In this document: positions 1 to 64,000 of the stretch, one piece after another
Numbering within the stretch: position 1 is the first letter of the stretch
Layout of the letters: each line of letters starts with the position of its first letter
Source of the DNA: an uncultured Candidatus Saccharibacteria bacterium
GTDB taxonomy: Bacteria; Patescibacteriota; Minisyncoccia; Phycocordibacterales; SBAW01
Assembly: GCA_964566795.1 (NCBI GenBank)
Contig: CAZMIU010000001.1
Coordinates: 333,091-397,090 of the forward strand
Direction: 5' to 3'
Length of the DNA: 64,000 bases
Notes under the pieces: generated by a model
Databases searched by the model: none
Seen by the model: the letters and a program-made list of their open reading frames with translations, nothing else
What the model was told of the DNA's origin: nothing
Translations under genes and position numbers: made by a program

Positions 1-73
1 CCATCACCTCATATACGGCAAAGGCGATAACAAAGCCCAGGCACAACACCGCCACATAAATAAGCGCACTCAT
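1..73 (-). CDS. Partial (N-terminal) hydrophobic membrane protein; the gene continues beyond the window start.
   Basis: The reverse complement of 1-73 reads ATG AGT GCG CTT ATT TAT GTG GCG GTG TTG TGC CTG GGC TTT..., translating to MSALIYVAVLCLGFVIAFAVYEVM, a TM-like N-terminus. Palindrome copy 1 lies about 47 bp upstream. Confidence 0.25.
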   Translation of the reverse strand, partial: MSALIYVAVLCLGFVIAFAVYEVM

Positions 74-119
74 CGCCCCTCAATTCTAAACCCTCTTTTC
101 CCCTCCAACTTCTATGCTA

Positions 120-135
120 GTGTTTTGCAAAACAC
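120..135. promoter_or_regulatory. Copy 1 of the 16-bp perfect palindrome GTGTTTTGCAAAACAC, a putative ArsR-family operator.
   Basis: Exact palindrome read in the sequence. It lies upstream of the minus-strand gene that starts near 73. Confidence 0.5.
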
Positions 136-154
136 CAAAATAACAGCACTTGAA

Positions 155-430
155 TTAAAGTAGACGCAGTGTAAAGGAAACTTTGTCTTTGTCGTATATC
201 CCCTCCTTTTGCCGCACCTGCGCCTTGAGCGGCAAAAGATACGTGCCCGACTTTTTGTCGGGGAATATAGATGTCTCCCAGTTCGTTTTGCCAAGCGTGA
301 CTCCGACACGAAGCGAGCCCCACCCTTTTGCCACCTTACCAAAATCCTTTTTTATCGCTTGCGACTCTTTAGCGGGCACACTTATAAAATGCCACCCGGC
401 CATGCCCGGATAAGCCCACACCTGACTCCG
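155..430 (-). CDS. DUF1905-like small protein.
   Basis: ORF 155..478. The motifs WHFISVPAKESQ...GWGSLRVGVTLGKTNWETSIFPDKKSGTYLLPLKAQVRQKEG resemble the DUF1905 family. The start is uncertain (M at about 430 or 478). Confidence 0.45.
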   Translation of the reverse strand, partial: RSQVWAYPGMAGWHFISVPAKESQAIKKDFGKVAKGWGSLRVGVTLGKTNWETSIFPDKKSGTYLLPLKAQVRQKEGIYDKDKVSFTLRLL

Positions 431-484
431 CATCTTGTATATCCTCTTTGCCGCCATGGTCGTCCAATAATACCCCACCCACCC

Positions 485-781
485 TTATGTTAGTGTTTTG
501 CAAAACACCAGAATAGACTCCCCGAGTGGCGTTATTTTGTGGCGCACGGATGAGCCCTCGTTGCGCTTCATGACTAACCCCGCAATGGCTAGCTTGCGGA
601 TATGATCAGAAGTATTTATATACCCGATATCCAAATGTTCGGATATGTCGGCGACAGAAAGCTCCGGAACCCGCTTGACCAGCTCCAAAATCTCGACGCG
701 CCTGTGGTTTGCAGCGCCCTTGAGCACCCTCTCTATCCTCCTGAAATATATCTGCTTGCTTTGCGACATGGCGCGCATCAT
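485..781 (-). CDS. ArsR/SmtB-family HTH transcriptional regulator.
   Basis: 98 aa. It carries an ArsR-type wHTH: RVEILELVKRVPELSVADISEHLDIGYINTSDHIRKLAIAGLV. The palindromic operator sits immediately upstream (793-808) and at the 3' end (493-508). Confidence 0.8.
   Translation of the reverse strand: MMRAMSQSKQIYFRRIERVLKGAANHRRVEILELVKRVPELSVADISEHLDIGYINTSDHIRKLAIAGLVMKRNEGSSVRHKITPLGESILVFCKTLT
493..508. promoter_or_regulatory. Copy 2 of the palindrome GTGTTTTGCAAAACAC.
   Basis: Exact 16-bp palindrome. It overlaps the arsR-like stop and lies upstream of the DUF1905 gene start. Confidence 0.5.
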
Positions 782-792
782 ACAGTGTTCTA

Positions 793-808
793 GTGTTTTG
801 CAAAATAC
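793..808. promoter_or_regulatory. Copy 3 of the palindrome (GTGTTTTGCAAAATAC, one mismatch), part of the 22-mer CTAGTGTTTTGCAAAATACTAG.
   Basis: It lies about 10 bp upstream of the ArsR-family gene start at 781, which suggests autoregulation. Confidence 0.5.
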
Positions 809-897
809 TAGAACAGATTTGTGGTATGTTGCCAGATAATAATAAATATTGTATTATGCTACATAGGTAAGCACACCCAAAACGCGCGGAGGACCAC

Positions 898-1323
898 ATG
901 CGCATCCTACTCTCCTCTATCAGCCTTCTTGTACTGATCCTCGCACAACCGGCACAAGCCTATTCGCCGACAATCAAAGCCGTAGAAGCCGCAGTGCATT
1001 TGGCATTCGGGTATAGTCTGCCCGACGAGTTTGATCCTGCGGCGATACAGCACACGTTGTGCGATAAGCCCAAGGCCGGCAAGGCCAAGTGCAGCAACGA
1101 GATCGGCGCATTCCAGGACAGGCAGATCGAGATACTGTCTTATCTTGAAATGGCCAAGGAGGCGGAAATCGCGGGGAGTCAGGAGATGCTCAACGAGACG
1201 CTCACAAAGCTGAGCGCAGCTTTGGGAGCGTACCGCTCGAGCCTTAGGACATGGTACGGCAGCAATATTGGCAAGATAAAGGATATTCCTATCCCGCCGC
1301 TGCGCCCAGCCGCAAAAAATTAG
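898..1323 (+). CDS. Secreted hypothetical protein with a signal peptide.
   Basis: The N-terminus MRILLSSISLLVLILAQPAQA is signal-peptide-like. No recognisable domain. Confidence 0.45.
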   Translation: MRILLSSISLLVLILAQPAQAYSPTIKAVEAAVHLAFGYSLPDEFDPAAIQHTLCDKPKAGKAKCSNEIGAFQDRQIEILSYLEMAKEAEIAGSQEMLNETLTKLSAALGAYRSSLRTWYGSNIGKIKDIPIPPLRPAAKN

Positions 1324-1369
1324 ACCGCGCCTGCGCGGCACCTGCCCCGCCATCTTAAGATGGCGGGGT

Positions 1370-1594
1370 TTACTTTTCGTCAACTGAAAAGAGTTTAGAC
1401 GGGCTCGTGTGGCCTGAGATAAGCCGCACACGGGCAAGCGGCACGCGCAGGTGCGCGGCCACTACCTCTTGCACGCGCTTGTTGGCCAGGTTGCGCTCGG
1501 CGGGCGCCTTAACCCATACCTTAAGCCGGCCGCGGGGCAGGACCTCTAGCTTTTCCTGCCTAGCCCCAGCGACCACGCGCACGCTTATATACAT
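1370..1594 (-). CDS. DUF167 / YggU-family protein.
   Basis: ISVRVVAGARQEKLEV...LKVWVKAPAERNLANKRVQEVVAAHLRVPLARVRLISGHTSPSK matches the YggU/UPF0235 pattern. The start is probably the internal M, which gives about 75 aa; the long ORF extends to 1639. Confidence 0.55.
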   Translation of the reverse strand: MYISVRVVAGARQEKLEVLPRGRLKVWVKAPAERNLANKRVQEVVAAHLRVPLARVRLISGHTSPSKLFSVDEK

Positions 1595-1628
1595 GTCATT
1601 ACCGTACACCCAAAATTTCTTTATACCA

Positions 1629-1644
1629 GTGTTTTGCAAAACAC
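1629..1644. promoter_or_regulatory. Copy 4 of the palindrome GTGTTTTGCAAAACAC.
   Basis: Exact palindrome upstream of the DUF167 gene. Confidence 0.5.
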
Positions 1645-1733
1645 TAGATACCTACGCCCGGCTAGAAGTCTAGCCGGGCGTTTTCTTTTGTGATATCTTG
1701 CTCTCAGCACAAACCAGAAACAGGAGTTCCTTA

Positions 1734-2330
1734 ATGACCACCCACTTGCTGCCCATGCCAGGCGAAGATCTTGATACGCTGCGCTCTATCGCCCAGTCTA
1801 TGTATCTGGACGGCGAGTGCTACGCCTTTGCGATCGCCGTCTCGCGCGGCACCAGGCTCCCTATTGTGGGGCTTATGGAGGGCAGCGTGCCGCGGCACGC
1901 GCTCGTCTACTGGAAGGACAAGAACAAGTTCGTGGACGTGCGGGGCCTGCATGGCATACACGAGCCCGCGCTGGGCCAGCCGTTTGGCCACCGGCCGGGC
2001 TCCTACGACCTGCAGGAGATACCGGAGGCAAAGCTGTACGCGCAGCGCCAGATCGACGACAGCTCGATAGCCTACGCACAGAAGTACGCCGACATCCTGC
2101 TGCCAATGCTCCCGTGGAAGCAGGGCCGGGCCCTGCGAGCCAAGGCCTTCTGCGACGAGCTCGAGGACCTATGCCGGCGGCACGGCTTCTGGATCCGCAG
2201 CCCTGTCCCGGCCGCCAAGCCAATACTCTGCGAGGGCCATGGCGACGAGGACGGCTACAGCATCAAGCCGACCAGCGATGGCGGCCAGTTCACTATCGAC
2301 CGCAGGCTCAAAGGCGAGTCTCTGCAGTGA
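1734..2330 (+). CDS. Hypothetical protein.
   Basis: ORF 1698..2330. The ATG at 1734 is preceded by CAGGAG, a good RBS. No recognised domain. Confidence 0.5.
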   Translation: MTTHLLPMPGEDLDTLRSIAQSMYLDGECYAFAIAVSRGTRLPIVGLMEGSVPRHALVYWKDKNKFVDVRGLHGIHEPALGQPFGHRPGSYDLQEIPEAKLYAQRQIDDSSIAYAQKYADILLPMLPWKQGRALRAKAFCDELEDLCRRHGFWIRSPVPAAKPILCEGHGDEDGYSIKPTSDGGQFTIDRRLKGESLQ

Positions 2331-2338
2331 CAGCAAAA

Positions 2339-2366
2339 GCCCCGCGCCATGGCGCGGGGCTTTTCT
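2339..2366. terminator. Bidirectional rho-independent terminator between convergent genes.
   Basis: GCCCCGCGCC-AT-GGCGCGGGGC is followed by TTTTCTTAT. Confidence 0.6.
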
Positions 2367-2821
2367 TATGCAATAACTGGCGCGTCGGTAGCAACCGGCA
2401 GCGCCTGCATGAGCTCGTGCGTGGTGGCCAGTGTCACAAACACCACGCCCCCGCCGCCTGCGATAACACCTTGCGTGAGCGCCTGCGTGTAGGGCTGCCA
2501 GCTCTTCTTGAGCTCGTGGTGGTAGTACACAACCCGTATCTTGTGGTGCCGCACCTGCTGCGCCACGCGCACAGAGAGCGCCGCTACCTCGGCATCTTGC
2601 AGACGATGGTCGTAGTACGGGATACCTGTGTCGGCCGGGATAAGGCCCATTACCCCCGAGAGGATAAAGTAGGGCCTATGCCGGGCCGCAGCCTGCGCAA
2701 GCTTAATGTGCTCGCCCAGATAGCGCTTGCAAGCCGGCATCAGGGGCGGGCCCTCGGCCTTTTCCCTGCTACATATAGTGCAGACGACTTCCTTAAGCTT
2801 GTCCTTGCGGTAGTAAAACAT
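2366..2821 (-). CDS. Hypothetical protein, possibly DUF6884-like.
   Basis: CTICSREK...PACKRYLG...RPYFILSGVMGLIPADTGIPYYDHRL fits the C..K / YFILSAK.GL / PYD pattern I associate with DUF6884. The family is recalled from memory and is unverified. Confidence 0.4.
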   Translation of the reverse strand: MFYYRKDKLKEVVCTICSREKAEGPPLMPACKRYLGEHIKLAQAAARHRPYFILSGVMGLIPADTGIPYYDHRLQDAEVAALSVRVAQQVRHHKIRVVYYHHELKKSWQPYTQALTQGVIAGGGGVVFVTLATTHELMQALPVATDAPVIA

Positions 2822-2945
2822 CGGGCCCTCCTGCCTCTGGTGACATCTGCCCCCACCCTACCACACAAGGCTCAATGTGCCAGTATTTGGATTTTTGTAC
2901 GGGCATTAGTATAGTGACCTCAGACGACACAAACGGGAGGCAGCG

Positions 2946-3449
2946 ATGCGATTCTTGTGGATGTTTTCGATCTTTTTTCTGACACTCGTTCCAAATGAGC
3001 CGCTCGCGGCGCAGGAACACCGACATCACGACCGCGCACAAGTAGCACCGGCCTCTCCGCCAGGCTTTGAGCGCTATCTCAAACTTCTGGAGAAGCCTCC
3101 GCAATTGGGAGATTGGGCGTATCGGCACGACGAGCTCCACGACCTGGGGCTCGTGGCCAAGCTGCGCATGGCTACCGGCAGCAACTGCTGCAACGGAGAG
3201 AAGAGCGGCGAGTGCCGCGTCACCAAGGTAAACCTGGTCGACAAGAAGGTGTACGTCGACCGCCAATGGTGCCCGTACTACTACAACACCAAGGTTGTCG
3301 TTATGGGCGAGATGGAGACCATACACGACAACGGCGAGGATGTGGCCATGGTATGCGCCGGCCGCACGATAAGGGTGCCGCATGCGCCCCTTTCGCCCAA
3401 TATGTGCCCGGGGGTATACTGTATCGCTGTACGACCAGCCAAGATCTAA
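2946..3449 (+). CDS. Secreted cysteine-rich hypothetical protein.
   Basis: Signal-like N-terminus MRFLWMFSIFFLTLVP. There are several Cys (CCNGEKSGEC, C..YYY, MCPGVYC). Confidence 0.45.
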   Translation: MRFLWMFSIFFLTLVPNEPLAAQEHRHHDRAQVAPASPPGFERYLKLLEKPPQLGDWAYRHDELHDLGLVAKLRMATGSNCCNGEKSGECRVTKVNLVDKKVYVDRQWCPYYYNTKVVVMGEMETIHDNGEDVAMVCAGRTIRVPHAPLSPNMCPGVYCIAVRPAKI

Positions 3450-3451
3450 CC

Positions 3452-3478
3452 AAAGGCCGCCCCAGAGGGGCGGCCTTT
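3452..3478. terminator. Bidirectional intrinsic terminator.
   Basis: GGCCGCCCC-AGA-GGGGCGGCC is flanked by T/A runs and lies between convergent genes. Confidence 0.55.
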
Positions 3479-3480
3479 CA

Positions 3481-3827
3481 CTATGCGCGCTCTATGCGGC
3501 GCAAAGCAGCGCGCAGTTCTTTGTGGTTTGGCAGAGCCTCCGAGACCAGCGCCCAAAACTCCGGCCCGTGGTTAAAGTGCCTCAGGTGGCACAGCTCGTG
3601 CACCACCACGTAGTCCAAGACCTCCTGCGGCAAAAAGATAAGCTTGTAGTTAAAGTTGAGGTTGCCCCGGCTTGAGCAGCTGCCCCACCTGCTCTTGCTG
3701 TTTTTAATAAACACCCGCCTGTACGTGTGCCCGTAGTGCGCGTTGTAGCGCGCAAGCCTCTCATGTACCGCCGCACGTGCCTGCTCTTTGTGTGCCTGGT
3801 AGTGTTTGATGCTCCTGCGCCGCAACA
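3481..3827 (-). CDS. YgjP/DUF45-like (SprT/WLM-type) zinc metallohydrolase domain protein.
   Basis: The C-terminal 115 aa of the 258-aa ORF carry HELCHLRHFNHGPEFW (HExxH...H). An ATG start at about 3827 gives MLRRRSIKHYQAHKEQ. The rest of the long ORF overlaps the DoxX gene and is rejected. Confidence 0.55.
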
Positions 3828-3844
3828 TTGTACTACTGTAACGC

Positions 3845-3870
3845 AAAAGCCCCGCGTATGCGGGGCCTTT
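3845..3870 (-). terminator. Intrinsic terminator downstream of the DoxX gene.
   Basis: On the minus strand: GGCCCCGC-ATAC-GCGGGGC followed by TTTTGCG. Confidence 0.55.
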
Positions 3871-3889
3871 GCAACATGTTCTGCCTTTT

Positions 3890-4279
3890 TTAGTCGCGCT
3901 CCATGCTGTAGAGGCTGTACTTGCCAGCGCCCACAAGGAAGACCGCGAGAGCACCTGCAGCCAAGAGGATCTCAAGCTCGTAGTTGCCGCTCGGAGCGCC
4001 AACCAACAGCGTTGCGACCACCATCTCGATGCCGAGCACAACGCCCGCCAAACGCGGAGCAATGCCCAGGGCGAGCATGATGCCGCCGATAACCTCGATA
4101 GCAGCGATAAGCATCGCTGTGCCCGGAGGCAGGCCCAAGCCTGCAAAGAAGCTGTCTGCACCGCGCAGGTTCTGGAGCTTGGTCCAGCCGTGGTTAATAA
4201 ATACCCAGCCCGTGGCCAAACGGACCAGCAAGAGGCCCATGGCCTTGTGGTACGCAAAGCGCGTAACGTGATGAATCAT
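3890..4279 (-). CDS. DoxX-family membrane protein.
   Basis: The hydrophobic profile is typical of DoxX, with GLLLVRLATGWVFINHGWTKL. Confidence 0.75.
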   Translation of the reverse strand: MIHHVTRFAYHKAMGLLLVRLATGWVFINHGWTKLQNLRGADSFFAGLGLPPGTAMLIAAIEVIGGIMLALGIAPRLAGVVLGIEMVVATLLVGAPSGNYELEILLAAGALAVFLVGAGKYSLYSMERD

Positions 4280-4344
4280 ACAAAGGGTTAACTACTAATA
4301 ATCCCTTGGCTATAAGTATACTCCCGCTTTAAACGCGCAAGCCC

Positions 4345-4641
4345 CTATTTCAACATCCCCTGTGCCTGCTCCTCGATGGCCTTCTTAAGCCTGCCCTCAA
4401 ACATGCGGAGCATGAGTGGCAACTTGGCATTAAGCTCAAACTCATTGTCGCGTACCTCAAAGGTGCCCGATATACTTTGCCCCTGCGCGGTAAAGCCAAA
4501 GGTAAGGACGTTGTCATTCCACTCCTCTTTGTCGATAGTGGCCTGGTCGCCAATTTTGGCACGAGCCTCGTCGAGCGCTTGCATGACCTTACTCTTGGCG
4601 GCAGCCGCCGAGCCTGCCTGGTGCGGTATCTTGATTTGCAT
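4345..4641 (-). CDS. Polyhydroxyalkanoic-acid-system family protein (TIGR02610-like).
   Basis: The I.I.H...W.DN.L.F.F...G.ISG..V.....E.......L.L..F.G.L...IE pattern resembles the PHA granule-region small proteins. Recalled from memory, unverified. Confidence 0.45.
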   Translation of the reverse strand: MQIKIPHQAGSAAAAKSKVMQALDEARAKIGDQATIDKEEWNDNVLTFGFTAQGQSISGTFEVRDNEFELNAKLPLMLRMFEGRLKKAIEEQAQGMLK

Positions 4642-4642
4642 A

Positions 4643-5329
4643 CTACTTAAGCTCGACAGAGGTGATAACCATTGGCTGTACCGGCCTGTCGCCTGCGGCT
4701 GTTGGCGTGGTCTCTATTGCCTTAACTACCTCCATGCCCGACACGACTTTGCCAAACACGGTGTGCTTTTGGTCGAGGAAAGAGTTTTCGGCAACGTTGA
4801 TAAAAAACTGCGAGCCGTTGGTGTTGGGCCCTGCGTTGGCCATCGAGATGGTGCCGACGCCGTTGTGGTTGCCTGCCGCAATCTCATCGGCAAACTGGTA
4901 GCCCGGCCCGCCGGTGCCCCAGCGCGCCTGCATTGAGTCGTCTTTTGTCAGCGGGTCGCCGCCCTGGATCATAAAGCCGGCTATAACGCGATGGAACTTG
5001 GTCCCATTATAAAAGCCTTCTCCCGCAAGCTTAGTAAAGTTGGCCACGGTCTTTGGGGTTGCACTGATAAACTCGATTACGATGTCGCCCTTAGTCGTGT
5101 GGAATGTTGCCTGCATGATTTTTTGATTATTAGTGCTTGTAGTTGGGGTTGTGGTTGATGATAGCGCCTCAGGGACCGCTGGAGTGCTTGTCGCGCCCGG
5201 CTCCTGCGTGAGGAGCGTCGTTGTGAACAGGTCGGCTGCAGCCGGCGGCTTGCTGCCCTCGACAACGTACCACGTGCCTGCCGCAGCTACGAGTACGGCA
5301 ACCACTGCGATAAGTGACATTTTATCCAT
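4643..5329 (-). CDS. Cyclophilin-type peptidyl-prolyl cis-trans isomerase, membrane-anchored.
   Basis: N-terminal TM, then cyclophilin motifs: FHRVIAGFMIQGGDP, GTISMANAGPNTNGSQFFI, HTVFGKVVSGMEVV. Confidence 0.85.
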   Translation of the reverse strand: MDKMSLIAVVAVLVAAAGTWYVVEGSKPPAAADLFTTTLLTQEPGATSTPAVPEALSSTTTPTTSTNNQKIMQATFHTTKGDIVIEFISATPKTVANFTKLAGEGFYNGTKFHRVIAGFMIQGGDPLTKDDSMQARWGTGGPGYQFADEIAAGNHNGVGTISMANAGPNTNGSQFFINVAENSFLDQKHTVFGKVVSGMEVVKAIETTPTAAGDRPVQPMVITSVELK

Positions 5330-5340
5330 ATGCGCAGGGC

Positions 5341-5952
5341 CTATTGTAGCAAATCCTTTAGCACCGGCGCTACACGCCCAGCCAAGCGCGCATAGCCCTG
5401 GTCGTTGGGATGCACGCTGTCCGCCATAAACTCATCGCGGCCCAAGAGCCCCTTGAGCGCGTCCTCTATATATGCGGTTTTGTATTGGCGCGACACATCT
5501 TTAAAACGCGAGGCGTACTGGTCGACAAGCACGCCGCCGCGTATACCCACCAGGAGCACTATAGCGCCCCGCTTGTGAATGTCCTCGACAATCTTTGAGA
5601 CGTTCTCAAACACCGCCTCGTCCGGTACGCGGCGCAGGTAGTCGTTGCCGCCCACGAGCACTATCACCACCTTAGGGGTGTATGCATCAAGCTCGCTTAT
5701 GCGCTTGAGCACATCGGTGCTCGTGTCGCCCGCGCGCCCCAAATTAACAACCTTCTCGCCCACCGCACCTGAGACCAGCGATACAAAGTCGTGCCCCGCC
5801 GTTGAGCCAACCCCGGCAACCAAGCTGTCGCCTATGGCAATGATGTCTGTGCCTGAAGACGGGTAGTTGGTTATCTCTGGCGTGCGCAGCAAAAAGTACC
5901 ACGAACCGGCGGCCGCAACCACGAGTGCAGCAGCCACAACGCCTGAGCGCAT
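5341..5952 (-). CDS. SGNH/GDSL-family hydrolase.
   Basis: Motifs IAIGDSL (block I), VGGNDY (block III) and DSVHPN (block V). Confidence 0.75.
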   Translation of the reverse strand: MRSGVVAAALVVAAAGSWYFLLRTPEITNYPSSGTDIIAIGDSLVAGVGSTAGHDFVSLVSGAVGEKVVNLGRAGDTSTDVLKRISELDAYTPKVVIVLVGGNDYLRRVPDEAVFENVSKIVEDIHKRGAIVLLVGIRGGVLVDQYASRFKDVSRQYKTAYIEDALKGLLGRDEFMADSVHPNDQGYARLAGRVAPVLKDLLQ

Positions 5953-6566
5953 CAGAGTATCTCCAAAGACTCGCGGATAGTGTCAAACTGGCGCAGGAGC
6001 GCTTGGCGGTCAAAGTTCTGTACAGCACCCTTAGGGTAGTTCTCTATAGCGCCGTAGTGCACAAAGTACCGCACGGCCAGGCAGCCGCCGTCGACAGGTG
6101 TGGCGTACACGCGCTCCTCGTAGCGGTTGCCTGCTGCAGCACCCATTGATGTTGAGACCGAGTAGCGATGACCCGCAACATCGACAAACCCCTCGTGTGT
6201 CGAGCCCTCGGCAAGATATATGGAGGCACTGCAGGAGTTAATCGCACCCGGCAGGGGCTCCACACTGATGTAGGAGTCCTCAGAGAGATTGGTGCCCGAG
6301 GCAAATGCGGGCGCTATAAGCAGACGGGTGCCCGAGATTGTGCGCCCGGGGCCCAGGGCCTGGTAGACATACTGCTCTGGCGTATAGCCCTCGGGGTACG
6401 AGATACGGAACTTGCCCGAGGTATCGGTGTAGGTCATAAGCGGCGTCGAGGTGGGAGTATCAGTTGTGGTGTCGCGCACCACTGGCTCGATGCGGCCCAC
6501 GGTCAAAGACAGCCACACGCCAAGCGCGACCACGCACGCAATTAGTATGCCCACTACCCACTTCAT
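5952..6566 (-). CDS. Membrane-anchored hypothetical protein.
   Basis: N-terminal TM (MKWVVGILIACVVALGVWLSL) and a Thr-rich linker. No known domain. Confidence 0.4.
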   Translation of the reverse strand: MKWVVGILIACVVALGVWLSLTVGRIEPVVRDTTTDTPTSTPLMTYTDTSGKFRISYPEGYTPEQYVYQALGPGRTISGTRLLIAPAFASGTNLSEDSYISVEPLPGAINSCSASIYLAEGSTHEGFVDVAGHRYSVSTSMGAAAGNRYEERVYATPVDGGCLAVRYFVHYGAIENYPKGAVQNFDRQALLRQFDTIRESLEIL

Positions 6567-6575
6567 ACCTATAGT

Positions 6576-6956
6576 TTACACAGACGCGCCCGAAACTCCA
6601 TTCTTACGCTTGCTAAATGCGTCTGCCGCAAGTGCCGCTGCTGCAAGCGCGATCGATACATCCCTAAACAGGACCTCAAATTGCACTGCGTTAAACGCAA
6701 CGATTGCCAACAACATCACGGCAGCAATAGCCGCGGGGATCTCGAGCCGCCAGCCCCAGAGTATCCACACCGCGATGACAATCTCGACAACACCAAAGCT
6801 GTGCAGCAATACCTCGCTGGGGATGCCTAGTGAGAACATAAACGGCGGGAAGTAGCCTATCCAGGAGTCCGGGTTGGCAACAGCATCAAGCGGCGGGTAG
6901 ACAAAGGCAAACGCCACTGCGATGCGAAGGAGCCACTGTGCCGCGTTACTCATCAC
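6576..6956 (-). CDS. Small multi-pass membrane protein, DoxX-like.
   Basis: Four predicted TM helices and a DoxX-like profile. Confidence 0.4.
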   Translation of the reverse strand: MMSNAAQWLLRIAVAFAFVYPPLDAVANPDSWIGYFPPFMFSLGIPSEVLLHSFGVVEIVIAVWILWGWRLEIPAAIAAVMLLAIVAFNAVQFEVLFRDVSIALAAAALAADAFSKRKNGVSGASV

Positions 6957-7453
6957 TGCACAACTACCATACCGCTAAACTGCGCCGCAGAGTGGTTGTG
7001 ATACTCAAAGCTGCCCGCCTTGGTAAAGACAAAGGTGTAGCTTGATCCTGCCTGGCACTGGTCAAACGGGGTTGCGCCGGTGTAGGTGCCCGAGCAGTGC
7101 GTTGCGCGGTCGGTGCTGTCGTACTCGGTGTGTGTTGGGTGCTCGTCTGCAGCTACCCACATGGCGCCCGAGGTGTCGTTGATAAATGTCACCTTCTCAC
7201 CTGCCTTGATGGTTACGCTCTTGGGAGTAAAGCCAGCGGTAGTGTAGTGCACCTCAGCACCGCCGGTTGTAGGAGCAACTGCGTCGCCGCCAACCATGCC
7301 GTTGTCGGGCGTCTGCGTACCCTCAAGCTGCGTCCCGCCTGCGGCTGCAGTGGTGTCGGTGGGAGTGGCAGGCGACTGTGCCATAAACCACCAGCCCGCG
7401 CCCAAAAGTATAACGACTACAAGTATGATTGCCGCCCATCCGGTATTGCTCAT
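6953..7453 (-). CDS. Membrane-anchored cupredoxin-like (Cupredoxin_1-type) protein.
   Basis: N-terminal TM, then a beta-rich domain with FTPKSVTIKAGEKVTFIN...HPTHTEYD...C...YHNHSAAQFSGM. It resembles a second cupredoxin gene at 43120. Confidence 0.4.
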   Translation of the reverse strand: MSNTGWAAIILVVVILLGAGWWFMAQSPATPTDTTAAAGGTQLEGTQTPDNGMVGGDAVAPTTGGAEVHYTTAGFTPKSVTIKAGEKVTFINDTSGAMWVAADEHPTHTEYDSTDRATHCSGTYTGATPFDQCQAGSSYTFVFTKAGSFEYHNHSAAQFSGMVVVQ

Positions 7454-7618
7454 AGGTTAGGTAATGAAAGGTTAATACACCTACTATAACATCATCATTG
7501 CCTGAAGGTCACATGAAATCTATGTACCTCGCTGGCAGGCTTACATCCGCTAGCAAAACGGAGTTTGAACATGTGTTCAAACTCCGTTTTGCAGAGGTCA
7601 GATCTATGTCGGGATGGA

Positions 7619-7855
7619 TTAGCTGTTGTCGGTGGTGGCGTAGGCCAGGCAGCGCAGGCACCTAGACTGCCCGGCCCTGGTCTTAAGGTATTTATTGCCG
7701 CACTCGCACAAGAGTATGGGGGTCTTTTTAATCTTGACGACCCAATGCCCGTCCTGCTGGAAGGTCTTGGTCGGCCCGCGGCCCATGCGGTTAGGCTCGG
7801 GCCTCAGTTTAGACTCGTGCTCTACTTTGGTTGTCTTTTTAGCCTTCTTTTTCAT
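7619..7855 (-). CDS. Small basic zinc-ribbon protein.
   Basis: CECGNKY...CLRC gives four Cys. It lies directly downstream of the helicase gene. Confidence 0.3.
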   Translation of the reverse strand: MKKKAKKTTKVEHESKLRPEPNRMGRGPTKTFQQDGHWVVKIKKTPILLCECGNKYLKTRAGQSRCLRCLAYATTDNS

Positions 7856-7868
7856 ATGAGGATGCGGG

Positions 7869-9188
<1,320 letters not shown>

Positions 9189-9229
9189 TGCCCAGTACTA
9201 TATCACAATGAAGCCCTAATCGTCAATGG

Positions 9230-10789
9230 CTATTTAAGGAGTGCCCACATGGCAGGGTCCTCTGCGCCGCCCATGCTAAACACCGCTACTCCGCGCAGGC
9301 CATACTCGCGTGCCTGGTCAATTTTGTCTTTAATCGCGATAGCATCGCTCCAGGTCACGTAGTTAAACGGCTTAGATCCGCTAAGCTGGCTGCCCAGGTT
9401 CGTGGTGGTACCATCTGCGGGGCCGATTTGCGACTGCGTCTTGGTTGCCCCCTCCCCGCTGGGCGCGTGAGCATCGCCATCGTAGTAGGTAAACCCTATC
9501 TCATTTGCACTGGTGCGATGCGGGGTTACACCCAGCTTCTTGGCCAGATCCAAAGCGTAGCCGGGGTTAAACGCCCAGAGCGACTGATAGTCAAAGCCGC
9601 CCCCGCCCTTGGGCGTCACTTTGTACTCATAGCCGTAGGTGGGCACGCCGAGTATCAGCTTCTTTTTATCAATGCTCTGCGCCGCAAGCTCAATCATGGC
9701 GCCCGTCCAACCCGGGTCGGCAACCGGGGCATACGGCGCCGAGCGCGCAGAGTTAAGGAGCTGATCTACAATGCCCTGGTCGTAGGCCATAATCTCTACC
9801 CTGTCGCAGTACTTGTTCATCGCGCTGTAGTCGTTGGCATAGTCCAGCGAGTCCGGCGGTATGGTCTGCCCAGGCAGATAGCGGTGGTTTAAGGGTGAGC
9901 GCGACTCAATAGTGCAGTAGACCCACTTTTTGCCCATGGCGGCATAGAGCTCCTTGAGGAAGGTCGAGAAGTAGTCTTTGGTGCGGGCCTGCTTGGCCTC
10001 AAAGTCGATGTCGATGCCGTCAAAGCCGTTGGCGTTTACAATGCTGACAAGCTCGGTTACCAAAGCTTTCCGCTTTGTGGCGTTGGAGAGCACCTCGTGG
10101 TTGGTGGGGCCGTCGCCAATGACGACAGACGGGACCACGCGCACCTTCTTGGCTTTTGCGTCTGCGATAAACGTCTTCCACGGCTCCATGGTCGGGATAA
10201 AGTCGCCCACGACCTGACCCTCAAAGTTAACCTTGTAGCCAAACGGCATCACCGAGGTGAGCTGGTTTAGGTGCGGCGTCACATCTGCCACCGCAGCTTC
10301 AGTACGCCAGTCGGGCATCCAGCCCGAGAACTCCAGAGGCCCTGTCCACTTGGGGCCGATAGAGTACCCGGTGAGCACGCCCTGCTGGTTTGGGTCGGAG
10401 CCTGGGGTTACACCTGCGGGAGGTGCCACATATTTACTGCCAACATTTGCCGAGCCCGCAGTGGAGCTTGTCGAGCCGCCAGTGGACGCACCACCCGCAA
10501 GCCCGAGCGCGGCCTGGGTCTTGGGACCCACCATGCCGTAGCTGCTGCCCGAGCAGACAATATTTTGTGCGCATTGAAATTTTTTCACACCCGCGAGTGT
10601 GGCCGGGCCAAAGCGCCCGTTTGGGGTTGCGGTAAGGTAGCCCTTGCCCGCAAGCGCCTCCTGCAGAGCGGTCACATCAGCACCGGTCATGCCTTGGGTG
10701 AGCGTGCGCGCTGACACGCTTGCGGGGAGCGCGGCGAGTACAAGGATAAAAACTGTGGCAGCAATGCCGAAATGTTTTGAACTATGCAT
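9230..10789 (-). CDS. Secreted PG_binding_1-domain + GH18-family glycosyl hydrolase, a likely peptidoglycan/chitin hydrolase.
   Basis: Signal peptide. PG-binding domain: MTGADVTALQEALAGKGY...GPATLAGVKKFQ. GH18 catalytic motif DGIDIDFE (DxxDxDxE), plus MAYDQ and LGVPTYGYEY. Confidence 0.6.
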   Translation of the reverse strand: MHSSKHFGIAATVFILVLAALPASVSARTLTQGMTGADVTALQEALAGKGYLTATPNGRFGPATLAGVKKFQCAQNIVCSGSSYGMVGPKTQAALGLAGGASTGGSTSSTAGSANVGSKYVAPPAGVTPGSDPNQQGVLTGYSIGPKWTGPLEFSGWMPDWRTEAAVADVTPHLNQLTSVMPFGYKVNFEGQVVGDFIPTMEPWKTFIADAKAKKVRVVPSVVIGDGPTNHEVLSNATKRKALVTELVSIVNANGFDGIDIDFEAKQARTKDYFSTFLKELYAAMGKKWVYCTIESRSPLNHRYLPGQTIPPDSLDYANDYSAMNKYCDRVEIMAYDQGIVDQLLNSARSAPYAPVADPGWTGAMIELAAQSIDKKKLILGVPTYGYEYKVTPKGGGGFDYQSLWAFNPGYALDLAKKLGVTPHRTSANEIGFTYYDGDAHAPSGEGATKTQSQIGPADGTTTNLGSQLSGSKPFNYVTWSDAIAIKDKIDQAREYGLRGVAVFSMGGAEDPAMWALLK

Positions 10790-10829
10790 ATATACAGTAT
10801 AGACGAGAGCGGCAGTATTTCATTACCCG

Positions 10830-11108
10830 TTACTCGTATATGCCGGCCTCTTGGCGCGGGACAAACTCGTACACCGAGCTGTCGTCCTCCTCTATATGCG
10901 AGAACGCGAGGCCCTGCTCCTCAAATATATCGAAGAACTCTCCCCACGTAAGGCGCATTAAGGACTCATCACCCTCGCCCCAGTCAAAGCGCAGTTGCGC
11001 CTCGCTGCCCTCGACAATAGCGGGCATACCTCCGCGCCCCGCCGCCCACCTGCGTATATGCGTATGATCTGTTGTGTACGTTTGCTGCATACCCCACTTG
11101 TATCTCAA
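10830..11108 (-). CDS. Small conserved hypothetical protein.
   Basis: TTDHTHIRRWAAGRGGMPAIVEGS...LRFDWGEGDESL...WGEFFDIFEEQGLAF resembles a small DUF family I cannot name with confidence. Confidence 0.35.
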   Translation of the reverse strand: MRYKWGMQQTYTTDHTHIRRWAAGRGGMPAIVEGSEAQLRFDWGEGDESLMRLTWGEFFDIFEEQGLAFSHIEEDDSSVYEFVPRQEAGIYE

Positions 11109-11183
11109 GCCGGGTGTAGCGCAGATGAAGTCCCGACGCTGCCAGAGGCGGTTGCAGGATCCCGACCGCTTTGCGCGTCGGGA

Positions 11184-11744
11184 CTACCAACCCAGGCCCC
11201 GTGCGGCAAAGCCTATAAGCAGTATGCCGAGCGCGTTCATGGTGTAGGAGATAACAAAAAAATACCGGTTATTGATCTTTGAGAGCCCCAAGAGCGCTAA
11301 GCCCAGCTCGTCCGGCAAGGGCGATGCAATGATAAGCGCGCCCACTATGGGGAGCACGCGCCTAAAGTGCCTATGCTTAAAGATATGCAAAACGCGCATA
11401 ATCCTTGGCCCGCGCAGCATAAACGTGGCATCTCTGGTTATCCTGTCGCGCACAAACAAGAAGATGATGAAGTCGCCGAGCACGGCGCCAAAGGCCCCGA
11501 CCAGGGCCACAGCGTACATGTTGCCCTCCTGCGACAACTCGCCCAAGACCGCAATAGCGGGCGCGGTAGTGACAACCGAGGTAAAGAATGCGCCCGCAAT
11601 AAGGCTCGCCCATAACACGCCGTCGCCCGTGTACTGCAGAGCCGCATGCACCAAGTCGTAGTGCACGATAGCCCACGCCGCCACAAGCGAGAGCAAAATA
11701 ATCAGGCCATCTTCGCGCAGATGCGAACGAGCACGCTTCATCTC
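11184..11744 (-). CDS. Multi-pass membrane protein (hypothetical).
   Basis: Several TM helices. The start is probably the M at MKRARSHL. Confidence 0.4.
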   Translation of the reverse strand, partial: EMKRARSHLREDGLIILLSLVAAWAIVHYDLVHAALQYTGDGVLWASLIAGAFFTSVVTTAPAIAVLGELSQEGNMYAVALVGAFGAVLGDFIIFLFVRDRITRDATFMLRGPRIMRVLHIFKHRHFRRVLPIVGALIIASPLPDELGLALLGLSKINNRYFFVISYTMNALGILLIGFAARGLGW

Positions 11745-11837
11745 TCTAGTATCACACAACAATTTCCGCAATATTGGGGTGCTAAGCACCCATATTTTGG
11801 CATTTTTGTGGTGTAATTTTATTTACCTTTTGCCCTC

Positions 11838-12242
11838 TTACTCGCTCATGGAGCCGTCCCAGTGGTCGTTAGGCTCGTCGGCGTCTGTATCTGCTTTTGT
11901 CTTGTGCACCAGCCCGTCTTTGTGGTTGGGTGGCGAGTATACCGTGTAGAGCTTAAGCGGCACCTCGCTCGAGGTATTTACAACATTATGCTTGGTGCCT
12001 GCCGGCACCGTAATAGAGAAGCCATCGCTCACCTCGTGCTCAACGCCGTTTACTATCGCCTTGCCCTGCCCCATCTCAATGCGCAAAAACTGGTCTACAT
12101 CTGTATGGGTCTCCTCGCCTATCTCGCCACCCGGCACAATACTCATCACCACCAGCTGCTGGTGTTTGCTGGTGTAGAGCACCTTTCTAAAATTATCGTT
12201 GGCAAACGTCTCCTTCTCGATATCTGTTACAAAGCCTTTCAT
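11838..12242 (-). CDS. Cupin-domain protein.
   Basis: Cupin motifs: G(X)5HxH-like ETHTDVDQFLRIEMGQG and GTKHNVVN. Confidence 0.65.
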   Translation of the reverse strand: MKGFVTDIEKETFANDNFRKVLYTSKHQQLVVMSIVPGGEIGEETHTDVDQFLRIEMGQGKAIVNGVEHEVSDGFSITVPAGTKHNVVNTSSEVPLKLYTVYSPPNHKDGLVHKTKADTDADEPNDHWDGSMSE

Positions 12243-12259
12243 AAGGCTAGTATATCAAA

Positions 12260-14029
12260 TTAGCGCATGCGGCCGCCTGGCTTTTTGCGCAGGCGCACCG
12301 ACTTGGGGGTAACCTCCAGGTACTCATCGCCCTGCATGACCTCAAGGCCGCGCTCGATGGTGAGCGTGTACGGCGGGATAAGCTGAATTGCCTCGTCAGA
12401 GCCGGAGGCGCGCATGTTGGTGAGCTGCTTGCCCTTGGTCGGGTTGGCAAACATCTCGTCGCCCTTACTTGTGTTGCCTATAACCATGCCCTCATACACC
12501 TCGGTGGCGGCACCAATGTAGAGCGTGCCGCGGTCCTGCAGGTTATAGAGCGAAAAGCCAAGCGCCTTGCCTGCGGCCATGGAGACCATGGAGCCCACGG
12601 CGCGCTTCTCTATCTCGCCGGCGTGCGGCCTAAACTCAACAAAGCGCGAGGAGAAGATGCCCTCTCCCTTAGTATCCAAAACAAACTGCGAGCGGTAGCC
12701 GAGCAATCCGCGTGTGGGGCCCTCAAATATCATGCGCACTGCGCCATGACCCAGCTTCACATCCTTGAGTATCGCCTTGCGCTTGCCAAGCTTCTCGATG
12801 ATGGCGCCCTGATACTCCTCTGGGGTGTCGATAGTGACCTCCTCAAACGGCTCGAGCGTGACACCATTCTCCTCATGGAAGATTACCTGCGGCTCAGATA
12901 CCTGGAGCTCGTAGCCCTCGCGGCGCATGTTCTCCAAAAGGATGGCGATGTGGAGCTCGCCGCGGCCGTACACCCTAAACGCCTCTGCGGAAGAGAAGTC
13001 TATTTTGAGCCCCACGTTTATCTCAAGCTCCTTCTCGAGCCTGTCGCGGATCTGGCGCGTTGTTACAAACTTGCCCTCGCGGCCCGCAAACGGACTGTTG
13101 TTAACCAGGAAGTTCAGGCCGATGGTGGGCTCGTCCACGGCGATAGTAGGCAGGGGCTCCACCTCTGCGCTCTCACCCACCGTGTCGCCGATGTATACGT
13201 CGCCGAGGCCCGCCACCAGTACAATGTCGCCGGCCTGCGCCTCTGGGATCTCCACGCGCTCCAACCCCTTAAAGGAGAATATTTTTATAACCTTGGCCGC
13301 ATGGCCGGAGCCGTCTGGCTTTTTAACAAAAAGGTTTTGTCCTGTCTTGAGCACGCCCTCATAAATGCGTACCACCGCCAAACGGCCCAAAAAGTTGTCG
13401 TAGCCGAGGTTAAACGGCTGCGCGCGCATGGGCTTCTGTGCAAGGGACTGGTCTACAGAGGGCACATGCTCGAGTATCGCGTCCAAAAGCGGCGTGAGGT
13501 CCTTAGAGTCGTCGTCGAGCTTCTTTTTTGCAATACCCTGGCGGCCTATCGCGTAGATGACCGGGAAGTTGCTCTGCTCGTCGTTGGCGCCCAGCTCCAA
13601 AAAGAGCTCTAGCACCTGCTCCTCTGCCTGTGCCGGGTTTGCTGCGGGCTTGTCGATCTTGTTGATGATAACCATGGGGCGCAGGCCAAGCTCCAGCGAC
13701 TTCTTAAGTACAAAGCGGGTCTGGGGCATCGGGCCCTCCTGCGCATCTACCACCAACAGCACCGAGTCGATGCTACGCAGCACGCGCTCCACCTCCGAGC
13801 CAAAGTCGGCGTGGCCCGGGGTGTCTACAATGTTTATTTTGGTGCCCTTGTACTCCACGGCCGCGTTCTTAGCGTAAATCGTGATACCGCGCTCGCGCTC
13901 GAGGTCGTTGCTATCCATCGAGGTGCCCTCGGCCGCGGCATTAGTCTGGCGCAAAATAGCGTCAGTGAGCGTGGTTTTGCCGTGGTCCACGTGGGCGATG
14001 ATGGCGATATTGCGGATTTCCATAGTCAA
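12260..14029 (-). CDS. typA: Translational GTPase TypA/BipA.
   Basis: [31 protein letters not shown], and full EF-G-like domain architecture. About 589 aa. Confidence 0.9.
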
Positions 14030-14153
14030 AATGAAAAGGCGGGCTGGCCCCGCGCTTCCTTATATATACTATACCTCGATTACAAGATTACACAAGTCGT
14101 TTTGTAATATTGTTTTGTGTACCGCCCGCGGCCAAAACTCGTAGGCTTAAGAG

Positions 14154-14693
14154 ATGCGCCATGGTGAGCAAAGTAAGCTGTTTGACCTACCGGAGCAGTT
14201 GCCTACCGGGCTTGTATACCGCCCAGAGTTTGTCACCCCGCACGAGGAGGAGGTCTTGCTGGCTTACATAGACAACCTCTCGATGCCGCTCATGAAGTTC
14301 CGCGAGCATAGGTCCAAGCGCCGCGGGATGAATTTTGAGGGTGTGCTGCCGCTGTTTTTACAACCCCTGCAACGCCGCATAGCTAAATGGCTCGATGTCC
14401 CCGCACGGCGCATCAACGAGGCGTTTGTGCAGGAGTATCCGGTAGGCTATGGCATTGGCTGGCATAGAGACCGTGAGACTCCGCTTGTAGTGGGGGTGTC
14501 TTTGCGCGGATGGGCGCGCATGCGCTTTAGGCCTTTGGATAAAATCGGTGACGCCCAGGCTGTAGTCTCATTTGAGGTCGAACCTAGAAGTGTCTACGTG
14601 ATGCAAAAGGAGATAGCCACCCGCTGGCAGCACAGCGTGGCCCCTGTCGAGGCCCCGCGGGTCTCTATCACCTTGCGTATGCTGCTTACTTAG
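14154..14693 (+). CDS. AlkB-family 2OG-Fe(II) dioxygenase, DNA/RNA alkylation repair.
   Basis: GIGWHRDRE (HxD), a downstream H in WQHSV, and RVSITLR (RxS...R 2OG-binding). Confidence 0.7.
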   Translation: MRHGEQSKLFDLPEQLPTGLVYRPEFVTPHEEEVLLAYIDNLSMPLMKFREHRSKRRGMNFEGVLPLFLQPLQRRIAKWLDVPARRINEAFVQEYPVGYGIGWHRDRETPLVVGVSLRGWARMRFRPLDKIGDAQAVVSFEVEPRSVYVMQKEIATRWQHSVAPVEAPRVSITLRMLLT

Positions 14694-16137
14694 ACAAATC
14701 GAGCACCTCATCGATGCGCACCTGTGCCACAAACTCCGGCACGTGGCTCACAAGTATCATCGGGCCCTCGTAGGCCGAGAGCGCCTGCGCTATTACCGGC
14801 AGGTGGCGGAAGTTGATGTGGTTGGTGGGCTCGTCGAGTATAAGGAGCCCCGGCTTGAGCAATACCAGGCGCGCAAACGCCACGAGGCCCTTTTGCCCCT
14901 CACTAAGCGTGCCAATCTTGGAGTGGAACAGCTCTCCCGAGATGAGAAACCCAGATGCCACACGGCGCACCTCCTCCTCTATGGGGCGGCTCAATACCGC
15001 CGAGAGTTCCTGGTACACCGTTTTGTCAAAGTCGAGGTTGGAGAAGTCCTGGCGATAGTAGCCTATGCGCACGCCTTTTTGCAGGGTTGCTCCCTTGGCG
15101 CTGCCGTCTGCCAGAGACTGCAGCAGGGTCGACTTGCCTATGCCGTTTGGACCGGCAAGCAGGAGGTGGAAGTTCTTTCTAAGAGACGCCTTCTTTTTGC
15201 GCTCAACCGGCTTGTGCTTTTGTATGACCGTCATCGAGGTAATGGCGAGCACCTCGCCAATGAGCCCGTCCTGCATCGGGATTTTAAACGGACGTATGGC
15301 CTTGTCCTCTTTGCGTACATCTACCTTCTCCTCCTCAAGCTCCTCGGCCTTCTCGCGCATGCGCTTGGCTACCATGCGCATCTGGCCTCCCTTGTTTGCA
15401 AAGAAGTTGGCCTTGTCCTTATTCTCCTGTATCTCTTTGGCCAACAGCGCGTTTTTGCGGTTTTCCTTCTCGATGCGGGCAGATATGTCCTCAAGCACAT
15501 CGTCATAGTTGCCGACATACTGCTCCACCTTGCGTGTTCTCGCATCAAGGTAGAGCACGCCCTGCGTAAACGAGTTTAAAAACTCGGCGTCGTGCGATAT
15601 AACCACCACAGTCTTTTTGTACTCGACAAGAAACTTGGTAAGGTGCGCAATCCCTTCGTGATCGAGGTTGTTAGTTGGCTCGTCGAGCAAAAGGAGGTCC
15701 GGATTTTGTATAAGGGCCGAGGCCAACAAGAGGCGTGCCTGCTGCCCACCCGAGAAGGAGCGCACTATGCGCTCGTGCGGGGCCAACAGATTAACCACCT
15801 CAAGCACCTGGTCGATGCGCGGGTCTATGTCGTACACCTTCTTGGGAAATACGTTTTGAAAAAACTCACGCACTGTAAGGTCGAGCTGGTCACGAGGGAT
15901 AACTTGGCGGCCTATCGCGATTGAGAGGCCGTTTTGGATTATGATGCGACCGTCCTGCGGTGCCTGCGCACCGGTAATAAGCCCAAAGATAGTACTCTTG
16001 CCTGCGCCGTTTTGGCCCATGAGCGTGATCTTTTGGCCGCGGCGAATCGAAAAGTCCACCCCGTCGAGGATGGGCTTTTTGATTCCGAAGTCGTGACTAA
16101 CTCCCTGAAACCGCACAATAACCTCGCCCGCTGTCAT
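14686..16137 (-). CDS. ABC-F family ATPase with two ABC cassettes, a ribosome-associated translation factor type.
   Basis: Two Walker A motifs (GQNGAGKST, GPNGIGKST), two signatures (FSGGQQARLLLA, LSEGQKGLVAFA) and an interdomain linker. Confidence 0.85.
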   Translation of the reverse strand: MTAGEVIVRFQGVSHDFGIKKPILDGVDFSIRRGQKITLMGQNGAGKSTIFGLITGAQAPQDGRIIIQNGLSIAIGRQVIPRDQLDLTVREFFQNVFPKKVYDIDPRIDQVLEVVNLLAPHERIVRSFSGGQQARLLLASALIQNPDLLLLDEPTNNLDHEGIAHLTKFLVEYKKTVVVISHDAEFLNSFTQGVLYLDARTRKVEQYVGNYDDVLEDISARIEKENRKNALLAKEIQENKDKANFFANKGGQMRMVAKRMREKAEELEEEKVDVRKEDKAIRPFKIPMQDGLIGEVLAITSMTVIQKHKPVERKKKASLRKNFHLLLAGPNGIGKSTLLQSLADGSAKGATLQKGVRIGYYRQDFSNLDFDKTVYQELSAVLSRPIEEEVRRVASGFLISGELFHSKIGTLSEGQKGLVAFARLVLLKPGLLILDEPTNHINFRHLPVIAQALSAYEGPMILVSHVPEFVAQVRIDEVLDLSK

Positions 16138-16172
16138 GCACTACACAATACCACACGTTTGAGAGAAATCAA

Positions 16173-17411
16173 TTAGAGCTCATCTTCTGCGTCTTTGGCG
16201 AGGTCCTCGGCATCGCGGCCCAGCTCTTTTGCCTCGTCGTAGTCCCTGTCGTCATATGCGTCCTCAGCATCACTCAGCTTATTCTTGGCATCTTTGAGTA
16301 CATCGCGCGCATCTTTAACGTCGTCGCCGTCATCCTCTGCGTCATCTATCTTCTCCTTGGCGTCGTTGTACGCGTCCTGCGCATCCTCTATGGCGTCCTC
16401 TGCCTTCTGCTTGTCGCTCTTGTCGTCGTCATCGTCGCTGTCCTCATCTATCGCATCAAGCGCGTCGTTGGCCTGGCTGCGTGCCTCTTTGGCGAGTTTC
16501 TTTGCCTTGTCGTAGTCCTCGTCCTTGTTGGCAGTCTTGGCATCTTTGAGCATCTTCTCCGCATCAGCAAAGAGGTCCTCGGCCTCGTCGACATCCTTGC
16601 CGTCGTCGTCGGCCTGGTTTATCTCATCCTCCACGGCATCAAGCCTGTCCTCCACATCATCTATAAGACTATCTATTTCATCCTCCTCAGACTCACCGCC
16701 TGCATCCTCAAACGCATCGGTTGCATTTTTAAGAGCCTCTTCTGCCTTGCCCGTCGCCTCATCGTAGTCATTCTTGAAGTAGGCCATCACCGCATCAAAG
16801 ATGTCATCCTGGGCATCCTCGAGATTGCCTTTGGCTTTTGCCACATCGCCGCCGCCATCATCTATCTGCTCGTCTGCCTCCTCGTACATGTCGAGCGCTT
16901 TCTCTATAGCGTCGCTCGCCTTCTTTTGGTCGCCTGTGGTGCCGGCCGATGCGGCCTTGGCTGCCGCAAGCTCCTGCGTGAGCGAGGAGACCTGCGAGGT
17001 AAGCGATATGATGGTTGCTGCGTTACCCGCGCTCTCGGTCGAGGCGCCAAGCACAGTGGGAGTGGAACCTGAGTCTGCAAGGCTTGCGTACTTGGCACGC
17101 GATTGTGCGCCAAAGTAGCCTATAGCCGGCGAGAGCCCTTGGGCCTGCTGCCACTTAACCACTGCATCTGTGGTTTTGTCGCCAAACTGGGTTGTCTCGT
17201 GGCCCGGGGAGCCGCCACCGGAGGTGGCAATAGTGTAGCCGTTGTCGTTGAGATACTTTTGCAGGCACATGACGTCTGTGCCTACCATCCCCTTCTCTAA
17301 GTTGCGGGTAAAGGTGCACGAGGCGGCGTGCGCCGGCGTGACAGCTATAAGCGAGAGTACAAAAACCAGGCCCAAAGCCAATAAAAGCGTGCGGGATTTC
17401 ACTAGAGTCAT
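16173..17411 (-). CDS. Secreted protein: PG_binding_1 domain plus about 270 aa of acidic D/E/A/K low-complexity repeats.
   Basis: Signal peptide. PG-binding domain: LEKGMVGTDVMCLQKYLNDNGY...KWQQAQGL. The C-terminal region has repeats such as DAEDAYDDRDYDEAKELGRDAED / KDEDYDKAKKLAKEARSQANDALDA. Confidence 0.6.
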   Translation of the reverse strand: MTLVKSRTLLLALGLVFVLSLIAVTPAHAASCTFTRNLEKGMVGTDVMCLQKYLNDNGYTIATSGGGSPGHETTQFGDKTTDAVVKWQQAQGLSPAIGYFGAQSRAKYASLADSGSTPTVLGASTESAGNAATIISLTSQVSSLTQELAAAKAASAGTTGDQKKASDAIEKALDMYEEADEQIDDGGGDVAKAKGNLEDAQDDIFDAVMAYFKNDYDEATGKAEEALKNATDAFEDAGGESEEDEIDSLIDDVEDRLDAVEDEINQADDDGKDVDEAEDLFADAEKMLKDAKTANKDEDYDKAKKLAKEARSQANDALDAIDEDSDDDDDKSDKQKAEDAIEDAQDAYNDAKEKIDDAEDDGDDVKDARDVLKDAKNKLSDAEDAYDDRDYDEAKELGRDAEDLAKDAEDEL

Positions 17412-17454
17412 CCCTTAAGTATAGGGCAGGTTTTGGGGATATCCCCACCCTCGA

Positions 17455-17853
17455 TTATTTCTTCTTACGGGCAGCCTGTGCCTTTTTAATATTGGCTTTT
17501 TGGGCCTTTTTCATCGCCGGGGTGGGCTTTTTGGCCTCGGGCACGTTGCGCGGATGCGCCCTAAATATGTCGCCCTTTATATGTACAATGGGCCCCTTAA
17601 TCTGCTTGAGCACGCTCCTCTCCTTTGCACCGGTGATTTTTAAATGCCCTTTAACGACGTCCGCCTTGTCCTTGGCAACAAGCCACGAGACCGTGTCCCA
17701 ACTGCCACTCCTGCGGTGTCCGGCCAGTCTCTCAAGCCCGCCTTTCTTCCCCACATCCTGCACCCTAAAGCTTGAGAACTGACCCTTGGGACGCAGCTCG
17801 ATGCGGTAAAACTTGCCTTTGCCTGTCGAGCCCGGAGCTTTGCGTTTTGCCAT
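17455..17853 (-). CDS. Basic hypothetical protein, possibly nucleic-acid binding.
   Basis: Lys/Arg-rich termini (MAKRKAPGSTGKGK ... KKAQAARKKK). No recognised domain. Confidence 0.4.
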   Translation of the reverse strand: MAKRKAPGSTGKGKFYRIELRPKGQFSSFRVQDVGKKGGLERLAGHRRSGSWDTVSWLVAKDKADVVKGHLKITGAKERSVLKQIKGPIVHIKGDIFRAHPRNVPEAKKPTPAMKKAQKANIKKAQAARKKK

Positions 17854-17861
17854 ACGTAGTA

Positions 17862-18341
17862 TCAGTTACCTTTTAATGGGATCTCCTGCAGCACGTGCCC
17901 GCTGCCGTCTAGCTGGAACGCGTAGTCTGCCCAGCGTACCCATGTGGGCTTGATCCACACGACAACAATGTCTTTAGGGTCGAGTTTGCTTATAGGGCCA
18001 TAAAACCAATTGTTGGAGTTCAGCACCTCCATGAGCAGAGGGAGCTTTTCCTTGGCCTCGTCGTCAAGCGATATGTCCATGGCCACGCCCTCCATCTGGA
18101 GCGTTTGCGGCACGTCGGGTGTTGAGACGGTAAAAGCTACCTTGGGGTTGGCCTCGAGCGCTACAAACTTGCGGCTGTCGATGAGCGTGAGAAAGAAGAT
18201 ATTAAAATTGTCATCGACAGTATAAAACACCATGCTTGCATGCGGCCCGCCGCCCGGGGCAACAGTCGCGAGCACTCCCGTTTTGTGATGCTTTAAAAAC
18301 GAGAGGGCGTCTTTGCGGGCGTTTTCGGTATTGCTGTCCAT
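17862..18341 (-). CDS. Pyridoxamine 5'-phosphate oxidase-like FMN-binding split-barrel protein.
   Basis: LKHHKTGVLATV...GPHASMVFYTVDDNFNIFFLT...KFVALEANPKVAFTV has a PNPOx-like fold signature. Confidence 0.6.
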   Translation of the reverse strand: MDSNTENARKDALSFLKHHKTGVLATVAPGGGPHASMVFYTVDDNFNIFFLTLIDSRKFVALEANPKVAFTVSTPDVPQTLQMEGVAMDISLDDEAKEKLPLLMEVLNSNNWFYGPISKLDPKDIVVVWIKPTWVRWADYAFQLDGSGHVLQEIPLKGN

Positions 18342-18346
18342 ATATC

Positions 18347-18508
18347 TAGGCCATCGCCGACAATGCTACGCCCAGGTAATACGGCCAGATAACTATTGCC
18401 AGTACTCCCTGCCAAAACCCCAGATGCAGGTAGCCTATAGTAAACAACCAAGCCGCAACCCATACCCCTCCTGATAATGTGTGGTGCTCTATCTTGATCT
18501 TCTCCATA
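18347..18508 (-). CDS. Small (53 aa) membrane protein. It is below the ORF-track cutoff.
   Basis: Hand translation gives MEKIKIEHHTLSGGVWVAAWLFTIGYLHLGFWQGVLAIVIWPYYLGVALSAMA, which is hydrophobic. Confidence 0.25.
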
Positions 18509-18536
18509 GGGTAATCATACTCCTATCTGGAGAGCG

Positions 18537-19103
18537 TCAATAGGGGTGTTTTGTGCGGGACAGTATGCCAACCATGCCGGTATTGAGCATAATCATGGCT
18601 ATCGAGTGGAGCGTTGTAGCCAGGTTGTATGTCTGCAAGGACGCCAGTATAAGCATGTGTCTGAGCACGTTCGAGCCGTACAGCGCCCGCGACTCTGTTG
18701 ATGGATGCGCCCACGATTTGCGCACAGTGGGCGCAAACGACACCAGGTCAACGCCAACGGCAATCGCGATGGAGAGCGTGGGGTCGTTTGTCAAAACCCA
18801 CGGCACAAGGCCCGCGAGTGCGATACACAGAAACGCCGCGTCGCTTTTGGTAATGCCAGTAAACCCATACTTAAACGAAAAGAGAAATATAAGGATGGTA
18901 AAAAGTTCTGATACGGCGATAGGCAGTGCGCCAATGCCCGCGCCCTTCTCCAGCATCCCAAACAAGACAGTTGCCGAGACAATACTGCCCACAAGCCACG
19001 TGTATGGGTGCGGGCGGACCGTACCTCTTACCATGTCACGCAGATACGGCACATTGCCCACGACCGCAAGGAGCGAGGCCACAACGGCAAGAAAAATAGT
19101 CAT
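18537..19103 (-). CDS. Multi-pass membrane protein (hypothetical).
   Basis: 5-6 TM helices. No known motif. Confidence 0.45.
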   Translation of the reverse strand: MTIFLAVVASLLAVVGNVPYLRDMVRGTVRPHPYTWLVGSIVSATVLFGMLEKGAGIGALPIAVSELFTILIFLFSFKYGFTGITKSDAAFLCIALAGLVPWVLTNDPTLSIAIAVGVDLVSFAPTVRKSWAHPSTESRALYGSNVLRHMLILASLQTYNLATTLHSIAMIMLNTGMVGILSRTKHPY

Positions 19104-19205
19104 ACCTTTGCTGGCCGTCTCGGGCTAGAACCGTCCTCGGCCAAGCCCTGCAAGGCGGATTAGCTATATTTTACCCTAGCCCCACGACGCGTCCTGAGCG
19201 CTCTA

Positions 19206-19556
19206 TCAATTTACTAAAACGTGTATTTTCTGCTCTCGTATCTTTGAGGCCTCAGCCAAGGCGTCGGCAATCTCCTCTAAGTGGAGCCTAACCATCTCAT
19301 TGGGAATATGCATGGTGTTGTACCCATTCTTATGGGAGTAGTAGCCACGGCCCAAATCGGCCAAGATCTGCTTAGGATCGGTAAGGTGCTGGATGCCGTC
19401 TACCTCAATGTTTATTTTGGCTCTTGGGAGCGCCAAATCCACAGTTTTAAAACCGTCGTGTAATTCCACGTATACCTTTACATCCCTATCCTCTAGAGCC
19501 TGCCTTAGCGACTCGGCTTCTGCGGTCGGGACCTTAAATCGAGTTAGTTTTAGCAC
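19206..19556 (-). CDS. DUF559-domain protein with a Vsr-like endonuclease fold.
   Basis: TAEAESL...F..VDLALPRAKINIEVDGIQH...D...GY matches the DUF559 pattern (IEvDG.qH). It lies 50 bp downstream of, and co-oriented with, the PHP-ATPase gene. Confidence 0.55.
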   Translation of the reverse strand: MLKLTRFKVPTAEAESLRQALEDRDVKVYVELHDGFKTVDLALPRAKINIEVDGIQHLTDPKQILADLGRGYYSHKNGYNTMHIPNEMVRLHLEEIADALAEASKIREQKIHVLVN

Positions 19557-19606
19557 ACCCCTATTCTACCGCTGTTTTCAGGCAGAAAGTGACAATAGTG
19601 ACACTT

Positions 19607-22216
19607 TTACCGGATATTGAGCTTCTGCATACGTTTCCTCAATGCTTCTTGGCCGCCCTCTAGTATCCTTATGATGTCACTCCTCCTGTCGGAGTTTTCT
19701 ATAGACCCAGTGGCGTAGGCAAAGTCGTACTTCCCGTTCGCCACTCTTTTAATGTCTGAGGCGACAATGTTCTCAGAGTCCGCACATATAACGAGGCTGG
19801 CATTGTGTGTGACGACTATTATCTGCCTTTCCTCTTTTTCCGACTTAACGAAATTGACCAAGTCAGTGGCTACCCCGCCTACATCGAGATCATCTTCAGG
19901 CTGGTCGATAAGGATTGGATATTTTTCGTCGTCAAATCGGAATATGAGCTCAAGCAGGGCTATTGCCTTTTGTCCGCCCGTCATATCCTTAAAGTGCGTT
20001 TCTCCCCCTTTCGTCTTCACTGAGTTAAGGTAGTCGATCTCATATCTGTTCCGGAGAAGCTGCGAGAGCACGGACGATAGATCGCCCGCTTCTACTTTTG
20101 TCCTAATCTTGCCGTCGACAAGTCCGACCACTATTTTCTTTACAGCTTGCTTACTCAACGGCACCGGGGCGTCGCCAAAAAGAGCCTTAATATCCCCGTC
20201 ACCCTTAAGGGCGGGGTCAGAATCCCGAGTGTTTATATTCCTTTCGACAAAAAGTTTGAGTTGGTCGGTATTGTATTTTGCGGATACCTCGATTTTAAGG
20301 AATGAGAACTTTTCGTCGAATTTGATTGTCTTGTAGATAGACTCCTGCTGGGCGTCAAAGTCCGCGTACGAATCTACAAGATCCTCAATGGCCTTATCCC
20401 GTTGCTGTTTCGCCTTCTCAAGCTTCTCGGTAAGGTCTTTAATCTTGTCCTGCAACTCCTGAAGTGAGGAGAGTTCTTTCGTAAGGTCGTCGAGGGCCTT
20501 ACTTTTCTTAATCTTGTCTTCCAGAGCTTTTACGACTTTTCCCTGCTCAGAGATTTCGGCTTCTGCTTCCTTAATCTGCTTGTCGATCCTCCCTATTTCG
20601 TCGGCGATGAGCTTTTTAAGGCTCTCTTTGCTCTTCTTGCTCAATTCCTCCCGGATCAACTCCTGCCGCGCCGCCGAGAGTAAGCTGAATTCCTGATCGG
20701 AAATGAAGATGCTAGCGCCGGTTTTTTGGAGCGACGACAGAATCTCCTTGTCTTGCTTCAGCACATCAACTGCCTTGGTGCCGTTTGATACTGCTTTTTG
20801 GGCTTGCGAATACTTCTGTATTTCTTGGCTGGTAAGCCGGGAATTGCCCGAGCCCTTGTACTTGCCTATCTGCGTGTTCTTCTTTTTTACTTCCTCATCG
20901 ATCTCTTTCTTCGATCCCTGCTTTTTCAGAGCAGCCTCGGTCTCCTTGATCCTGGAATCTGCCGTTATCAGCTTTTCGATAACGCCCTCAATCTTCACCC
21001 TATTCTTCGAGACAAAATTCTCGTAAGCCTGCACCGCGTTCGCAAACCTAGTATTTTTCTTAAGCAGTTTAGTGAGGAACACGTCGCGTTCGCCGGTCTT
21101 TTCGCCATCGTCATATGCCAAAGCGCTCAAGTAGTTCTGTGGGATGTAGAAAATACTTTTAGGGCTTTCCTCGGTGCCGCCGTTCTTCTGTCCATCGCCC
21201 CATACCACTTCGAAGCTGCCCAATGGATAGGGACTGCGCTTTTCTTTATCATTGAATTCTGTAGGATCTATCTTTTGGGCCGTATTCCTCAAAAGGGTCG
21301 ATTTGCCGCTGCCGCGGACACCGATGATCGAGTTGAGGTCTTTATTGAAGTAGACCACCCTTTTATCTCCGGACGATGTCTTGTAAGTTACATGGTCAAT
21401 GACAACCCTGCCGGTCTTAGCCTCGCCCGGATCCCTCTCCTGAATCCGCACCCGGTCTCGTGGCTCGTACAGCGCCTCCTTTAACCCCAGGAAGGTCGTA
21501 TCAGCTTTTATCCATGTAAAGCCGGATCCTATTGTGGATTTTTGATGGGTGTCGGAGCAAAAGAAGACCGGCTTTGGCTCTGCGTCCTTGTAGCGGTCAG
21601 TCTTAAGAAAAAAGTCGGTGTCTTCCTTTTTGCCAAACAACGCATCGGTTTTCTTATCGATTACAACTGCGAGGTTGTTTCCTCGTCCGTCATCCTGCGC
21701 CGACGGCCGGTAGCTGCCGTCGCCGCGCGGACAGGCCACAAGGATATAGTCCTCAAGGTGCTTAATATCCTTATCTTGCTCAAGCGCGGTTTTGAGCGAG
21801 TCAAATGCGATAGAGGTATTTTTTATCTCGGTAGGCGTTAGATCCTTGCAGTACTTGTCATCAATGGTCTTAAGCCTTCCGAGGAATCCTTGGATTTTTG
21901 CCGGAGACACTTGCTCGGAGAAAATGACGTGGATGTGCATCTCCTCGTTATCCTTATTTTGAGGCTGTGTCCTAAACTCAAGATTTGGAAGCACTGTTAT
22001 GCCCTTTGCCTTGAGCATCGCCCCAATATTCTCTAGTTCGTCCTCCGCGAAGTGGAAGTAATTGGTCATGCCGACTACGGCAATATCTTTTGCGACAAGT
22101 TCAGCCACAAACTCGTCGGCGGTGCACCCGTCATATTTATTGGCCAAAAAGGTCTGCGGCGTGTGCACGTGCAAATCCCATTTCCGCCACTCTGTGCCTC
22201 GTTCGTGCTTATTCAT
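19607..22216 (-). CDS. PHP-domain phosphoesterase fused to an SMC/SbcC-like ABC ATPase with a coiled-coil insert (869 aa).
   Basis: N-terminal PHP motif: WDLHVHTPQT, then a metal-ligand His/Asp pattern. Walker A GVRGSGKST. About 350 aa of Lys/Glu coiled coil. ABC signature MTGGQKA, Walker B ILIDQPEDDLD, H-loop VVTHN. It resembles what I believe NCBI labels TrlF-family AAA-like ATPases; that label is unverified. Confidence 0.8.
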   Translation of the reverse strand: MNKHERGTEWRKWDLHVHTPQTFLANKYDGCTADEFVAELVAKDIAVVGMTNYFHFAEDELENIGAMLKAKGITVLPNLEFRTQPQNKDNEEMHIHVIFSEQVSPAKIQGFLGRLKTIDDKYCKDLTPTEIKNTSIAFDSLKTALEQDKDIKHLEDYILVACPRGDGSYRPSAQDDGRGNNLAVVIDKKTDALFGKKEDTDFFLKTDRYKDAEPKPVFFCSDTHQKSTIGSGFTWIKADTTFLGLKEALYEPRDRVRIQERDPGEAKTGRVVIDHVTYKTSSGDKRVVYFNKDLNSIIGVRGSGKSTLLRNTAQKIDPTEFNDKEKRSPYPLGSFEVVWGDGQKNGGTEESPKSIFYIPQNYLSALAYDDGEKTGERDVFLTKLLKKNTRFANAVQAYENFVSKNRVKIEGVIEKLITADSRIKETEAALKKQGSKKEIDEEVKKKNTQIGKYKGSGNSRLTSQEIQKYSQAQKAVSNGTKAVDVLKQDKEILSSLQKTGASIFISDQEFSLLSAARQELIREELSKKSKESLKKLIADEIGRIDKQIKEAEAEISEQGKVVKALEDKIKKSKALDDLTKELSSLQELQDKIKDLTEKLEKAKQQRDKAIEDLVDSYADFDAQQESIYKTIKFDEKFSFLKIEVSAKYNTDQLKLFVERNINTRDSDPALKGDGDIKALFGDAPVPLSKQAVKKIVVGLVDGKIRTKVEAGDLSSVLSQLLRNRYEIDYLNSVKTKGGETHFKDMTGGQKAIALLELIFRFDDEKYPILIDQPEDDLDVGGVATDLVNFVKSEKEERQIIVVTHNASLVICADSENIVASDIKRVANGKYDFAYATGSIENSDRRSDIIRILEGGQEALRKRMQKLNIR

Positions 22217-22554
22217 AAAATTAAGGCCTCAGCCTTACCCGCTACATTACCACTTTTCCCAAGAAAAAACGCCTGTCTCAAAAAAGCGCAAAAGTATGGA
22301 GATAGTTGGAAGTATTTGCAATTGACGACGTGCTTTTTAGGTTTTCGGATACAAAAATTCATCTAAAAATGCTCAAAATGAGCGTTTTTGATTGTAAATT
22401 TTTGCGGTACTGTCGCGCTCGTGCTACAATTGAAATTAATAACGGTAACTGGTCCGATACACGAGACCTAACATAACCGGCACAATCTCCGATCGCGACG
22501 CCGTCGATCACGCGGGACCGCCAACACTATCAGTTCGTTAACAACAGAATAGTT

Positions 22555-23838
22555 ATGGCAAACGTATCTATCAAGTACGTCTCTATCGACGTGCTTAAAC
22601 CCGCGGCGTATAACCCGCGCAAGATCTCGCCAGAGGCCCTGGCGCAGCTCAAAGAGAGTATCGCCAAGTACTCTGTGGTCGACCCGTTAATCGTCAACTC
22701 CGCTCCCAAGCGCAAAAACGTGGTCATTGGGGGCCATATGCGCCTTAGGGCGGCCAAAGAGCTCGGGCACAAGGAGATACCGGTCGTGTATCTCAATATC
22801 CCCGACATCAAGAGGGAGAAAGAGCTCAATCTTCGCCTGCACAAGAACATGGGCGAATTCGACTTCGATCTCCTCAAAAAGCTCGATTTCGACCTCTTGC
22901 TCGATGTAGGGTTCGACAAGGACGCTCTCAACGACATCTGGGCAGAGCAGCTTAAATCGCGCTCCGATGCCTTCGATGTCGATAAGGAGCTCAAGAGCAT
23001 CAAGAAGCCGCAGACGCGGCTGGGCGACCTCATACTCCTCGGCCCGCACAAGCTCTTGTGCGGCGACTCGACCAAGCCCGAGAACTTAGAGCACCTGCTC
23101 GGCGACGAAAAGGCGGCGATGATATTCAGCGATCCCAAGTACAACATCAAGTTGGACTACAACGGCGGGGTCGGCGGCAAGAAGTCCTACGGCGGCAAAG
23201 TCGACGATAACCTATCCGACGAGAAGTACCGCGACTTCCTCAAGGCCAGCATGGAGGCAGCACTCGCGGTCACGCAAGAGGACGCGCATATCCTGTACTG
23301 GTGCGATCAGACCTATATCTGGCTCGTGCAATGCCTCTACCGCGACCTCGGCATTGCCAATAAAAGAGTTTGCATCTGGCTCAAGAATGGCCAGAACCCT
23401 ACCCCGGGCGTAGCCTTCTCCAAGTGCTACGAGCCCTGCGTATATGGCGTGCGCGGCAAGCCGTACCTCAATAAGAAGCTGACTAAGCTCAATGAGGTGC
23501 TCAACGCCGACACGACAACGGGCAACAGCCTGCTAAGCGAATCGCTCGACCACCTGGATGTATGGGCGGTCAATCGCGTGCCCGGCAAGGACATGGAGCA
23601 CGCGACCTCGAAGCCTCCGGCACTGTATGAGAAAGCGATAAGGCGCTGCACAAAGCAGGGAGACATAATCCTGGATTCCTTCTCCGGCTCGGGCAGCACA
23701 CTTATTGCGGGCGAGCAGACAGGCCGCAAGGTCTACGCGGTCGAGCTTGAGCCTATCTTTTGCGACCTCACCATTCGTCGATATGAAGCGCTAACAGGCA
23801 CAAAGGCCAAGATTATCCGCTCCGATGAAGAAGTCTAG
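22555..23838 (+). CDS. ParB-like nuclease domain fused to a beta-class N6/N4 DNA methyltransferase.
   Basis: ParB N-domain: VSIDVLKPAAYNPRK...GGHMRLRAAKELGH. MTase motif IV variant FSDPKYN lies before motif I ILDSFSGSGST, the beta-class order. Fusions of this kind are typical of phage and plasmid orphan MTases. Confidence 0.8.
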   Translation: MANVSIKYVSIDVLKPAAYNPRKISPEALAQLKESIAKYSVVDPLIVNSAPKRKNVVIGGHMRLRAAKELGHKEIPVVYLNIPDIKREKELNLRLHKNMGEFDFDLLKKLDFDLLLDVGFDKDALNDIWAEQLKSRSDAFDVDKELKSIKKPQTRLGDLILLGPHKLLCGDSTKPENLEHLLGDEKAAMIFSDPKYNIKLDYNGGVGGKKSYGGKVDDNLSDEKYRDFLKASMEAALAVTQEDAHILYWCDQTYIWLVQCLYRDLGIANKRVCIWLKNGQNPTPGVAFSKCYEPCVYGVRGKPYLNKKLTKLNEVLNADTTTGNSLLSESLDHLDVWAVNRVPGKDMEHATSKPPALYEKAIRRCTKQGDIILDSFSGSGSTLIAGEQTGRKVYAVELEPIFCDLTIRRYEALTGTKAKIIRSDEEV

Positions 23839-24256
23839 GAGAAATCAGTTCCTGGACCAGCTCTGCACAATTCCTAATGTCTCGCTCGCGTGCGAGAAGA
23901 CAGGGCTATCTAGGAACACCATCTACCGGTGGCGCGGCGAGGACGAGGAGTTCAAGAAGGAAATGGACGCCGCGCTCAAAGCAGGTGTCGAGACCATCAA
24001 CGATTTGGCCGAGAGCAAGCTCATCAGCCACATCAACAACGGCAGCATGAGGGCTATCGAGTATTGGCTTACCAATCACAAGAAAGCTTATGTGCGCCCG
24101 AAGCCCAAGGACTTCTGGGACGATCTCTTGGGCAAGATTCCCGTCACCTCAATCAACATCCTGCCACCCCTGCCCCCTTCCCAGGCGCAGGCGGAGCACT
24201 TGGAGAAGATTCGCAAAGAGCGGGAGGAGGGGCAGCATGGATCAGTTAATCAGTAA
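23825..24256 (+). CDS. Phage terminase small-subunit-like HTH protein.
   Basis: FLDQLCTIPNVSLACEKTGLSRNTIYRWRGEDEEFKKEMDAALKAGVETINDLAESKL is the classic N-terminal HTH of small terminase / phage DNA-binding proteins. Confidence 0.5.
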   Translation: MKKSRRNQFLDQLCTIPNVSLACEKTGLSRNTIYRWRGEDEEFKKEMDAALKAGVETINDLAESKLISHINNGSMRAIEYWLTNHKKAYVRPKPKDFWDDLLGKIPVTSINILPPLPPSQAQAEHLEKIRKEREEGQHGSVNQ

Positions 24257-24270
24257 TCATTAACATAGTT

Positions 24271-24507
24271 ATGAGAAAAGGTGCTAAACCGGCTTCAAAG
24301 CCGACAGTCGAAGAATTAGAAGAGAGAATCCATAGGATCTATCACTTCCTTACTGATTGGGCCAACTCGCCCGATGCAGACGATTGGCTCCGCTACCATG
24401 TCATGGTAGCCGTCAGGATTCTGCATGGCGAGAGTCTTAAGGGGACCTTAATTCAGAACCTTAAGACAGGAGGGATTGAAGTCCTCAGCGACGATCACGA
24501 CCATTAG
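24271..24507 (+). CDS. Hypothetical protein.
   Basis: 78-aa ORF placed in the operon after the TerS-like gene. No known domain. Confidence 0.3.
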   Translation: MRKGAKPASKPTVEELEERIHRIYHFLTDWANSPDADDWLRYHVMVAVRILHGESLKGTLIQNLKTGGIEVLSDDHDH

Positions 24508-24511
24508 CCAC

Positions 24512-24537
24512 AAACCCCGCGAACTATCGCGGGGTTT
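24512..24537. terminator. Intrinsic terminator hairpin.
   Basis: CCCCGCGA-ACTA-TCGCGGGG is followed by TTTGTGTG. Confidence 0.5.
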
Positions 24538-25234
24538 GTGTGTTATATGCCTGTCCTACATGCCACCTAAGGCGCTCATAGGAGCCAGTATCAAGCGCTC
24601 GTTGGCCACTGAGCATTGAGGAGAAGAATATCGGCACTTGTCCACTATCCAATTCAAGCCAATGAAAGCCGTGGTCCTCATCAAACGATAGTTTATCCGC
24701 AAAGTGCGCTCTTATTATCCCGCACGACCCTGCGTTAGACACTACTATTGCCTTGGGCCGTATCTCATTGAGAGCTTCGAGAAAGATATCGAGCTGATCG
24801 CGGCCAAACTCGTTGAGAGCCTTATCCTTGTCGCGTACAAGCTGGAGAAAATCATTTTGCTTCGTCTGCCGGTATACGAATAAGTCGATGTGCTGGAAAT
24901 GCGTCCTGCAGAGTTTCGCCATCTCATGCATACGCTTAAAGAACGCATACCCTTCCTTGACGAGCCTGCCGGAGCGCACAGAATCATCGACGCTGTTTGG
25001 ATTGGAGGCAAAATTGCTCCAGGAGTAAAAGGATCCAGGATCCCTCGTCTCGAATTCTGTGCCGCGCATAAGCTTACGGACTCCAACAGGATTAAACGAA
25101 GGGTTCATGCCGATAAACAGGATGCCGCCCTGTTTAAACTCGTCATAGAAGATAGGCGCGTATACTTCCTTGTTGTCGCTAAAATATTTCTTCCATACCG
25201 CAAGAATCTTGCGGTTTATTTTCTCATTAATCAC
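24524..25234 (-). CDS. Hypothetical protein, possibly UDG-superfamily-like.
   Basis: GILFIGMNPSFNP is reminiscent of the motif A of Mug/TDG-type glycosylases (GINPG). The GTG start is inferred. Weak. Confidence 0.3.
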   Translation of the reverse strand: MINEKINRKILAVWKKYFSDNKEVYAPIFYDEFKQGGILFIGMNPSFNPVGVRKLMRGTEFETRDPGSFYSWSNFASNPNSVDDSVRSGRLVKEGYAFFKRMHEMAKLCRTHFQHIDLFVYRQTKQNDFLQLVRDKDKALNEFGRDQLDIFLEALNEIRPKAIVVSNAGSCGIIRAHFADKLSFDEDHGFHWLELDSGQVPIFFSSMLSGQRALDTGSYERLRWHVGQAYNTQTPR

Positions 25235-25469
25235 TTGCTCTAGCGGGTTTTAGAGCGACGGAGTAAGCCCAAATCAAAAGGCTCCTGGCCATCGCGACAG
25301 AACCTTTCGGCCCTGCCCATAGCGGTTTCCCGATATGACCCGCTAGAGTGACTCTGACCAGGAGTCCTTTGATCTCTAGCGGGATTTTCGACCTTGCCGC
25401 AACAGGATGTTACGGGGTAGGCCCTTTTATATAATTGTCCGTAATACGATGCTATGTATTACGCCCTTG

Positions 25470-25560
25470 ATATTAACGCACATTTCTAAACCTGCTAAGG
25501 CCTCTTACTAATGGGCGACGAATTGACTAGTCTGCATAGCAGTAGATACTTGATCGGGAG
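25470..25560. repeat. Left copy of a roughly 90-bp imperfect direct repeat (about 70% identity) that flanks the DUF4279 gene.
   Basis: ttgatattaacgcacatttctaaacctgctaaggcc...gcgacgaattgactagtctgcatagc at 25470-25560 matches ttgatactaacgtatatccccatccctgctaagccc...gcgacgaatccgctagtttgcatagc at 25990-26080. Confidence 0.6.
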
Positions 25561-25984
25561 GATATATATCAAGCCCTAGTCCGATATTCAACTCAGTAAG
25601 TCTTTTAAGCAAGACGGGGTCAAAGACTAAACCACTGTTTGCCTCAATTTTAATACCAACGAAAAAATCTAGCTTCCCTCCACTATTATTTACTCTCTTA
25701 AATATTTCCTTATAAGGAGCAATCTTATCAAGGAACTTATTCAAAGCCATTTCAAGCGACTCGTTATCGCTATTTTCCCATTTTTCAAGAAAACTGAAAC
25801 CGAATTGGGATTCAGAATATTCACCAGAGAGAACCTTCCCTTTTTGGTCTTTCCGTGTCTTACCGACCTCCTTTAATCTTCCAATAATAATGCTCGGAAT
25901 TGCAGAAAGCCGTTCATGCTCCTCTTTCAAGTTTGAAGTAGGGTGTTTTACTCCCAAAGAAACTATGTATTCGTATGGATTCAT
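25508..25984 (-). CDS. DUF4279-like protein.
   Basis: YEYIVSLGVKHP...KRLTELNIGLGLDIY follows the two-part pattern of DUF4279, which ends in ...DIY. Recalled from memory, unverified. Confidence 0.45.
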   Translation of the reverse strand: MNPYEYIVSLGVKHPTSNLKEEHERLSAIPSIIIGRLKEVGKTRKDQKGKVLSGEYSESQFGFSFLEKWENSDNESLEMALNKFLDKIAPYKEIFKRVNNSGGKLDFFVGIKIEANSGLVFDPVLLKRLTELNIGLGLDIYPPDQVSTAMQTSQFVAH

Positions 25985-25989
25985 AACTT

Positions 25990-26080
25990 GATCTGTATCA
26001 AGACTTTGATACTAACGTATATCCCCATCCCTGCTAAGCCCTTATATGACCACGCGACGAATCCGCTAGTTTGCATAGCT
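25990..26080. repeat. Right copy of the repeat. It also contains a pseudogenised C-terminal fragment of a second DUF4279-like gene (AMQTSGFVAW vs AMQTSQFVAH*).
   Basis: Hand translation of the minus strand across 26045-26075 gives ...AMQTSGFVAW..., matching the last 10 residues of the intact gene at 25508-25540. Confidence 0.55.
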
Positions 26081-26114
26081 ATACAGGATTGACAGGTCTG
26101 GCATTAATGGTCAT

Positions 26115-27434
26115 ATGGAATTATCAACCAAAGTCCCTATAGGGACGGTAGTCCCATTATCAATAGAAAAAGTTAAGTACGCCCTGTATGCCCGCAAGTC
26201 GACCGAACAGGACGAGCGGCAAGCATTATCCATCGACTCCCAAATAAAGGAGATGTTGGCAGTAGCAGAGCGAGAGGATTTGGACATTATAGATATCCGG
26301 CGAGAATCCCATTCAGCAAAAGAATCAGGTCAAAGGCCAGTGTTTAAGGAACTGCTAGAAGACATAAGACGAGGCAGATTCAACGGGATACTTACCTGGA
26401 ATCCCGATCGCCTAAGCCGCAACGCAGGCGACCTTGGCTCCGTAGTAGACCTCATGGACCAAAAATTGCTAGTCGAAATCCGTACTTATGGGCAGCATTT
26501 CCGCAACTCGCCCAATGAGAAGTTCCTGCTCATGATTCTGTGTAGTCAGGCGAAGTTAGAGAACGATAATAAAAGCATTAATGTAAAGCGCGGCCTCAAG
26601 ACAAGGGTGGAAATGGGCCTATGGCCCTCTCCTGCTCCAACTGGATACTTAAAAGAAAAGAGGATGGACCGGAAATGCGAAACCATCATAGACCCCGCCA
26701 GGGCACCGGTCATCAAACAAATGTTTGAGAAGGTGGCCTACGAGAAATGGAGCGGCCGCAAAGTCTACAACTGGCTCAAGTTCGAGCTTAACTTCAAGAC
26801 CCCAGGCGGCAATAAAAACCTGACGCTCAGCAACGTCTATATGTTGCTCCAAAATCATTTTTACTACGGCGTATTTGAGTACCCCAAAAAGTCCGGCCGC
26901 TGGTATCAAGGCAAGCACGAACCTCTTATCACCAAAGAGCTATTCGATTTAGTCCAGACGCAAGTCAAAAGCCAGTTTGTAAGGGCTGAGAGCAAGGAGT
27001 TTGCCTTTACAAAACTTATGGAATGCGGCTTATGCGGCTCTGGTATTACCGCTGATGAGAAGTTCAAGAAGCAGAAGAATGGAAATACCCACCGGCATGT
27101 CTATTATGGATGCACAAAAGCGAGGGACAAGAATTGCAAAGGCGGGTATATAAACGAGGTGGTGCTGATTGAACAGTTTGTCGGGCTGATGGATACAATA
27201 GACCTAAACGAGATCGGGATCAAAGAAAAGATAAAAGCAGAGGTAGAGAGATTTAAGAAGTTTCAACAGTCAGTCCTAGGAGCCAAGGCCAAAATACAAG
27301 TAGCTGATATCGACATCCGCAATTACGCAAAATATCTTCTACAAGAAGGTGCCCCTATTGAAAAAAGAGAACTTCTATCTTGCCTCAAAAGTAAAATGCT
27401 ACTCAAAGAAAAGAACATATATTTAAGTCAGTAG
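26115..27434 (+). CDS. Large serine recombinase with a resolvase/invertase catalytic domain, a recombinase domain and a zinc ribbon.
   Basis: N-terminal catalytic domain: YALYARKSTEQD..., with the Ser nucleophile in the RKST context. Zinc ribbon: CGLCGSGI...YYGCTKARDKNCKGGY. Confidence 0.85.
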   Translation: MELSTKVPIGTVVPLSIEKVKYALYARKSTEQDERQALSIDSQIKEMLAVAEREDLDIIDIRRESHSAKESGQRPVFKELLEDIRRGRFNGILTWNPDRLSRNAGDLGSVVDLMDQKLLVEIRTYGQHFRNSPNEKFLLMILCSQAKLENDNKSINVKRGLKTRVEMGLWPSPAPTGYLKEKRMDRKCETIIDPARAPVIKQMFEKVAYEKWSGRKVYNWLKFELNFKTPGGNKNLTLSNVYMLLQNHFYYGVFEYPKKSGRWYQGKHEPLITKELFDLVQTQVKSQFVRAESKEFAFTKLMECGLCGSGITADEKFKKQKNGNTHRHVYYGCTKARDKNCKGGYINEVVLIEQFVGLMDTIDLNEIGIKEKIKAEVERFKKFQQSVLGAKAKIQVADIDIRNYAKYLLQEGAPIEKRELLSCLKSKMLLKEKNIYLSQ

Positions 27435-28078
27435 GACGTAAAAAGTTCTCTCTCCTTAGGAAAGAAATAAAGAGTTATGTGATAAATACCGTAAGTTATA
27501 AAAAAAGCCGCAAATATATCTATGCTGTAGTGCAGGTGTCCAAGCAAGGAAAACACACCTGAAAGTACCGACCAGCAAAGGAAAATATACCGCAATACTT
27601 TGTCCTGCCAGAACATCAAAGCCAAGAGGAAAGTAACTCCTGTATATCCGGAAAAGAAAAGGTCAGCCCCTCCAAACACCCTAGAAACAATAACTCCTGC
27701 ATCAAAGGATATTTGAGTTGGAAAGGGAGCTAAATGCGTCAGGGAGACAAAGATTGCCCGAATGAAATAGAAGATTGATAGGGCATAAAGCACAAACAGG
27801 ATGCGCTGCGGCCTAATAACGCATAGCCCAACAACAAAAACCACCAAGACAAAAGCGCTGTAGACGAAGAACCAGCCCACATCGAATACCGGTATATTCG
27901 AAAGGATTAGATCGGCAACTGCACTACTGGCATTCTTGCTTGCATACACTGCCGCATAGAGGTTAGAAGCTACACTTGCCATGAAGAGCGCTGTTGCGAC
28001 TAAGACTGACACGACAAAGCGTCTATTGAGACAAATTTTCCTATATCGTCCTAAGACACTGATAAACCACTGATTCAT
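27428..28078 (-). CDS. PAP2-superfamily-like membrane protein.
   Basis: Six TM helices. FSGYTGVTF and GHLHYSIDIFAAFFI resemble PAP2 / sphingomyelin-synthase motifs 2 and 3 (SGH; H...D). Confidence 0.4.
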   Translation of the reverse strand: MNQWFISVLGRYRKICLNRRFVVSVLVATALFMASVASNLYAAVYASKNASSAVADLILSNIPVFDVGWFFVYSAFVLVVFVVGLCVIRPQRILFVLYALSIFYFIRAIFVSLTHLAPFPTQISFDAGVIVSRVFGGADLFFSGYTGVTFLLALMFWQDKVLRYIFLCWSVLSGVFSLLGHLHYSIDIFAAFFITYGIYHITLYFFPKERELFTSY

Positions 28079-29962
28079 TTAAGCGTTGTATAGACGTAGG
28101 CCATTAAGGATGACAAGTATCGCAACGCCAGTATCAGCCATGATGGCAACCGGCAACGTAGCAAGACCGAATACAGCCAGCAATATAAATACTGCCTTAG
28201 CTAAAAGAGCAGCTCCTACATTTTGCTGTATTGTGCGAACTGTCCTCCTACTGAGCGAGACAGTTTCTGGAATAGCCTGCAAGTTGTCGTTCATAAGTGC
28301 AATATCGGCAGTCTCAATAGCGACATCTGATCCCTGTGCGCCCATAGCAATACCAACATTTGAGAGCGCGAGTGAGGGAGCGTCGTTTACACCGTCGCCC
28401 ACCATGGCCACTGAGCCGTACTTTTCCTTTAGTTCCCTCACCTTCTCTACCTTCTGTTCAGGAAGGAGAGAAGCATGGGACTCATTTATACCCACTCGCG
28501 CTGAAACCGCACTAGCGGTATGTTCGTTGTCTCCAGTCAACATGACAGAAGTAAGGCCTAAGTCTTTAAGTCGACCAATAACTGACTTCGATTCGTCTCG
28601 CACCTTGTCGGCAATGGCCAATGCTCCCATTACCTGCTTACCCTCGCTGATAAGAACGATGGTCTTGCCCTCACGCTCTAGCGGTTCAGTCTTTTGGAGC
28701 ACCTCTTTGGTCGGTATATCATGCGCATCCATAATCTTCGGGTTGCCTACGCAATGCTCTACATCGTCGCAGACCAGACAAACAGCCTTGCCGCCCTTGC
28801 CCGGGATATTTTCATACCTAGACATATCATGCGGGACGATTCCCTTTTCCTTAGCAAAAGCAAGAATGCTCTTGGAAAGCGGGTGCGAGGAGAACTGCTC
28901 CAGACCTGCGGCATCTTCAAGCACCTGCTTTTCGGTAAAACCCTCGAATGCAATGATGTCTGAGACGTACGGTTCGCCGCGAGTTAAAGTACCCGTCTTA
29001 TCGAACGCGATTGCTTTTACTTTCTTCAGCTCTTCCAGATACTTGCCGCCCTTAATGAGAACCCCTCTGCGCGAGGCTCCCCCAAGCGCGGAAGTAATGG
29101 CTACTGGTGTTGCTATGACCAGGGCACAAGGACATGCAATGACGAGAAGAATAAGGGCGCGGGAAAACCAAAGAAGGAACGGCTCCCCTAGCGCAAGCGG
29201 AGGAACAATTGATATGACAGCTGCAATACCGATCACGGACGGAGTGTAGTACTTGGCGAAACTGTCGATAAACTCCTGTGCCGGTGCCTTAGCCTTTTGC
29301 GCTTGCTCGACAAGCGATACAATCTTAGCAAAAGTAGAATTCTTACTTTCTTTTGTTACCTTGATTTCCAAGTAGCCTTGCTCGTTAAGCGTGCCGCCAA
29401 ACACGGCATCGCCCTCGCGCTTGTCCTTTGGTATGGGCTCCCCAGTGATGGTCGCTTCGTTGACTGCCGATATACCCTTAGTTATAAGGCCATCGAGCGG
29501 TATCATCTCGCCGGGCTTTACTGCAACAACCGTGTCGACTGTGACATCGGCAATTGGCTTAGTACTGCCATCCAGGAGCGTCGCGGTTTGTGGCGACTTA
29601 TGCAACAAAGCTTCGAGCGCCTTGCGCGACCGTCCTACTCCATAATCTTCCAGCGCCTCCGAAAGCGAGAAGAAGAAAACAACTGCTGCGGCTTCGGGAA
29701 GTTGGTTTATAAATATCGCCCCTATTGTCGCAATCACCACGAGAAAGTCGATATTGAGGAAACGTTGTTTAAGGAGCCCCTTAAGAGCGCCTAGCACGAC
29801 GTAGATACCGCCGGTCGCTATGCCGGTGAAGTACAGAGCGGTAAGAATCGCTGGCGAGATGGCGAAGAACGACAGTACGAAGGCCGCACCGGTAAACAAA
29901 CCGGAGATTATAGTGAAAATCTTTTTTAGGTCGAGATTCATATATACGTTTGAGTTAATCAA
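28079..29962 (-). CDS. P1B-type heavy-metal-translocating ATPase with a CPC motif, Zn/Cd/Pb- or Cu-type. It has no N-terminal HMA domain.
   Basis: ACPCALVIATP (TM6 CPC), [19 protein letters not shown]. Confidence 0.85.
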   Translation of the reverse strand: MINSNVYMNLDLKKIFTIISGLFTGAAFVLSFFAISPAILTALYFTGIATGGIYVVLGALKGLLKQRFLNIDFLVVIATIGAIFINQLPEAAAVVFFFSLSEALEDYGVGRSRKALEALLHKSPQTATLLDGSTKPIADVTVDTVVAVKPGEMIPLDGLITKGISAVNEATITGEPIPKDKREGDAVFGGTLNEQGYLEIKVTKESKNSTFAKIVSLVEQAQKAKAPAQEFIDSFAKYYTPSVIGIAAVISIVPPLALGEPFLLWFSRALILLVIACPCALVIATPVAITSALGGASRRGVLIKGGKYLEELKKVKAIAFDKTGTLTRGEPYVSDIIAFEGFTEKQVLEDAAGLEQFSSHPLSKSILAFAKEKGIVPHDMSRYENIPGKGGKAVCLVCDDVEHCVGNPKIMDAHDIPTKEVLQKTEPLEREGKTIVLISEGKQVMGALAIADKVRDESKSVIGRLKDLGLTSVMLTGDNEHTASAVSARVGINESHASLLPEQKVEKVRELKEKYGSVAMVGDGVNDAPSLALSNVGIAMGAQGSDVAIETADIALMNDNLQAIPETVSLSRRTVRTIQQNVGAALLAKAVFILLAVFGLATLPVAIMADTGVAILVILNGLRLYNA

Positions 29963-29978
29963 ATTGTTATTTTAATTT

Positions 29979-30341
29979 CTAATCACTTTGGGACTGCGCA
30001 GAAACCTCGTCGCCCATAAACATCTCGTCCATAGAAGAGCCGCCGGACATTCCCCCGTGCTGAACATTATTCATAATCCACAACGTACCTCCTACAAGAA
30101 TACAGACGACAAGGAGAGCGAAGGCTAATACCATCAGATTCCATCGTGGCCCTGATTCCTTGCCCACATGCAGGAAGAAGATAAGTTGTGCCGCAAGTTG
30201 TAAGGTCGCAAACACAACCAAAAGTACAATCACAACGGTCGCACTAAGCGCTTGCCCCATAACTAGGTAAAACGCGAGAAGCGTCAGAATGGCTGAGATC
30301 GCGAAGCCTGCGGCGTAAGATTTTACAGTTCCTTTGGTCAT
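29979..30341 (-). CDS. cyoD: Cytochrome bo3 quinol oxidase subunit IV-like.
   Basis: About 120 aa from [27 protein letters not shown]. It has three TM helices and a 4-nt overlap with the subunit III stop. Confidence 0.6.
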   Translation of the reverse strand: MTKGTVKSYAAGFAISAILTLLAFYLVMGQALSATVVIVLLVVFATLQLAAQLIFFLHVGKESGPRWNLMVLAFALLVVCILVGGTLWIMNNVQHGGMSGGSSMDEMFMGDEVSAQSQSD

Positions 30342-30913
30342 GGTATTTGTAGCGCACCTAGTAAATAGACGAAAGTAAAGATAAAAATCCATATAATATC
30401 AAGAAAGTGCCAAAACAAGCTTAGGCACGATAGTTTGCGCAGTGTAGCAGCTGTAAGGCCGCGCACCGCAACATGCACAAGCAGAACAACTATCCATAAC
30501 GATCCGATCAGCACGTGCAATCCGTGTGCACCTACTAGAGCAAAGAATGAAGATAAAGAGGCGCTTTTGTCCGGGCCATATCCCTCCAATATGAGATTTT
30601 TAAATTCGCTTACTTCCATGGCAAGGAAAGCGGCACCTAGAAGGAGGGTTACCGCGAGTGCTGCAATGACCCACTGCTTCTTTTGATTGTGAGCCGCGAC
30701 CATGGCAAGCCCTATCGTAAAACTACTTGTCAAAAGAATCATCGTTTCTATGAGCACAAAAGGCAGACTGAACAGTTCTCCGGGCTCCGGAGTGCCAAAT
30801 GTCGCGCTTCGCAGTACTGCATACGTGGCAAAAAGCCCTGCAAAGAGCACGCAGTCGCTCATGAGGTACACCCAGAAACCGGAAACTACTTTGTCGTCAG
30901 AGTGTTCTTTCAT
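30338..30913 (-). CDS. cyoC: Heme-copper oxidase subunit III (quinol oxidase type).
   Basis: 191 aa, five TM helices. [28 protein letters not shown] and [16 protein letters not shown] are typical of CyoC/CtaE. Confidence 0.75.
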
Positions 30914-32829
30914 GTTATTTTCTCTGCGGGAAGGACATATTCGATCTTGTCGTTAAACGAACGGACAACAAGGCAGGCAAATACTCCGACGATACCGAGA
31001 ACGGCAAGCCACCATATGTGCCAAATCATTGCAAAACCAAAGCAAAGGCTGAGGCCTGCGATGATAAAGCCGACAGAAGTGTTAGCGGGAAGATGGATAT
31101 CCTCGCGGGCGCTGGGTACGCCTTCTCTGGACTCTTTCATTGTCCAAAAAGCATCCTTCCCGCTCACATGCGGAATGCTGGAAAAGTTGTACTCCGGCGG
31201 GGGCGAAGTAGTAGACCATTCAAGCGTTCTCCCGTTCCATGGATCGTTTCCAGCGATATTTTGCTTTCGCTGTCGGACACTTACGACAATCTGGAGAACT
31301 TGGAAAAATACTGCAAGCGCAATGACACACGCTCCAATAGCAGCAACTATCAACAACGGTTGCCAACTTGCGTCTACCTGCGAAAGACGGCGCGTCATTC
31401 CCATGAGCCCCAGTGCATAGAGCGGGATAAAGGCAAGCAAGAATCCGACGATCCAGCTCCAAAACGCGTATCTGCCTAAACGTTCGTTTAGCGTAAAACC
31501 GAACATTTTAGGGAACCAGTAAACAAACCCTGCAAAAAACCCGAAGAGCACACCGCCAATGATCATGTTATGGAAATGCGCGATTACAAACAAACTATTG
31601 TGCAGCTGGAAATTCACTCCTGGTATCGACAAAAGAACGCCTGTCATGCCACCAAGCACGAAAGTCGTCATAAAACCCATAAACCATAGCATCGGAGTCT
31701 TAAAGATAATTCGACCTCGAAACATAGTGAAAAGCCAGTTAAATACTTTTACTCCTGTTGGAATCGCGATGACCATCGTCATAATACCGAAGAAGGCATT
31801 TACATTAGCGTTGGTGCCCATGGTAAAGAAGTGGTGTCCCCACACCATGAATGAGAGTACGCTTATAAGAAGCGTCGCAACGACCATGGAGGTGTACCCG
31901 AACAATCTTTTTTGGGCAAACACGGGTACGATTTCAGAGAATATACCGAATGCTGGCAAAATAAGTATGTAGACTTCCGGATGACCCCATGACCAGATAA
32001 GGTTGACGTACATCATAGCGTTGCCGCCGAGGTCAGTGGTAAAAAAGTGCATGCCAAAAATGCGGTCGAGTGACAGGAGGCCGAGCGTGGCGGTAAGAAT
32101 AGGAAAGGCAAAAATAACCAGAATCATCGACCCGAGCGTGGTCCAGACAAATACCGGCATGCGCATAAGAGTCATTCCGGGTGCACGCATTTTAATAATC
32201 GTGATGAGGAAGTTGATACCTGAAATGAGCGTCCCGGCACCTGCGACTTGCAGTGCCCAGATATAGTAGTCGACGCCAACACCGGGACTGTATTGAAGTT
32301 CTGAGAGCGGCGGATATGCAAGCCAGCCGGTAGCAGCAAATTCTCCTACGACCAGAGAAAGATTGATGAGTATAGCCCCCGCAACCGTGAGCCAAAAGGA
32401 AACCGAGTTAAGAAAAGGGAAAGCTACATCTCGACTGCCAATCTGGAGTGGCAGTATGTAGTTTATGAGGCCGAACATAAATGGCATAGCCACGAAAAAG
32501 ATCATGATTATTCCGTGGGCCGTAAACACTTGGGAATAGTGTTCCGGGGACAAATATCCTGTGTTTTCTCCGGCCGCTAAAGCTTGTTGCGCGCGCATCA
32601 TAAAAGCATCCGTAGCGCCTCTCGCTAGCATGACCGCAGAGAGGAGTAAATACATAATGCCTATCTTTTTGTGATCTACAGACGTAATCCACTCTTTCCA
32701 AAGCCACTTCCAGCGCTTGAAATAGAACAGCAACCCTACCACCGCGACCACACCAAGAATTACAGTAAATTGAGCAACCGTCTCAATCGGTCCGTGTATG
32801 AATGCGTCTAAGGTAATTTTGCCAAACAT
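30910..32829 (-). CDS. cyoB: Heme-copper oxidase subunit I (cytochrome bo3 ubiquinol oxidase subunit I-like).
   Basis: 639 aa. Conserved His ligands in [20 protein letters not shown] and FHNMIIGG, with about 14 TM helices. The size and the C/D-type neighbours favour the quinol oxidase. Confidence 0.85.
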
Positions 32830-32886
32830 AATTTCAATTTTGTGGTGACTCTATATTTCTTCGCCTTGTTCCTGTTACCCACGTAC

Positions 32887-33093
32887 TCATGAGTCAGTAT
32901 GCGCCTCAGGTTCATGATTAGTCGGTATTTCCATCGAATCTATGGTATTTGCAGGTGCCGGCTGAGGTGCCGTGTTCTCCTGCTGATTAACCCCTGACTC
33001 AGGCTGCCAATGCCACCACAGGAAAATCCCCGCCGCTAGCGCCAGCACTATTAGTCCCCCTACTATCACTTTGATGTAAGATTGAAGTTCCAT
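32887..33093 (-). CDS. Small single-TM protein directly upstream of cyoB. It is not a recognisable subunit II.
   Basis: 68 aa. It has one TM helix and a Pro/Gln/Glu-rich tail, with no cupredoxin domain. Confidence 0.3.
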   Translation of the reverse strand: MELQSYIKVIVGGLIVLALAAGIFLWWHWQPESGVNQQENTAPQPAPANTIDSMEIPTNHEPEAHTDS

Positions 33094-33096
33094 ACT

Positions 33097-33948
33097 TTAT
33101 TGTTGTGCAGATAATGTTGCTACTTTGGCTTCGCTCGATTGCGTTAGCTGTTGTTCAAACTCCTTAAGAAGGAAGAGGCTTATGTCGTCCATCGTGTCGT
33201 GACCCTGCCGGAACGGTTTCTCTATGGCGCGAATAAGCTGCCTGATATAGAGAAGCAGGTAGGATATGAACCCCAGGAGCACTACCGACTCGGGCGACCC
33301 TTCAGTCTGGACGAACAAGAGAAGGAACACGATGCCGAGCGCAAGCGATTCAGCCAGTACGTGAGCAGAAGGCAGGAATTGCGTTCTCTGGATGTGGTAG
33401 ACCCTTAGCACGCTTCGGCGCAGAGCCGCTTGTTCTCCCTCAAGACGGACAATGTAATTGGGGGGCATGTCGAGCTTTTCCATCTGAGCATAAGACTCTG
33501 AAAGCTCGTTAACCGACGCGATGCATGGCTCAAGCTTATAATGGTCGCCCTCATGTCCAAGTCCTTTGATAAAACTACGTACGATTGCTACTATCCTCTC
33601 TCGCATCTTTACCAAGTCAAATTCTTTTTTGTCACGGCTAAAGAACTTGCCCTCTTCCCAAATATTCTCAAGCGATGAGCGCATATCGGCTGGTATCTTT
33701 TCAGCCTCCTTGTAGTCAGCGATAATACCCGCAAGTAAGAAGCCGACGATGAATATTGCTCCCGCTATTGCGCTCGAGAACAGCGCATTGAGGGAGAAGA
33801 CCTCTACACCCCATGTATGGATGAGGAACTTCGCCCCCATGATTACAGTGACGATCGCTAGCGTCCATATGCTGATCTTTAGTTTCTTAAGCATGCGGTG
33901 GTCATGGGCACAATACTTAGTAGTTAACGTAGTATTTAACTTTTGCAT
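33097..33948 (-). CDS. Membrane protein (hypothetical) with four TM helices and a central soluble region.
   Basis: Hydrophobic segments sit at the N- and C-termini. No recognised domain. Confidence 0.4.
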   Translation of the reverse strand: MQKLNTTLTTKYCAHDHRMLKKLKISIWTLAIVTVIMGAKFLIHTWGVEVFSLNALFSSAIAGAIFIVGFLLAGIIADYKEAEKIPADMRSSLENIWEEGKFFSRDKKEFDLVKMRERIVAIVRSFIKGLGHEGDHYKLEPCIASVNELSESYAQMEKLDMPPNYIVRLEGEQAALRRSVLRVYHIQRTQFLPSAHVLAESLALGIVFLLLFVQTEGSPESVVLLGFISYLLLYIRQLIRAIEKPFRQGHDTMDDISLFLLKEFEQQLTQSSEAKVATLSAQQ

Positions 33949-34537
33949 TCGCCGTCAGTTCAGCAACCCATTTTTGTGCCTCTTGCTGCAACTTTTGCTC
34001 CCTTAGCTGCTCATTAATCTGAGCCTTGAACTCCTCCATTTTCGTACCGGCTGGAGGTGTCGCCTTGGTGTCTTTTATGTACGCCTCCACCTCATCTGCA
34101 GAAACTGAAACCTTATCGCCCAAAAGTTTTTCTAGCTTCTTTTGGATGGTAATTTGCTCTCGCAAGTCTTCCTCGGTCATGCCCTGGGCAGCAAGGGCCT
34201 GTTCAAGGGTACTCCCCTGACCTGCAACTTCTGCTTCAAGTTTCTTTATCTCAGCCTCAATCTCTTCTGGAGCTAGAGTCACTTTTTGCTTATTAAGTTC
34301 GTTCTCGACTAGTCGTTTATTTATCATTGCGTCCAAGGCCTGCTTGCCGGATTGTTTTTCCAGTTCACCAATAACAGCTAAGCGGCTTATTGGGCTGCCA
34401 TTTACTGTCACCGCTACGAAGAGACCCCTAGCAAAGAACAACCCCGCAGCAAGAAGAACGACCGCTGCCACGATGACAACAACCAGTGGCTTGGGCTTTT
34501 TTAACTTTAGGCTTATGTAGTTTGAATTATTTTCCAT
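33917..34537 (-). CDS. SurA N-terminal-domain-like periplasmic chaperone, with no PPIase domain.
   Basis: TM anchor, then AVTVNGSPISRLAVIGELEKQSGKQALDAMINKRLVENE, a SurA_N-like chaperone pattern. Confidence 0.45.
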   Translation of the reverse strand: MENNSNYISLKLKKPKPLVVVIVAAVVLLAAGLFFARGLFVAVTVNGSPISRLAVIGELEKQSGKQALDAMINKRLVENELNKQKVTLAPEEIEAEIKKLEAEVAGQGSTLEQALAAQGMTEEDLREQITIQKKLEKLLGDKVSVSADEVEAYIKDTKATPPAGTKMEEFKAQINEQLREQKLQQEAQKWVAELTANAKVKYYVNY

Positions 34538-34559
34538 AGTGATTTATATAGTTATTTTT

Positions 34560-35129
34560 TTACCCATTTACCAGTACGCTGCGCTTCAGGGTAAGATGCG
34601 CAAAACCTGCAAACATCAACATGCTCCCAAACACCATGATTCCCATGAAAGGGATGGTTGCAAACCCATACACGAGAATTGGCGAGTCGGTGCAGGCAGG
34701 CATGAGCCCTCCATAGGAACATGGCAACGAGAGCTTGTTACCGAGCACGAAGCCTTGGAAGTGGTAGTAGTAATGGTAGATCGCGTACCACAACCCGAAC
34801 GCAGAGAGGATAGCCACAGTTATGTGCGTCTCGCGGGTTTTGTACCACAGTGCGACTAAGGTTATTACACTCGTCGGATACAGGAATATCCGCTGCCACC
34901 AGCACAGCTCGCATACTGGGGTGTCGTACACCAACTGATAGACAAGAGAACCTGCTATAGAGATGCATGCAATTGCGGCCAACGCTGCAATAAACCAGAA
35001 GTACGGTACGCGCTGTATGCGGGCCCGTACGCCGACTGACAACCAATACAATATCCCTACAGCCACGAGCGCGACAAAGAGTCCTATCGATCCAGAAACC
35101 AGAAGTGTGGAATAGGTATCGAGTGTCAT
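34560..35129 (-). CDS. dsbB: Disulfide bond formation protein B-like.
   Basis: Four TM helices. The first periplasmic CxxC sits in a ...CELCWWQR context, which is DsbB-like. A second Cys pair is LPCSYGGLMPAC. Confidence 0.65.
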   Translation of the reverse strand: MTLDTYSTLLVSGSIGLFVALVAVGILYWLSVGVRARIQRVPYFWFIAALAAIACISIAGSLVYQLVYDTPVCELCWWQRIFLYPTSVITLVALWYKTRETHITVAILSAFGLWYAIYHYYYHFQGFVLGNKLSLPCSYGGLMPACTDSPILVYGFATIPFMGIMVFGSMLMFAGFAHLTLKRSVLVNG

Positions 35130-35132
35130 ACT

Positions 35133-35804
35133 CTATTGATTTACGGGGGCGGATGTACTGACTTTTGCCTTAATAAGCGCTTTGAACGGCTCATAGCCCT
35201 GCGGGTTCTGTATCTTTTCTCCATTGAGGAAGAAAGTCGGCGTACCGCTGTTGCCGAGCTTTTTACCTGAGTCAATATCGCGCTGCACTCGGGCAGCAAC
35301 CTCTGGCGAAGCGACATCTTGTTTGAACTTCTCCATATCAAGCCCGAGCTGCTTAGCATAGTCCTCAAACACGGCCGGTGTCGAAGTATTCTTCTCTCCC
35401 CATTTCTCCTGTTCGGTAAACAATAGGTCGTGCATTTCTGTGTACTTGTTTTGTCGCGCAGCGGCCTCAACGGCAAGTGCGGCAGTCATGCCATTTTTGT
35501 GTCCGGGAAGTGGAAAATATCGGCGCACTACCCTAAGATCATTCGGGAATTCCTGCTCAAGCTGTTTGACGAGCGGAAAATACGCGCCGCACGCCTCACA
35601 CTCGAAGTCGAGGTACTCGATGAGCGTTGCTTTTGCGCTTGTAGACCCGACCACATAATCATCGACGACAACCGTAAGCAAGTCATTGGGCGGTACCTCT
35701 TTTTTCTGAGACCCGGGGACAACAAGCCACACAAGGCCTATGACTACGACTATCGCTAGGACAATCCACTTCACAAACTTGGTATTTGGTTTAGTTTGAT
35801 CCAT
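35133..35804 (-). CDS. DsbA-family thiol:disulfide oxidoreductase, membrane-anchored.
   Basis: Thioredoxin fold with active site FECEACG, and a cis-Pro region. Confidence 0.75.
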   Translation of the reverse strand: MDQTKPNTKFVKWIVLAIVVVIGLVWLVVPGSQKKEVPPNDLLTVVVDDYVVGSTSAKATLIEYLDFECEACGAYFPLVKQLEQEFPNDLRVVRRYFPLPGHKNGMTAALAVEAAARQNKYTEMHDLLFTEQEKWGEKNTSTPAVFEDYAKQLGLDMEKFKQDVASPEVAARVQRDIDSGKKLGNSGTPTFFLNGEKIQNPQGYEPFKALIKAKVSTSAPVNQ

Positions 35805-35932
35805 ACAGTAATTGATTTTTAGAAGATAAACGGAAAGACATGCGCTGCTCTACCCTAGACCCTGGTAATGGAGCCATATCACTGATGCCATGATCGCCGC
35901 CATAATTGAACCGGTTACGATGTAGCTCATTA

Positions 35933-36650
35933 TTAATTCCCAGCCAGAGCTTTATCAACCAGCTGCTTTACGTTTGCGTACGGCTGAGCGCCAGAGAGCG
36001 GGTACTTCTTTCCGTCCTTGCCCACCACAATGCTCCAGGGCGTGCCTTGACCCCCGGTTGCGGTTGCATTAGCAACCTCGTCTTCAATATGCTTATCGAA
36101 CTTGCCGCTCGTGAGGCATGAATTGAATTTAGCAACATCGAGCCCGACATATTGCGCAATTTTAGGAAGCTCTGCGGCATCGAGTCCGTCATTAGATGGC
36201 GTAACCTCGTATACACGGTCTGCATAGGCCCAAAATTTGTCATTGCCACCTTGGTCGCCTGCACACTCAAGCGCTACTGCCTCATTGCGTGCCTTGGCAT
36301 GGAGCGAATCAAGCGGGAAATGGCGGTATATCCACGCGACTTGCGAACCATACGTGCTCACAACCTGCTTCATGGTGTTATGGAACTGCTTGCAGAAGGG
36401 GCACTCGGTGTCGGAGTACTCGACTACCTTGACCGGAGCGTTTATATCGCCTCGAATATGGTCGCTTGCGGTAACTGCAGTCATTGCCTCCAGATCACCT
36501 GTAGGCTGTGCCGGGACCTGTCCTTGCGGCTGAACAACTGCAGCAGGCCCAGGGAGACGGCTACTGAATAGTATTGCTCCGGCAATGATGATGCCGGTGA
36601 TGATAATGGCAACGGAGGGCGATATTTTATTTTGTAGTGATTCCATGTTT
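35933..36650 (-). CDS. Second DsbA-family thiol:disulfide oxidoreductase.
   Basis: Active site TECPFCKQF. TM anchor from start MESLQNKISPSVAIIITGIIIAG, with the ATG at 36650. Confidence 0.7.
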
Positions 36651-36710
36651 TTGGACCATAGGGAAAGCGAATAAACGCCGGACACACCGGCAGCCTTAGA
36701 GAAAAGCTGA

Positions 36711-37118
36711 TTAGAATGCCCGAGAATTAAGTATGCCCCGAGCGTAGGCTTCTTGGAGCACTGTGCGTGAAGATAGCGGCGGATATGAAAAGGCTCCAAC
36801 TAGAGCAATCGACAGCGGCGAAACAAGGGCTTCTTTTCTAAAAGCTCCTACAAGTACAACCGCGAGAAAAAGGAAAGAAATTAGAAAAAGGACGTCTGCT
36901 GGTGGGAGCGCGACGAACATGCTTTGTATTTCTTGAATATGCTCTATTGGATTTACTTGGCAAAGAGCCGCTGCATGGCTAGGCATAAAGGGACAGTTGC
37001 CCGTCTTCCCTCCCATGGAGCCCATCCCGAAATAGGCAGACCCAAGGGATGGAAGCAAAAGTAGCACCAGTACCGCTAGCAATAGACCGGCTTTTCTCCA
37101 TGGAACGGCGAAGGGCAT
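36711..37118 (-). CDS. Secreted/membrane hypothetical protein with a CxxxxxxxxxC pair.
   Basis: Signal peptide, GNCPFMPSHAAALC, and a C-terminal TM helix. Confidence 0.35.
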   Translation of the reverse strand: MPFAVPWRKAGLLLAVLVLLLLPSLGSAYFGMGSMGGKTGNCPFMPSHAAALCQVNPIEHIQEIQSMFVALPPADVLFLISFLFLAVVLVGAFRKEALVSPLSIALVGAFSYPPLSSRTVLQEAYARGILNSRAF

Positions 37119-37435
37119 ACCTATACCTTACCAGATATTTTTACTTGGCGTATTTTATCAAACGCTTGCTTCGACCTCTGAAATGTGGTCAAAAACTGAC
37201 TTATCCACAGTCCTTAACTTCTCTTCCCCTAAGGGGAGTTACTAGGTTTTTTACGCAACAATAGGATTACTTCCTGAAGTCATGGGTTGTGCGCCCATAT
37301 CTGCCTTGGTAGGGTTTATAGGACGGTCATGAAGGATTGATGAAATGGCTCAACAGAGCCATTTTTCTCACAAAAGGCTGAAATACCGTTAAAAATAGGC
37401 TTATAAGACTCTTTAGAAAAATTTCTCCTCCGAGG

Positions 37436-38455
37436 TTGAAAGTACCGGAGAAGTTCAAAACTCCCACGCTGCGCGTTGCCCTACTGGGCGGCTGTCTTTT
37501 GGTCGTCCCCGCCTTTCTATCTTTTGCCGGTATTCATTCATCGGTATTTATTAGCGCAAATGCCGCCAAAGCGGGCTATACGGCTTCTCAACACAACTCT
37601 CAAACAATACCGGTACTCATGGCTGCCAACAATATAGATCCAAATCCCTCGGTAGGAGGAGGCGACATTTTAATTAGCGGAAGTGCGTTAATGCCTCAAG
37701 GTGGAGCTTCTAATAGCGACGCGGATCAAGACAGACATGCCGGATCCTCGCAGATAAACGTCTATATCGTACGCGAAGGAGATACCCTGAGCGATATAGC
37801 AGAAATGTTCGATGTGTCGGTAAACACCATTGCTTGGGGCAATGACATCAAGGGCAGGGTCATTAAACCGGGCCAGGAGCTTGTAATCCTTCCCGTAACC
37901 GGCGTCCAACACACGGTCCAAAAAGGAGACACAATCGCCTCTCTGGCTAAAAAGTACAGCGCCGATGCGTCAGAGATAGCGCATTTCAACGAACTTGCTA
38001 CCGACGCGTCCTTGGCCGTTGGGACCGTCATAACGGTACCAGATGGCGCACTACCGGCCCCAACGGCCAAAAGCGCGTCTAGCCGCGCTGGAGGGCTCTC
38101 AGGGGCTGGTGGCTACTACGGATGGCCGCTGAGCGGAGGGGTCATTACGCAAGGTATCCATGGATACAATGCGCTCGACATAGGGGCCAGTAACGGAACG
38201 GATATTTATGCCTCGGCTGGAGGTACTGTGGTTATCGCCCGCAACGGCGGCTGGAACGGCGGCTACGGCAACTATGTGGTTATAAAGCATAGTAATGGCA
38301 CCCAAACCCTTTATGCGCACGCGAGCCAGGTATTAACATCGGCTGGTGCGCGAGTAGAAAAAGGCGATCTCATCGCCTTGGTGGGATCGACCGGCAAGTC
38401 TACGGGCAATCATTTGCACTTTGAGGTTCGCGGCGCGACAAATCCTTTCAGATAA
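37436..38455 (+). CDS. Cell-wall hydrolase with two LysM domains and an M23 metallopeptidase domain.
   Basis: LysM 1: YIVREGDTLSDIAEMFDVSVNTIAWGNDI. LysM 2: HTVQKGDTIASLAKKYSADASEIAHFNEL. M23: HGYNALDIGA...YGNYVVIKHSNG...GNHLHFEV. A TTG start is inferred. Confidence 0.8.
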   Translation: MKVPEKFKTPTLRVALLGGCLLVVPAFLSFAGIHSSVFISANAAKAGYTASQHNSQTIPVLMAANNIDPNPSVGGGDILISGSALMPQGGASNSDADQDRHAGSSQINVYIVREGDTLSDIAEMFDVSVNTIAWGNDIKGRVIKPGQELVILPVTGVQHTVQKGDTIASLAKKYSADASEIAHFNELATDASLAVGTVITVPDGALPAPTAKSASSRAGGLSGAGGYYGWPLSGGVITQGIHGYNALDIGASNGTDIYASAGGTVVIARNGGWNGGYGNYVVIKHSNGTQTLYAHASQVLTSAGARVEKGDLIALVGSTGKSTGNHLHFEVRGATNPFR

Positions 38456-38460
38456 CTTTC

Positions 38461-39246
38461 TTAATGGGACGTCTTGACAGCATGAGACTCACTGCCATGA
38501 GGCTCTTCAATTGCGATTTTTATAAATGCCAACGTAAGAATGGCGAATACGGCCGCCTGCAAAAGGCCGATAAATGCTTCGAATGCCATAAGTGGCACCG
38601 GCAAGAAATACGGCACGAAGAGCGTGACTATCATCAATAAAATCTCCCCGGCGAATATAGCGCCGAAGAGCCGAAACGAAAATGAAATAAGTCGGGCAAA
38701 GTTACCGATAATTTCCAGCAATCCAACCGCAAAGCCTATAAAGCCGTTCGAGAAATTAATGAATTTTGAACCGTATTTCCAGAGCCCCAGTGTAAGTATG
38801 CCGCTTAGTTCGATTACAAGAAATGAAATCATGGCAAGAGCCAGAGTCGTATTGAGGTCCGCATTTACAGGACGAAATAGCGGTGTGAGCGAGCTTTTAC
38901 CCTCACTCACATGTTCAAGACCTATCGTACCGAAAATGGGCAGGAAATTGAAAGTGTTAGCAATGAATATAAAAATAAATATGGTGACTATAAACGGAAA
39001 ATAGCGCAGAGCCAGCTGTCGACTGCCAAGAGTCTGCTCTATCAATCCAAGTACATACTCAAAAAACATTTCTACGGCGCTTTGGATTCTCCCTGGCACG
39101 ACCGACACTTTGCGGCCAATAATAAAAGCTACCAGTAGTATGCCCGCCATGACAATCCATGTAGTAAGGAGCGAATTGGTAACAGGAAAGCCCCAGATAT
39201 CAAAAATCTTCTCCGAGGCAAGGGCGATATGTAATCCTTCTTCCAT
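38461..39246 (-). CDS. atpB: F0F1 ATP synthase subunit a, an orphan copy.
   Basis: Conserved essential Arg in ARLISFSFRLFGAIFAGEILL, and C-terminal EAFIGLLQAAVFAILTLAFI. Five to six TM helices. Confidence 0.7.
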   Translation of the reverse strand: MEEGLHIALASEKIFDIWGFPVTNSLLTTWIVMAGILLVAFIIGRKVSVVPGRIQSAVEMFFEYVLGLIEQTLGSRQLALRYFPFIVTIFIFIFIANTFNFLPIFGTIGLEHVSEGKSSLTPLFRPVNADLNTTLALAMISFLVIELSGILTLGLWKYGSKFINFSNGFIGFAVGLLEIIGNFARLISFSFRLFGAIFAGEILLMIVTLFVPYFLPVPLMAFEAFIGLLQAAVFAILTLAFIKIAIEEPHGSESHAVKTSH

Positions 39247-39313
39247 TTAGGAGGTTAATTTAACATACTGAAAGGAATACTGAAACTCTAAATGTAGTGC
39301 ATTAAAACCGCAC

Positions 39314-39913
39314 TCATTGGGAATAGACTCCGACAAAAACCGCCGAAACGATAAAACGATCTTCTTTTGCACCTAGCGTGTTGCATGTTACCAGCTTTAG
39401 ATATGTACCATCTTGTGGCATGGAAATTGTATCTACGGTTGCGTTTGCAGTCTCGACCCCGGTCACGCGATAGCGATACTCACGAGTATCTGAGTAGACG
39501 TTGATAGTGTCGCCCTCTTCTAGCTCTTGGATATCATTAAACGCCTTGTAGGCTTGATTGCGTACGATTGGCAAAGAAGTCGAGTGCCCGAGTAAAACTA
39601 CGGTACCCTTAGTGCCTAACTGTGCAGACGTGGGATACCGTATTGCGCCTTTTAGCAGTGCCGCATTTAGCACATCGAGATCAGTGCTTGTGCGGTTTTC
39701 TACTGTCACATCAAGTTTTATCTTTGATGCAGTAACCCGTATTGGATCCTCAGGAATTACAGACGGGCCAGTTTCTTTAACAGACGGACTTTCTGGAATC
39801 GGAGTAACGAGAGTGGGTTCCGGTAAGGCGTCAACCGCACTGAGAAATATAAAAGTAAGCCCAAAGAGCGCCGTGAATGTAAATACGAAGGCAAAAAAAC
39901 GCTTTCCCATCAT
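39314..39913 (-). CDS. Sortase-family transpeptidase.
   Basis: Catalytic His in VVLLGHST, a Cys in the LVTCNT (TLxTC) motif, and a conserved Arg downstream. Confidence 0.75.
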   Translation of the reverse strand: MMGKRFFAFVFTFTALFGLTFIFLSAVDALPEPTLVTPIPESPSVKETGPSVIPEDPIRVTASKIKLDVTVENRTSTDLDVLNAALLKGAIRYPTSAQLGTKGTVVLLGHSTSLPIVRNQAYKAFNDIQELEEGDTINVYSDTREYRYRVTGVETANATVDTISMPQDGTYLKLVTCNTLGAKEDRFIVSAVFVGVYSQ

Positions 39914-40248
39914 AAGAGTATATTACACACCACTTGCAGGGTCTTGATAGCTCCCCTACTAACTCGTATTTGCTACTGCATGCTTTTTGTCAGAAACAGG
40001 TTCGTCTACCCAAGAGCCGTCAAGGATGTCCCATTGTGTACGAAAATGTCACCCGGCTTATGGGTCACTTTCTTGTATACCAGAAAACTGACGAGCAGTC
40101 CGACCAAAATCAAGCTGAGGATGATGTATTTGTAAGGCATGGTAATTTGTTAGCGGTATTTACCATATCGCGTTATGCCTCTTCCTTCGCGATCAGGATG
40201 CGTTCTTTCAGAGATAGTTAATTCCCCAACCAAACATAAGGTGACATC

Positions 40249-40452
40249 TTAACCGCGCTTGCTTGTCCACGCACGTACATGGGCAACGAGACCGAATATA
40301 ACCAATATCCACGCTATGACGACAGGGAAAAACGCATTACCGGCAAGATAGTCCTGCAGCAAGACGGCTATACCAAAGCCGAGCGCCGTATGGCTGGCAT
40401 TAGACAGGAGTATATGACGGCGGTCAAACTTCATCGCTTCTTTTATAGACAT
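40249..40452 (-). CDS. Small two-TM membrane protein (hypothetical).
   Basis: 67 aa, hydrophobic. Confidence 0.3.
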   Translation of the reverse strand: MSIKEAMKFDRRHILLSNASHTALGFGIAVLLQDYLAGNAFFPVVIAWILVIFGLVAHVRAWTSKRG

Positions 40453-40606
40453 ATAGTTTTATTCATTAATGGTTTGATAATACATCACTAAAATTGTAAC
40501 ATCCTCATTAACAGGGAGGCCTCGCCCCCTGTTCCGAAACTCGTGAATAAAGGCGGAAACCGGAGCGGGAAGGACGATTTCAAGTTTTCTTTGACGGCCA
40601 CTAACC

Positions 40607-41827
40607 TCAGTGCCCGCCTCCACTTTCTATTTTTCCGTCAAAAATCGTGGGGTCTGCCTCTCCCTCTACGCGCAAAAGTCCCCACGCGCCGCGGTCGAGT
40701 CGGGCAAGCGCATGGTCGACAAGCATATAATTTCCGGGGTAGTCGGCTTTGAACTCAACCACCGCGGCACCGCCGGCGGGAATGAGGGTCGTCTGTATGC
40801 TTCGCGCAGGAGGACTCACAATATCTCCCTCGCGATATACGCGGTCAAATATCTCCCCGATTACATGAAAGCTTGAAATGAGATTGACGCCGCCGTTTCC
40901 TACGTAGAGGCGGACGGTCTCCCCGACTTTGACATTCATGTTGTTCTGCAATGCTCCTGTTTTTCCGTTAAAGACTATGTATTGCGGCTTCCCGTCGAGC
41001 ATCGCTTGTGCGTCAAACAACTGCAGTCCCTTTCGACCCAATTCCCCGGATGTATAAAACTCTCCCTGCATCACGTAAAACTCTTTATCGACCGGAGGCA
41101 ACCCTTCTTTTGGCTCGATGAGAATGAGCCCATAGAGTCCGTGCGCCATATGACTCGGCACATTAGGATGAGCACAATGGTATACGTACAAGCCGGGATT
41201 AAGCGCTTTGAAACGGAATGTTTTTGATTCTCCTGGGGCGACGTTCGTCGCAGGTGCTCCGCCGCCTGGCCCATTAACCGCATGTAAATCAATGTTATGC
41301 ATATGGAGGCTCGTCTTGTCGTTATGAAGCGTCAATTCGACCGTGTCGCCCTCGCGAGCTCTCAAAAACGGCCCCGGCACGGTGCCGTTGAACGTCCAGT
41401 AGTTGAGAGTGACCCCGGGAGCAATTTCAGAGATGACTTCTTTTGTGGTAAGTTCCATTTTGACCGTCTGCGGTTCCGAGCGATTAATTGGCGGTGGAAT
41501 GTCCGCGGGATTTTTTGCTATGTCGGGAACTCGCTCGAAGGAACCGAAATTCCTGAAGAACTGAAGTACATTTTTGAAAGGAAGAACGGGGCCTTCGCTC
41601 GGGCCGAACGTTTTAAGAGAAAAAGGATACTGAAAAGCGTTTGGTATTCCGTTTGGAACGTAAAATGCAAGAGAAACCCCGACAAATATTGCCACAAGCG
41701 CCGCGGTAAGCTTCCACGAATGGAACTGACGGAGCACGAGAAAAATGAAAAGAGCCGCAAAAAAATACGCAATAGCAAGACCGAATGCCTGCACGATGTA
41801 TTGCCAAAGGTAAGAAAGTAGTTCCAT
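40607..41827 (-). CDS. nirK: Copper-containing nitrite reductase (NirK-type two-domain multicopper protein) with N-terminal TM helices.
   Basis: LHNDKTSLHMHNIDLHAVNGPGGG (T2Cu His) and YVYHCAHPNVPSHMAHGLYGLILIEP (T1Cu Cys/His/Met). An N-terminal 60-aa hydrophobic anchor. Confidence 0.8.
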   Translation of the reverse strand: MELLSYLWQYIVQAFGLAIAYFFAALFIFLVLRQFHSWKLTAALVAIFVGVSLAFYVPNGIPNAFQYPFSLKTFGPSEGPVLPFKNVLQFFRNFGSFERVPDIAKNPADIPPPINRSEPQTVKMELTTKEVISEIAPGVTLNYWTFNGTVPGPFLRAREGDTVELTLHNDKTSLHMHNIDLHAVNGPGGGAPATNVAPGESKTFRFKALNPGLYVYHCAHPNVPSHMAHGLYGLILIEPKEGLPPVDKEFYVMQGEFYTSGELGRKGLQLFDAQAMLDGKPQYIVFNGKTGALQNNMNVKVGETVRLYVGNGGVNLISSFHVIGEIFDRVYREGDIVSPPARSIQTTLIPAGGAAVVEFKADYPGNYMLVDHALARLDRGAWGLLRVEGEADPTIFDGKIESGGGH

Positions 41828-41842
41828 AGACTGATTAGATTA

Positions 41843-42420
41843 TCATAACAAATCTCCATTGGGACACCTAATCCTTTGGCAATCTTGGCGACCGTTTGCC
41901 ATGGCGCGCAGTGACGTTTCAAGAATTTCCTTTCCATGATTAACGATTATTGAGATATGTCCTTCGTTGGGATAGAACGTTACTTTTGCGCCGGTGAATT
42001 GTTTTATCAATTCTCGCATCTCCGCCTCTTTAACTTGATTATCAAGTGCGCCATGCCACACTTGTATTTTTGACGCATCGATATTCGAAATGTAAATCCC
42101 CAGGTACGTTGTCCTATGAGCATACCGTCATAGGCCGCACCTTTTGCGCCTTGGCGCACGCTTTCAGCGAGCGAAGCTACCATGATTTGGAGCGTATCGG
42201 AACCTTCCAATGCTTTTCTGTCCGGTTCTACCCAGCGGCTTGAGGCGCGTTCCAATAATCGCTTTGCTTTCTCCTCGGTGTTAAACGTATTTTTTGTCAT
42301 CGGAAGCATAATCCACGGCACCCATCGCGCGAGAAAAGAAACAAGTCGGGTTGTCCGCCCAACACCCGATACGACACCGCACCGCGTTATCGGGTGCGGG
42401 ATTTGATACATGCAAGCCAA
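41843..42420 (-). pseudogene. Disrupted alpha/beta-hydrolase C-terminal fragment. Two overlapping ORFs sit in different frames and the N-terminal nucleophile region is missing.
   Basis: ORFs 42007..42420 and 41843..42061 together encode ...AYDGMLIGQRTWGF...KVTFYPNEGHISI, the His region of the catalytic triad. There is no GxSxG. Confidence 0.4.
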
Positions 42421-42429
42421 CGAGCCATA

Positions 42430-42972
42430 TTACACAGCTCCCCGTCTCAGCCTCCACATTCCCCACCACGCTGCTGGTGCAAGTACTATCACACTCGCCA
42501 TACCTGGGAAGTAGCCATACGGTTCTGGAGTTAGGAGCGGAAGGAAAAAGTGTGCGAGTTCGGTAACGCCCATTGCTGTAAAGAAAGTCCAAGCCAAATA
42601 GTATCCAAAGGAATATTCGCGACTGACGAAATACGGGATCAGGAGCCATGCGGCAGCAAGCGTGTACAGCAGGATTATGAGAAAGCTCGCTTCCGGCACA
42701 GGAACTCCGGTTATCTCCGAAAGTCGCGGAAAGAAATCCATCTCCCGTTCCTCTATCTTGTGGAGTACAAAGAAAGAGAGTGTGAGGAAGTACGGAATCT
42801 TTATGGAAGCAAAAGAAGCCTTGGTTGGGATAAGGAGCCAAAGAATGAGTCCACCGAGAAATCCGAATACGAAGAGGAATGCGGGCAGTAGACCCAGCAT
42901 GACGTAGCCGAGCGCTACTACGGCAATAGTGAACATGACCGCAAAAGCCATTGTAGAAACACTTCTTTTCAT
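42430..42972 (-). CDS. HXXEE-domain membrane protein.
   Basis: LHKIEEREMDFF gives H-x-x-E-E within a multi-TM protein. Confidence 0.55.
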   Translation of the reverse strand: MKRSVSTMAFAVMFTIAVVALGYVMLGLLPAFLFVFGFLGGLILWLLIPTKASFASIKIPYFLTLSFFVLHKIEEREMDFFPRLSEITGVPVPEASFLIILLYTLAAAWLLIPYFVSREYSFGYYLAWTFFTAMGVTELAHFFLPLLTPEPYGYFPGMASVIVLAPAAWWGMWRLRRGAV

Positions 42973-43007
42973 GGGTATATCTTACACCTTGTCATAGGCA
43001 TTACCGA

Positions 43008-43065
43008 CGCGTCTCGGGCGCGATAACCTAGCACGAGTTGGTTGCGACTCCTGAACGAAGTTCGA
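43008..43065. repeat. Left att-like direct repeat: a 28-bp exact core plus a degenerate copy of the tRNA-Gln 3' end.
   Basis: gcgtctcgggcgcgataacctagcacga at 43008-43035 is identical to 48197-48224. The following 30 bp resemble the tRNA-Gln 3' part. Confidence 0.6.
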
Positions 43066-43119
43066 ACTATTGCAATGTCCGGAAACACCGTATTTAGCCG
43101 CGTAACGGTTACAGATTAA

Positions 43120-43518
43120 TTAACTGACCTTGATCTGAAAATTATACATCCCCATACCACATACTCCCTGCACCTTATCTCCCGATTTTGGAGTACCTAA
43201 ATCTATTTCCTCCTCACCGGTTGGTTGCAATATCTTCTGAAAACCAACAGAACGGACCACGAGCGACGCTGAGCAATCATATGTACCATCTGTCTTCACA
43301 ATCAATTTGGTAGGTACTCCGCCTTTAATTTCCGTGATGCGCGGAGAATAACCGCCCTTTGCAGTCACAGTCACATACTGCACACCGTCTCTAACCTCGA
43401 CATTCTGTGATTGCGCGACTTCGTCGCCTGAAGACGCCGATCTATCAGAAACAAAGTAGAGAGTACCTCCAATGAGGGCAATACTGAGGATAATGGATAT
43501 GACTGTGTTTTTTTGCAT
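43120..43518 (-). CDS. Membrane-anchored cupredoxin-like (Cupredoxin_1) protein.
   Basis: TM anchor, then a beta-rich domain with YDCSASL and GVCGMGM (Cys/Met copper-site-like). It is a paralogue-like match to the gene at 6953-7453. Confidence 0.5.
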   Translation of the reverse strand: MQKNTVISIILSIALIGGTLYFVSDRSASSGDEVAQSQNVEVRDGVQYVTVTAKGGYSPRITEIKGGVPTKLIVKTDGTYDCSASLVVRSVGFQKILQPTGEEEIDLGTPKSGDKVQGVCGMGMYNFQIKVS

Positions 43519-43534
43519 AGATTAACTAATAAGA

Positions 43535-44542
43535 TTATATGTTAAATAAAGGATCAATAATACCGAGCCCTGCAAGTCCTGCGAGGAGCGCGAAAGCTCC
43601 GAGGCCAATTACCAAAACACCTGCCGATTTGAAGAAAAGTGGCGCGTGTCTTGATTGTGCGAATGAGGCAGAGCCGAACGACAGAAGCGCGAGCATTGGT
43701 AGCGTGCCTAGGGCAAACGCTGTCATGATCAAGAACCCCGAGAGAAAGGAACCACTTGAAAGTGCCGCAACTTGCATCGCTTGAGTAAATCCGCACGGCA
43801 AGAAGAAAGTCCCAACACCGACCAAAAACGGCGCTATGGTCTTATGCTCCATCTTACGGAAGAAGCTAAAGACTCCAGAAGGTAGCGCAATCATATTTTT
43901 CTCAAAAATTCCTACCAGATTAAGCCCGAGTACAATCATCACCACCGATGCGATGATCCCGAGGATTGCGGTAGCGGTAAAACTGATACCAACTGCACTT
44001 CCGATGGCACCAAGCACACCGCCAAGCACAGCAAAACTGATTAGTCGGCCTCCGTGAAAGAGCATCATCGGCTTTACATCGCTTATCTTGTCCTGGGACA
44101 CCGTTGCAGAAAGCGAGAGGACAAGCCCTCCAACGACCGCAAGACAGCTCGAGACGGAAGCAATGAGACCGATGATAAAACTCGTAACTGGGGTTACTGT
44201 TCCTCCCAGGCCGAAATTCAGAATCCCTGACTTTTGGACAATGAAAAAGAGAGCCAGAAGTGCTAAGCCAATAGGCAAGGCTTGCCAAATGACGCCAGTA
44301 TCCTTTTTCTCCCTAGTTTTCTTCTCAACCGAAAGTGAATAGCCGTTGTGTTTTATCTTTTCGGTCAAAACCTCCGCGAGTTTTTGCTGACTGTCATCAA
44401 GACTTGTGTCAAAAGAAACTGTCTCTTGTTTTAGGTTGACGTACGCATTCTCAATACCCATATGTTCATTGAGAACGTCCTCAATGAGGATTTTACATGA
44501 AGCGCAGTGGATGCCAGAAACGTGAAATGTAAGTGTTTTCAT
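43535..44542 (-). CDS. HMA-domain fused to a multi-TM permease, TauE/SafE- or DsbD-like.
   Basis: N-terminal GIHCASCK (GMxCxxC metal-binding), then about 7 TM helices with FLPCGF. Confidence 0.55.
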   Translation of the reverse strand: MKTLTFHVSGIHCASCKILIEDVLNEHMGIENAYVNLKQETVSFDTSLDDSQQKLAEVLTEKIKHNGYSLSVEKKTREKKDTGVIWQALPIGLALLALFFIVQKSGILNFGLGGTVTPVTSFIIGLIASVSSCLAVVGGLVLSLSATVSQDKISDVKPMMLFHGGRLISFAVLGGVLGAIGSAVGISFTATAILGIIASVVMIVLGLNLVGIFEKNMIALPSGVFSFFRKMEHKTIAPFLVGVGTFFLPCGFTQAMQVAALSSGSFLSGFLIMTAFALGTLPMLALLSFGSASFAQSRHAPLFFKSAGVLVIGLGAFALLAGLAGLGIIDPLFNI

Positions 44543-44558
44543 AAACCGCTTTGCTGAG

Positions 44559-44780
44559 TTAGAGTGTCTCGCCGCGCTTTTCCAGCATCATGTGATGAAT
44601 TGTTGCGATTTGAAGCCAGGTTGCAATAAGGATAAGTATGCCGGCACAGAGTAGAGCGTCGATTTTAGTAACACCCAATACGGAATTGTCAGCTCCTCCG
44701 AAGACTGCGGCTAAAAATGAAATCACTCCAATCAAACCGACCGCAACACTGGCGACATGCATTACTTTTGATAGTTTCAT
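44559..44780 (-). CDS. Small two-TM membrane protein.
   Basis: 73 aa, hydrophobic. It sits inside the copper operon. Confidence 0.3.
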   Translation of the reverse strand: MKLSKVMHVASVAVGLIGVISFLAAVFGGADNSVLGVTKIDALLCAGILILIATWLQIATIHHMMLEKRGETL

Positions 44781-44810
44781 ATATTTTAGGTTTAATTATT
44801 TTTAATAAGT

Positions 44811-45425
44811 TTATTTGTACCACTGCACATACCACGACTGCATCTGCTGTATCTCCTCTGACTGTGAGGAAATGATATTTTTTGCAAGCTGTTGCATTTC
44901 AGGTCGATTGGTCCCTGATTGGAGCATATTCGCCATCATAATCGCCAGCTGATGATGAGGGATCATTTGTTCAATAAAAGCCTTATCGAAATCAGATGCG
45001 TTTTCCAGTGCAGTCATGTCTTCCTGTCCACCCATATGCATTCCGCCTTGCGACATCATGCCGCCACTCATCATGCCCGTGCTTACCTTTGGCACAGTGC
45101 TTCCGAACCAATCCTTATACCAGCCGTTCATATCTTGAATCTCTGCTGTCTGGGCTGCAATGATAGCTGTTGCTAAGGTTTTAATCTCTGGACGCTTTGC
45201 CTTTTGGAGCGCGAGGTTTGCCATAGCGATTGCACCGTCATGATGAGGAATCATTTGCTCGATGAAATGTTTGTCGATTGTGTTGGCAACTTGAGTGTTT
45301 CCATTTTCCCAATTCATCATTCCAGATCCTCCATATCGCATCATCGGAGTGAAGACTGAGACCAAGAGAATTCCAAGGACTATTCCTCCGATACCGTATA
45401 CTATTTTGTTGTTTTGATTGTTCAT
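44811..45425 (-). CDS. DUF305-domain protein associated with copper resistance.
   Basis: A tandem repeat of FIEQMIPHH...AI.MAN, with Met/Gly-rich linkers. Confidence 0.75.
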   Translation of the reverse strand: MNNQNNKIVYGIGGIVLGILLVSVFTPMMRYGGSGMMNWENGNTQVANTIDKHFIEQMIPHHDGAIAMANLALQKAKRPEIKTLATAIIAAQTAEIQDMNGWYKDWFGSTVPKVSTGMMSGGMMSQGGMHMGGQEDMTALENASDFDKAFIEQMIPHHQLAIMMANMLQSGTNRPEMQQLAKNIISSQSEEIQQMQSWYVQWYK

Positions 45426-45458
45426 ATATTTTTATTAAAATTAATTTGATAATTTTGC

Positions 45459-47753
45459 TTACAATCGTTTGGCTTTGATTCTAAGCGAATTCGACACTAC
45501 GGATACTGACGACATTGCCATAGCAAAACCTGCAAAGACAGGGTTCAAGAGCCACCCAAATACCGGATATAAAGCCCCAGCCGCAAGAGGAATGCCTACA
45601 ATATTGTAGATGAATGCCCAGAAGAGATTCTGCTTGATGCCGCGCATAGTGATCTTTGAAAGTTTGATCGCCTTTACAAGCTTCGAAATATCGCCACCAA
45701 GAAGGGTGATACCCGCCGATTCGATGGCAACATCGGTCCCGGTCCCCATGGCAATTCCCACATCTGCCTGTGCAAGTGCTGGTGCATCGTTTACGCCGTC
45801 ACCCGCCATGGCGACTATCTTGCCTTGCGACTGGAGTTCCTTAATTTTATTGAGCTTATCCTCTGGGAGTACGTGAGCCATCACCTCATCAATCCCCACG
45901 AGTGATGCGATGTACTTTGCCGCTCTTTCGTCATCTCCCGTGAGCATAACCACCTGTATGCCGAGCTTGTGAAGATTCTTTACGGCCTCGACTGACTCCG
46001 CTTTTATCTCATCAGCAACCATAACGAACCCGAGTACTTTTTCTCTAGTAGCGAGAATGACTGGGGTCTTTCCTTGCAAGGTAAATTCATTAAGTCTAGC
46101 GACATCAAATGGAAGTTTGAGATCGCTTACGAGCTTTACATTACCAACAAAATACTCATCGGTATCAATAACCCCGCGCAAACCCTTGCCTTGTATCCCC
46201 TCAAAATCGGAAACGCTCGACAATGGGATATTTTTCTCTTGTGCGTACTGTACAATCGCGTGCGCAATCGGATGCTCTGACTTCTTCTCAAGCGATGCGA
46301 GAATTGATACAAGGGCATCATCTTTTAAATCTGAGAGATTCTGTATATCGACTAGGGTGGGTTTGCCTTTAGTGATCGTTCCTGTTTTATCAACCACAAC
46401 CGTATTCACCTTGTGGAGTTTCTCAAGCGTAGCGGCATCTTTAATGAGAATACCTTCTTTGGCCCCCTTACCGACTCCTACGATAATTGCCGTCGGTGTT
46501 GCGAGTCCGAGCGCGCACGGGCACGCAATTACGAGAATTCCCACAAAGGATACAAGGCCGAATGACAAGGCCTGAGAGAACCCAAGATACTGCGACCCAA
46601 CGATAAGCCATGCTCCGAGAGTAAGAAAAGCGATTACGAGAACGATGGGCACAAATACCGCCGATATTTTATCCGCAAGTGCTTGTATGGGGGCACGACT
46701 TCCTTGAGCATCTTCAACCATCTTGATAATCTGGGCGAGGAGTGTTTCTGATCCAACTTTGGTGGCCTTGAATGTGAAGGAACCACTGGTATTGATTGTC
46801 CCGGACACGACATTGTCACCAAGCTTTTTCTGGGCTGGCATCGGCTCACCGGTAACCATAGATTCGTCGACGAAGGAACTTCCCTCGGTAATAACGCCAT
46901 CGACAGGGATCTTTGCTCCGGGCTTAACGATAATAAGATCGCCATGTTTAACATCGTTTACTGAAATTTCCAATTCTCTTCCTTCACGGATAACTAACGC
47001 CGTTTTGGCCTGAAGATTAAGAAGTTTCTCAATGGCATCACCTGTCTTTATCTTTGATCGCGCCTCGAGATATTTTCCAAGCGTAATAAATGTAATGACT
47101 ACGATTGTCACGTCGTAGTACTGGTAGTCAACGTTTATAAATGGACGAAGAACATCCTCAAAAGCACTGACTGCAAAACTGTATAAAAAGGCTGCAACCG
47201 TGCCGATGCCGATAAGCGTATCCATGTTCGCCTTGCCATAGCGGAGGAATCTATAAAAACCGAGAAGATAGGGTTTGCCAACGACAAACAAAATGTATGT
47301 GGCAAGTATTGGAAGCAGGTGATGAAAAAATTCTTTGAGCGTATAGCTCATTGCGGGAGCGATACTGTATTCAGCGAGTATGTCCCAGCCCATGACAAAG
47401 GCGGCGAAAACGGCGATGGGAATAGCTGATAGCACTTTTATTCGCATATCCGCTACTTCCGCTAGCTTTTCTTTCTTGGACTGGTTGAGACCCAGGTGTG
47501 ACGCGTGTTCACTTGGAGACATCCCCATTTCTTCGGCACTAGTCGGAACTTCTAGGGAATATCCGAGTGGTTCAATATGCTTGGAAAGGTCATGAGGATT
47601 TGTTTTTGATGGATCAAAAGAAACCTTTGCTTTTTCTGTACCATAATTAACTTCCGCGGAATGTACGCCCTCCACCTTCTTAAAAGTCTTCTCGATTACC
47701 GAGGAGCACGAGGCACAATGCATTCCTTTGACTCTGTATGTTTGTGTATGCAT
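45459..47753 (-). CDS. copA: Copper-translocating P1B-type ATPase.
   Basis: N-terminal HMA domain ([13 protein letters not shown]), CPC in [28 protein letters not shown]. 764 aa. Confidence 0.9.
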
Positions 47754-47754
47754 A

Positions 47755-48030
47755 TTATTTCCTCTTAAGCTTATACACCTTAATGATCTCCGCCTTTGCT
47801 TTAGCGGTCTGTCCAGTTTTCATCTGATGGTGGACGCAGTGATCAAGATGGTTTTCAAGAAGCAAATCCTCGACGTTAGATAGCCCTTGCTTCACGGCGG
47901 ATGTCTGAGTAATCACATCTATGCAATAGGTATCATTTTCAACCATCTTTTGAAGACCTCGAACTTGTCCCTCAAGCAATTTGAGGCGACGAACAACCTT
48001 TGCCTTATTTTTATCGTCCATGTACTCCAT
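47755..48030 (-). CDS. csoR: CsoR/RcnR-family metal-sensing repressor.
   Basis: [36 protein letters not shown]...[10 protein letters not shown] carries the C-H-C copper-ligand signature. Confidence 0.8.
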
Positions 48031-48034
48031 ATGA

Positions 48035-48064
48035 ACCACTATACCCCCTAGGGGGTATAGTGGT
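48035..48064. promoter_or_regulatory. 30-bp perfect palindrome ACCACTATACCCCCTAGGGGGTATAGTGGT, a putative CsoR operator.
   Basis: Exact inverted repeat with a C5/G5 core, like known CsoR operators. It abuts the csoR start. Confidence 0.6.
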
Positions 48065-48106
48065 CAAGTATATATCTGAGTGAAATAATAAACGTCAAGC
48101 TTAAAC

Positions 48107-48136
48107 AGAAAGACCGCCCTTTCGAGCGGTCTTTCT
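48107..48136 (-). terminator. Hairpin terminator downstream of tRNA-Gln.
   Basis: AGAAAGACCGC-N8-GCGGTCTTTCT, with a T-rich tail on the minus strand. Confidence 0.45.
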
Positions 48137-48196
48137 GTCTGAATACTGCTCTCAGCAGGTATGCCTTTTCTGAATAGTGACTCGGAGATTATCTAT

Positions 48197-48226
48197 GCGT
48201 CTCGGGCGCGATAACCTAGCACGACT
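48197..48226. repeat. Right att-like direct repeat abutting the tRNA-Gln 3' end.
   Basis: The 28-bp core is identical to 43008-43035. Confidence 0.6.
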
Positions 48227-48301
48227 TGGCTGCGGGACTAGGACTCGAACCTAGATAACAACATTCAGAGTGTTGCGTCCTACCATTAGACGATCCCGCA
48301 A
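48227..48301 (-). tRNA. tRNA-Gln(CTG).
   Basis: Hand-folded: acceptor TGCGGGA/TCCCGCA; anticodon stem CAACA/TGTTG with loop CTCTGAA (anticodon CUG); T-arm CTAGG-TTCGAGT-CCTAG. The discriminator and CCA are encoded. Confidence 0.85.
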
Positions 48302-48652
48302 TTACTTCTTTTTTCTGTCCTCGAAATGGGCCTTCCGGTGACAGTTTGCGCATAATACCACACACTTCTGTATCTCGTGAAGCATGCGCTTTTTACCGTA
48401 CCCCCACCCGCTTATGTTGCCTAAACTAAACTCTTTTGTTGCACCATCCTTGTGATGAAAATCTAAGCAAGCAGGATGAGTTTCGCTGCACCGAGAACAG
48501 GACAGATTGGACTTGTATTCATCGAGCCAAATCCGCATCTCGCTCCTGCGAGCCCTAACCCGCGCATACGTTGCAGCTTTATTATTTAAGTAAAACTCCT
48601 TGTTCCACTTTTTTAAATACTCCTTTTGCCGGTTAGGGTCGCGATAGGGCAT
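48302..48652 (-). CDS. HNH endonuclease.
   Basis: CSRCSE...CLDFHHKDG...LCANCHRKAH is an HNH motif with zinc-binding Cys pairs. The stop codon directly abuts the tRNA-Gln 5' end. Confidence 0.7.
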   Translation of the reverse strand: MPYRDPNRQKEYLKKWNKEFYLNNKAATYARVRARRSEMRIWLDEYKSNLSCSRCSETHPACLDFHHKDGATKEFSLGNISGWGYGKKRMLHEIQKCVVLCANCHRKAHFEDRKKK

Positions 48653-48699
48653 CCCATAAGTATACTAGGTTCTGAAATATAAGAATAGCTCAAAACTTT

Positions 48700-50337
48700 C
48701 TAAATCGAGCGTTCTCCTGCAGCCTTAACAAACGCCATAAACAGCGGGTGCGGATTAAGCGGGCGCGAGAGGAACTCGGGGTGGAACTGGGTCCCAAGCA
48801 TAAAAGGGTGCTCCGTAGTGGCAAGCTCGGCAATCTCCATAAGATTGTGCTCGGGGTTGATGCCGCTAAATATCAGCCCCGCGCTTTCTAGCTTGCCCAC
48901 ATACTCCGGGTTAACCTCGTAGCGGTGGCGGTGGCGCTCGCTCACCTCAGACTCCCCATATGCAGCGCGTGCGATAGTGCCGTCTTTAAGTGCGCAGACA
49001 TAGGCGCCCAGGCGCATCGTGCCACCGTAGTCGCTCTTGATAAGTTTGTCTTTTTGGTCGGGCATCACGTCTATCACGACATGCGGCGCGTCTTTGTTAA
49101 TCTCTGCGGTGTTGGCACCCGCAAGCCCCGCCTTGTTGCGCGCATACTCAATACACAAGAGCTGCATGCCATAGCACAACCCAAAGTACGGTATTTTGTT
49201 CTCGCGGGCATACTGTACCGCGGCGATAATGCCCTCTACACCTCTTGTGCCAAACCCGCCCGGCACCAGTATCCCATGGTAGCCCGAGAGCTCTTTAAGC
49301 TTAGTTGGGTCCTTCTCGTAATCTTCCGAGTCAAGGTAGCTGAGCTCGATTTTAGCCTGGTTGTAGTAGCCGGCGGTCTTTATAGCCTCCAGGACCGAGA
49401 TGTAGGAGTCTGCCAGCACGTAGTCGCCTGTCTCAAAGTACTTGCCCACCACCGCAATCTTAAGCGTCTGTGTGGTGTTTTGTGCCTTCTCTACAAATGC
49501 CTTCCACTCCAAAAGGTCGGTGGGGCGGCGCTCAAGCCCCAGCACATCGCACAAGATGTCACCCATGCCATCCTTCTCATAGTTAAGGGGCACATCATAA
49601 ATGCTCTTTACATCCGGCGCGGAGATTACGCGCGAGGCCGGTATATTGCAAAAAGTCGCTATCTTTTCCTTGCGCTTACCATCAAGCGGCACGCTGGCGC
49701 GCGCCAGTATGACATCGGCCTGCACGCCCGTGGAGTTGAGCTCGCGGTTAGCATGCTGGGTGGGTTTGGTCTTCATCTCGCCGATGTTGCCAGGTATGGG
49801 TACATAGGACAGGAGCACCACCGCGACATCCTGCGGATGCATCTGCCGCAGCATGCGTGCCGCCTCAATAAAGAGGATGTTCTCATACTCGCCCACTGTG
49901 CCGCCCACCTCGATAATGCACACGTCTGCCTGGGCTTGCGTCTGTGCCTCCTTAATGCGGCGTATCACCTCCAAGGGTACATCGGGCACCACCTGCACGT
50001 TGCGGCCCTTGTACTCCAGGTTGCGCTCGCGGCGTATTACCTCCTGGTACACGCGGCCGGTTGTCATGTAGTTGACACTGGGGAGCGTCTCGTCCAAAAA
50101 GCGCTCGTAGTTGCCCATGTCCTGGTCGGTCTCGTAACCGTCCTGCATCACAAACACCTCGCCGTGCTCGGTCGGGTTCATGGTGCCGGCGTCCACGTTT
50201 ATATACGGGTCAATCTTGAGCGCCGTTACCTTGTACCCCTTAGATTTTAAAATCCGCCCGATGGCGGATGAAGCGACTCCTTTCCCTATCCCGGACATTA
50301 CACCGCCCACGACAAAGATGTATTTTGGAGCCGCCAT
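48700..50337 (-). CDS. pyrG: CTP synthase.
   Basis: KYIFVVGGVMSGIGKG... N-terminal synthetase domain, and C-terminal glutamine amidotransferase GLCYGMQL...HPEF. Confidence 0.95.
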   Translation of the reverse strand: MAAPKYIFVVGGVMSGIGKGVASSAIGRILKSKGYKVTALKIDPYINVDAGTMNPTEHGEVFVMQDGYETDQDMGNYERFLDETLPSVNYMTTGRVYQEVIRRERNLEYKGRNVQVVPDVPLEVIRRIKEAQTQAQADVCIIEVGGTVGEYENILFIEAARMLRQMHPQDVAVVLLSYVPIPGNIGEMKTKPTQHANRELNSTGVQADVILARASVPLDGKRKEKIATFCNIPASRVISAPDVKSIYDVPLNYEKDGMGDILCDVLGLERRPTDLLEWKAFVEKAQNTTQTLKIAVVGKYFETGDYVLADSYISVLEAIKTAGYYNQAKIELSYLDSEDYEKDPTKLKELSGYHGILVPGGFGTRGVEGIIAAVQYARENKIPYFGLCYGMQLLCIEYARNKAGLAGANTAEINKDAPHVVIDVMPDQKDKLIKSDYGGTMRLGAYVCALKDGTIARAAYGESEVSERHRHRYEVNPEYVGKLESAGLIFSGINPEHNLMEIAELATTEHPFMLGTQFHPEFLSRPLNPHPLFMAFVKAAGERSI

Positions 50338-50348
50338 TGATACTACAT

Positions 50349-51278
50349 TTATATCTTAAGATACCTGCGCACCGCAAGGAAGCTGGCTATGGCACCCAAG
50401 AGGACGCCCGTGCCGACAATAACCCCGAAGAACATGAGGAAGTGCGAGAGGTAGTAGGTAAAGACGTTTACTCCGCCAAAGAAGGAGGCCGTAGACGCCC
50501 CGAGCCACCAGGTAAGCGGGTAAAACAGCAACAGCGTGATAACGCCGGCAACCAGGCCATAGAGCATGCCCTCTATCATGAAGGGCGCCCTGATAAAGAA
50601 GCTGCCCGCACCCACAAGCCTCATGACCTGTATCTCCTCGCGCGATGAGTATATGGCCAAACGCAGCGTGTTAAACGATATGGCGATAGTCGTGAGTATG
50701 AGTATCACGATAACAATAAGGCCCAGGCGCTGAGCCGAGTTGGTGATGCTCTGGAGCCTGTCGAGCGCCACGCGGTACTTGGCGTCATAAAAGCTGATCT
50801 TGTCTATCGAGGTTGCCGTGCCGTCCGCGCTGTCGGCGCTCTGCGCAAACTCTGCCACCGCCTCGTACTGTGATATGTCGCGGGCGCGCACCTGCAAAGA
50901 CGCCTCGAGCGGGTTTTGGCCCAGCTCCTCAAGCGCCTGGAGCGCCAACTGGTCGTCTTTGTAGCGCTCCCTAAACTCCGCAAGCGCCTCGTCGCGCGAT
51001 ACGTAACGCACCTCCACAACCTCCGGCCTGGCCTCGAGTGCCGACTTAAGGCTCAGTATCCTGTCCTCGGGCGTCGTGGTCAAAAAGTATATGCTCACAT
51101 CCACCTTATTCTTCAGCTCGGCGATAGTGAAGTTGAGCATCACACCCGCAAAAATAGTCATACCCACGACAAAGAGGGTCACAGTCATCACCAGGATGGA
51201 CGCAAAGGACACAAATGCATTGCGCCAAAAGTCCAGGAAGCCTGCGCGGAATATACGTTTGATGGTGACAAGATTCAT
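50349..51278 (-). CDS. ftsX: Cell division permease FtsX.
   Basis: N-terminal TM, a periplasmic domain, and three C-terminal TM helices. It lies immediately downstream of ftsE. Confidence 0.8.
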   Translation of the reverse strand: MNLVTIKRIFRAGFLDFWRNAFVSFASILVMTVTLFVVGMTIFAGVMLNFTIAELKNKVDVSIYFLTTTPEDRILSLKSALEARPEVVEVRYVSRDEALAEFRERYKDDQLALQALEELGQNPLEASLQVRARDISQYEAVAEFAQSADSADGTATSIDKISFYDAKYRVALDRLQSITNSAQRLGLIVIVILILTTIAISFNTLRLAIYSSREEIQVMRLVGAGSFFIRAPFMIEGMLYGLVAGVITLLLFYPLTWWLGASTASFFGGVNVFTYYLSHFLMFFGVIVGTGVLLGAIASFLAVRRYLKI

Positions 51279-51281
51279 ATT

Positions 51282-51962
51282 TTAGAGAATGTATTTACCC
51301 TCGCGGTCGTCGCGGATAACTTTGCCGCGGTCCATGGTAATGACCCGCTTTTTGAGCGAGTCTATCACGCCCTTGTTGTGGGTGGTCAGTATGATCGTGG
51401 TGCCCAAGTCGTTTATTTTTTTTAAAATCTGCACCACCTCAAAGGTGTTAACCGGGTCGAGGTTGCCGGTGGGCTCGTCGGCCACAATAACGTCGGGCTG
51501 GTTAACTATTGCGCGCGCAATTGCCACCCGCTGCTGCTCGCCGCCCGAGAGCTCGTCCGGAAAGTTGTTCATCTTGTCGCCCAGGTCTACAAGCTCGAGC
51601 ACGTGCGGCACGTCTGAGCGGATGTCTGCCTCGGAGCGGCCTGCGGCCTCCATGGCAAAGGCAATATTCTCGTACGCGGTTTTGTTGGGCAGGAGCCTAA
51701 AGTCCTGGAACACGGTGCCTATTTTGCGGCGCATCTCGCCCATGCGGTGCAGGGGCAGGTCGTGGATATTTATAGACTCAAAAAATACAGAGCCGGTGGA
51801 GGGCCGCTCCTCGGCGAGGAGCATTTTAACCAGGGTGGTCTTGCCGGCGCCGGAGTGGCCAACTATCGAGATAAACTCGCCGGGCTCGACGCTGAAGGAC
51901 ACATCCTCCAGGGCAACGGAGTTATCTGCGTACACTTTAGATACGCGATCGTAGTAAATCAT
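51282..51962 (-). CDS. ftsE: Cell division ATP-binding protein FtsE.
   Basis: [34 protein letters not shown]. Confidence 0.9.
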
Positions 51963-52068
51963 AGGAATGCTGTAGCACCTGCGTCGCTCGCAATCGAAAG
52001 TAAACTTTCGTTGTCTCGCTTTCCTCGGTGATAGATCATAGCAACCTATGTATTTTACCCCCTAATTT

Positions 52069-52929
52069 TTATTTCGCCAAAAAGGGCTCTATAGCACCGT
52101 CTAGCACACCCTCGGCGTCATGCACCTCTACCCCTGTGCGGTGGTCCTTGACGAGCTTGTACGGATGCAGCACATAGGAGCGTATCTGGCTGCCCCACTC
52201 GATCTTGCCCGAGGCCACCGAGAGCTCGCTTATCTTTTCCTTGCGCTCCTGCTCCATCAAATGCTTAAGCTTGGCCACGACAATAGCCAGTGCCTTTTCT
52301 TTATTTGCGCCTTGAGTGCGCTCGCCGTCTACATGCGCCGATATGCCGGTTGGCGTGTGCACCACACGCACCGCTGTCTCGCGCTTGTTTACGTTCTGCC
52401 CACCAGGACCGCCCGAGCGCGCCACGGTTATCTCCAGCTCCTTTTCATCGAGCTCGATATGCCCGACCTTCTCCAGTACGGGCAGTACCTCTACCAGCAC
52501 AAACGATGTCTGGCGCTTTTGGTTGGCATTAAACGGCGACTGCCGCACCAAGCGGTGCACGCCATACTCATTCCTAAGCAATCCGTACACGCCCTTGCCC
52601 TCAATCTCAAAGCTCGCATTGCGGTAGCCGCCGTGGTCGTTCTCATTGCGGTGCAGCTCGCGCATATCCCATCCGCGTGCCTCAACAAACTTGCGGTACA
52701 TCTGCACAAGCATCTGGGCAAAGTCCTCGGCGTCGTCGCCGCCCGCACCGGCGACAACCGACAGTATCGCCCCGCCGCGGTCATAGGCAGAGCCGCCCTC
52801 GGCTTCTGCCTTAAGGTCCTGGAGCTCTTTTATCAGAGCCTGCGCATCCTGCGGGTCGCGCCAAAAGTCCGGCGCTATCATGGCAGCCTCCAGCTCCCTG
52901 ATACGGATGTCTCGCGCTTCTTTGTCCAT
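52069..52929 (-). CDS. prfB: Peptide chain release factor 2, with no room for a programmed frameshift.
   Basis: SPF motif (RQSPFNANQ) and GGQ ([11 protein letters not shown]). An alternative start at 52881 (MIAPDFW) has a good GGAGG RBS. The ORF start at 52929 directly abuts tRNA-Thr. Confidence 0.85.
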
Positions 52930-52930
52930 C

Positions 52931-53006
52931 TGGAGCCGGAGGTCGGGATCGAACCGACGACCTATCCCTTACGAAGGGATTGCTCTACCGACTGAGCTAC
53001 TCCGGC
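52931..53006 (-). tRNA. tRNA-Thr(CGT).
   Basis: GCCGGAGTAGCTCAGTCGGTAGAGCA...; anticodon stem ATCCC/GGGAT with loop TTCGTAA (anticodon CGU); T-arm GTCGG-TTCGATC-CCGAC; CCA encoded. Confidence 0.85.
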
Positions 53007-53020
53007 GTAAGGAAAAATTA

Positions 53021-53461
53021 TCACACAAACAGCTTAGCAGCAATTGCTCTTTTACTTTGTGAGCGATGCTGACGGCCATTGCCCTTATTCAAGGCTGCAT
53101 AGGTTGGACTCAATGAGTCACAGTTGGGACAAATAAGCCTTAAATTTGCTTCTGTATTATTTTGCCAATTGCCGTCTATATGATCTGCCACAAGCGGTAC
53201 GCGCCCTGTTTTTGGATTTATCTGTGCCCACCCACACAAGCAGCACTTGTTTCCAAATTTTTCCCTTAAATATTTCTTAATCGGGTTGGTCACAATACCA
53301 GTAACCCGCAGGCCGTTCTCACGGCCCTCCTTCCATCTTTCAATGTAGACCTTGTACTGGTATTTCCCCTGGCAAATATTGCTGCAATATTTGTAACCAG
53401 ATCTAGCCGGCTCCCTGCCACACGCCAAACAATTGGGTCTAGATTTCTTGGGCATCGGCAT
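53021..53461 (-). CDS. HNH endonuclease with zinc-finger Cys pairs.
   Basis: CLACG...CCLCGW...ADHIDGNWQNN...LICPNCD. It lies 14 bp from tRNA-Thr(CGT). Confidence 0.65.
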   Translation of the reverse strand: MPMPKKSRPNCLACGREPARSGYKYCSNICQGKYQYKVYIERWKEGRENGLRVTGIVTNPIKKYLREKFGNKCCLCGWAQINPKTGRVPLVADHIDGNWQNNTEANLRLICPNCDSLSPTYAALNKGNGRQHRSQSKRAIAAKLFV

Positions 53462-53514
53462 GCCATAACAATACTCAAACTACGACCAGTGTACATACAC
53501 AAATTGGGTCTCAC

Positions 53515-54978
53515 ATGCCGTACAATGGTGCTATGCAGGATGGCAGCCACACCTTCGACTGGAAGGGCTTTATATTTTTTATAAAAACGCTTGCCGTGGC
53601 ACTTGTGATAGGCACCGCGGGGTATTGGGGCGTTATCTATGCGCACGTGTACTATGCGACTCCAACCATGGCCGCGATTGTGTCTACATCAACGCCCGCA
53701 GTCCACACAGCACTGCCGCCGGCCCCAGAGGCCTCGCAGCGGGTCATCGAGTCGCTCACTATTAGCGACGTTGTGCCGCCAGAAGGCAAGTTTATCGCCG
53801 CCGACCTCGTCAACATGAAGCTCTACCTGTACGCCACGGGCACTATGGTCGCAGAGTATCCGATACAAACCAAGGGCAAGCCGGGTACGCCGTGGGAGAC
53901 ACCAAGCGGATTGTACTCCGTGAGGACAAAGGAAAAGAGCCACTTCTCTACCATTGGCCACGTGTATATGCCCTACAGCATGCAGTTTTATGGCAACTAC
54001 TTTATACACGGATGGACCCATTACCCAGACGGCACCCCTACTGCGGCCTCATTCTCGGGCGGATGCATCAAGCTTAAAACAGATGATGCACAAAAGGTGT
54101 TTGAGTTTGCAGACCTTAACACGCAGGTGTTTGTATACGACAACAAGCAGGACACGCCGCTTAAAACACTCACCTTTGTAAACATACCCAAGCCCACAAT
54201 AGACGCGGGCGCATTTTTGGTGGCAGACATAGACACCGGCGACGTGTATGCAGAGCGCAACGCCAGCGAGGTCAGGCCCATAGCCTCTGTCACCAAGCTT
54301 ATGACTGCGCTCGTGGCCAACGAGACCATAAGCCTCGACAAAAAAGTTGCCGTGCCAGAGGGCGTGCTGTACAACCCGCCCGTGGCCTCAAGCACGACAG
54401 AGAAGTCGTTTTTGGTTAATGACCTGTTTTACCCCCTGCTCATGCAGTCGAGCAACGGCGTTGCAGAGTCGCTGGCCTCTTACTACGGCAAAAACGCATT
54501 TATCAACTGGATGAACGCAACCGCCAGGAGCTTAGACATGCGCTCGACTAGGTTTGCAGATGCAAGCGGCATATCGCCCGACAACCTGTCCAGTGCAGAC
54601 GACCTCTTTAGGCTCGCGTCCTACCTCGCTCACAAAAAATCTTTTGTACTCAAGATTACCGACACGGCCAAAAAAGATATTGTCTCGGATGACGGTACAA
54701 CTTACAAAGTTACAAATGTTAATGCGCCCGCGTTTGAGGAGCCGTTTGAGGGCGGCAAGGCCGGACACACCACCGCCGCACAAGACACCATGGTGTCGGT
54801 CATGACGGTTGAGACCGATGATGGGCCGCGCCGCATTGCGGTTATCGTACTGGGCTCTCTCGACCAGATAGAGGCAACACGCTCGCTGGGGCTGTGGGTA
54901 GAGAGCGCTATTGCCTATGTGGGCTACCAGAGCGCCTGCGTGTCGTGCGTGGAGCCCGGCCGCCAAATTGACCTGTAA
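53515..54978 (+). CDS. Fusion of an L,D-transpeptidase (YkuD) domain and a D-alanyl-D-alanine carboxypeptidase (S11/PBP5-like) domain.
   Basis: LDT domain: HG...FSGGCIKL (catalytic His and Cys). DD-CPase domain: SVTKLMT (SxxK), SSNGVAES (SxN), KAGHTTAA (KTG-like). Confidence 0.7.
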   Translation: MPYNGAMQDGSHTFDWKGFIFFIKTLAVALVIGTAGYWGVIYAHVYYATPTMAAIVSTSTPAVHTALPPAPEASQRVIESLTISDVVPPEGKFIAADLVNMKLYLYATGTMVAEYPIQTKGKPGTPWETPSGLYSVRTKEKSHFSTIGHVYMPYSMQFYGNYFIHGWTHYPDGTPTAASFSGGCIKLKTDDAQKVFEFADLNTQVFVYDNKQDTPLKTLTFVNIPKPTIDAGAFLVADIDTGDVYAERNASEVRPIASVTKLMTALVANETISLDKKVAVPEGVLYNPPVASSTTEKSFLVNDLFYPLLMQSSNGVAESLASYYGKNAFINWMNATARSLDMRSTRFADASGISPDNLSSADDLFRLASYLAHKKSFVLKITDTAKKDIVSDDGTTYKVTNVNAPAFEEPFEGGKAGHTTAAQDTMVSVMTVETDDGPRRIAVIVLGSLDQIEATRSLGLWVESAIAYVGYQSACVSCVEPGRQIDL

Positions 54979-54989
54979 TCCTGATCTAT

Positions 54990-55131
54990 TTCGTGAGCCG
55001 TTGGTCGGGACATTCACTGCTCGGCTAAAGCCTGCGCTTTCAAAACCCTCGGTTTTGAAGAATTCCTCCACGGGGAGACGACCCGTCTCCCCGACCCCCT
55101 CTCGGGTTCAATCCCGAGCAAACTTACTCTT
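54990..55131. repeat. 21-bp direct duplication of the tRNA-Thr(GGT) 3' end, plus a GC hairpin and a T-arm-like element. This looks like an att remnant or a tRNA pseudogene fragment.
   Basis: ttcgtgagccgttggtcggga occurs at 54990-55010 and again at 55132-55152. Between them lie ggggagacg-acc-cgtctcccc and ctcgggttcaatcccgag. Confidence 0.5.
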
Positions 55132-55137
55132 ACTTCG

Positions 55138-55212
55138 TGAGCCGTTGGTCGGGATTGAACCGACGACCTGCTCCTTACCATGGAGCTGCTCTACCAACTG
55201 AGCTACAACGGC
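55138..55212 (-). tRNA. tRNA-Thr(GGT).
   Basis: GCCGTTGTAGCTCAGTTGGTAGAGCA; anticodon stem GCTCC/GGAGC with loop ATGGTAA (anticodon GGU); T-arm GTCGG-TTCAATC-CCGAC. Confidence 0.8.
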
Positions 55213-55457
55213 TTAGGTCCTACAGTAGCCGATTTCTCCGACTTTTTCAAACAAACGGGTTAGGAGACAACGCCCACTAGGGTGCGGGCAAAGTTGAGTA
55301 TCAGGGTAAGGATAGAGATAAAAAAGTTGATAATGAGGGTCAAAAATTGGAGCAAGAAGTCCAATATGACCTGAAAGAAGTTGGTAATTACATCCATGCG
55401 CCTATAGTATCATGGGGGTTCACATATAGGCGTTTTTACGCTACAATCGGCCTGTTT

Positions 55458-55531
55458 GCGGGAGTAGCTCAACTGGTTAGAGCGCTGCCCTGTCACGGCA
55501 GAGGTTGCGGGTTCAAGTCCCGTCTCTCGCG
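55458..55531 (+). tRNA. tRNA-Asp(GTC).
   Basis: GCGGGAGTAGCTCAACTGGTTAGAGCG; anticodon stem CTGCC/GGCAG with loop CTGTCAC (anticodon GUC); T-arm GCGGG-TTCAAGT-CCCGT. A TTCACA-N17-TACAAT promoter ends 10 bp upstream. Confidence 0.85.
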
Positions 55532-55547
55532 CTCGCAAGAACAAAAA

Positions 55548-55574
55548 CCCGGCCTTGTGCCGGGCTTTTGTTTT
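55548..55574 (+). terminator. Intrinsic terminator after tRNA-Asp.
   Basis: CCCGGC-CTTGT-GCCGGG followed by CTTTTGTTTT. Confidence 0.6.
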
Positions 55575-55622
55575 GACATAGTAGGTTGAAACTGAGGGTC
55601 AAAAATGATACTTTAACCCCAC

Positions 55623-55699
55623 GTCAGGGTAGCTCAGATGGTTAGAGCACAGCATTCATAACGCTGAGGTCGAGGGTTCGACTCCCTCCCCTGACACCA
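55623..55699 (+). tRNA. tRNA-Met(CAT), elongator-type. An Ile2 (lysidine) identity is not excluded.
   Basis: GTCAGGGTAGCTCAGATGGTTAGAGCACA; loop TTCATAA (anticodon CAU); G1-C72 paired; T-arm CGAGGG-TTCGACT-CCCTC; CCA encoded. Confidence 0.8.
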
Positions 55700-55702
55700 A
55701 GT

Positions 55703-56440
55703 TTAGTGATGGCTGTGGCGAGCTTTCAGTTTCAGATAGATATGCGAGTACGCGATAAGCGAGATAGGCACGGTTATAAGCAGGCCCACGACCAGCGCAA
55801 TGAGGCCAAGCACGTTAAGAGCTATGAGCGCGAGCATAAAGAGCACAAGATGCCATTTGGCACCGTAGGTCAGCTTGGTACTGCGGCCAAGGCTCTCGAT
55901 AATCTCGCTGCCGTCTAGTACCGCCAGGCGGCTCATGGAGTAGCGCACGCCGGCATACACGCTGCAGGCCAAGGCGGCAAGCATAATGAGCAGGGCAAAG
56001 GCAAACTGTGTCTCATGGCCTGCTACGGGCACTCCCTCAGAGAAGTTGATAGACCCGGTAATCGACAAGAACCCAAGCGACACCAGGGCGCCTGCCGCAA
56101 GCGGCAAGACCGTTATGAGGCCCGACAGAATGCTCGCGGCAAAATACTTCCATACAAGCTTCAGGTCCGGGAGAATCTGGCGATACTCGGCGTGTTCTCC
56201 TTTTGCCAGCTTAAGAAAGATAAGGGTCATGCCGGCACCAAGCACAACGCCCGCCACGGCAAGCACGATAGATGCCGCGGCCCCCAAGAGCGTACCCTCC
56301 AGAGACTTTTGTACTACCGATGAGGCCACCTCGAGCGCAAACATGGTAAGCACCACACCAAACACGAGCGCCGAGTGCGTCTTAACCTTGTGCCAGCCAA
56401 ACACCACTGCCTCTTTTATAGAAAAATGTGTCATGCCCTT
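55703..56440 (-). CDS. Multi-pass membrane protein (hypothetical).
   Basis: The long ORF is 55703..56569. The likely start is MTHFSIKEAVVFGW, at about 56440. Six to seven TM helices. Confidence 0.45.
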   Translation of the reverse strand, partial: KGMTHFSIKEAVVFGWHKVKTHSALVFGVVLTMFALEVASSVVQKSLEGTLLGAAASIVLAVAGVVLGAGMTLIFLKLAKGEHAEYRQILPDLKLVWKYFAASILSGLITVLPLAAGALVSLGFLSITGSINFSEGVPVAGHETQFAFALLIMLAALACSVYAGVRYSMSRLAVLDGSEIIESLGRSTKLTYGAKWHLVLFMLALIALNVLGLIALVVGLLITVPISLIAYSHIYLKLKARHSHH

Positions 56441-56592
56441 AGTATACATAGGCAGGAATCGGTCACAAGTCTGATTTTGCCGTCGCAAAATCCGCTTGCG
56501 ACCCCACCTCGCGGCCCTGCCGGTGCAGGGCAACGCTGCGGTCTGCAATTCCTGACAGGACGTGCTCAAGCACGTCCCTCCCCCGCAACACG

Positions 56593-56614
56593 AAAAAATC
56601 CCGCTTTAGCGGGA
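56593..56614 (-). terminator. Intrinsic terminator downstream of tRNA-fMet.
   Basis: On the minus strand: TCCCGC-TAAA-GCGGGA followed by TTTTTTCG. Confidence 0.6.
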
Positions 56615-56628
56615 CTCTTTCATATTCG

Positions 56629-56702
56629 TGTTGCGGGGGCAGGAATTGCACCTGCGACCTTCAGGTTATGAGCCTGACGAGCTACTACTGCTCCACCCCG
56701 CT
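56629..56702 (-). tRNA. Initiator-type tRNA-fMet(CAT).
   Basis: (A)GCGGGGTGGAGCAGTAGTAGCTCGTCAGGCTCATAACCTGAAGGTCGCAGG...CCTGCCCCCGCAACA is very close to bacterial initiator tRNA, with an unpaired 1:72. Confidence 0.75.
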
Positions 56703-56737
56703 ATAGTAGCGCTATATGCGCTATTGACACCACTATA

Positions 56738-57352
56738 TCAAATTGCGCCCAATTCTTCAAATACGCGGCGGTACTGGTCTATAGCCACGCGCATGTCGCG
56801 CTCGGTCAGGTTGTAGGCCTCGCCGCCGTGGGCCACTTCATTGCGCACCTTGTGCGCCTTCCAAGCCAAGTCGAGTGTCGTAAGCTGGAAGGGGTTTGCC
56901 ATCTTAAGCTGGTCCCCCACGCTCGTGCCCTCATAGCCCACCTCCAAGAGCACGGCCGAGAGCATAATGTCGGCCTCGAGTATTGCGCGCCGCCAGTCGC
57001 TTTGGTTGCCTGATGAAGCAAGCTCCATAACGCGGCGCCAGCGCTCCTGCTGCGGCGGAGTTTCCTCCATGTGCGCCTCGTGCACCTGGTGCACCTCCTT
57101 GGCATGAAAGCCCTCATGCTCAACCATCACCAGCCGTATCTGGAAGTACACGAGCAGTATCAGGAGCAGGAGTGTCAGCACCATGCCCCAAATGACAATC
57201 TGCAGCGAGACAAACGACACCCACGACGGGAGCGTGGCCCACAGCTCTCCGATACTGAAGCTCCCAGACAATTCATACACCCGGGTAAGGATGTACTCAA
57301 GGTTAAAAAAATTTACTCCCTGGCTCACGCTACTATTGTAGCTCCTTTCCAA
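56738..57352 (-). CDS. Membrane-anchored hypothetical protein with a DUF4145-like C-terminal motif.
   Basis: KAHKVRNEVAHGGE resembles the RxxGNxxAH motif of DUF4145. Recalled from memory, unverified. Confidence 0.35.
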   Translation of the reverse strand: MERSYNSSVSQGVNFFNLEYILTRVYELSGSFSIGELWATLPSWVSFVSLQIVIWGMVLTLLLLILLVYFQIRLVMVEHEGFHAKEVHQVHEAHMEETPPQQERWRRVMELASSGNQSDWRRAILEADIMLSAVLLEVGYEGTSVGDQLKMANPFQLTTLDLAWKAHKVRNEVAHGGEAYNLTERDMRVAIDQYRRVFEELGAI

Positions 57353-58731
57353 GGGTCATGAGCCCTGCCTCATCCCCATGTGCCGCCATACACTGAAAGC
57401 CGACAGGAAGCTCAGCACCGTCTCTTATAACCGTGCCCATAGGTACCGATACGGCGGGGTTGCCGGTGATGTTTGCTGTCACGGTAAAGATGTCGGCCAG
57501 ATATGCCGTAAGCGGGTCAGACTTCTCCCCTATCTTCCAGGCGGCCATGGGCATAGTGGGCATCACAATCGCGTCCACGCGCTCTAGCACCTCGGCAACC
57601 TCCCGGCGCAGGGCCTCGCGTGCGGCTCCTGCGCGGCCATAGTACGCGTCGTAGTAGCCCGAGGAGAGCACATAGGTGCCAAGCATAATGCGGCGGCGCG
57701 TCTCTGGGCCAAAGCCCTCGGCACGGCTTATGGCGTAGTCCTCATGCAAAGACTCCCCCTTTTTTGAGAGCCCGTAGCGTACGCCGTCAAAGCGCGACAG
57801 GTTAGCCGACACCTCGGCAAAGTTAATAATGTAGTAGGTGGCCAGGGCGTAGGAGAGTGACGGTATCTCTACATCGACAATCTCATAGCCTTTGGCGCGG
57901 AGTACTTCTGTCTTTGCATCAAACGCGGCGCGGATGTCTGGCTCGAGCCCCTGCTCAAGCAGGCTGCGCGGCACGCCCACTTTTTTTATGCGAGCTTTAG
58001 CCGGGTAGATTGTAGGGTCGATGGAGGTGCTGTCGAGCGAGTCATGGCCCGCGATAGCACTAAGCAGCAGTTCTGCGTCCTCAACTGTTTTTGCCAGAGG
58101 CCCGCACTGGTCAAATGATGACGCCGCGGCTATCAGGCCAAAGCGGGAGACAAGCCCATAGGTGGGCTTCAATCCCACCACCCCGCAAAAGCTCGCTGGG
58201 TTGCGCACCGAGCCGCCCGTGTCGGTCCCAAGCGCGCCAAGTGCCATACCTGCGGCAACGGCCGCTGCAGAGCCGCCCGATGTGCCGCCGGCCACACGCG
58301 TTGGGTCGTGTGGGTTGCGGGTCACGCCGTAGGCGGAGTTCTCGGTCGAGCCGCCCAAGGCAAACTCGTCCATGTTGGTGCGGCCCACAAACACCGCCCC
58401 GGCGGCCCTGAGTTTCCTTATCACCGTCGCGTCATACGTAGCCACATAGTGCTCGAGCATCTTAGATGCGGCAGAGGCTTTTTTGCCCTCAATCAAAATA
58501 TTGTCTTTTATCGCAAGCGGTATGCCCAAAAGCGTATGGCTCTCGCCTGCCTTGCGGCGGGCATCTGCGGCCTCGGCCTGCGCAAGCACATCATCAAACA
58601 CCTCAAGGTATACATTGAGCTCCTTATTGCGCGCCTCGACGTTGGCCAAGCATGCGCGCGCCAAGTCCACAGCCGTTATCTCGCCTGCGGCGAGTTTTAC
58701 TCCAGCCTCTTTAATTGTCAGGTCGGTAAGA

Positions 58732-58739
<8 letters not shown>
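57333..58739 (-). CDS. gatA: Glutamyl-tRNA(Gln) amidotransferase subunit A.
   Basis: Amidase signature GGSSGGSAAAVAAG, and the catalytic Ser-cisSer-Lys context. 468 aa. Confidence 0.9.
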
Positions 58740-61064
<2,325 letters not shown>

Positions 61065-61075
61065 TTACATCCTAA

Positions 61076-61600
61076 TTAGTAGCTAACGCGCAGCGTACGT
61101 TCGAGACGCGCTGCGCCCGTTGTGCCGCAGTTGTTGTAGCCTTTAGATATGATAGTGGTATAGAGTATGCCTCCTTGCGTAAATTTGCCCACCTCCACGC
61201 GCGCGCAGTAGGTAAACTGCGGCAGCATACTAAGCGTAAACGTTGTCGTTGCCGCGGTAGCTGTGTTGGCAATAGCCCACGGGGTCCAGCCCGTCGGCGG
61301 CGTTGCAATAGGAGTGGGCGGCGTGCCGTTTGCCGCAATATCCTGGCCGTTGCAGTTTATGTCGGAGGCCCACACCGAGTCGCTCGATGTGCCGAACGCG
61401 CTCTCATTGGTGTTGTACTTGGAGTCCCAATACAAGGCGCACTCTACCCCGGAGTCTGCGGCATAGATAGCGTATTGCGACTGGCTCGCCGCCGCAGAGA
61501 GGTCAATCTCGCGCACTGTAAGGTCATAGATAGCAAAGCCCACCGCCAAAGAGAGGCTCCCCACCAACATCGCAAAAAATATAGTAAAGCCTTTATTCAT
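61076..61600 (-). CDS. Type IV pilin/pseudopilin-like protein.
   Basis: N-terminus MNKGFTIFFAMLVGSLSLAVG is prepilin-like but degenerate. Gly/Thr-rich. Confidence 0.45.
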   Translation of the reverse strand: MNKGFTIFFAMLVGSLSLAVGFAIYDLTVREIDLSAAASQSQYAIYAADSGVECALYWDSKYNTNESAFGTSSDSVWASDINCNGQDIAANGTPPTPIATPPTGWTPWAIANTATAATTTFTLSMLPQFTYCARVEVGKFTQGGILYTTIISKGYNNCGTTGAARLERTLRVSY

Positions 61601-61604
61601 ACGT

Positions 61605-62135
61605 TTATTGCCAGTCTGTCAGGTTCTCTCTCACGCTAACCGTGCGTGTCAGGCCAGACTGCGCGCGCCATGTCACCACAACGGAGAGTACGGTCTCGCC
61701 TGTCTCGCCGGTCGATGGTGTCGAGAGCGTAATGGTACGTCTAAACTGCTGCGGCGTTGCGTTGCCAAGCCCATAGGTAAACAATACCTGAGTGCCGTTC
61801 TCATACCTGTTTAAGACCGGGCAAGTGCCCGAGCAGGCATCAACGTCTGCCGTTGAGGGCTCTATTGTGCAGCCGTCGGCACCCGTGCACGCGGTCAGGT
61901 TAGTGAGCCACGGGTTGCCCGAGAGTTTGTTGCTGTCGCGCACGAACCGCACATACTCCACCGCCTCCTGTGCCAGGTAAAACGCCACCATTTGGTCGCG
62001 GGCAATAAGCGAGGCCGAGAGCCCTTTGGCGGCAATGGTAAGCGGCCCCGCAAGAGCGGTCGCGAGCAGCAAGACCGCAATGAGCGTCTCTATCAGGGTA
62101 AATCCCTGCACTATGTGTTTAATTCTATTGATCAT
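61605..62135 (-). CDS. Prepilin-type N-terminal cleavage/methylation-domain protein (pilin/pseudopilin).
   Basis: QGFTLIETLIAVLLLA is a class III signal peptide motif (G|FTLIE). Confidence 0.65.
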   Translation of the reverse strand: MINRIKHIVQGFTLIETLIAVLLLATALAGPLTIAAKGLSASLIARDQMVAFYLAQEAVEYVRFVRDSNKLSGNPWLTNLTACTGADGCTIEPSTADVDACSGTCPVLNRYENGTQVLFTYGLGNATPQQFRRTITLSTPSTGETGETVLSVVVTWRAQSGLTRTVSVRENLTDWQ

Positions 62136-62706
62136 AGAGTCTTTGCGCTACAGAGGTCTGCAAGTCAAACGTCGACGTCTGCAAGCCGCCCACTGGCACC
62201 TCGCCCGAGAGGTATATAGCAACATACGGCTGCAGAGCCGTGTCCTCTGCGCCTTTGACATAAAATTCCAGGTTGGTTACGGTCACCTCGGAGGCCGTAA
62301 GCGGCGCGTAGGAGCCGCCGTTTTTAGACACAAGCACTGCTGTGCCGCTGGAGGAGCATGACGAACCGTTGCCCAGGCAGTAGCGTACAGACTGCCCCTC
62401 GGCCGAGCGGAACGCCATCGAGGTTGCGCCGGTGGCGCAGTCGCGCGGGCTGGTCACAGTGCCCACCGACACATCGCAGTGGTAGTTAACGCCGGTGCGC
62501 ATCGAACGCGACATTGCGTCAAGCGAGAAGTTGAGGTTATTGATAACCGACTTAAGCGTCTGCGCCTTGCGGTCCGACTCCGACATTGCAAGGAGCGCCC
62601 CAAGCGCCATGGTCATAACCGTGGCAAAAATCGCAACCGACACCAAAATCTCGATGAGCGTAAAGCCCTTGTTTAACGTTTGAAATTTGAGATGTGGAAA
62701 TTTCAT
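62125..62706 (-). CDS. Prepilin-type pilin/pseudopilin.
   Basis: KGFTLIEILVSVAIFA. Confidence 0.65.
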   Translation of the reverse strand: MKFPHLKFQTLNKGFTLIEILVSVAIFATVMTMALGALLAMSESDRKAQTLKSVINNLNFSLDAMSRSMRTGVNYHCDVSVGTVTSPRDCATGATSMAFRSAEGQSVRYCLGNGSSCSSSGTAVLVSKNGGSYAPLTASEVTVTNLEFYVKGAEDTALQPYVAIYLSGEVPVGGLQTSTFDLQTSVAQRLYDQ

Positions 62707-62709
62707 ATC

Positions 62710-63432
62710 TTAGCAAGCTGCCACACCGGCAGCGTCCAGGTTTGGCTTGCATACGGCAATCTGACCCGTGCTCGTTATTTTTATCGTGCGCCAATCGCTG
62801 TTTGCCGCAGATGAGCGCAGTTGTATGTAGGCGTAGTCATAGGTAGGCGGCGTGGTAGCGGTAGCACACGCAGTTGGCACATCATCTGTTGCAAAGCAGG
62901 CATCCGGGTTGGGACGCCTAAAATATACCGACACCCAGTTGAGCCTGGGCGAGGTTGCAGGGTTGCTTGAGGTACACTTGTCGCCGCTGCTAATGGAGTG
63001 CGCGCAAATGTTCTTAATGACATAGTCCGCACCAGTGGAGCGGCCGTTGCCTATAGTAAAGCGCGGCAACTCCTCTCCGGCCAAGTACTGCCCGTTGCCG
63101 TTGGCATCGGCAAACATAAGGTAGTGGTTAAAGTCGGCAAGCCCGGAGTTTTGCGAGAAAAACACCCCATAGCCCGGTGCAAACACGCCCGAGCCCGCGG
63201 CGCTCTCGCGCACAGATACGCCATACACCTGTGCCTGGCGCACCGAGAGCGCCACGCTGTAGGAGAGGCTGCGCAGGAGTGTCGCGCTGTTAAAGCCCTG
63301 CTGCCTAAACAGCACAAAGCCGGTGATAAGCACAATAATGAGCGACACCACCAACAGCTCGATAAGCGTAAAGCCGCGCTGCGCGCGGGTCAGTTTAGAA
63401 AAGAAGCGGCAAAGACGAGAAAAGGTCGACAT
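62710..63432 (-). CDS. Prepilin-type pilin/pseudopilin.
   Basis: RGFTLIELLVVSLIIVLITG. The likely start is MSTFSRL, at about 63432. Confidence 0.6.
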   Translation of the reverse strand: MSTFSRLCRFFSKLTRAQRGFTLIELLVVSLIIVLITGFVLFRQQGFNSATLLRSLSYSVALSVRQAQVYGVSVRESAAGSGVFAPGYGVFFSQNSGLADFNHYLMFADANGNGQYLAGEELPRFTIGNGRSTGADYVIKNICAHSISSGDKCTSSNPATSPRLNWVSVYFRRPNPDACFATDDVPTACATATTPPTYDYAYIQLRSSAANSDWRTIKITSTGQIAVCKPNLDAAGVAAC

Positions 63433-64000
63433 GCAGGGCATAGGCACACCATGCACCCATAATAAGGAACGGGGCAAAGGGTACTTCGCTTTTCATTGTA
63501 TATCTATTTTTTGCCAGGGCGAGCAGCACAAGCCCTACAACGGCACCCGACCAAAAGGCAATCATAAGCGCCGTAAGCCCTGCCGTAAGCCCAAGCAGCC
63601 AGCCCACAGATAGCTCCAAGAACCCGTCGCCCAACCCCATCCAGCGCCCCCCGGATATAAGCGACAGCAAGAGGAGCGGCAGCGCAAGCACCGGACCCGA
63701 CCACCATGTACCCCACGCTCCCCCGCCCTGGCCCCACAGCCCCAACAGCACCCCGCCCAAAGAGAGCGCCATGAGCGTGAGCGAGGCGGACCATGGGATA
63801 ATTTTGTGCCTGAGATCATACACAAGCACAAACAGGAGCGTCATCCACACCACAAACCAGTACGCAAACCACAGCGGCTCGGGAGAGCTGCTGTACGCCA
63901 CAACCGCAACAGCCGCCGCGGCTGCCTCTACCGCCGGATACTGCACAGAGATGCGCGTGCGGCAGTAGCGGCACCGCCCGCGCAAGAAGGCGTACGAGAG
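63395..64000 (-). CDS. Prepilin peptidase (A24 family), partial. The N-terminus lies beyond the window end.
   Basis: LRGRCRYCRTRISVQYPAVE is the zinc-binding CxxC of PilD. It is followed by multiple TM helices and Asp residues. The ORF remains open at 64000. Confidence 0.65.
   Translation of the reverse strand, partial: LSYAFLRGRCRYCRTRISVQYPAVEAAAAAVAVVAYSSSPEPLWFAYWFVVWMTLLFVLVYDLRHKIIPWSASLTLMALSLGGVLLGLWGQGGGAWGTWWSGPVLALPLLLLSLISGGRWMGLGDGFLELSVGWLLGLTAGLTALMIAFWSGAVVGLVLLALAKNRYTMKSEVPFAPFLIMGAWCAYALHVDLFSSLPLLF

Follow-up and report, generated by a model that had tools for sequence, protein, structure and literature searches.

Organisation of the cyoBCD locus

The window analysed here is a 64-kb stretch of DNA from a tiny-genome bacterium of the CPR (Paceibacteria), in which three genes for a heme-copper quinol oxidase, cyoB, cyoC and cyoD, lie within a long co-directional cluster (Table 1). 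In profile searches, each product scored above the curated cutoff of its NCBIfam equivalog model. Specifically, the cyoB product reached 1062.3 bits against TIGR02843 (cutoff 1020.35) with residues 2-638 covered, the cyoC product 249 bits against TIGR02842 (cutoff 224) and the cyoD product 97 bits against TIGR02847 (cutoff 81); Pfam COX1 also matched the cyoB product (E=1.7e-150). Identities to the E. coli proteins were 63% for CyoB, 52% for CyoC and 37% for CyoD (tblastn, six frames of the 64-kb window). The 120-aa call for cyoD was taken from identical contigs, the longest ORF extending to 30392. The stops overlap (by 4 nt between cyoC and cyoB) and the genes for subunits III and IV follow that for subunit I, as in an operon, so that the presence and tight packing of cyoB-cyoC-cyoD described in the earlier note were confirmed.

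Table 1 Features of the window discussed in the text
Feature	Position	Strand	Details
Low-GC mobile region	24500-48234		delimited by composition; possible start nearer 19.6 kb; ends at tRNA-Gln
Large serine recombinase	26115-27434	+	439 aa; Pfam Resolvase, Recombinase, Zn_ribbon_recom
PAP2_C-domain membrane protein	27428-28078	-	216 aa; Pfam PAP2_C 27.2 bits (cutoff 27)
ZntA-like P1B-type heavy-metal ATPase	28079-29941	-	directly 3' of cyoD
cyoD, subunit IV	29979-30341	-	120 aa as called; TIGR02847
cyoC, subunit III	30338-30913	-	191 aa; TIGR02842
cyoB, heme-copper quinol oxidase subunit I	30910-32829	-	639 aa, intact; TIGR02843
68-aa single-TM ORF	32887-33093	-	conserved C-terminal motif (I/V)PTNH(E/D)PxxHTD
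Bestrophin-fold membrane protein (predicted)	33097-33894	-	265 aa; 283-aa ORF from an earlier start, 33948
SurA_N-like periplasmic chaperone domain protein	33917-34537	-	206 aa; Pfam SurA_N_3 E=1.7e-8
DsbB	34560-35129	-	189 aa; Pfam DsbB E=7.5e-9
Two DsbA-like thioredoxin-fold oxidoreductases	35133-35804, 35933-36646	-	Pfam Thioredoxin_4, DSBA
Lone atpB paralog (ATP synthase a-subunit)	38461-39246	-	Pfam ATP-synt_A E=6.9e-39
47-nt direct repeat	43000-43046, 48188-48234		28-nt exact core
Membrane-anchored cupredoxin-like protein	43120-43518		132 aa
tRNA-Gln	48227-48300

Downstream of cyoD, the P-type ATPase matched TIGR01525 at 595 bits and TIGR01512 at 528 bits. A gene of this type follows cyoD in the window and in the related loci L087, L090 and L091, while in L083 a 69-aa ORF and a sortase gene separate the two. 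We considered this ATPase as a copper-delivery pump for CuB and rejected it on the basis of its best matches, which are ZntA/Cd-type models, and of its C-terminal 'ADTG' motif. Upstream of cyoB, the DsbB protein scored 36.6 bits against PF02600 (cutoff 22.1) and carries both Cys pairs, a CxxC followed by Arg (C-E-L-C-W-W-Q-R) and a second pair (C...C). Genes for DsbA and DsbB were found 5' of cyoB in all the lineages that share the arrangement of the window and in none of the 19 canonical loci from CPR bacteria.

The 265-aa protein encoded between dsbB and the 68-aa ORF is probably a bestrophin-fold channel. Its AF2 model has a pLDDT of 90, and the top Foldseek matches were Klebsiella bestrophin structures (4wd7/6iv0) with a probability of 1.00 and a TM-score of 0.75 over approximately 264 of its 265 residues. 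The protein itself did not reach the Pfam gathering score for PF14023 (Bestrophin-like), and a 44% identical relative, P0225, scored 28.3 bits against that model (cutoff 32). Members of its family occur widely across CPR, DPANN and Proteobacteria, and the family is unrelated to oxidases. Neither the 265-aa nor the 283-aa form matched COX2, COX2_TM, COX_ARM or a CyoA profile derived from 80 loci, and the protein is missing from L087 and L088, two of the lineages without cyoA. On these grounds (predicted fold, breadth of the family, lack of a CyoA profile match and absence from two lineages) it was discarded as a CyoA substitute.

Absence of cyoA and cyoE

Searches of the 64-kb window with E. 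coli CyoA and CyoE (tblastn, six frames) returned best E values of 0.057 and 1.6, respectively, and Pfam COX2 found no match among the neighbours of cyoB; the lack of both genes at this locus, which the earlier note had pointed out, was thus borne out. By comparison, cyoA lies immediately 5' of cyoB in 80 of 80 related loci from GTDB genomes. All canonical relatives (19 CPR loci and about 70 others) contain cyoA, and every canonical CPR locus that extends far enough also has cyoE. Loci arranged like that of the window, without cyoA, were found in at least six independent assemblies; these come from different samples and represent four lineages. Given this recurrence and the 80 of 80 related loci, the absence of cyoA is neither a chance event nor an assembly error.

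The distribution of the two layouts among the closest CyoB sequences is ordered. P0005, P0006 and P0008 (79-80% identity) belong to canonical loci, and a sister clade comprising P0001/P0002, P0003, P0012 and P0004 is cyoA-less; judged from these sequences, the cyoA-less arrangement appears to be a derived state within one clade. In L088/L089, cyoB stands by itself between dsbA and rbfA on contigs of only 2.5-3.3 kb, an arrangement that is harder to square with simple complementation in trans. A scan of viral contigs with CyoB gave one distant locus only (61%).

Candidates for a CyoA encoded elsewhere were also examined. None of the best 120 CyoA matches lay on a contig of 590,566 bp, the length of the source contig. 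A candidate CyoA, P0254, shares the SRA series of the window but lies on a contig of approximately 50% GC from a different assembly, and therefore probably belongs to another organism. Within the window, the 132-aa cupredoxin-like protein was likewise dismissed as a subunit II (-2.6 bits against the CyoA profile). It is part of a separate copper-resistance module, together with HMA-DsbD_2, CopA and CsoR, which is bounded by att-like repeats.

Integrity of the oxidase core

The CyoB protein of the window is 70-81% identical to proteins from Paceibacteria, Adlerbacteria and Kaiserbacteria. All 17 of the catalytic, channel and quinol-site residues checked are kept in it and in all five clade members, including the six His metal/heme ligands, the cross-linked Tyr, D135 and E286 of the D-channel and T359 and K362 of the K-channel. 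The possibility of a cyoB pseudogene with lost catalytic ligands, which the earlier note had raised, is thereby removed. R70, D74, H97 and Q100, all present, correspond to E. coli R71, D75, H98 and Q101, the residues of subunit I which, from the E. coli bo3 structures, we take to form the high-affinity quinol site. Since these residues sit in CyoB, the statement that subunit II is normally required for quinol oxidation was too strong.

The three genes contain no stops or frameshifts in the window and are under purifying selection. The dN/dS ratio for cyoB was 0.027 against L083, a 90%-identical relative (dS ~2), and also against L090 (dS 0.076); cyoC gave 0.06 and cyoD 0.14, and dS between lineages is saturated. 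Divergence of CyoB from E. coli is no greater than in canonical CPR copies, with 61-66% identity in the cyoA-less clade and an average of 62% across the 115 other CyoBs of CPR type that were compared. Only four clade-specific changes at otherwise conserved sites were found; D407N, L416V and V417I are among them and fall in the region of loop IX-X/helix X, close to the heme o3 ligand on the periplasmic face.

The locus is not decaying, given the complete set of functional residues, a dN/dS of about 0.03 and the recurrence of the layout across four lineages, in six or more independent assemblies. We consider it very improbable that cyoBCD is without function, whether as a truncated piece of an operon that the island captured and is now losing or as an assembly artefact. 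Two of the five canonical genes are indeed missing, and in one lineage cyoC and cyoD are gone too, but the constraint on all three genes (dN/dS 0.03-0.14), their open reading frames, the functional residues in all five clade members and the recurrence of the layout in different samples already contradict this reading. Of the "degenerate or partial acquisition" suggested earlier, only the second adjective survives: the genes form a partial copy, on a mobile island, that is not degenerate.

A mobile genomic island

The cyoBCD cluster is carried on a mobile genomic island, as judged from a shift in GC content, a tRNA-Gln gene with an att-like repeat, a serine recombinase and varied insertion contexts and integrases among relatives. 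GC content is 47.4% in the island, compared to 56.6% and 56.2% in the flanks. Chance expectation for the 47-nt direct repeat is none, and a Logan contig of the core genome stops at the junction between the island and tRNA-Gln. On the left, the region may begin nearer 19.6 kb than at 24500. The same serine recombinase gene follows the cluster in L087. Whereas the window copy is inserted at tRNA-Gln with a serine recombinase, the L083 copy has the atp operon on one side and ychF on the other and is accompanied by a tyrosine integrase, and L090 and L091 have different flanks again.

Besides the oxidase genes, the cargo of the island includes metal-resistance genes and the DsbA-DsbA-DsbB set. It also holds the lone atpB, which is 65-67% identical to native atpB of Paceibacteria atp operons; no other atp genes were found in the window.

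A canonical operon in the closest relative

The 90%-identical relative, L083, is represented by a contig of 109,772 bp (ERZ534009 NODE_47). On this contig a canonical cyoA-cyoB-cyoC-cyoD-cyoE operon, of which the CyoA homolog P0249 is part, adjoins the atp operon approximately 18 kb from the cyoA-less cyoBCD. The canonical operon has a host-like GC content of 56.8%, compared to 48.7% for the island copy. Among the options in the earlier note, that of a subunit II encoded elsewhere is therefore favoured, on the strength of what was seen on the contig of this relative; the window's own genome presumably carries a canonical operon too.

Our best explanation, to which we give slightly more than even credence, is that cyoBCD is a functional partial second copy carried as island cargo, which uses the CyoA and CyoE of the host in trans. 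The island would move among Paceibacteria that already own canonical cyoABCDE and so would need to bring neither subunit II nor heme O synthase. The I-III-IV core encoded on the island would be completed by host CyoA, with heme O supplied by host CyoE, and the lone island atpB would likewise have to join the host ATP synthase. Assembly in trans is made plausible by the order of events in E. coli: Stenberg, von Heijne and Daley reportedly described in 2007 a bo3 assembly intermediate of subunits I, III and IV, with subunit II joining last. This set is the one encoded in the window, although in E. coli it arises transiently from a single operon and here it is a separate set of genes.

The canonical cyoB on NODE_47 is interrupted by a single additional A in a run of nine (A9), the called product being 322 aa. 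If this frameshift is real, the island copy would replace the native core and not supplement it; the native cyoBCD would be decaying, with native cyoA and cyoE retained. We regard such a takeover as quite unlikely. Without this one A, the reading frame is a perfect 636 aa with every motif present, so that no further sign of decay is visible; coverage is only about 6x (from the record name), which makes a homopolymer assembly error equally likely; and the native cyoC and cyoD are intact.

The 68-aa ORF upstream of cyoB

The position that cyoA would occupy holds only the 68-aa single-TM ORF, which starts 3 nt past the stop of the upstream gene and ends 57 nt before cyoB. As stated in the earlier note, it contains no cupredoxin domain: no match was obtained to COX2, COX2_TM or COX_ARM, and scores against the 80-locus CyoA profile ranged from -3 to +1.5 bits, that is, without homology even to the TM region of subunit II. 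With no such match, the idea that the ORF is a relic of the CyoA N-terminus is unsupported. The ORF is kept 5' of cyoB in L083, L087 (where it is frameshifted), L090, L091, L093 and L094 and is absent from this position in L088. It is conserved across lineages whose CyoB proteins are just 77% identical, with an invariant PTNHxPxxHTD tail, and its motif is confined to cyoA-less loci among about 100 loci compared. Only two relatives were found among 1.84 billion representatives, and a metagenome scan with the small-ORF alignment gave nothing beyond two short contigs from Hainich groundwater that are nearly identical to the window. Its conservation and its restriction to cyoA-less loci hint that the predicted protein is a dedicated partner of the oxidase. 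Such a conserved ORF, present at cyoA-less loci only, is a counterpoint to be set beside completion in trans. The earlier proposal of a non-canonical partner is thus narrowed: it fails for the 283-aa protein and keeps the 68-aa ORF as a candidate.

These features bring into consideration an autonomous minimal oxidase that lacks subunit II and re-oxidises DsbB quinol directly, with the 68-aa protein as a small replacement subunit or as a CuB or assembly factor. The tight packing of the conserved ORF against cyoB, quinol-site residues that all lie within CyoB, the substitutions near the heme o3 ligand, the strict linkage to DsbA/DsbB and the L088 locus, where cyoB stands alone, are consistent with this reading, which we nevertheless judge unlikely. 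The closest relative on a long contig has cyoA and cyoE nearby, the ORF scores about 1 bit against CyoA, is missing in one lineage and is frameshifted in another, and CyoB displays neither acceleration nor remodelling. In addition, an enzyme with no heme O synthase to draw on would have to fill its high-spin site with a different heme, and in E. coli the mutants in cyoE have no activity. Some heme flexibility has been noted (PMC9145763). A more elaborate version would have a whole clade of island oxidases without any subunit II, composed of CyoB (with CyoC and CyoD in most lineages and alone in one) and the 68-aa protein with its His/Asp-rich periplasmic tail, and wired to DsbB as a transferable disulfide and electron-sink module in CPR bacteria without a respiratory chain; to this we attach a still lower probability.

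As a small replacement subunit, the 68-aa protein would be analogous in role to subunit IIa of Thermus ba3 oxidase and comparable with other small single-TM oxidase subunits, although ba3 still has a full subunit II. The 68-aa ORF is also single-TM and located beside subunit I; it has no similarity to the TM helices of subunit II.

Comparison with known systems and proposed role

With the E. coli bo3 oxidase, an A-family heme-copper oxidase encoded by cyoABCDE, the window shares orthologous subunits I, III and IV, their order and overlapping stops, and the catalytic, proton-channel and quinol residues. It differs in having no cyoA upstream and no cyoE downstream; instead, the genes are embedded in the long co-directional cluster with dsbA-dsbA-dsbB, the bestrophin-like gene, the 68-aa ORF and the ZntA-like ATPase, on a mobile island. 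CPR/Patescibacteria are thought to be ancestrally non-respiring and to have gained cyo operons by transfer. Horizontally acquired cyoABCDE has been documented in Saccharibacteria, Parcubacteria and Doudnabacteria (PMC8407418, PMC7507113, PMC9938205), so that a terminal oxidase is not in itself a novelty for a CPR host, contrary to the earlier remark that it would be unusual. In the published cases the genes run in the E. coli order, with cyoA and cyoE among them (PMC8407418), and our comparison loci confirm this for canonical CPR operons. The window clade shares with these operons its CyoB lineage and type of host but is island-borne and without cyoA and cyoE.

If the core is completed in trans as we favour, its most likely role would be to provide additional capacity for quinol oxidation, or an alternative route for it. 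On the island, DsbA-DsbA-DsbB and metal-efflux genes constantly accompany the oxidase core, and the added capacity may allow disulfide formation by DsbB, and the removal of O2, to continue under oxidative or metal stress. In E. coli, electrons are said to pass from DsbA via DsbB and quinone to the terminal oxidases (Bader and colleagues, 1999). The same components occur here, physically linked where in E. coli they are unlinked, and their coupling is what we infer. Genes for the biosynthesis of quinone or heme were not found, and CPR genomes have been reported to be without quinone synthesis (PMC8407418).

Overall, the catalytic core of the oxidase (subunits I, III and IV) has become mobile again within Paceibacteria, leaving subunit II and heme O synthase behind. 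It is under strong purifying selection and consistently shares its surroundings with DsbA/DsbB, metal exporters and an additional a-subunit of ATP synthase. Such an oxidase may serve as an electron sink that supports oxidative protein folding and tolerance of O2 and metal stress, and not for energy conservation. Function without subunit II, if true, would represent a new minimal architecture among A-family oxidases. Trans-complementation, if true, would mean that genomic islands can bring 'plug-in' core subunits for the membrane complexes of their hosts.

The cyoBCD genes of the window and the absence of cyoA and cyoE

The quinol oxidase operon of the window consists of three genes that overlap or abut one another and whose products all score above the corresponding family cutoffs (see table). 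The length given for cyoD follows the call on identical contigs, the longest ORF extending to 30392. The E. coli K-12 cyoABCDE proteins (RefSeq record) were compared by tblastn with the six-frame translation of the window. CyoB, CyoC and CyoD matched at 63%, 52% and 37% identity respectively. CyoA and CyoE found no match in the 64 kb, their best E-values being 0.057 and 1.6. The earlier note's observation that the operon lacks both genes is therefore correct for the whole window, beyond the operon itself. No COX2-type domain was detected in the two proteins encoded upstream of cyoB, a 68-aa ORF and a 265-aa membrane protein (283 aa as the longer ORF).

Features of the window discussed in the text
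Feature	Position	Strand	Description
Left part of low-GC region	19607-24507		patchy GC (45-57%)
ParB_N-N6_N4 methyltransferase fusion	22555-23838
cyoD	29979-30341	-	120 aa; above NCBIfam CyoD equivalog cutoff; Pfam COX4_pro
cyoC	30338-30913	-	191 aa; above NCBIfam CyoC equivalog cutoff; Pfam COX3
cyoB	30910-32829	-	639 aa; above NCBIfam CyoB equivalog cutoff; Pfam COX1
68-aa ORF	32887-33093	-	one TM helix; begins 3 nt past stop of predicted bestrophin gene
Membrane protein	36711-37118	-	135 aa; no family match; at head of dsbA-dsbA-dsbB cluster
atpB	38461-39246	-	lone ATP synthase a-subunit; ATP-synt_A E=6.9e-39; RLFGN-type motif Arg present
Multicopper oxidase	40607-41827	-	two-domain
Direct repeat, first copy	43000-43046
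Direct repeat, second copy	48188-48234		overlaps tRNA-Gln 3' end
tRNA-Gln	48227-48300	-	low-GC region ends here

A clade of cyoA-less loci

The best 120 database relatives of the window CyoB were 70-100% identical to it, their named sources being Parcubacteria, Paceibacterota, Adlerbacteria, Kaiserbacteria and Patescibacteria. Together with the matches of neighbouring genes, these names point to a Paceibacteria-type CPR bacterium as the source of the window. When the 60 best CyoBs were placed in a neighbour-joining tree, the window protein (P0001/P0002) grouped with P0003 (90% identity), P0004 (81%) and P0012 (77%); the next-nearest proteins, P0005 (80%), P0006 (80%) and P0008 (79%), belong to canonical cyoABCDE operons. 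No COX2 or UbiA gene was found in the loci of the clade (L083, L087, L088/L089, L090 and L091). For comparison, 80 loci from GTDB species representatives were collected (59-70% identity; 11 from CPR, the remainder mostly from Proteobacteria). All 80 carry cyoA immediately upstream of cyoB, and cyoE lies downstream in every sufficiently long CPR locus, in agreement with the published CPR operons, which follow the E. coli gene order and were horizontally acquired (PMC8407418, PMC7507113). These operons are usually interpreted as serving O2 detoxification (PMC9938205). The contigs of the cyoA-less members derive from separate samples and assemblies, and the cyoA-less state is a character of the clade rather than an accident.

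The CyoBs of L090 and L091 are approximately 100% identical to that of the window, and the CyoB of L083 is 90% identical. All three loci share the order dsbA-dsbA-dsbB, then after an interval bestrophin-like gene-small ORF-cyoB-cyoC-cyoD, downstream of which lie genes for a ZntA-like ATPase and a PAP2 protein, except that in L083 a 69-aa ORF and a sortase gene separate cyoD from the ATPase. The window layout is also repeated on two short Hainich groundwater contigs. L087 reads dsbA-dsbA-dsbB-CDF-small ORF-cyoB-cyoC-cyoD-ATPase-serine recombinase, and L088/L089 read dsbA-cyoB, then rbfA on the opposite strand. The cyoB of the latter pair (L088 947-2872; L089 213-2138) is an intact lone gene, 81% identical to that of the window and with all key residues kept; cyoA, cyoC, cyoD, cyoE and the small ORF are absent from these contigs of only 2.5-3.3 kb.

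Integrity of CyoB and selection on the operon

Global alignment with E. coli CyoB showed that the window protein has kept the heme b ligands H106 and H421, the heme o3 ligand H419, the CuB ligands H284, H333 and H334, Y288 and E286, the D-channel residues D135, N124 and N142, the K-channel residues T359 and K362, R481 and R482, and the quinol-site residues R71, D75, H98 and Q101. With all of these residues present, cyoB has not lost its catalytic ligands and is not a pseudogene. Each of five clade members has 17/17 key residues, and the clade is 61-66% identical to E. coli CyoB, the same as 115 other CPR-type CyoBs (mean 62%). At sites at least 90% conserved elsewhere, the only clade-wide changes are A340T, D407N, L416V and V417I (E. 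coli numbering). Three of these four substitutions cluster just N-terminal of H419, on the periplasmic side.

For cyoB, dN/dS was 0.027 both against L083 (dN 0.054, dS 2.0) and against L090 (dN 0.002, dS 0.076); against L083 it was 0.057 for cyoC (dN 0.077, dS 1.33) and 0.137 for cyoD (dN 0.160, dS 1.17). Selection has clearly preserved cyoBCD ever since the neighbouring cyoA was lost. That the operon is a dead remnant or an artefact is very improbable, being contradicted by these selection data and by the recurrence of the arrangement.

Candidate partner proteins

The earlier note had proposed the 283-aa ORF as a partner replacing subunit II, a role for which we rejected its 265-aa product. 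The 215 relatives of this protein are spread over CPR, DPANN and Proteobacteria, and the more distant ones match Pfam Bestrophin-like just below threshold. In its AlphaFold model (pLDDT 90), the entire chain aligns with a Klebsiella bestrophin homolog at a TM-score of 0.75. It shows no similarity to the CyoA profile and is absent from L087 and L088. By these criteria it is a bestrophin-type channel.

The 68-aa ORF is kept in L083 (46% identity) and in L087 (36%, frameshifted there), with an invariant C-terminal motif PTNH-P--HTD that does not occur in any of the canonical loci examined. Only two true relatives were found among 1.84 billion representative proteins. It has no homology to CyoA, and no copy precedes the solitary cyoB of L088. 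The ORF may encode a small accessory subunit or a metal-binding assembly factor. The main rival to the explanation favoured below, a truly subunit-II-less enzyme helped by this 68-aa protein, seems to us unlikely.

The mobile island

The operon lies in a region of 47.4% GC (flanks 56-57%) that ends at 48.2 kb and begins at approximately 24.5 kb, or perhaps as early as 19.6 kb. Two copies of a 47-nt direct repeat (28-nt exact core, 89% identity, none expected by chance) bracket a 5.1-kb segment, one of them overlapping the 3' end of tRNA-Gln. This arrangement indicates tandem insertions, as if islands had accreted one after another at a single tRNA. The repeat-bracketed segment (43.0-48.2 kb) is a copper module encoding a TM-cupredoxin-like protein, HMA-DsbD_2, a 73-aa ORF, DUF305, CopA and CsoR, with no integrase. 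The cyo-bearing segment carries a multicopper oxidase, a sortase, a LysM-M23 peptidase, a lone ATP-synt_A protein, a large serine recombinase and a ParB-methyltransferase with an adjoining ATPase. The left part of the low-GC region holds an 869-aa protein with faint SMC_N/AAA_21 matches and a PHP-like 'HVHTP' start, the ParB_N-N6_N4 methyltransferase fusion and small HTH-like ORFs, all probably related to defence or to mobile elements.

The cargo recurs in L083, where it is inserted between ychF and the atp operon and accompanied by a tyrosine integrase; it is thus common to different elements and insertion sites. L090 (1474-2379) and L091 have a CDF cation-efflux gene in place of the multicopper oxidase, a swap between near-identical islands that reveals a mosaic structure. 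A Logan contig of the core genome (L099, SRR14271372_170908; FtsX, the window's CTP synthase, 116-aa ORF) ends at the island/tRNA-Gln junction, and its sample also holds an identical island copy; the break is consistent with heterogeneity in island presence or with a repeat-induced assembly break. Patescibacteria often carry genomic islands, and most transfer stays inside the phylum (PMC12455944); expressed ccrB-like serine recombinases are known from Paceibacteria (PMC9938205).

No atp gene other than the lone atpB is present in the window. Its product is 65-67% identical to the native atpB of Paceibacteria atp operons. L083, L090 and L091 carry a 70-72%-identical atpB on the opposite strand, despite 97-100%-identical neighbouring genes in L090/L091.

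cyoA and cyoE elsewhere in an island carrier

The protein collection was searched with CyoA of the nearest canonical relative, and a match (P0249) was found on the same 109,772-bp contig as L083. This canonical locus (L092, record positions 1-11398) comprises cyoA, cyoB, cyoC, cyoD and a UbiA-family cyoE, then the atp operon, with the island cyoB at approximately 22,400 of the record. Subunit II and heme O synthase are thus encoded elsewhere in the genome of at least one bacterium that carries the island. The canonical operon is host-like in GC (56.8%), the island cyoBCD has 48.7%, and the two CyoBs are only approximately 73-80% identical, so the island copy is no recent local duplicate. A CyoA candidate from the SRA series of the window lies on a contig of approximately 50% GC from another assembly and probably belongs to another organism.

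In the canonical cyoB of L092, a single surplus A in an A9 run (approximately 2317-2331, ERZ534009 NODE_47) breaks the reading frame, and its deletion restores an intact 636-aa ORF. At approximately 6x coverage, the break may reflect either a misassembly or a very recent loss of function in the native core. On a variant reading, the native core is decaying and the island copy takes its place; we consider this quite unlikely.

The most economical explanation, towards which we lean, is that a mobile element picked up cyoBCD as a fragment of a Paceibacteria cyo operon and circulates among Paceibacteria already owning cyoABCDE, where host CyoA would complete the island-encoded core and host CyoE would supply it. 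In E. coli, Stenberg et al. (2007, cited in PMC9145763) reportedly found subunits I, III and IV as an assembly intermediate preceding subunit II. This is the same subunit set as that of the island, and a separately encoded CyoA could therefore plausibly join late. The island atpB is a second plug-in core subunit, unable to work alone.

Linkage to DsbA and DsbB

DsbA/DsbB homologs are encoded within approximately 3.5 kb upstream of cyoB in four out of four cyoA-less lineages, DsbB being present in every lineage whose contig reaches far enough; none was found near cyoB in 19 canonical CPR loci or 73 other loci. In the island DsbB, the CxxC is present together with the Arg after it and the second Cys pair. 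The 135-aa membrane protein at the head of the dsb cluster is kept in L083 (41%), L087 (31%) and L090/L091 (99%). In E. coli, DsbB is said to pass its electrons to quinone, the quinol being re-oxidised by terminal oxidases (Bader et al. in 1999). The linkage suggests that the island oxidase core could act as electron sink for the island's own disulfide-forming machinery.

CPR cyo operons and CPR genomic islands are already known, and the proteins are typical representatives of families already described. The new element is an island-borne clade that has only cyoBCD, is maintained by selection and shows a consistent linkage to DsbAB and to a small lineage-specific ORF, a finding that would be of greater interest if the enzyme were truly autonomous of subunit II.

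Follow-up and report, generated by a model that had tools for sequence, protein, structure and literature searches.

The copper-resistance block at 43041-48228 of the 64,000-nucleotide window (the whole stretch of DNA that was analysed) appears to be a recombinase-less, tRNA-side layer of a 29-kb island and not a stand-alone element. The 28-bp repeat at its two ends is a site that marks the junctions of serine-recombinase islands, a widespread family lodged at tRNA 3' ends in ultra-small (CPR) bacteria. We consider it probable that an island carrying a large serine recombinase (LSR) grew at tRNA-Gln by tandem accretion, the copper block being a non-autonomous layer of it. The sites at the two ends of the block are as follows.

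48227..48300, minus strand: intact tRNA-Gln(CUG) with encoded CCA (ARAGORN; Rfam 63.3 bits), the putative integration target
48188..48234, minus strand: site S1, tRNA 3' end plus conserved ~40-bp motif (28-mer at 48197-48224)
48105..48187, minus strand: family-typical proximal leader, with a spacer, a hairpin GGCATACCTGCTGAGAGCAGTATTCAGA (48138-48165) and an intrinsic terminator (48105-48138)
43000..43068, minus strand: site S2, the internal joint, a class-2 far arm (43041-43068) plus the second motif copy (28-mer at 43009-43036)

Two exact copies of the 28-mer GCGTCTCGGGCGCGATAACCTAGCACGA are present in the window, at 43009-43036 and 48197-48224; the first-pass annotation had the right copy correct and the left one a nucleotide off (43008-43035). 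No further copy was found in the window with up to 3 mismatches allowed, and 100 shuffles of the sequence gave 0 matches. When the two regions were aligned precisely, the ungapped similarity extended over 47 nt at 89% (43000-43046 against 48188-48234) around the exact core. The right copy does abut the intact tRNA, starting 2 nt past its CCA. The degenerate tRNA 3' portion reported beside the left copy was recovered in part: CGCAaCCAAc (43037-43046) resembles the tRNA end CGCAgCCAAg, but nothing more aligns except the T-loop-like GTTCGAAC. Only ~10 nt of the tRNA are repeated, and the 28-mer, which lies downstream of the CCA, is not a duplicated piece of the tRNA.

The 28-mer is the core of a ~40-bp site, CCAA-S-TCGTGCTAGGTTATCGCGCNCGAGACGCGT, which we found again in about 30 Parcubacteria (CPR) contigs, exactly at a tRNA (Gln-CUG, Gln-UUG or Ser-GCU) or at the boundary between the end of an inserted module and the following one. 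In 25 metagenome contigs it stands behind an intact tRNA-Gln(CUG)/(UUG) or behind degenerate arms ending in ...CAGC, and 15 nt beyond the search pattern are likewise conserved among the contigs that bear it. The motif is thus multi-copy across genomes, but each full copy examined was at a tRNA end or a module boundary, so that it is not a dispersed sequence unrelated to the islet limits; half-copies were also seen within a conserved 92-nt far-end block. Its neighbours are exchanged from one contig to another: L102 reads tRNA, motif, X; L090 reads Y-end, motif, X; L108 reads Y-end, motif, Z; L106 reads tRNA(UUG), motif, W; and L095 reads tRNA(CUG), motif, V, far block, motif, W. A private target duplication was rejected, the same site being present at the junctions of many genomes. 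These comparisons support the proposal that the repeats are att-type recombination-site sequences at a tRNA-Gln, and the 28-mer would be the element-borne, conserved tRNA-side arm of the family, common to many genomes and to three different tRNAs.

The window belongs to a Candidatus Adlerbacteria-like CPR bacterium. The order pyrG, tRNA-Gln is kept in related Adlerbacteria, where the tRNA is followed directly by homologues of genes that in the window lie at 11.8-14 kb (L016) or 18.5-19.1 kb (L024), and in L016 the DNA past ...CGCAGC shows no relation to the motif. We read S1 as attL, with a tRNA-side arm (P') brought in by the element; the crossover would lie at CA/GC where ...CGCAGC joins CAAG, with the boundary between 48229 and 48228. 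The same leader block follows the motif in L094, L098, L116, L120, L054 and L140, and in L140 it occupies the 119 nt from tRNA-Gln to the recombinase stop codon. The terminator dominates the predicted fold of this leader.

The inserted low-GC DNA spans 19110-48228 (29 kb) at the tRNA-Gln(CUG) 3' end, with a GC content of 0.42-0.51 between about 19 and 48.3 kb and of 0.55-0.60 beyond these limits; the islet, first described as a bounded element of its own, is only the tRNA-proximal 5.2 kb of it. The rest of the island is composed of the following features.

27428..42972, minus strand except M23/LysM: older cargo of low GC (Pfam), which includes orf180, orf137 and orf72 (minus strand) and the genes listed next
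40607-41827, minus strand: multicopper oxidase (Pfam)
39314-39913, minus strand: sortase (Pfam)
38461-39246, minus strand: ATP-synt_A-like (Pfam)
37436-38455, plus strand: M23/LysM (Pfam)
34560-36799, minus strand: two DsbA and one DsbB (Pfam)
29979-32829, minus strand: cytochrome oxidase subunits I/III/IV (Pfam)
28079-29962, minus strand: P-type ATPase of the older cargo (Pfam)
27428-28078, minus strand: PAP2-like (Pfam)
26115..27434, plus strand: full-length LSR of 439 aa with the YARKS catalytic motif (PF00239, PF07508, PF13408)
25296..25423, minus strand: LOOT RNA (Rfam RF03000, 70.7 bits), a conserved backbone part
23825-24256, plus strand: small HTH/terminase-small-like protein, backbone gene
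22555-23838, plus strand: ParB-N6/N4 methylase, backbone gene
19206..22216, minus strand: left-hand cargo, an SMC/AAA-like ATPase (19607-22216) and a DUF559-like protein (19206-19556)
19110..19201, minus strand: site S3, the conserved 92-nt far-end block (nhmmer E=7e-23; alignment)

Both limits of the island coincide with family ends. S3 opens with a motif half-copy (GCGCTCAGGACGCGTCGT) and closes with ...GAGACGGCCAGC, followed by native DNA, and the similarity to 8 other islands ends exactly past GGCCAGC. Wherever a locus has sufficient flank, the 92-nt block is found to the left of the LSR. Cargo like that at 27428..42972 adjoins the recombinase in L111, L112, L117 and L167, and the position of the left-hand cargo is taken in related islands by defence genes (NACHT, CBASS, Thoeris, RM; L112, L115, L117, L120). 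Both family ends also bound mini-islands with no recombinase: the 1.65-kb V of L095 and a ~2.4-kb one in L167.

When an integrase partner was looked for, the LSR was the sole recombinase among the window ORFs scanned (Pfam). Its relatives form more than 120 clusters at 76-93% identity, with a shared backbone of ParB-methylase, small-terminase-like gene, large-terminase-like gene or its remnant, LOOT RNA and LSR; the methylase and the small-terminase-like gene stand in the order of the window in L077, L112-L116 and L119-L121. LOOT RNA lies directly upstream of the recombinase gene in all seven related recombinase loci scanned, and is also present in L108, a locus with no recombinase homologue. 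In L112 an island whose LSR is 82% identical has the motif at tRNA-Ser(GCU) as one boundary and the far block plus motif as the other, and in L116 and L120 tRNA-Gln(UUG) is followed by the motif and then by the LSR island. The site type co-varies with the recombinase: motif type I is found with LSRs of clade I (77-83% identical), type II with those of clade II (L077, L140), and type III with those of clade III (L138, L144; L133 related at 64-66%). A tRNA convergent to the LSR was seen in at least 12 of 38 IMG/VR loci, at a distance beyond the LSR stop codon of 115 nt to about 4.3 kb, and of less than 150 nt at four of them. Neither motif nor tRNA was detected in L111 (LSR 84% identical, metal cargo). 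In the reconstructed element site the best dyad is centred on a non-palindromic CA, with 13 of 26 positions; the symmetry is weak.

The copper block has its own terminator, promoter and candidate operator, and its gene content, all on the minus strand, agrees with the first-pass description of a self-contained module lacking an integrase (no recombinase domain by Pfam in the six ORFs between the repeats).

48040..48059: perfect 20-bp palindrome TATACCCCCTAGGGGGTATA directly upstream of csoR, which from general knowledge of CsoR we take to be a candidate operator
47755..48039, minus strand: csoR, metal-sensing repressor (PF02583, 1.2e-24)
45459..47753, minus strand: copA-type P1B ATPase with N-terminal HMA (PF00122, PF00702, PF00403)
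44811..45425, minus strand: DUF305 protein (PF03713, 1.3e-46)
44559..44780, minus strand: orf73, no family match, conserved within the islet
43535..44542, minus strand: HMA plus DsbD_2 membrane protein (Pfam)
43120..43518, minus strand: cupredoxin-like protein (PF13473), the last gene of the islet

At tRNA-Gln(UUG), L094 carries the motif and leader, csoR (97.9% aa) and copA as in the copper block, and the 110 nt shown past its CCA differ at a single base, the variable S position. The junctions themselves recur in independent assemblies: L122 is 100% identical from 48257 to 37120, L002 spans pyrG, tRNA and repeat, and the left junction is contained in L003-5, L086, L096, L125 and L128. The S2 far arm, with GTTCGAAC 27 nt ahead of the junction and ending in ...GGAGTCGCAAC, belongs to a class also present in L089, L093, L104, L105 and L109.

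Partner swapping occurs at S2. In L123 and L124, from two other samples, the block is 99.3-99.6% identical up to ...GTCGCAGCCAACTCGT and then has a different right-hand neighbour, a CDF transporter gene replacing orf180 through the multicopper oxidase; the cargo shared farther along is only 95.7-96.8% identical. As the breakpoint lies 8 nt beyond the junction (11-12 nt beyond the putative CA crossover) and there is no site where the replaced segment ends on the right, this exchange looks homologous or illegitimate. Relatives and metagenomes were searched for an empty site or a circular form of the islet; among the contigs compared we found neither a circular joint nor a same-strain empty site. 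An identical cupredoxin-like protein is present on 13 contigs, and wherever orf180 is present the cupredoxin gene lies upstream of it.

We propose that the LSR would recombine an element site, made of a far arm ...CNCGAGACGGCCAGC and a near arm CAAS-TCGTGCTAGGTTATCGCGCNCGAGACGCGT, with the tRNA end, the crossover taking place at or beside the CA that closes the acceptor stem. The tRNA would remain intact because the discriminator G, the CCA and the ~40-bp motif come from the element, and the far arm would land beside native DNA. The 28-bp repeat would then consist of two near-arm copies, one beside the tRNA (S1) and one inside the island (S2), and S2, a far arm plus a near arm, may be the remnant of a second element that entered the tRNA-side site of the resident. 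The copper block would be the layer added most recently, relying on the island's LSR in trans. The earlier suggestion that the serine recombinase at 26115 may mobilise the element in trans is the best reading of these data, and this LSR is the most plausible partner of the block; we infer from sequence comparison that it acts on these sites and that the islet may still be able to move. Several points count against this reading. The S2 far arm is of the shorter class-2 type, unlike the canonical 92-nt block. In textbook serine integrases the partners are attP and attB and not attP and attL, so that tandem entry requires a relaxed site choice, as in Ccr. The failure to find a circular joint or a same-strain empty site, the L123/L124 breakpoints, the L111 locus and the weak dyad symmetry also speak against it.

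It is possible, if rather unlikely, that S2 is a relic, left by an old tandem insertion or by two related islands recombining, and that the copper block is now fixed cargo, moving only together with the whole 29-kb island or when islands with common flanks undergo homologous recombination. This agrees with the canonical near (S1) and far (S3) ends of the S1-S3 interval, with an orthologous cop module in L088 and L117 that runs straight into Dsb and sortase cargo with no internal site, with an S2 junction unchanged in 9 same-population contigs, and with L123/L124 breakpoints of which one lies beyond the putative crossover and the other coincides with a gene start devoid of a site. It fits poorly with an S2 28-mer that is intact and identical to the S1 copy while older joints deeper in the cargo are gone, with a class-2 arm repeated in five other elements at a spacing fixed at 27 nt, and with an islet conserved at 99.3-99.6% between lineages against about 96% for the adjoining cargo; moreover, leader, csoR and copA are also found at another tRNA (L094).

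A classical tRNA island due to a tyrosine integrase, lost from the islet or acting from elsewhere in the genome, is very improbable, even though the target is a tRNA 3' end, the block is flanked by direct repeats and the motif, by inspection, fits the 9-7-9 format of tyrosine-recombinase core sites (CTCGTGCTA GGTTATC GCGCACGAG). No Phage_integrase-type protein was found among the scanned ORFs of the 64-kb window or the related-locus ORFs scanned or Pfam-labelled, and modules with the same ends and no recombinase exist elsewhere (L095, L167), so that a decayed element having lost its integrase, as the first-pass annotation also envisaged, is not favoured. Merely about 10 nt of the tRNA are duplicated, and the site type follows the LSR clade. 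Furthermore, the far ends of eight islands lose similarity right past CAGC and continue into native DNA without the motif; the shared segment would thus be ~4 nt, too short for the overlap of 6-8 bp expected for tyrosine recombinases. We give just as little credence to a functional DNA or RNA element, such as a tRNA 3'-trailer hairpin or an operator/UP-element for an outward promoter, present in two copies because two transcription units use it. The 28-mer does hold a 7-bp inverted repeat, GTCGTTTAG..N..TATAAT-like promoters lie behind many copies, the S1 copy is co-linear with the hairpin and terminator, and the far block has a half-copy followed by a TAAAAT box. However, the hairpin shows no compensatory changes (the N position is A/T/C facing a constant partner, and L112 and L116 alter only one arm), the 28-mer has no Rfam match, and every full copy comes behind a tRNA end or a CAGC-terminated pseudo-arm, at the very points at which the genomes change in gene content. 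The regulatory and recombination roles are not exclusive. As for a chance repeat or an assembly artefact, which short length alone would favour, it is already refuted by the 0 of 100 shuffles with even one match, by independent assemblies that reproduce both junctions and by the conservation of the sequence across genomes.

The proposed accretion of layers by an LSR at tRNA-Gln has parallels in known systems. In Staphylococcus, SCCmec composites use the large serine recombinases CcrAB/CcrC, and neighbouring pseudo-SCC, ACME and COMER elements, the last bearing copper and mercury resistance, depend on the CcrAB of the adjoining SCCmec. The window island is like them in its large serine recombinase, its place at the extreme 3' end of one conserved, still-functional gene, its short direct repeats at every module boundary, its probable tandem accretion and its recombinase-less neighbours with adaptive cargo, trans mobilisation being known for SCCmec and proposed here. 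It differs in its target, a tRNA (Gln or Ser) instead of rlmH, in its single recombinase gene instead of a ccrAB pair, in its phage- or satellite-like backbone (ParB-methylase, terminase-like genes, LOOT RNA), in its conserved 92-nt far end and in its CPR host. The CIMEs of Streptococcus thermophilus (ICESt1/ICESt3 accretion), thought to be mobilised in cis or trans, are att-flanked elements without recombination genes that share their site, in tandem, with an autonomous element, as the copper block would; ICESt1/ICESt3 use a tyrosine integrase at the fda 3' end, whereas no tyrosine recombinase was found in the scanned ORFs of the window. Prophages of the phiC31/Bxb1 type share with the window the three-domain recombinase, a minimal site of ~40-50 bp and a non-palindromic central dinucleotide (inferred here). 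To our knowledge, serine-integrase prophages integrate into protein-coding genes or intergenic sites and have dissimilar attP and attB; unlike them, the window island targets a tRNA end, and its tandem arrays keep full near-arm copies in direct repeat. Islander-type islands also target a tRNA 3' end, regenerate the tRNA with element sequence and stack in tandem (PMC4383910). Their repeat is a displaced tRNA fragment and their enzyme a tyrosine recombinase, whereas the window repeat is mostly downstream of the CCA, its enzyme is a serine recombinase and the stretch in common with empty-type flanks is only about 4 nt.

The copper operon itself is ordinary among CsoR-CopA operons: it has CsoR, a GC-rich palindrome ahead of the genes, a P1B ATPase that bears an HMA domain, and cupredoxin and DUF305 proteins as accessories. 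Its interest lies in its context, an island that, judging from its backbone and ends, is one of a prophage- or satellite-like family very common in Parcubacteria.

The window holds two exact copies of the 28-mer GCGTCTCGGGCGCGATAACCTAGCACGA, one at 43009-43036 and one at 48197-48224. No third full copy was detected there with up to 3 mismatches allowed, by blastn-short or with an nhmmer profile; the sole extra partial match is a half-copy at 19182-19200, and 100 shuffled controls gave 0 matches. When aligned precisely, as the first-pass annotation had proposed, the two copies are in direct orientation and identical at 28/28 nt, and the extended repeat matches at 42/47 positions (89%; 43000-43046 compared with 48188-48234). 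The two exact copies first reported are confirmed, and both junctions were reproduced in independent assemblies; contig L122 is 100% identical to the window from inside the tRNA to position 37120. The features considered are as follows.

19110-48228, island, a low-GC insertion
19110-19201, 92-nt far-end block (S3), containing the half-copy
25296-25423, minus strand, LOOT RNA (Rfam RF03000), on the strand opposite to the recombinase gene
26115-27434, large serine recombinase (LSR) gene, in the low-GC block
43000-43068, internal joint (S2)
43041-48228, copper islet, the tRNA-proximal part of the island
48188-48234, tRNA-side site (S1)
48227-48300, minus strand, tRNA-Gln(CUG)
Low-GC block, cargo: multicopper oxidase, sortase, M23/LysM peptidase, two DsbA, DsbB
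Low-GC block, further cargo: cytochrome oxidase subunits I, III and IV, a second P-type ATPase, a PAP2-like protein
Low-GC block, other genes: ParB-methylase, small terminase-like protein, SMC-like ATPase

Read in the direction of the tRNA, the right copy starts 2 nt past the CCA, and most of the repeat is non-tRNA sequence downstream of the CCA. The left copy had been described as adjoining a degenerate tRNA-Gln 3' portion; this is true of CGCAaCCAAc, which resembles the CGCAgCCAAg of the tRNA end, but the sequence further in (GTTCGAAC) is merely T-loop-like. The motif is not a native tRNA flank either, since in the related genome L016 and most other relatives compared ...CAGC is followed by unrelated sequence, and since the motif type tracks the recombinase clade (see below). 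Two contigs of SRR14271372 break within the 3' part of the tRNA-Gln, L001 ending at window position 48231 and L122 starting at 48257, with a 27-nt overlap. These breaks are consistent with a graph branch, and hence with population heterogeneity, at the exact integration point.

Between the repeats lie six ORFs, namely a cupredoxin, an HMA-DsbD_2 protein, orf73, a DUF305 protein, an HMA-bearing P-type ATPase and CsoR. None of the six carries a recombinase domain, so that the gene content and the lack of an internal integrase are as first noted. A perfect 20-bp palindrome (48040-48059) precedes csoR and is a putative operator; together with CsoR and the HMA-P1B ATPase it gives the islet the predicted make-up of a CsoR-regulated cop operon, which in itself is ordinary.

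The islet belongs to a much larger insertion. The GC content is 0.42-0.51 over about 19-48.3 kb, compared with 0.55-0.60 on either side. The pyrG gene adjoining the tRNA assigns the organism to Candidatus Adlerbacteria/Parcubacteria (best match 77% identity), and relatives likewise have pyrG followed by tRNA-Gln. Directly after tRNA-Gln, L016 has homologues of the window genes at 11.8-14 kb and the relative L024 a homologue of the ORF at 18.5-19.1 kb. Because the tRNA-Gln of these relatives directly joins genes that in the window lie at 19.1 kb and below, the insertion measures about 29 kb, of which the islet is the tRNA-proximal 5.2 kb. L016 and L024 (pyrG, tRNA-Gln and native genes, with neither island nor motif) thus provide the empty target site at genus level; the search suggested for an empty site or a circular form yielded neither a circle nor a same-strain site. 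The proposed footprint of integration into tRNA-Gln stands as far as recombination-site repeats at the tRNA are concerned, but the islet is one layer of the island and the repeat is no tRNA fragment.

The cytochrome oxidase I/III/IV, DsbA/DsbB, sortase and multicopper oxidase genes (29979-32829, 34560-36799, 39314-39913 and 40607-41827) represent oxygen- and copper-related cargo usually held to be atypical for CPR. An ATP-synt_A-like gene (38461-39246; L123 4739-5488) is inverted and only 68% identical in the related contigs L123 and L124 while both flanks are about 96% identical, and forms a second variable cassette in the cargo. Between the LOOT RNA and the recombinase gene, an imperfect direct repeat (about 66% over about 100 nt; 25455-25560 and 25990-26095) brackets a DUF4279 gene (25508-25984) at a place that is empty in related islands, which looks like a small secondary insertion or duplication. 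Outside the island, a plastocyanin/azurin-like protein is encoded at 6953-7453, beside an ORF (6576-6956) with weak likeness (22-23% identity) to small cop-module ORFs of L088, L090, L091, L102 and L108.

The sequence at the junction recurs in other genomes. A metagenome scan with the pattern CCAASTCGTGCTAGGTTATC matched 25 contigs, in all of which the next 15 nt, outside the scan pattern, are conserved too (GCGCNCGAGACGCGT). The site follows an intact tRNA-Gln(CUG) in L087, L088, L092, L099, L102 and genome L007 and an intact tRNA-Gln(UUG) in L094, L103 and L106; in the remaining contigs it follows degenerate arms ending in ...CAGC. Gene content changes at the site: module X adjoins tRNA and site in L102 and a Y-end and site in L090, and the same Y-end and site are followed by module Z in L108; L106 reads tRNA(UUG), site, module W, and L095 reads tRNA(CUG), site, V, site, W, where V is a 1.65-kb module of three small ORFs. 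Copper and Dsb modules lie directly behind the site in L088, L099, L102 and L108. In L094, tRNA-Gln(UUG) is joined to the window's own leader, the 110 nt after the CCA matching except at one base, the variable S of CAAS; its CsoR is 97.9% identical to that of the window, and the DNA identity over 932 nt is 89.6%.

A search of IMG/VR with an exact 19-mer for a free or phage form gave no match, and the type-I motif is absent from IMG/VR loci with recombinase relatives, though tRNAs lie alongside. Motif and leader have no Rfam family at E≤10; the leader fold has a z-score of −4.3, owed to its terminator, and the motif hairpin shows no covariation. At the same hotspot, L038 carries a one-gene cassette with a diverged motif version: an 84-nt direct repeat (95%; 12050-12133 and 14440-14523) that starts at the 3' terminus of tRNA-Gln(UUG) brackets one gene, whose product is a cytochrome d1/nirS-like haem protein containing a cytochrome b5 domain. 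In L062, a perfect 86-nt inverted repeat from the last bases of tRNA-Gln (12339-12424 and 13958-14043) brackets a 39%-related serine recombinase gene and is either an invertible segment or an assembly artefact.

We read ten LSR contexts and found a common organization. The backbone comprises a ParB-methylase, a small HTH/terminase-like protein, a large terminase-like protein or its remnant, a small reverse ORF and the LSR, with defence genes (NACHT, CBASS, Thoeris TIR, RM) as far-side cargo and metal/redox genes (CopA, CsoR, cupredoxin, DsbD_2, DsbA, MCO, CDF, RNR) on the tRNA side. All seven related LSR loci scanned (L112, L115, L116, L117, L119, L120 and L167) have a LOOT RNA on the opposite strand, a short way (about 150-290 nt) upstream of the LSR gene; another is found in L108 (4504-4633), which has no LSR homologue. 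The conserved tRNA-side end consists of the site, about 25 nt, a hairpin (GCATACCTGCTGAGAGCAGTATYCAG) and a terminator (S1 of the window, L094, L098, L116, L120 and L054), and in L140 this leader alone (119 nt) separates tRNA-Gln from the LSR stop codon. The 92-nt far-end block, which reads GCGCTCGAGACGCGTCGT..TAAAAT..GCTAWTCCGCCTTGCAGGGCTTGACCGACCACGGTTCTAACTCGAGACGGCCAGC, is present at every locus with enough flank (in the window at 19201 to 19110, E=7e-23). At the far ends of nine islands, similarity between islands stops right after ...GGCCAGC, beyond which lies unrelated native DNA (window, L115-L117, L119 and L120) or CAAS and a further site (L112, L095 and L101), the latter arrangement indicating a further element in tandem. 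In L112 a whole LSR island extends from the site at tRNA-Ser(GCU) to a far block plus site, and L116 and L120 read tRNA-Gln(UUG), site, LSR island.

Copies or part-copies of the far block also occur in tandem on the far side of L119 (1323-1384, 2858-2930 and 3663-3754) and L167 (407-459 and 3091-3180), which suggests repeated rounds of insertion and decay. L111 combines an 84%-identical recombinase with metal-resistance cargo to the right of it, and neither motif nor tRNA was detected within 10 kb; it is an island variant with a different or lost near end.

The search for an integrase partner led to the LSR. The 439-aa protein, as long as its homologues at 100% coverage, has Resolvase, Recombinase and zinc-ribbon domains (PF00239, 8e-21; PF07508, 4e-14; PF13408, 4e-8), the catalytic serine and an N-terminal ...LYARKSTEQDE... 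common to all relatives. Homologues at E≤1e-30 number at least 8000. Identity is 76-93% in the best 120 clusters, which makes the LSR more conserved than pyrG, and most of the few clusters that name a source are labelled Parcubacteria or Paceibacterota. Among IMG/VR relatives of the LSR (44-77% identity), at least 12 of 38 loci have a convergent tRNA (Gln, Ser, Asp, Glu or Asn) past the LSR stop codon, 115 nt to about 4.3 kb away and in four of them less than 150 nt away. What follows the tRNA varies in step with the LSR clade:

Clade I: window, L112, L116, L120 and L167, 77-83% identical; type-I motif
Clade II: L077 and L140, 82% identical to each other and about 62% to clade I; CAYATGCTAAGTCARGWGACTGA
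Clade III: L138 and L144, with L133 related at 64-66%; GACAATTTWTTATCGG

Since neither the gene tables nor the Pfam scans of these islands show any recombinase besides the LSR, three lines (sole recombinase, neighbouring tRNAs, co-variation of site and clade) point to the LSR as the probable enzyme. The far ends share just ...CAGC with empty-type tRNA flanks and the exchanged segment must therefore be very short, as expected of a serine rather than a tyrosine enzyme. In the reconstructed element site, the best dyad (13/26 positions) is centred on the non-palindromic CA of GGC-CA-GCC, a suggestive hint of a serine-type site. Crossover would occur at the final two acceptor-stem bases (CA of CGCAGC), and the element would then supply G, CCA and motif to the tRNA, which would explain why the motif always follows an encoded CCA.

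Other recombination systems fare less well. A decayed element that has lost a tyrosine integrase is not favoured, as the window ORFs that were run against Pfam include no tyrosine recombinase and the repeat lies mostly downstream of the CCA; an Islander-type island is rejected likewise, its integrase being absent from those ORFs and the repeat not being a displaced tRNA 3' part. A tyrosine core of 9-7-9 can formally be read in the motif, but no tyrosine recombinase turned up anywhere we looked. This also excludes an integron cassette array, whose RYYYAAC/GTTRRRY ends the motif lacks by inspection. An Xer-dependent module with an 11-6-11, dif-like 28-mer is discarded too, as the arms agree at 5/11 positions when compared by hand.

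The internal joint S2 consists of a far arm followed by a near arm. Instead of the 92-nt block, the far arm here is of a shorter class, common to L089, L093, L104, L105 and L109, in which GTTCNNAC lies exactly 27 nt before the junction (26 in L089). Such a joint is the product expected if a second element entered the tRNA-side site of a resident island, and we consider it moderately probable that the islet is a non-autonomous, LSR-dependent layer. The competing reading, in which S2 is a fossil and the copper block fixed cargo, draws on the invariance of the S2 junction in the population sampled, on orthologous cop modules that are plain internal cargo in L088 and L117, on exchange breakpoints in L123/L124 that misfit the inferred crossover, and on the fact that neither an islet circle nor a same-strain empty site was found. 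We regard this relic joint as less likely. A separable unit is favoured by the islet's own near-end leader and terminator, by its presence in L123/L124 at 99.3-99.6% identity up to ...GTCGCAGCCAACTCGT, where the cargo further on is only 95.7-96.8% identical, and by the recurrence of leader, csoR and copA at another tRNA (L094). Beyond ...GTCGCAGCCAACTCGT, a CDF transporter gene replaces orf180 through multicopper oxidase in L123/L124. No full second copy of the islet was seen at another site; elsewhere, V in L095 and a unit of about 2.4 kb in L167 are mini-islands that have both canonical ends but no recombinase. Behind S2, the islet is directly backed by an LSR island with family ends, and from the co-variation we infer that the LSR of this island is its cognate recombinase. 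Four joints are predicted, the first two for an independently mobile islet and the last two for movement of the whole island.

Islet circle: ...TTCAGGAGTCGCAAC|CAAGTCGTGCTAGG...GACGCATAGATAATC
Islet-free chromosome: tRNA ...GTCCCGCAGC|CAA(G/C)TCGTGC...GACGCGTCGGTAATGCC
Whole-island circle: ...CCCGAGACGGCCAGC|CAAGTCGTGC...
Empty chromosome: ...GTCCCGCAGC|AAAGGTATGACT

Altogether, recombination sites do delimit the islet as a genuine module, as observed at the outset, yet the first interpretation holds only in part: the islet is a layer of a larger composite island that is ordinary in kind. The closest system that we know of in working principle is the staphylococcal SCC family, in which large serine recombinases insert elements right at the 3' terminus of a conserved gene, each boundary has a direct repeat, and tandem composites include recombinase-less neighbours such as ACME and the copper/mercury element COMER. 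The island family shares the serine recombinase, the 3'-end insertion, the boundary direct repeats, the tandem composites and the recombinase-less neighbour; unlike SCC, it has a tRNA target, a single recombinase gene, a phage-like backbone with LOOT RNA and a host of a different phylum. With two direct site copies, no recombinase of its own and an LSR island adjoining at the same site, the islet resembles a pseudo-SCC or CIME. A recombinase-less module accreting beside a serine-recombinase island is known in kind.

The island family, its serine-recombinase targeting of tRNA ends, and its conserved ends and link to LOOT RNA appear undescribed in the literature searched. Two papers on groundwater CPR (PMC12455944 and PMC12577380) make no mention of tRNA sites, recombinases or copper, and none of the papers listed by our searches pairs CPR with serine recombinases, which is weak negative evidence for novelty. 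We tentatively propose that an undescribed LSR clade specialized for tRNA 3' ends may drive a kind of phage- or satellite-like island that is very abundant in Parcubacteria and further CPR bacteria. These islands would carry LOOT RNA, regenerate the G-CCA of the tRNA, stack in tandem and shed recombinase-less mini-islands, and could be a main swap route for copper-resistance, Dsb, cytochrome-oxidase and anti-phage modules. To our knowledge, LOOT has been assigned no organism or function; its context, which may inform on it, gives this orphan RNA a genomic home and a candidate partner. Few genetic tools are known for CPR. If our reading is true, the near arm of about 40 bp and the far arm of about 25 nt would form a ready-made attP for a tRNA-Gln landing site, and such predicted short att sites are a candidate integration tool for these hard-to-manipulate bacteria. 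CPR genomes are very small, and how they gain oxygen and metal tolerance is poorly known; one hotspot, the 3' ends of tRNA-Gln/Ser, and one recombinase family appear to lie behind the recurrent exchange of copper, disulfide-bond, respiratory and defence genes across many lineages.

Follow-up and report, generated by a model that had tools for sequence, protein, structure and literature searches.

Is the perfect 30-bp palindrome directly ahead of a csoR gene in an uncultured, ultra-small Candidatus Saccharibacteria bacterium (Patescibacteria) the operator of the adjoining CsoR, or an element of some other kind? We considered this question within a stretch of 64,000 nucleotides (the window) and in comparison with related csoR loci. 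Our results make it very probable, on comparative sequence grounds, that the palindrome is the operator of the adjoining CsoR and that it is built into a compact 37-bp promoter of the sigma-70 type. By analogy with characterized systems, we infer that CsoR binds at this site, that it responds to Cu(I), and that transcription starts at csoR. To our knowledge, almost nothing is established experimentally about transcription control in Patescibacteria (candidate phyla radiation), and a literature search found no paper linking CsoR to this group.

The palindrome and the copper genes it precedes

On the plus strand, positions 48035-48064 read ACCACTATACCCCCTAGGGGGTATAGTGGT. Two arms of 15 nt each (48035-48049 and 48050-48064) are 100% complementary and meet with zero spacer, which bears out the exact 30-bp inverted repeat reported in the initial annotation. 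This length lies far outside chance expectation: when the window was simulated 200 times under a first-order Markov model, perfect palindromes with zero spacer had arms of at most 12 nt, and 15 nt were reached in 0/200. It is not unique in the window, because a second perfect 30-bp palindrome, probably a terminator, is present at 2335-2364. As a single strand, the palindrome ahead of csoR has a stable fold (-13.7 kcal/mol as DNA, z = -3.7), and CCTAGG is present within it. The csoR ATG lies 4 nt past the end of the palindrome; hence its earlier placement within 5 bp of the start codon is correct.

The 20-nt core of the palindrome, TATACCCCCTAGGGGGTATA, is found as a single copy in the window even when 3 mismatches are allowed (expected 0.01). 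It contains the TAC/GTA dyad that characterizes type-2 CsoR operators, here as TAC-CCCCTAGGGG-GTA at 48042-48057 with N10 spacing; relatives show N9 or N10. The resemblance to CsoR operators of the TACCC...GGGTA type, noticed from the outset, holds up, since the core fits both the type-2 consensus ATATACCCCTNAGGGGTATAT and the bound operators of Streptomyces lividans. Other CsoR boxes, for example before the multicopper oxidase gene at 41827, were not detected in the window, either as TACCC-N2-9-GGGTA or as the 20-mer with 3 mismatches.

Table 1. Features of the copper cassette and its surroundings (positions in the window).
Feature	Position	Strand	Basis or remark
30-bp perfect palindrome ACCACTATACCCCCTAGGGGGTATAGTGGT	48035..48064		arm length absent from 200 simulations
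CsoR-box core TATACCCCCTAGGGGGTATA	48040..48059		unique in window; 80/80 related loci; fits published consensus and bound operators
-35 hexamer TTGACC	48062..48067	-	promoter scan; last three bases are the outermost palindrome bases; TTGACA-like in relatives
-10 hexamer TATAGT	48038..48043	-	promoter scan; TATA part of CsoR box; T1 81/81, A2 80/81, T6 80/81
csoR ATG start codon	48028..48030	-	7 nt past -10, without Shine-Dalgarno
csoR, 91 aa, Cu(I)-sensing CsoR-family repressor	47755..48030	-	PF02583 E=1e-24; gap-free alignment to 2HH7, 4M1P, 4ADZ
copA, copper-translocating P1B-type ATPase with N-terminal HMA	45459..47753	-	TIGR01511 603.7 bits (cut-off 397); Pfam
DUF305 protein	44811..45425	-	PF03713 E=1e-46
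73-aa hydrophobic ORF without family match, unannotated	44559..44780	-	ORF list and family search
HMA domain fused to DsbD_2 membrane domain	43535..44542	-	PF00403 and PF13386
Cupredoxin_1-domain protein, final gene of close-packed cluster	43120..43518	-	PF13473 31.2 bits (cut-off 27)
tRNA-Gln (CTG)	48227..48300	-	directly upstream of cassette, same strand
13-bp-stem terminator-like hairpin between tRNA-Gln and csoR promoter	48105..48138		homologous hairpins in two relatives (L028, L032)
Direct-repeat copy A	48188..48234		last 8 nt of tRNA-Gln and 39 nt downstream
Direct-repeat copy B	43000..43046		73 nt past cupredoxin gene

The adjoining gene had been named csoR from its sequence, and the family match together with the Cys-His-Cys Cu(I) ligands confirms that name. 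The best solved-structure matches of its product are the copper-sensing CsoRs 4M1P, 4ADZ and 2HH7. Residues Y35, C36, H61, C65 and E81 carry identical numbers in M. tuberculosis CsoR (2HH7), to which the protein aligns without gaps, and its C36, H61 and C65 have counterparts in 2HH7, 4ADZ and 4M1P alike. We take C36, H61 and C65 to be the Cu(I) ligands, while Tyr35 and Glu81 are presumably the second-shell allosteric residues known from work of the Giedroc laboratory. Thus the PF02583 fold, the x-Cys-His-Cys fingerprint, Tyr35 and Glu81, which define the Cu(I)-sensing CsoR subgroup, are all present, and the YCID and HxxxC motifs are retained in 78 of 79 CsoR homologues. The best NCBIfam match is the copper-sensing RicR, far above FrmR and RcnR, but it stays below the curated cut-off.

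At the RLXR motif in helix alpha1 the protein has R15-L16-K17-L18 (within RRLKLLEGQ), so that the first Arg is kept and the fourth position is Leu. In S. lividans CsoR, which shares the Cys-His-Cys ligands, this fourth position is Arg (R57), and its replacement by Ala left no ITC signal and abolished binding (PMC3902906). Since 72 of 79 relatives have Leu or Ile at the same position, and M. tuberculosis CsoR has Thr, the motif is not universal in the family. The Gln corresponding to Q81 of S. lividans is present as Q42.

All copper genes, as well as the promoter, lie on the minus strand. The gene order csoR-copA-DUF305-HMA-cupredoxin proposed earlier is confirmed for every member; it lacked one further ORF of 73 aa. 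The copA ATG follows 1 nt past the csoR stop codon, the Shine-Dalgarno sequence of copA (AAGAGGAAA) lies within the 3' end of csoR, and gaps of 16-33 nt precede the genes that come after copA.

Promoter architecture and conservation among related loci

A promoter scan called a -35 hexamer TTGACC and a -10 hexamer TATAGT, separated by 18 nt, with a 10/12 match to the consensus and overlapping the palindrome; the combination of an 18-nt spacer with TATAGT is good, short of optimal. This promoter spans 37 bp and holds the palindrome inside; the palindrome takes up the three final bases of the -35, the whole spacer and the -10, and stops 4 nt short of the ATG. The spacer consists almost wholly of the G/C-tract dyad, and the operator both fills it and provides the first four bases of the -10. 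The overlap with the promoter that had been proposed is therefore real, and it can now be stated more precisely for the minus strand. Two other candidates in this region were rejected. A GTG at 48039, which opens the longest csoR ORF and lies inside the palindrome, overlaps the -10; the ATG is taken as the start, since the proteins of relatives begin there with MKYMDD, which corresponds to MEYMDD here. A divergent plus-strand promoter would have a mirrored -35 (ATGAAC/TGAACC) with only 3/6 consensus bases, and no gene lies on that side before the hairpin at 48105.

Only seven nucleotides (GGTTCAT) separate the -10 from the csoR ATG, too few to accommodate a Shine-Dalgarno sequence, and the upstream sequence has none. 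A -10 ending some 6-8 nt before an ATG that lacks a Shine-Dalgarno is the geometry of leaderless genes. From it we infer a transcription start at or within 2 nt of A48030; that the csoR mRNA begins strictly without a leader is likely. The leaderless or very short-leader mRNA suggested in the initial annotation thus gains in plausibility. Leaderless-type starts are common in this genome: TAnnnT ends 5-8 nt before the first ATG in 13 of 63 long ORFs, compared with 2.6% of internal ATGs, and a Shine-Dalgarno-like tetramer is found in only 7 of the 63.

For the comparison with relatives, one genome per species was scanned and 3 kb of flank was fetched around each related csoR locus. This yielded 80 loci with CsoR homologues 62-97% identical, nearly all of them from metagenome-assembled genomes of Patescibacteria/Paceibacteria. 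TACCC(N2-9)GGGTA is present upstream of csoR in 80/80 loci, 78 of them by direct search; in two loci (L069 and L070) the box lies farther upstream because their CsoRs have N-terminal extensions. An ungapped alignment of 53 distinct N10 sites shows the half-sites ATACCC and GGGTAT to be invariant, with 13 invariant columns in total. This conservation supports the first assignment of the palindrome as a likely CsoR operator.

The promoter elements are conserved along with the box. To its left lies a TTGACA-like -35 (T in 80/81 sites, T in 75, G in 74, A in 68, C in 66), and a TAnnnT -10 flanks or overlaps it on the right (T in 81/81, A in 80, T6 in 80), with a spacer of 16-18 nt in 79/81 sites. 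The first in-frame ATG follows 6-8 nt past the -10 in 64/81 sites, and a Shine-Dalgarno-like tetramer occurs in the interval between -10 and ATG in only 3/81; because of these two features the mRNA is probably leaderless. Longer gaps between -10 and ATG are seen in L037, L055 and L056. Of the 73 loci whose sequence extends far enough, 70 encode a P-type ATPase with the DKTGT motif downstream and on the same strand. Hence the box resides in a csoR/copper-efflux promoter, as type-2 operators do, with the same layout in the 80 relatives. The window and its relatives become similar in nucleotide sequence at 48058-48070, i.e. exactly at the -35, which suggests that the whole control region comprises about 37 bp before the ATG.

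According to this model, without copper apo-CsoR tetramers would occupy the TAC-N10-GTA dyad and keep RNA polymerase off the -35 and -10 elements. Binding of Cu(I) at C36, H61 and C65 would release CsoR from the DNA, and transcription would then start at the A of the csoR start codon (48030) or no more than about 2 nt away from it, giving a leaderless message. One mRNA would encode CsoR, CopA, the DUF305 protein, the 73-aa protein, the HMA-DsbD protein and the cupredoxin. Because the proposed transcript encodes CsoR itself, the operon would be autoregulated. Points that count against the model are the less than optimal pairing of an 18-nt spacer with TATAGT, the Leu at the fourth RLXR position, the N10 spacing of the dyad where Streptomyces typically has N9, and the longer distances from -10 to ATG in a few relatives.

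Outer arms and alternative readings

The conserved operator measures only about 18-20 bp, and genomes differ in the outermost 5 bp of both arms. The equation of the full 30-bp palindrome with the CsoR operator, as first proposed, therefore stands for the core; the outer ACCAC/GTGGT arms are, judging from the alignment, a lineage-specific extension. A pair count over the 53 sites finds complementarity in only 43% of cells for the outer eight positions per side; because of this low figure the extension is a feature of a subset, and outer arms were rejected as a general requirement. At least 5 extra complementary flank bases are found in 9 of 77 distinct sites; 2000 column-preserving shuffles, a control that ignores relatedness between loci, lead one to expect 0.75 such sites and never gave more than 4. 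The complementary flanks differ between sites (ACCAC, ACTAG, CCGAG, ACAAG, ACAC, CAAC, CAAG). Between the window and its relative L001, whose CsoR is 97% identical, there are two double changes, both of them fully compensatory. The outer arms reach into the discriminator and the 3' end of the -35.

It is a tentative and rather unlikely proposition that, in the sub-lineage of the window, operator palindromy is actively maintained beyond the bases read by CsoR, and that terminator, promoter/operator, repressor and pump form a mobile, self-contained cassette, devoid of an integrase and located at tRNA 3' ends across Patescibacteria. If palindromy were maintained, one option is that the footprint required by the two CsoR tetramers is shape-symmetric over about 30 bp. 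The affinity of S. lividans CsoR rose about 1.5-fold with flanking bases (PMC3902906). The other option is that hairpin-templated (quasipalindrome template-switch) mutation re-symmetrises the flanks of the G5/C5 palindrome and drags promoter bases along; we regard such templated mutation, by our own interpretation, as a candidate origin of the symmetric flanks.

What has to be weighed against an operator within the promoter is, in the first place, a start of transcription farther upstream. A weaker promoter-like site lies 30 bp upstream (TTGACG at 48098-48093, 17 nt, ATATAT at 48075-48070), and with its hexamers present in the sequence the operon could be transcribed from there; the palindrome would then occupy about +1 to +30 of a leadered mRNA, with CsoR acting as a roadblock. 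In the RNA, the palindrome might in addition fold into a 5' hairpin directly next to the ATG, in line with its stable single-strand fold and with the complementary outer arms in a subset of relatives. However, ATATAT lacks the conserved A2/T6 pattern and the site was not called by the promoter scan. Nor is it conserved, because homology with relatives begins only at 48058-48070. The TTGACA-like and TAnnnT hexamers flanking the box are conserved in 81/81 sites. The leader would moreover have no Shine-Dalgarno and a hairpin ending 4 nt before the ATG. We rejected this promoter candidate, and transcription of the operon from it is quite improbable.

A second alternative takes the palindrome mainly as a nucleic-acid structure, either a terminator or attenuator for read-through from tRNA-Gln or a DNA cruciform. 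The perfect 15-bp stem would suit such a role, as would the excess of complementary flanks of differing sequence and the compensatory changes relative to L001. Yet the stem is followed by TCATATGG, without a T-run; no intrinsic terminator was called in 47600-48700, and the palindrome itself does not qualify as one. A separate terminator-like hairpin already exists between the tRNA gene and the promoter. An Rfam search over the palindrome gave noise matches only, with E above 0.5. The low complementarity of the outer eight pairs is likewise at odds with a structural role. In addition, the inner 13-14 positions are invariant as bases and not only as pairs, a sign that a protein recognizes specific bases there. 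We consider a mainly structural function very improbable.

That the dyad belongs to a different metalloregulator, such as an activator of the MerR/CueR type or a repressor of the CopY type, is extremely improbable. Operators of the MerR family are also typically placed in the spacer between -35 and -10, but they need 19-20 nt there, against 18 nt in the window and the prevailing 16-18 nt in the relatives, and none of the six cassette genes (0/6) belongs to the MerR or CopY families; spacer length and gene content together exclude a MerR-type operator. As for CopY, the box occurs with csoR in 81/81 loci and fits the CsoR box, not the CopY motif TACAnnTGTA. Finally, a chance or non-regulatory palindrome, e.g. 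a restriction site cluster or a terminal repeat of a mobile element, as the CCTAGG inside and the mobile appearance of the cassette might suggest, has practically no probability: the length, the fixed position relative to csoR in 80 genomes, and the location of the cassette repeat boundaries elsewhere (48188-48234 and 43000-43046) oppose it, and the conservation data effectively refute it.

Comparison with known systems and the setting of the cassette

The preferred reading, an operator of the adjoining CsoR within the promoter, agrees with well-studied systems. In M. tuberculosis, Liu and colleagues are said to have described in 2007 an autoregulated cso operon, csoR-Rv0968-ctpV, with csoR first and a copper P-type ATPase last. 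GC-rich pseudopalindromes overlapping the promoter were reportedly found both there and, by Smaldone and Helmann in 2007, at copZA of Bacillus subtilis. In M. tuberculosis the operator has a greater length and an inverted dyad, GTA...TAC (PMC3902906).

The core of the window is nearly identical to operators of S. lividans. The streptomycete type-2 consensus is ATATACCCCTNAGGGGTATAT (Tan et al., PMC3902906), and by ITC the S. lividans CsoR binds TATACCCCCTAGGGGTAAG (copZA2), GTACCCCCTAGGGGTATAC (copZA1) and ATACCCCTGGTGGGTATAT (csoR), with two tetramers per duplex and an indispensable TAC/GTA dyad (PMC3902906). The type-2 operators of this species (csoR-4375, copZA1, copZA2) have the same half-sites, ATACCCC and GGGGTAT, the same TAC/GTA dyad, and G/C tracts that flank a short variable centre; they also lie upstream of csoR and copper-ATPase genes, as here. 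The copZA2 operator and the core of the window are essentially one G apart; the window has the additional G and with it a dyad spacing of N10, against the N9 typical of Streptomyces. The palindrome of the window is also perfect and reaches 30 bp.

Two rhizobial systems provide parallels for the promoter layout. In Bradyrhizobium liaoningense, a CsoR box (TATACCCCTACCGGGTATA) lies over the -10, RACE placed the csoR transcription start at the A of the start codon, and csoR-cueA is copper-inducible and autoregulated (PMC5057107). The window resembles this system in the overlap of the CsoR box with the -10 and in its predicted leaderless csoR. The B. liaoningense promoter is bidirectional, however, with csoR and cueA divergent, whereas csoR and copA of the window are co-directional in one operon; the opposite strand of the window promoter has no convincing -35 and no gene. 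In Mesorhizobium, NreA of the CsoR/RcnR family has a dyad operator in the -35/-10 spacer of the leaderless nreAXY genes, with a control region of 39 bp (PMC12724321). Here, too, the dyad fills the spacer and the repressor gene comes first, and about 39 bp there compare with 37 bp in the window. NreA differs in that it senses nickel, uses a type 1 operator with a single G7 tract (TATCCtctcgggggGGATA), and is associated with different efflux genes.

Hence the palindrome is very probably a well-characterized kind of metal-responsive operator in a new phylum, and the surprise is low. In rhizobia, a leaderless csoR with a CsoR-family operator within the promoter was demonstrated before; no current concept is changed, since there is experimental precedent for the type of operator, for its position and for the leaderless csoR. 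The locus would nevertheless be a clean example, conserved over 80 genomes, of a TTGACA/TATAAT-type promoter, a textbook CsoR operator and leaderless translation of a stress operon in Patescibacteria. It may be of use for annotation, where its value is moderate, and as a compact copper-inducible switch.

The genomic setting of the cassette deserves a separate remark. The hairpin at 48105-48138 probably insulates the csoR promoter from read-through of the tRNA gene. A 47-nt direct repeat occurs in the window as two copies and no more; they are 89% identical, with a core of 28 nt that does not differ. The 5.19 kb that they bracket comprise exactly the six copper genes, their promoter/operator and the hairpin. 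Because this repeat at the 3' end of tRNA-Gln brackets the cassette, it suggests an inserted islet, and the cassette resembles a small islet that lacks an integrase and has been inserted at tRNA 3' ends. Direct repeats that include a tRNA 3' end flank the insert, as is usual for islets; an integrase, also usual for islets, is missing. No recombinase or integrase domain was detected among the six genes between the repeats, and the 73-aa ORF has no family match. An islet fits the self-contained outfit of promoter, operator and repressor. The G+C content of the cassette region is 0.42-0.50, compared with 0.55-0.57 in the neighbouring pyrG-ftsX-ftsE-prfB block.

Among the 80 related loci, 15 have a tRNA gene on the same strand that ends 37-551 nt upstream of the box, with nine tRNA identities represented; the usual order in these relatives is tRNA, terminator hairpin, promoter. 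A 23-mer of the direct repeat had no exact match in the 80 related genome loci. A metagenome scan with the repeat core recovered contigs L081, L083 and L084 from wells H43 and H51 of the Hainich groundwater site: L081 and L084 belong to the same organism, and L083 to a relative with an identical palindrome adjoining tRNA-Gln(TTG). The scan also recovered a contig in which the repeat core follows a 3' fragment of tRNA-Trp (L082).

A repeat-bracketed copper cassette at a tRNA 3' end

The copper cassette of the window, which runs from csoR to the cupredoxin gene, is enclosed as a 5.19-kb segment by two copies of a 47-nt direct repeat. The copies are 89% identical and share an identical 28-nt core; the window contains no further copies. 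No recombinase gene was found within the bracketed segment, and the cassette resembles an integrase-less islet that entered at the 3' end of tRNA-Gln.

Association with tRNA genes recurs among the related csoR loci. In 15 of 80 the csoR promoter is preceded by a same-strand tRNA gene whose end lies 37-551 nt away (L012, L014, L015, L019, L023, L026, L028, L031, L032, L056, L058, L060, L061, L063 and L074), and nine tRNA identities are represented (Arg, Asn, Thr, Gln, Ile, Lys, Asp, His and Leu); the usual order is tRNA, terminator hairpin, promoter. This adjacency lies far above chance and suggests that the cassette was inserted repeatedly at tRNA genes. In L031 (~2420-2960), a duplicated 3' fragment of tRNA-Gln (CAAGTCCGGCAGC) is located between tRNA-Gln and the csoR promoter, followed by a small ORF starting MSMYFLYILECADKSLYIGSTNNLERRL and GIY-YIG-like in appearance. 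Fragment and ORF together are a putative further insertion at the same tRNA-proximal spot.

The repeat core (GTGCTAGGTTATCGCGCCCGAGACGC) is also found in L082, an unrelated 12.8-kb metagenome contig, where it comes after a tRNA-Trp 3' fragment, with an intact tRNA-Trp ~150 nt further upstream. In a second metagenome contig, L083 (1-930), the 169 nt from the end of tRNA-Gln(TTG) to the csoR box, i.e. the predicted CsoR operator, are near-identical to the window, whereas the region as a whole shows just 89.6% identity, a mosaic pattern.

Two small Cys/His-rich ORFs of the window directly abut tRNA genes. Both contain motifs of the CxxC...HH...CxxCH type, resembling those of HNH nucleases, and no Pfam match was found for the 116-aa ORF. 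The G+C content is 0.42-0.50 in the copper and neighbouring region (38500-48500) and 0.55-0.57 in the adjoining pyrG-ftsX-ftsE-prfB block (49000-53000).

Features of the window and of contig L082, with positions in the respective sequence
Feature	Position	Strand	Remark
Direct repeat, copy A	48188-48234		final 8 nt of tRNA-Gln and 39 nt beyond
Direct repeat, copy B	43000-43046		73 nt beyond the cupredoxin gene
116-aa Cys/His-rich ORF	48302-48652	minus	abuts tRNA-Gln; leaderless-type start at 48652
146-aa Cys/His-rich ORF	53021-53461	minus	abuts tRNA-Thr
orf180	42972		leaderless-type start
Sortase	39913		leaderless-type start
Outer arms of csoR-box palindrome	48035-48039 / 48060-48064
30-bp perfect palindrome	2335-2364		AAAAGCCCCGCGCCATGGCGCGGGGCTTTT
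24-bp palindrome	1345-1368		CCCCGCCATCTTAAGATGGCGGGG
16-bp palindrome	120-135, 493-508, 1628-1645		GTGTTTTGCAAAACAC
L082 segments	8799-8860, 9009-9080		tRNA-Trp and repeat core

The CsoR DNA-binding motif and the outer operator arms

At the fourth position of the RLXR motif, which is an indispensable Arg in S. lividans CsoR and Thr in that of M. tuberculosis, 72 of 79 CsoR homologues carry Leu or Ile. An extra Arg stands just ahead of the motif (RRLKL at residues 14-18 of the window's protein).

The outer arms of the csoR-box palindrome vary in sequence among genomes, with complementarity kept (compared in the window and in L001, L006, L007, L012, L020, L021, L026 and L036); between the window and L001 there are two compensatory double changes. 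At least five extra paired flank bases occur at 9 of 77 sites, against 0.75 expected. This pairing may stem from a wider CsoR footprint or from hairpin-templated mutation.

Leaderless-type starts and other palindromes

Among the 63 long ORFs of the whole window, 13 have a TAnnnT ending 5-8 nt ahead of the first ATG, compared with 9 of 352 internal ATGs, and only seven have a Shine-Dalgarno-like tetramer; leaderless-type starts thus seem common in this genome.

The window holds a second perfect 30-bp palindrome, which looks like a bidirectional terminator, as well as one of 24 bp. A 16-bp palindrome, present in three copies within 1.6 kb, has the look of a repeated operator-like motif.
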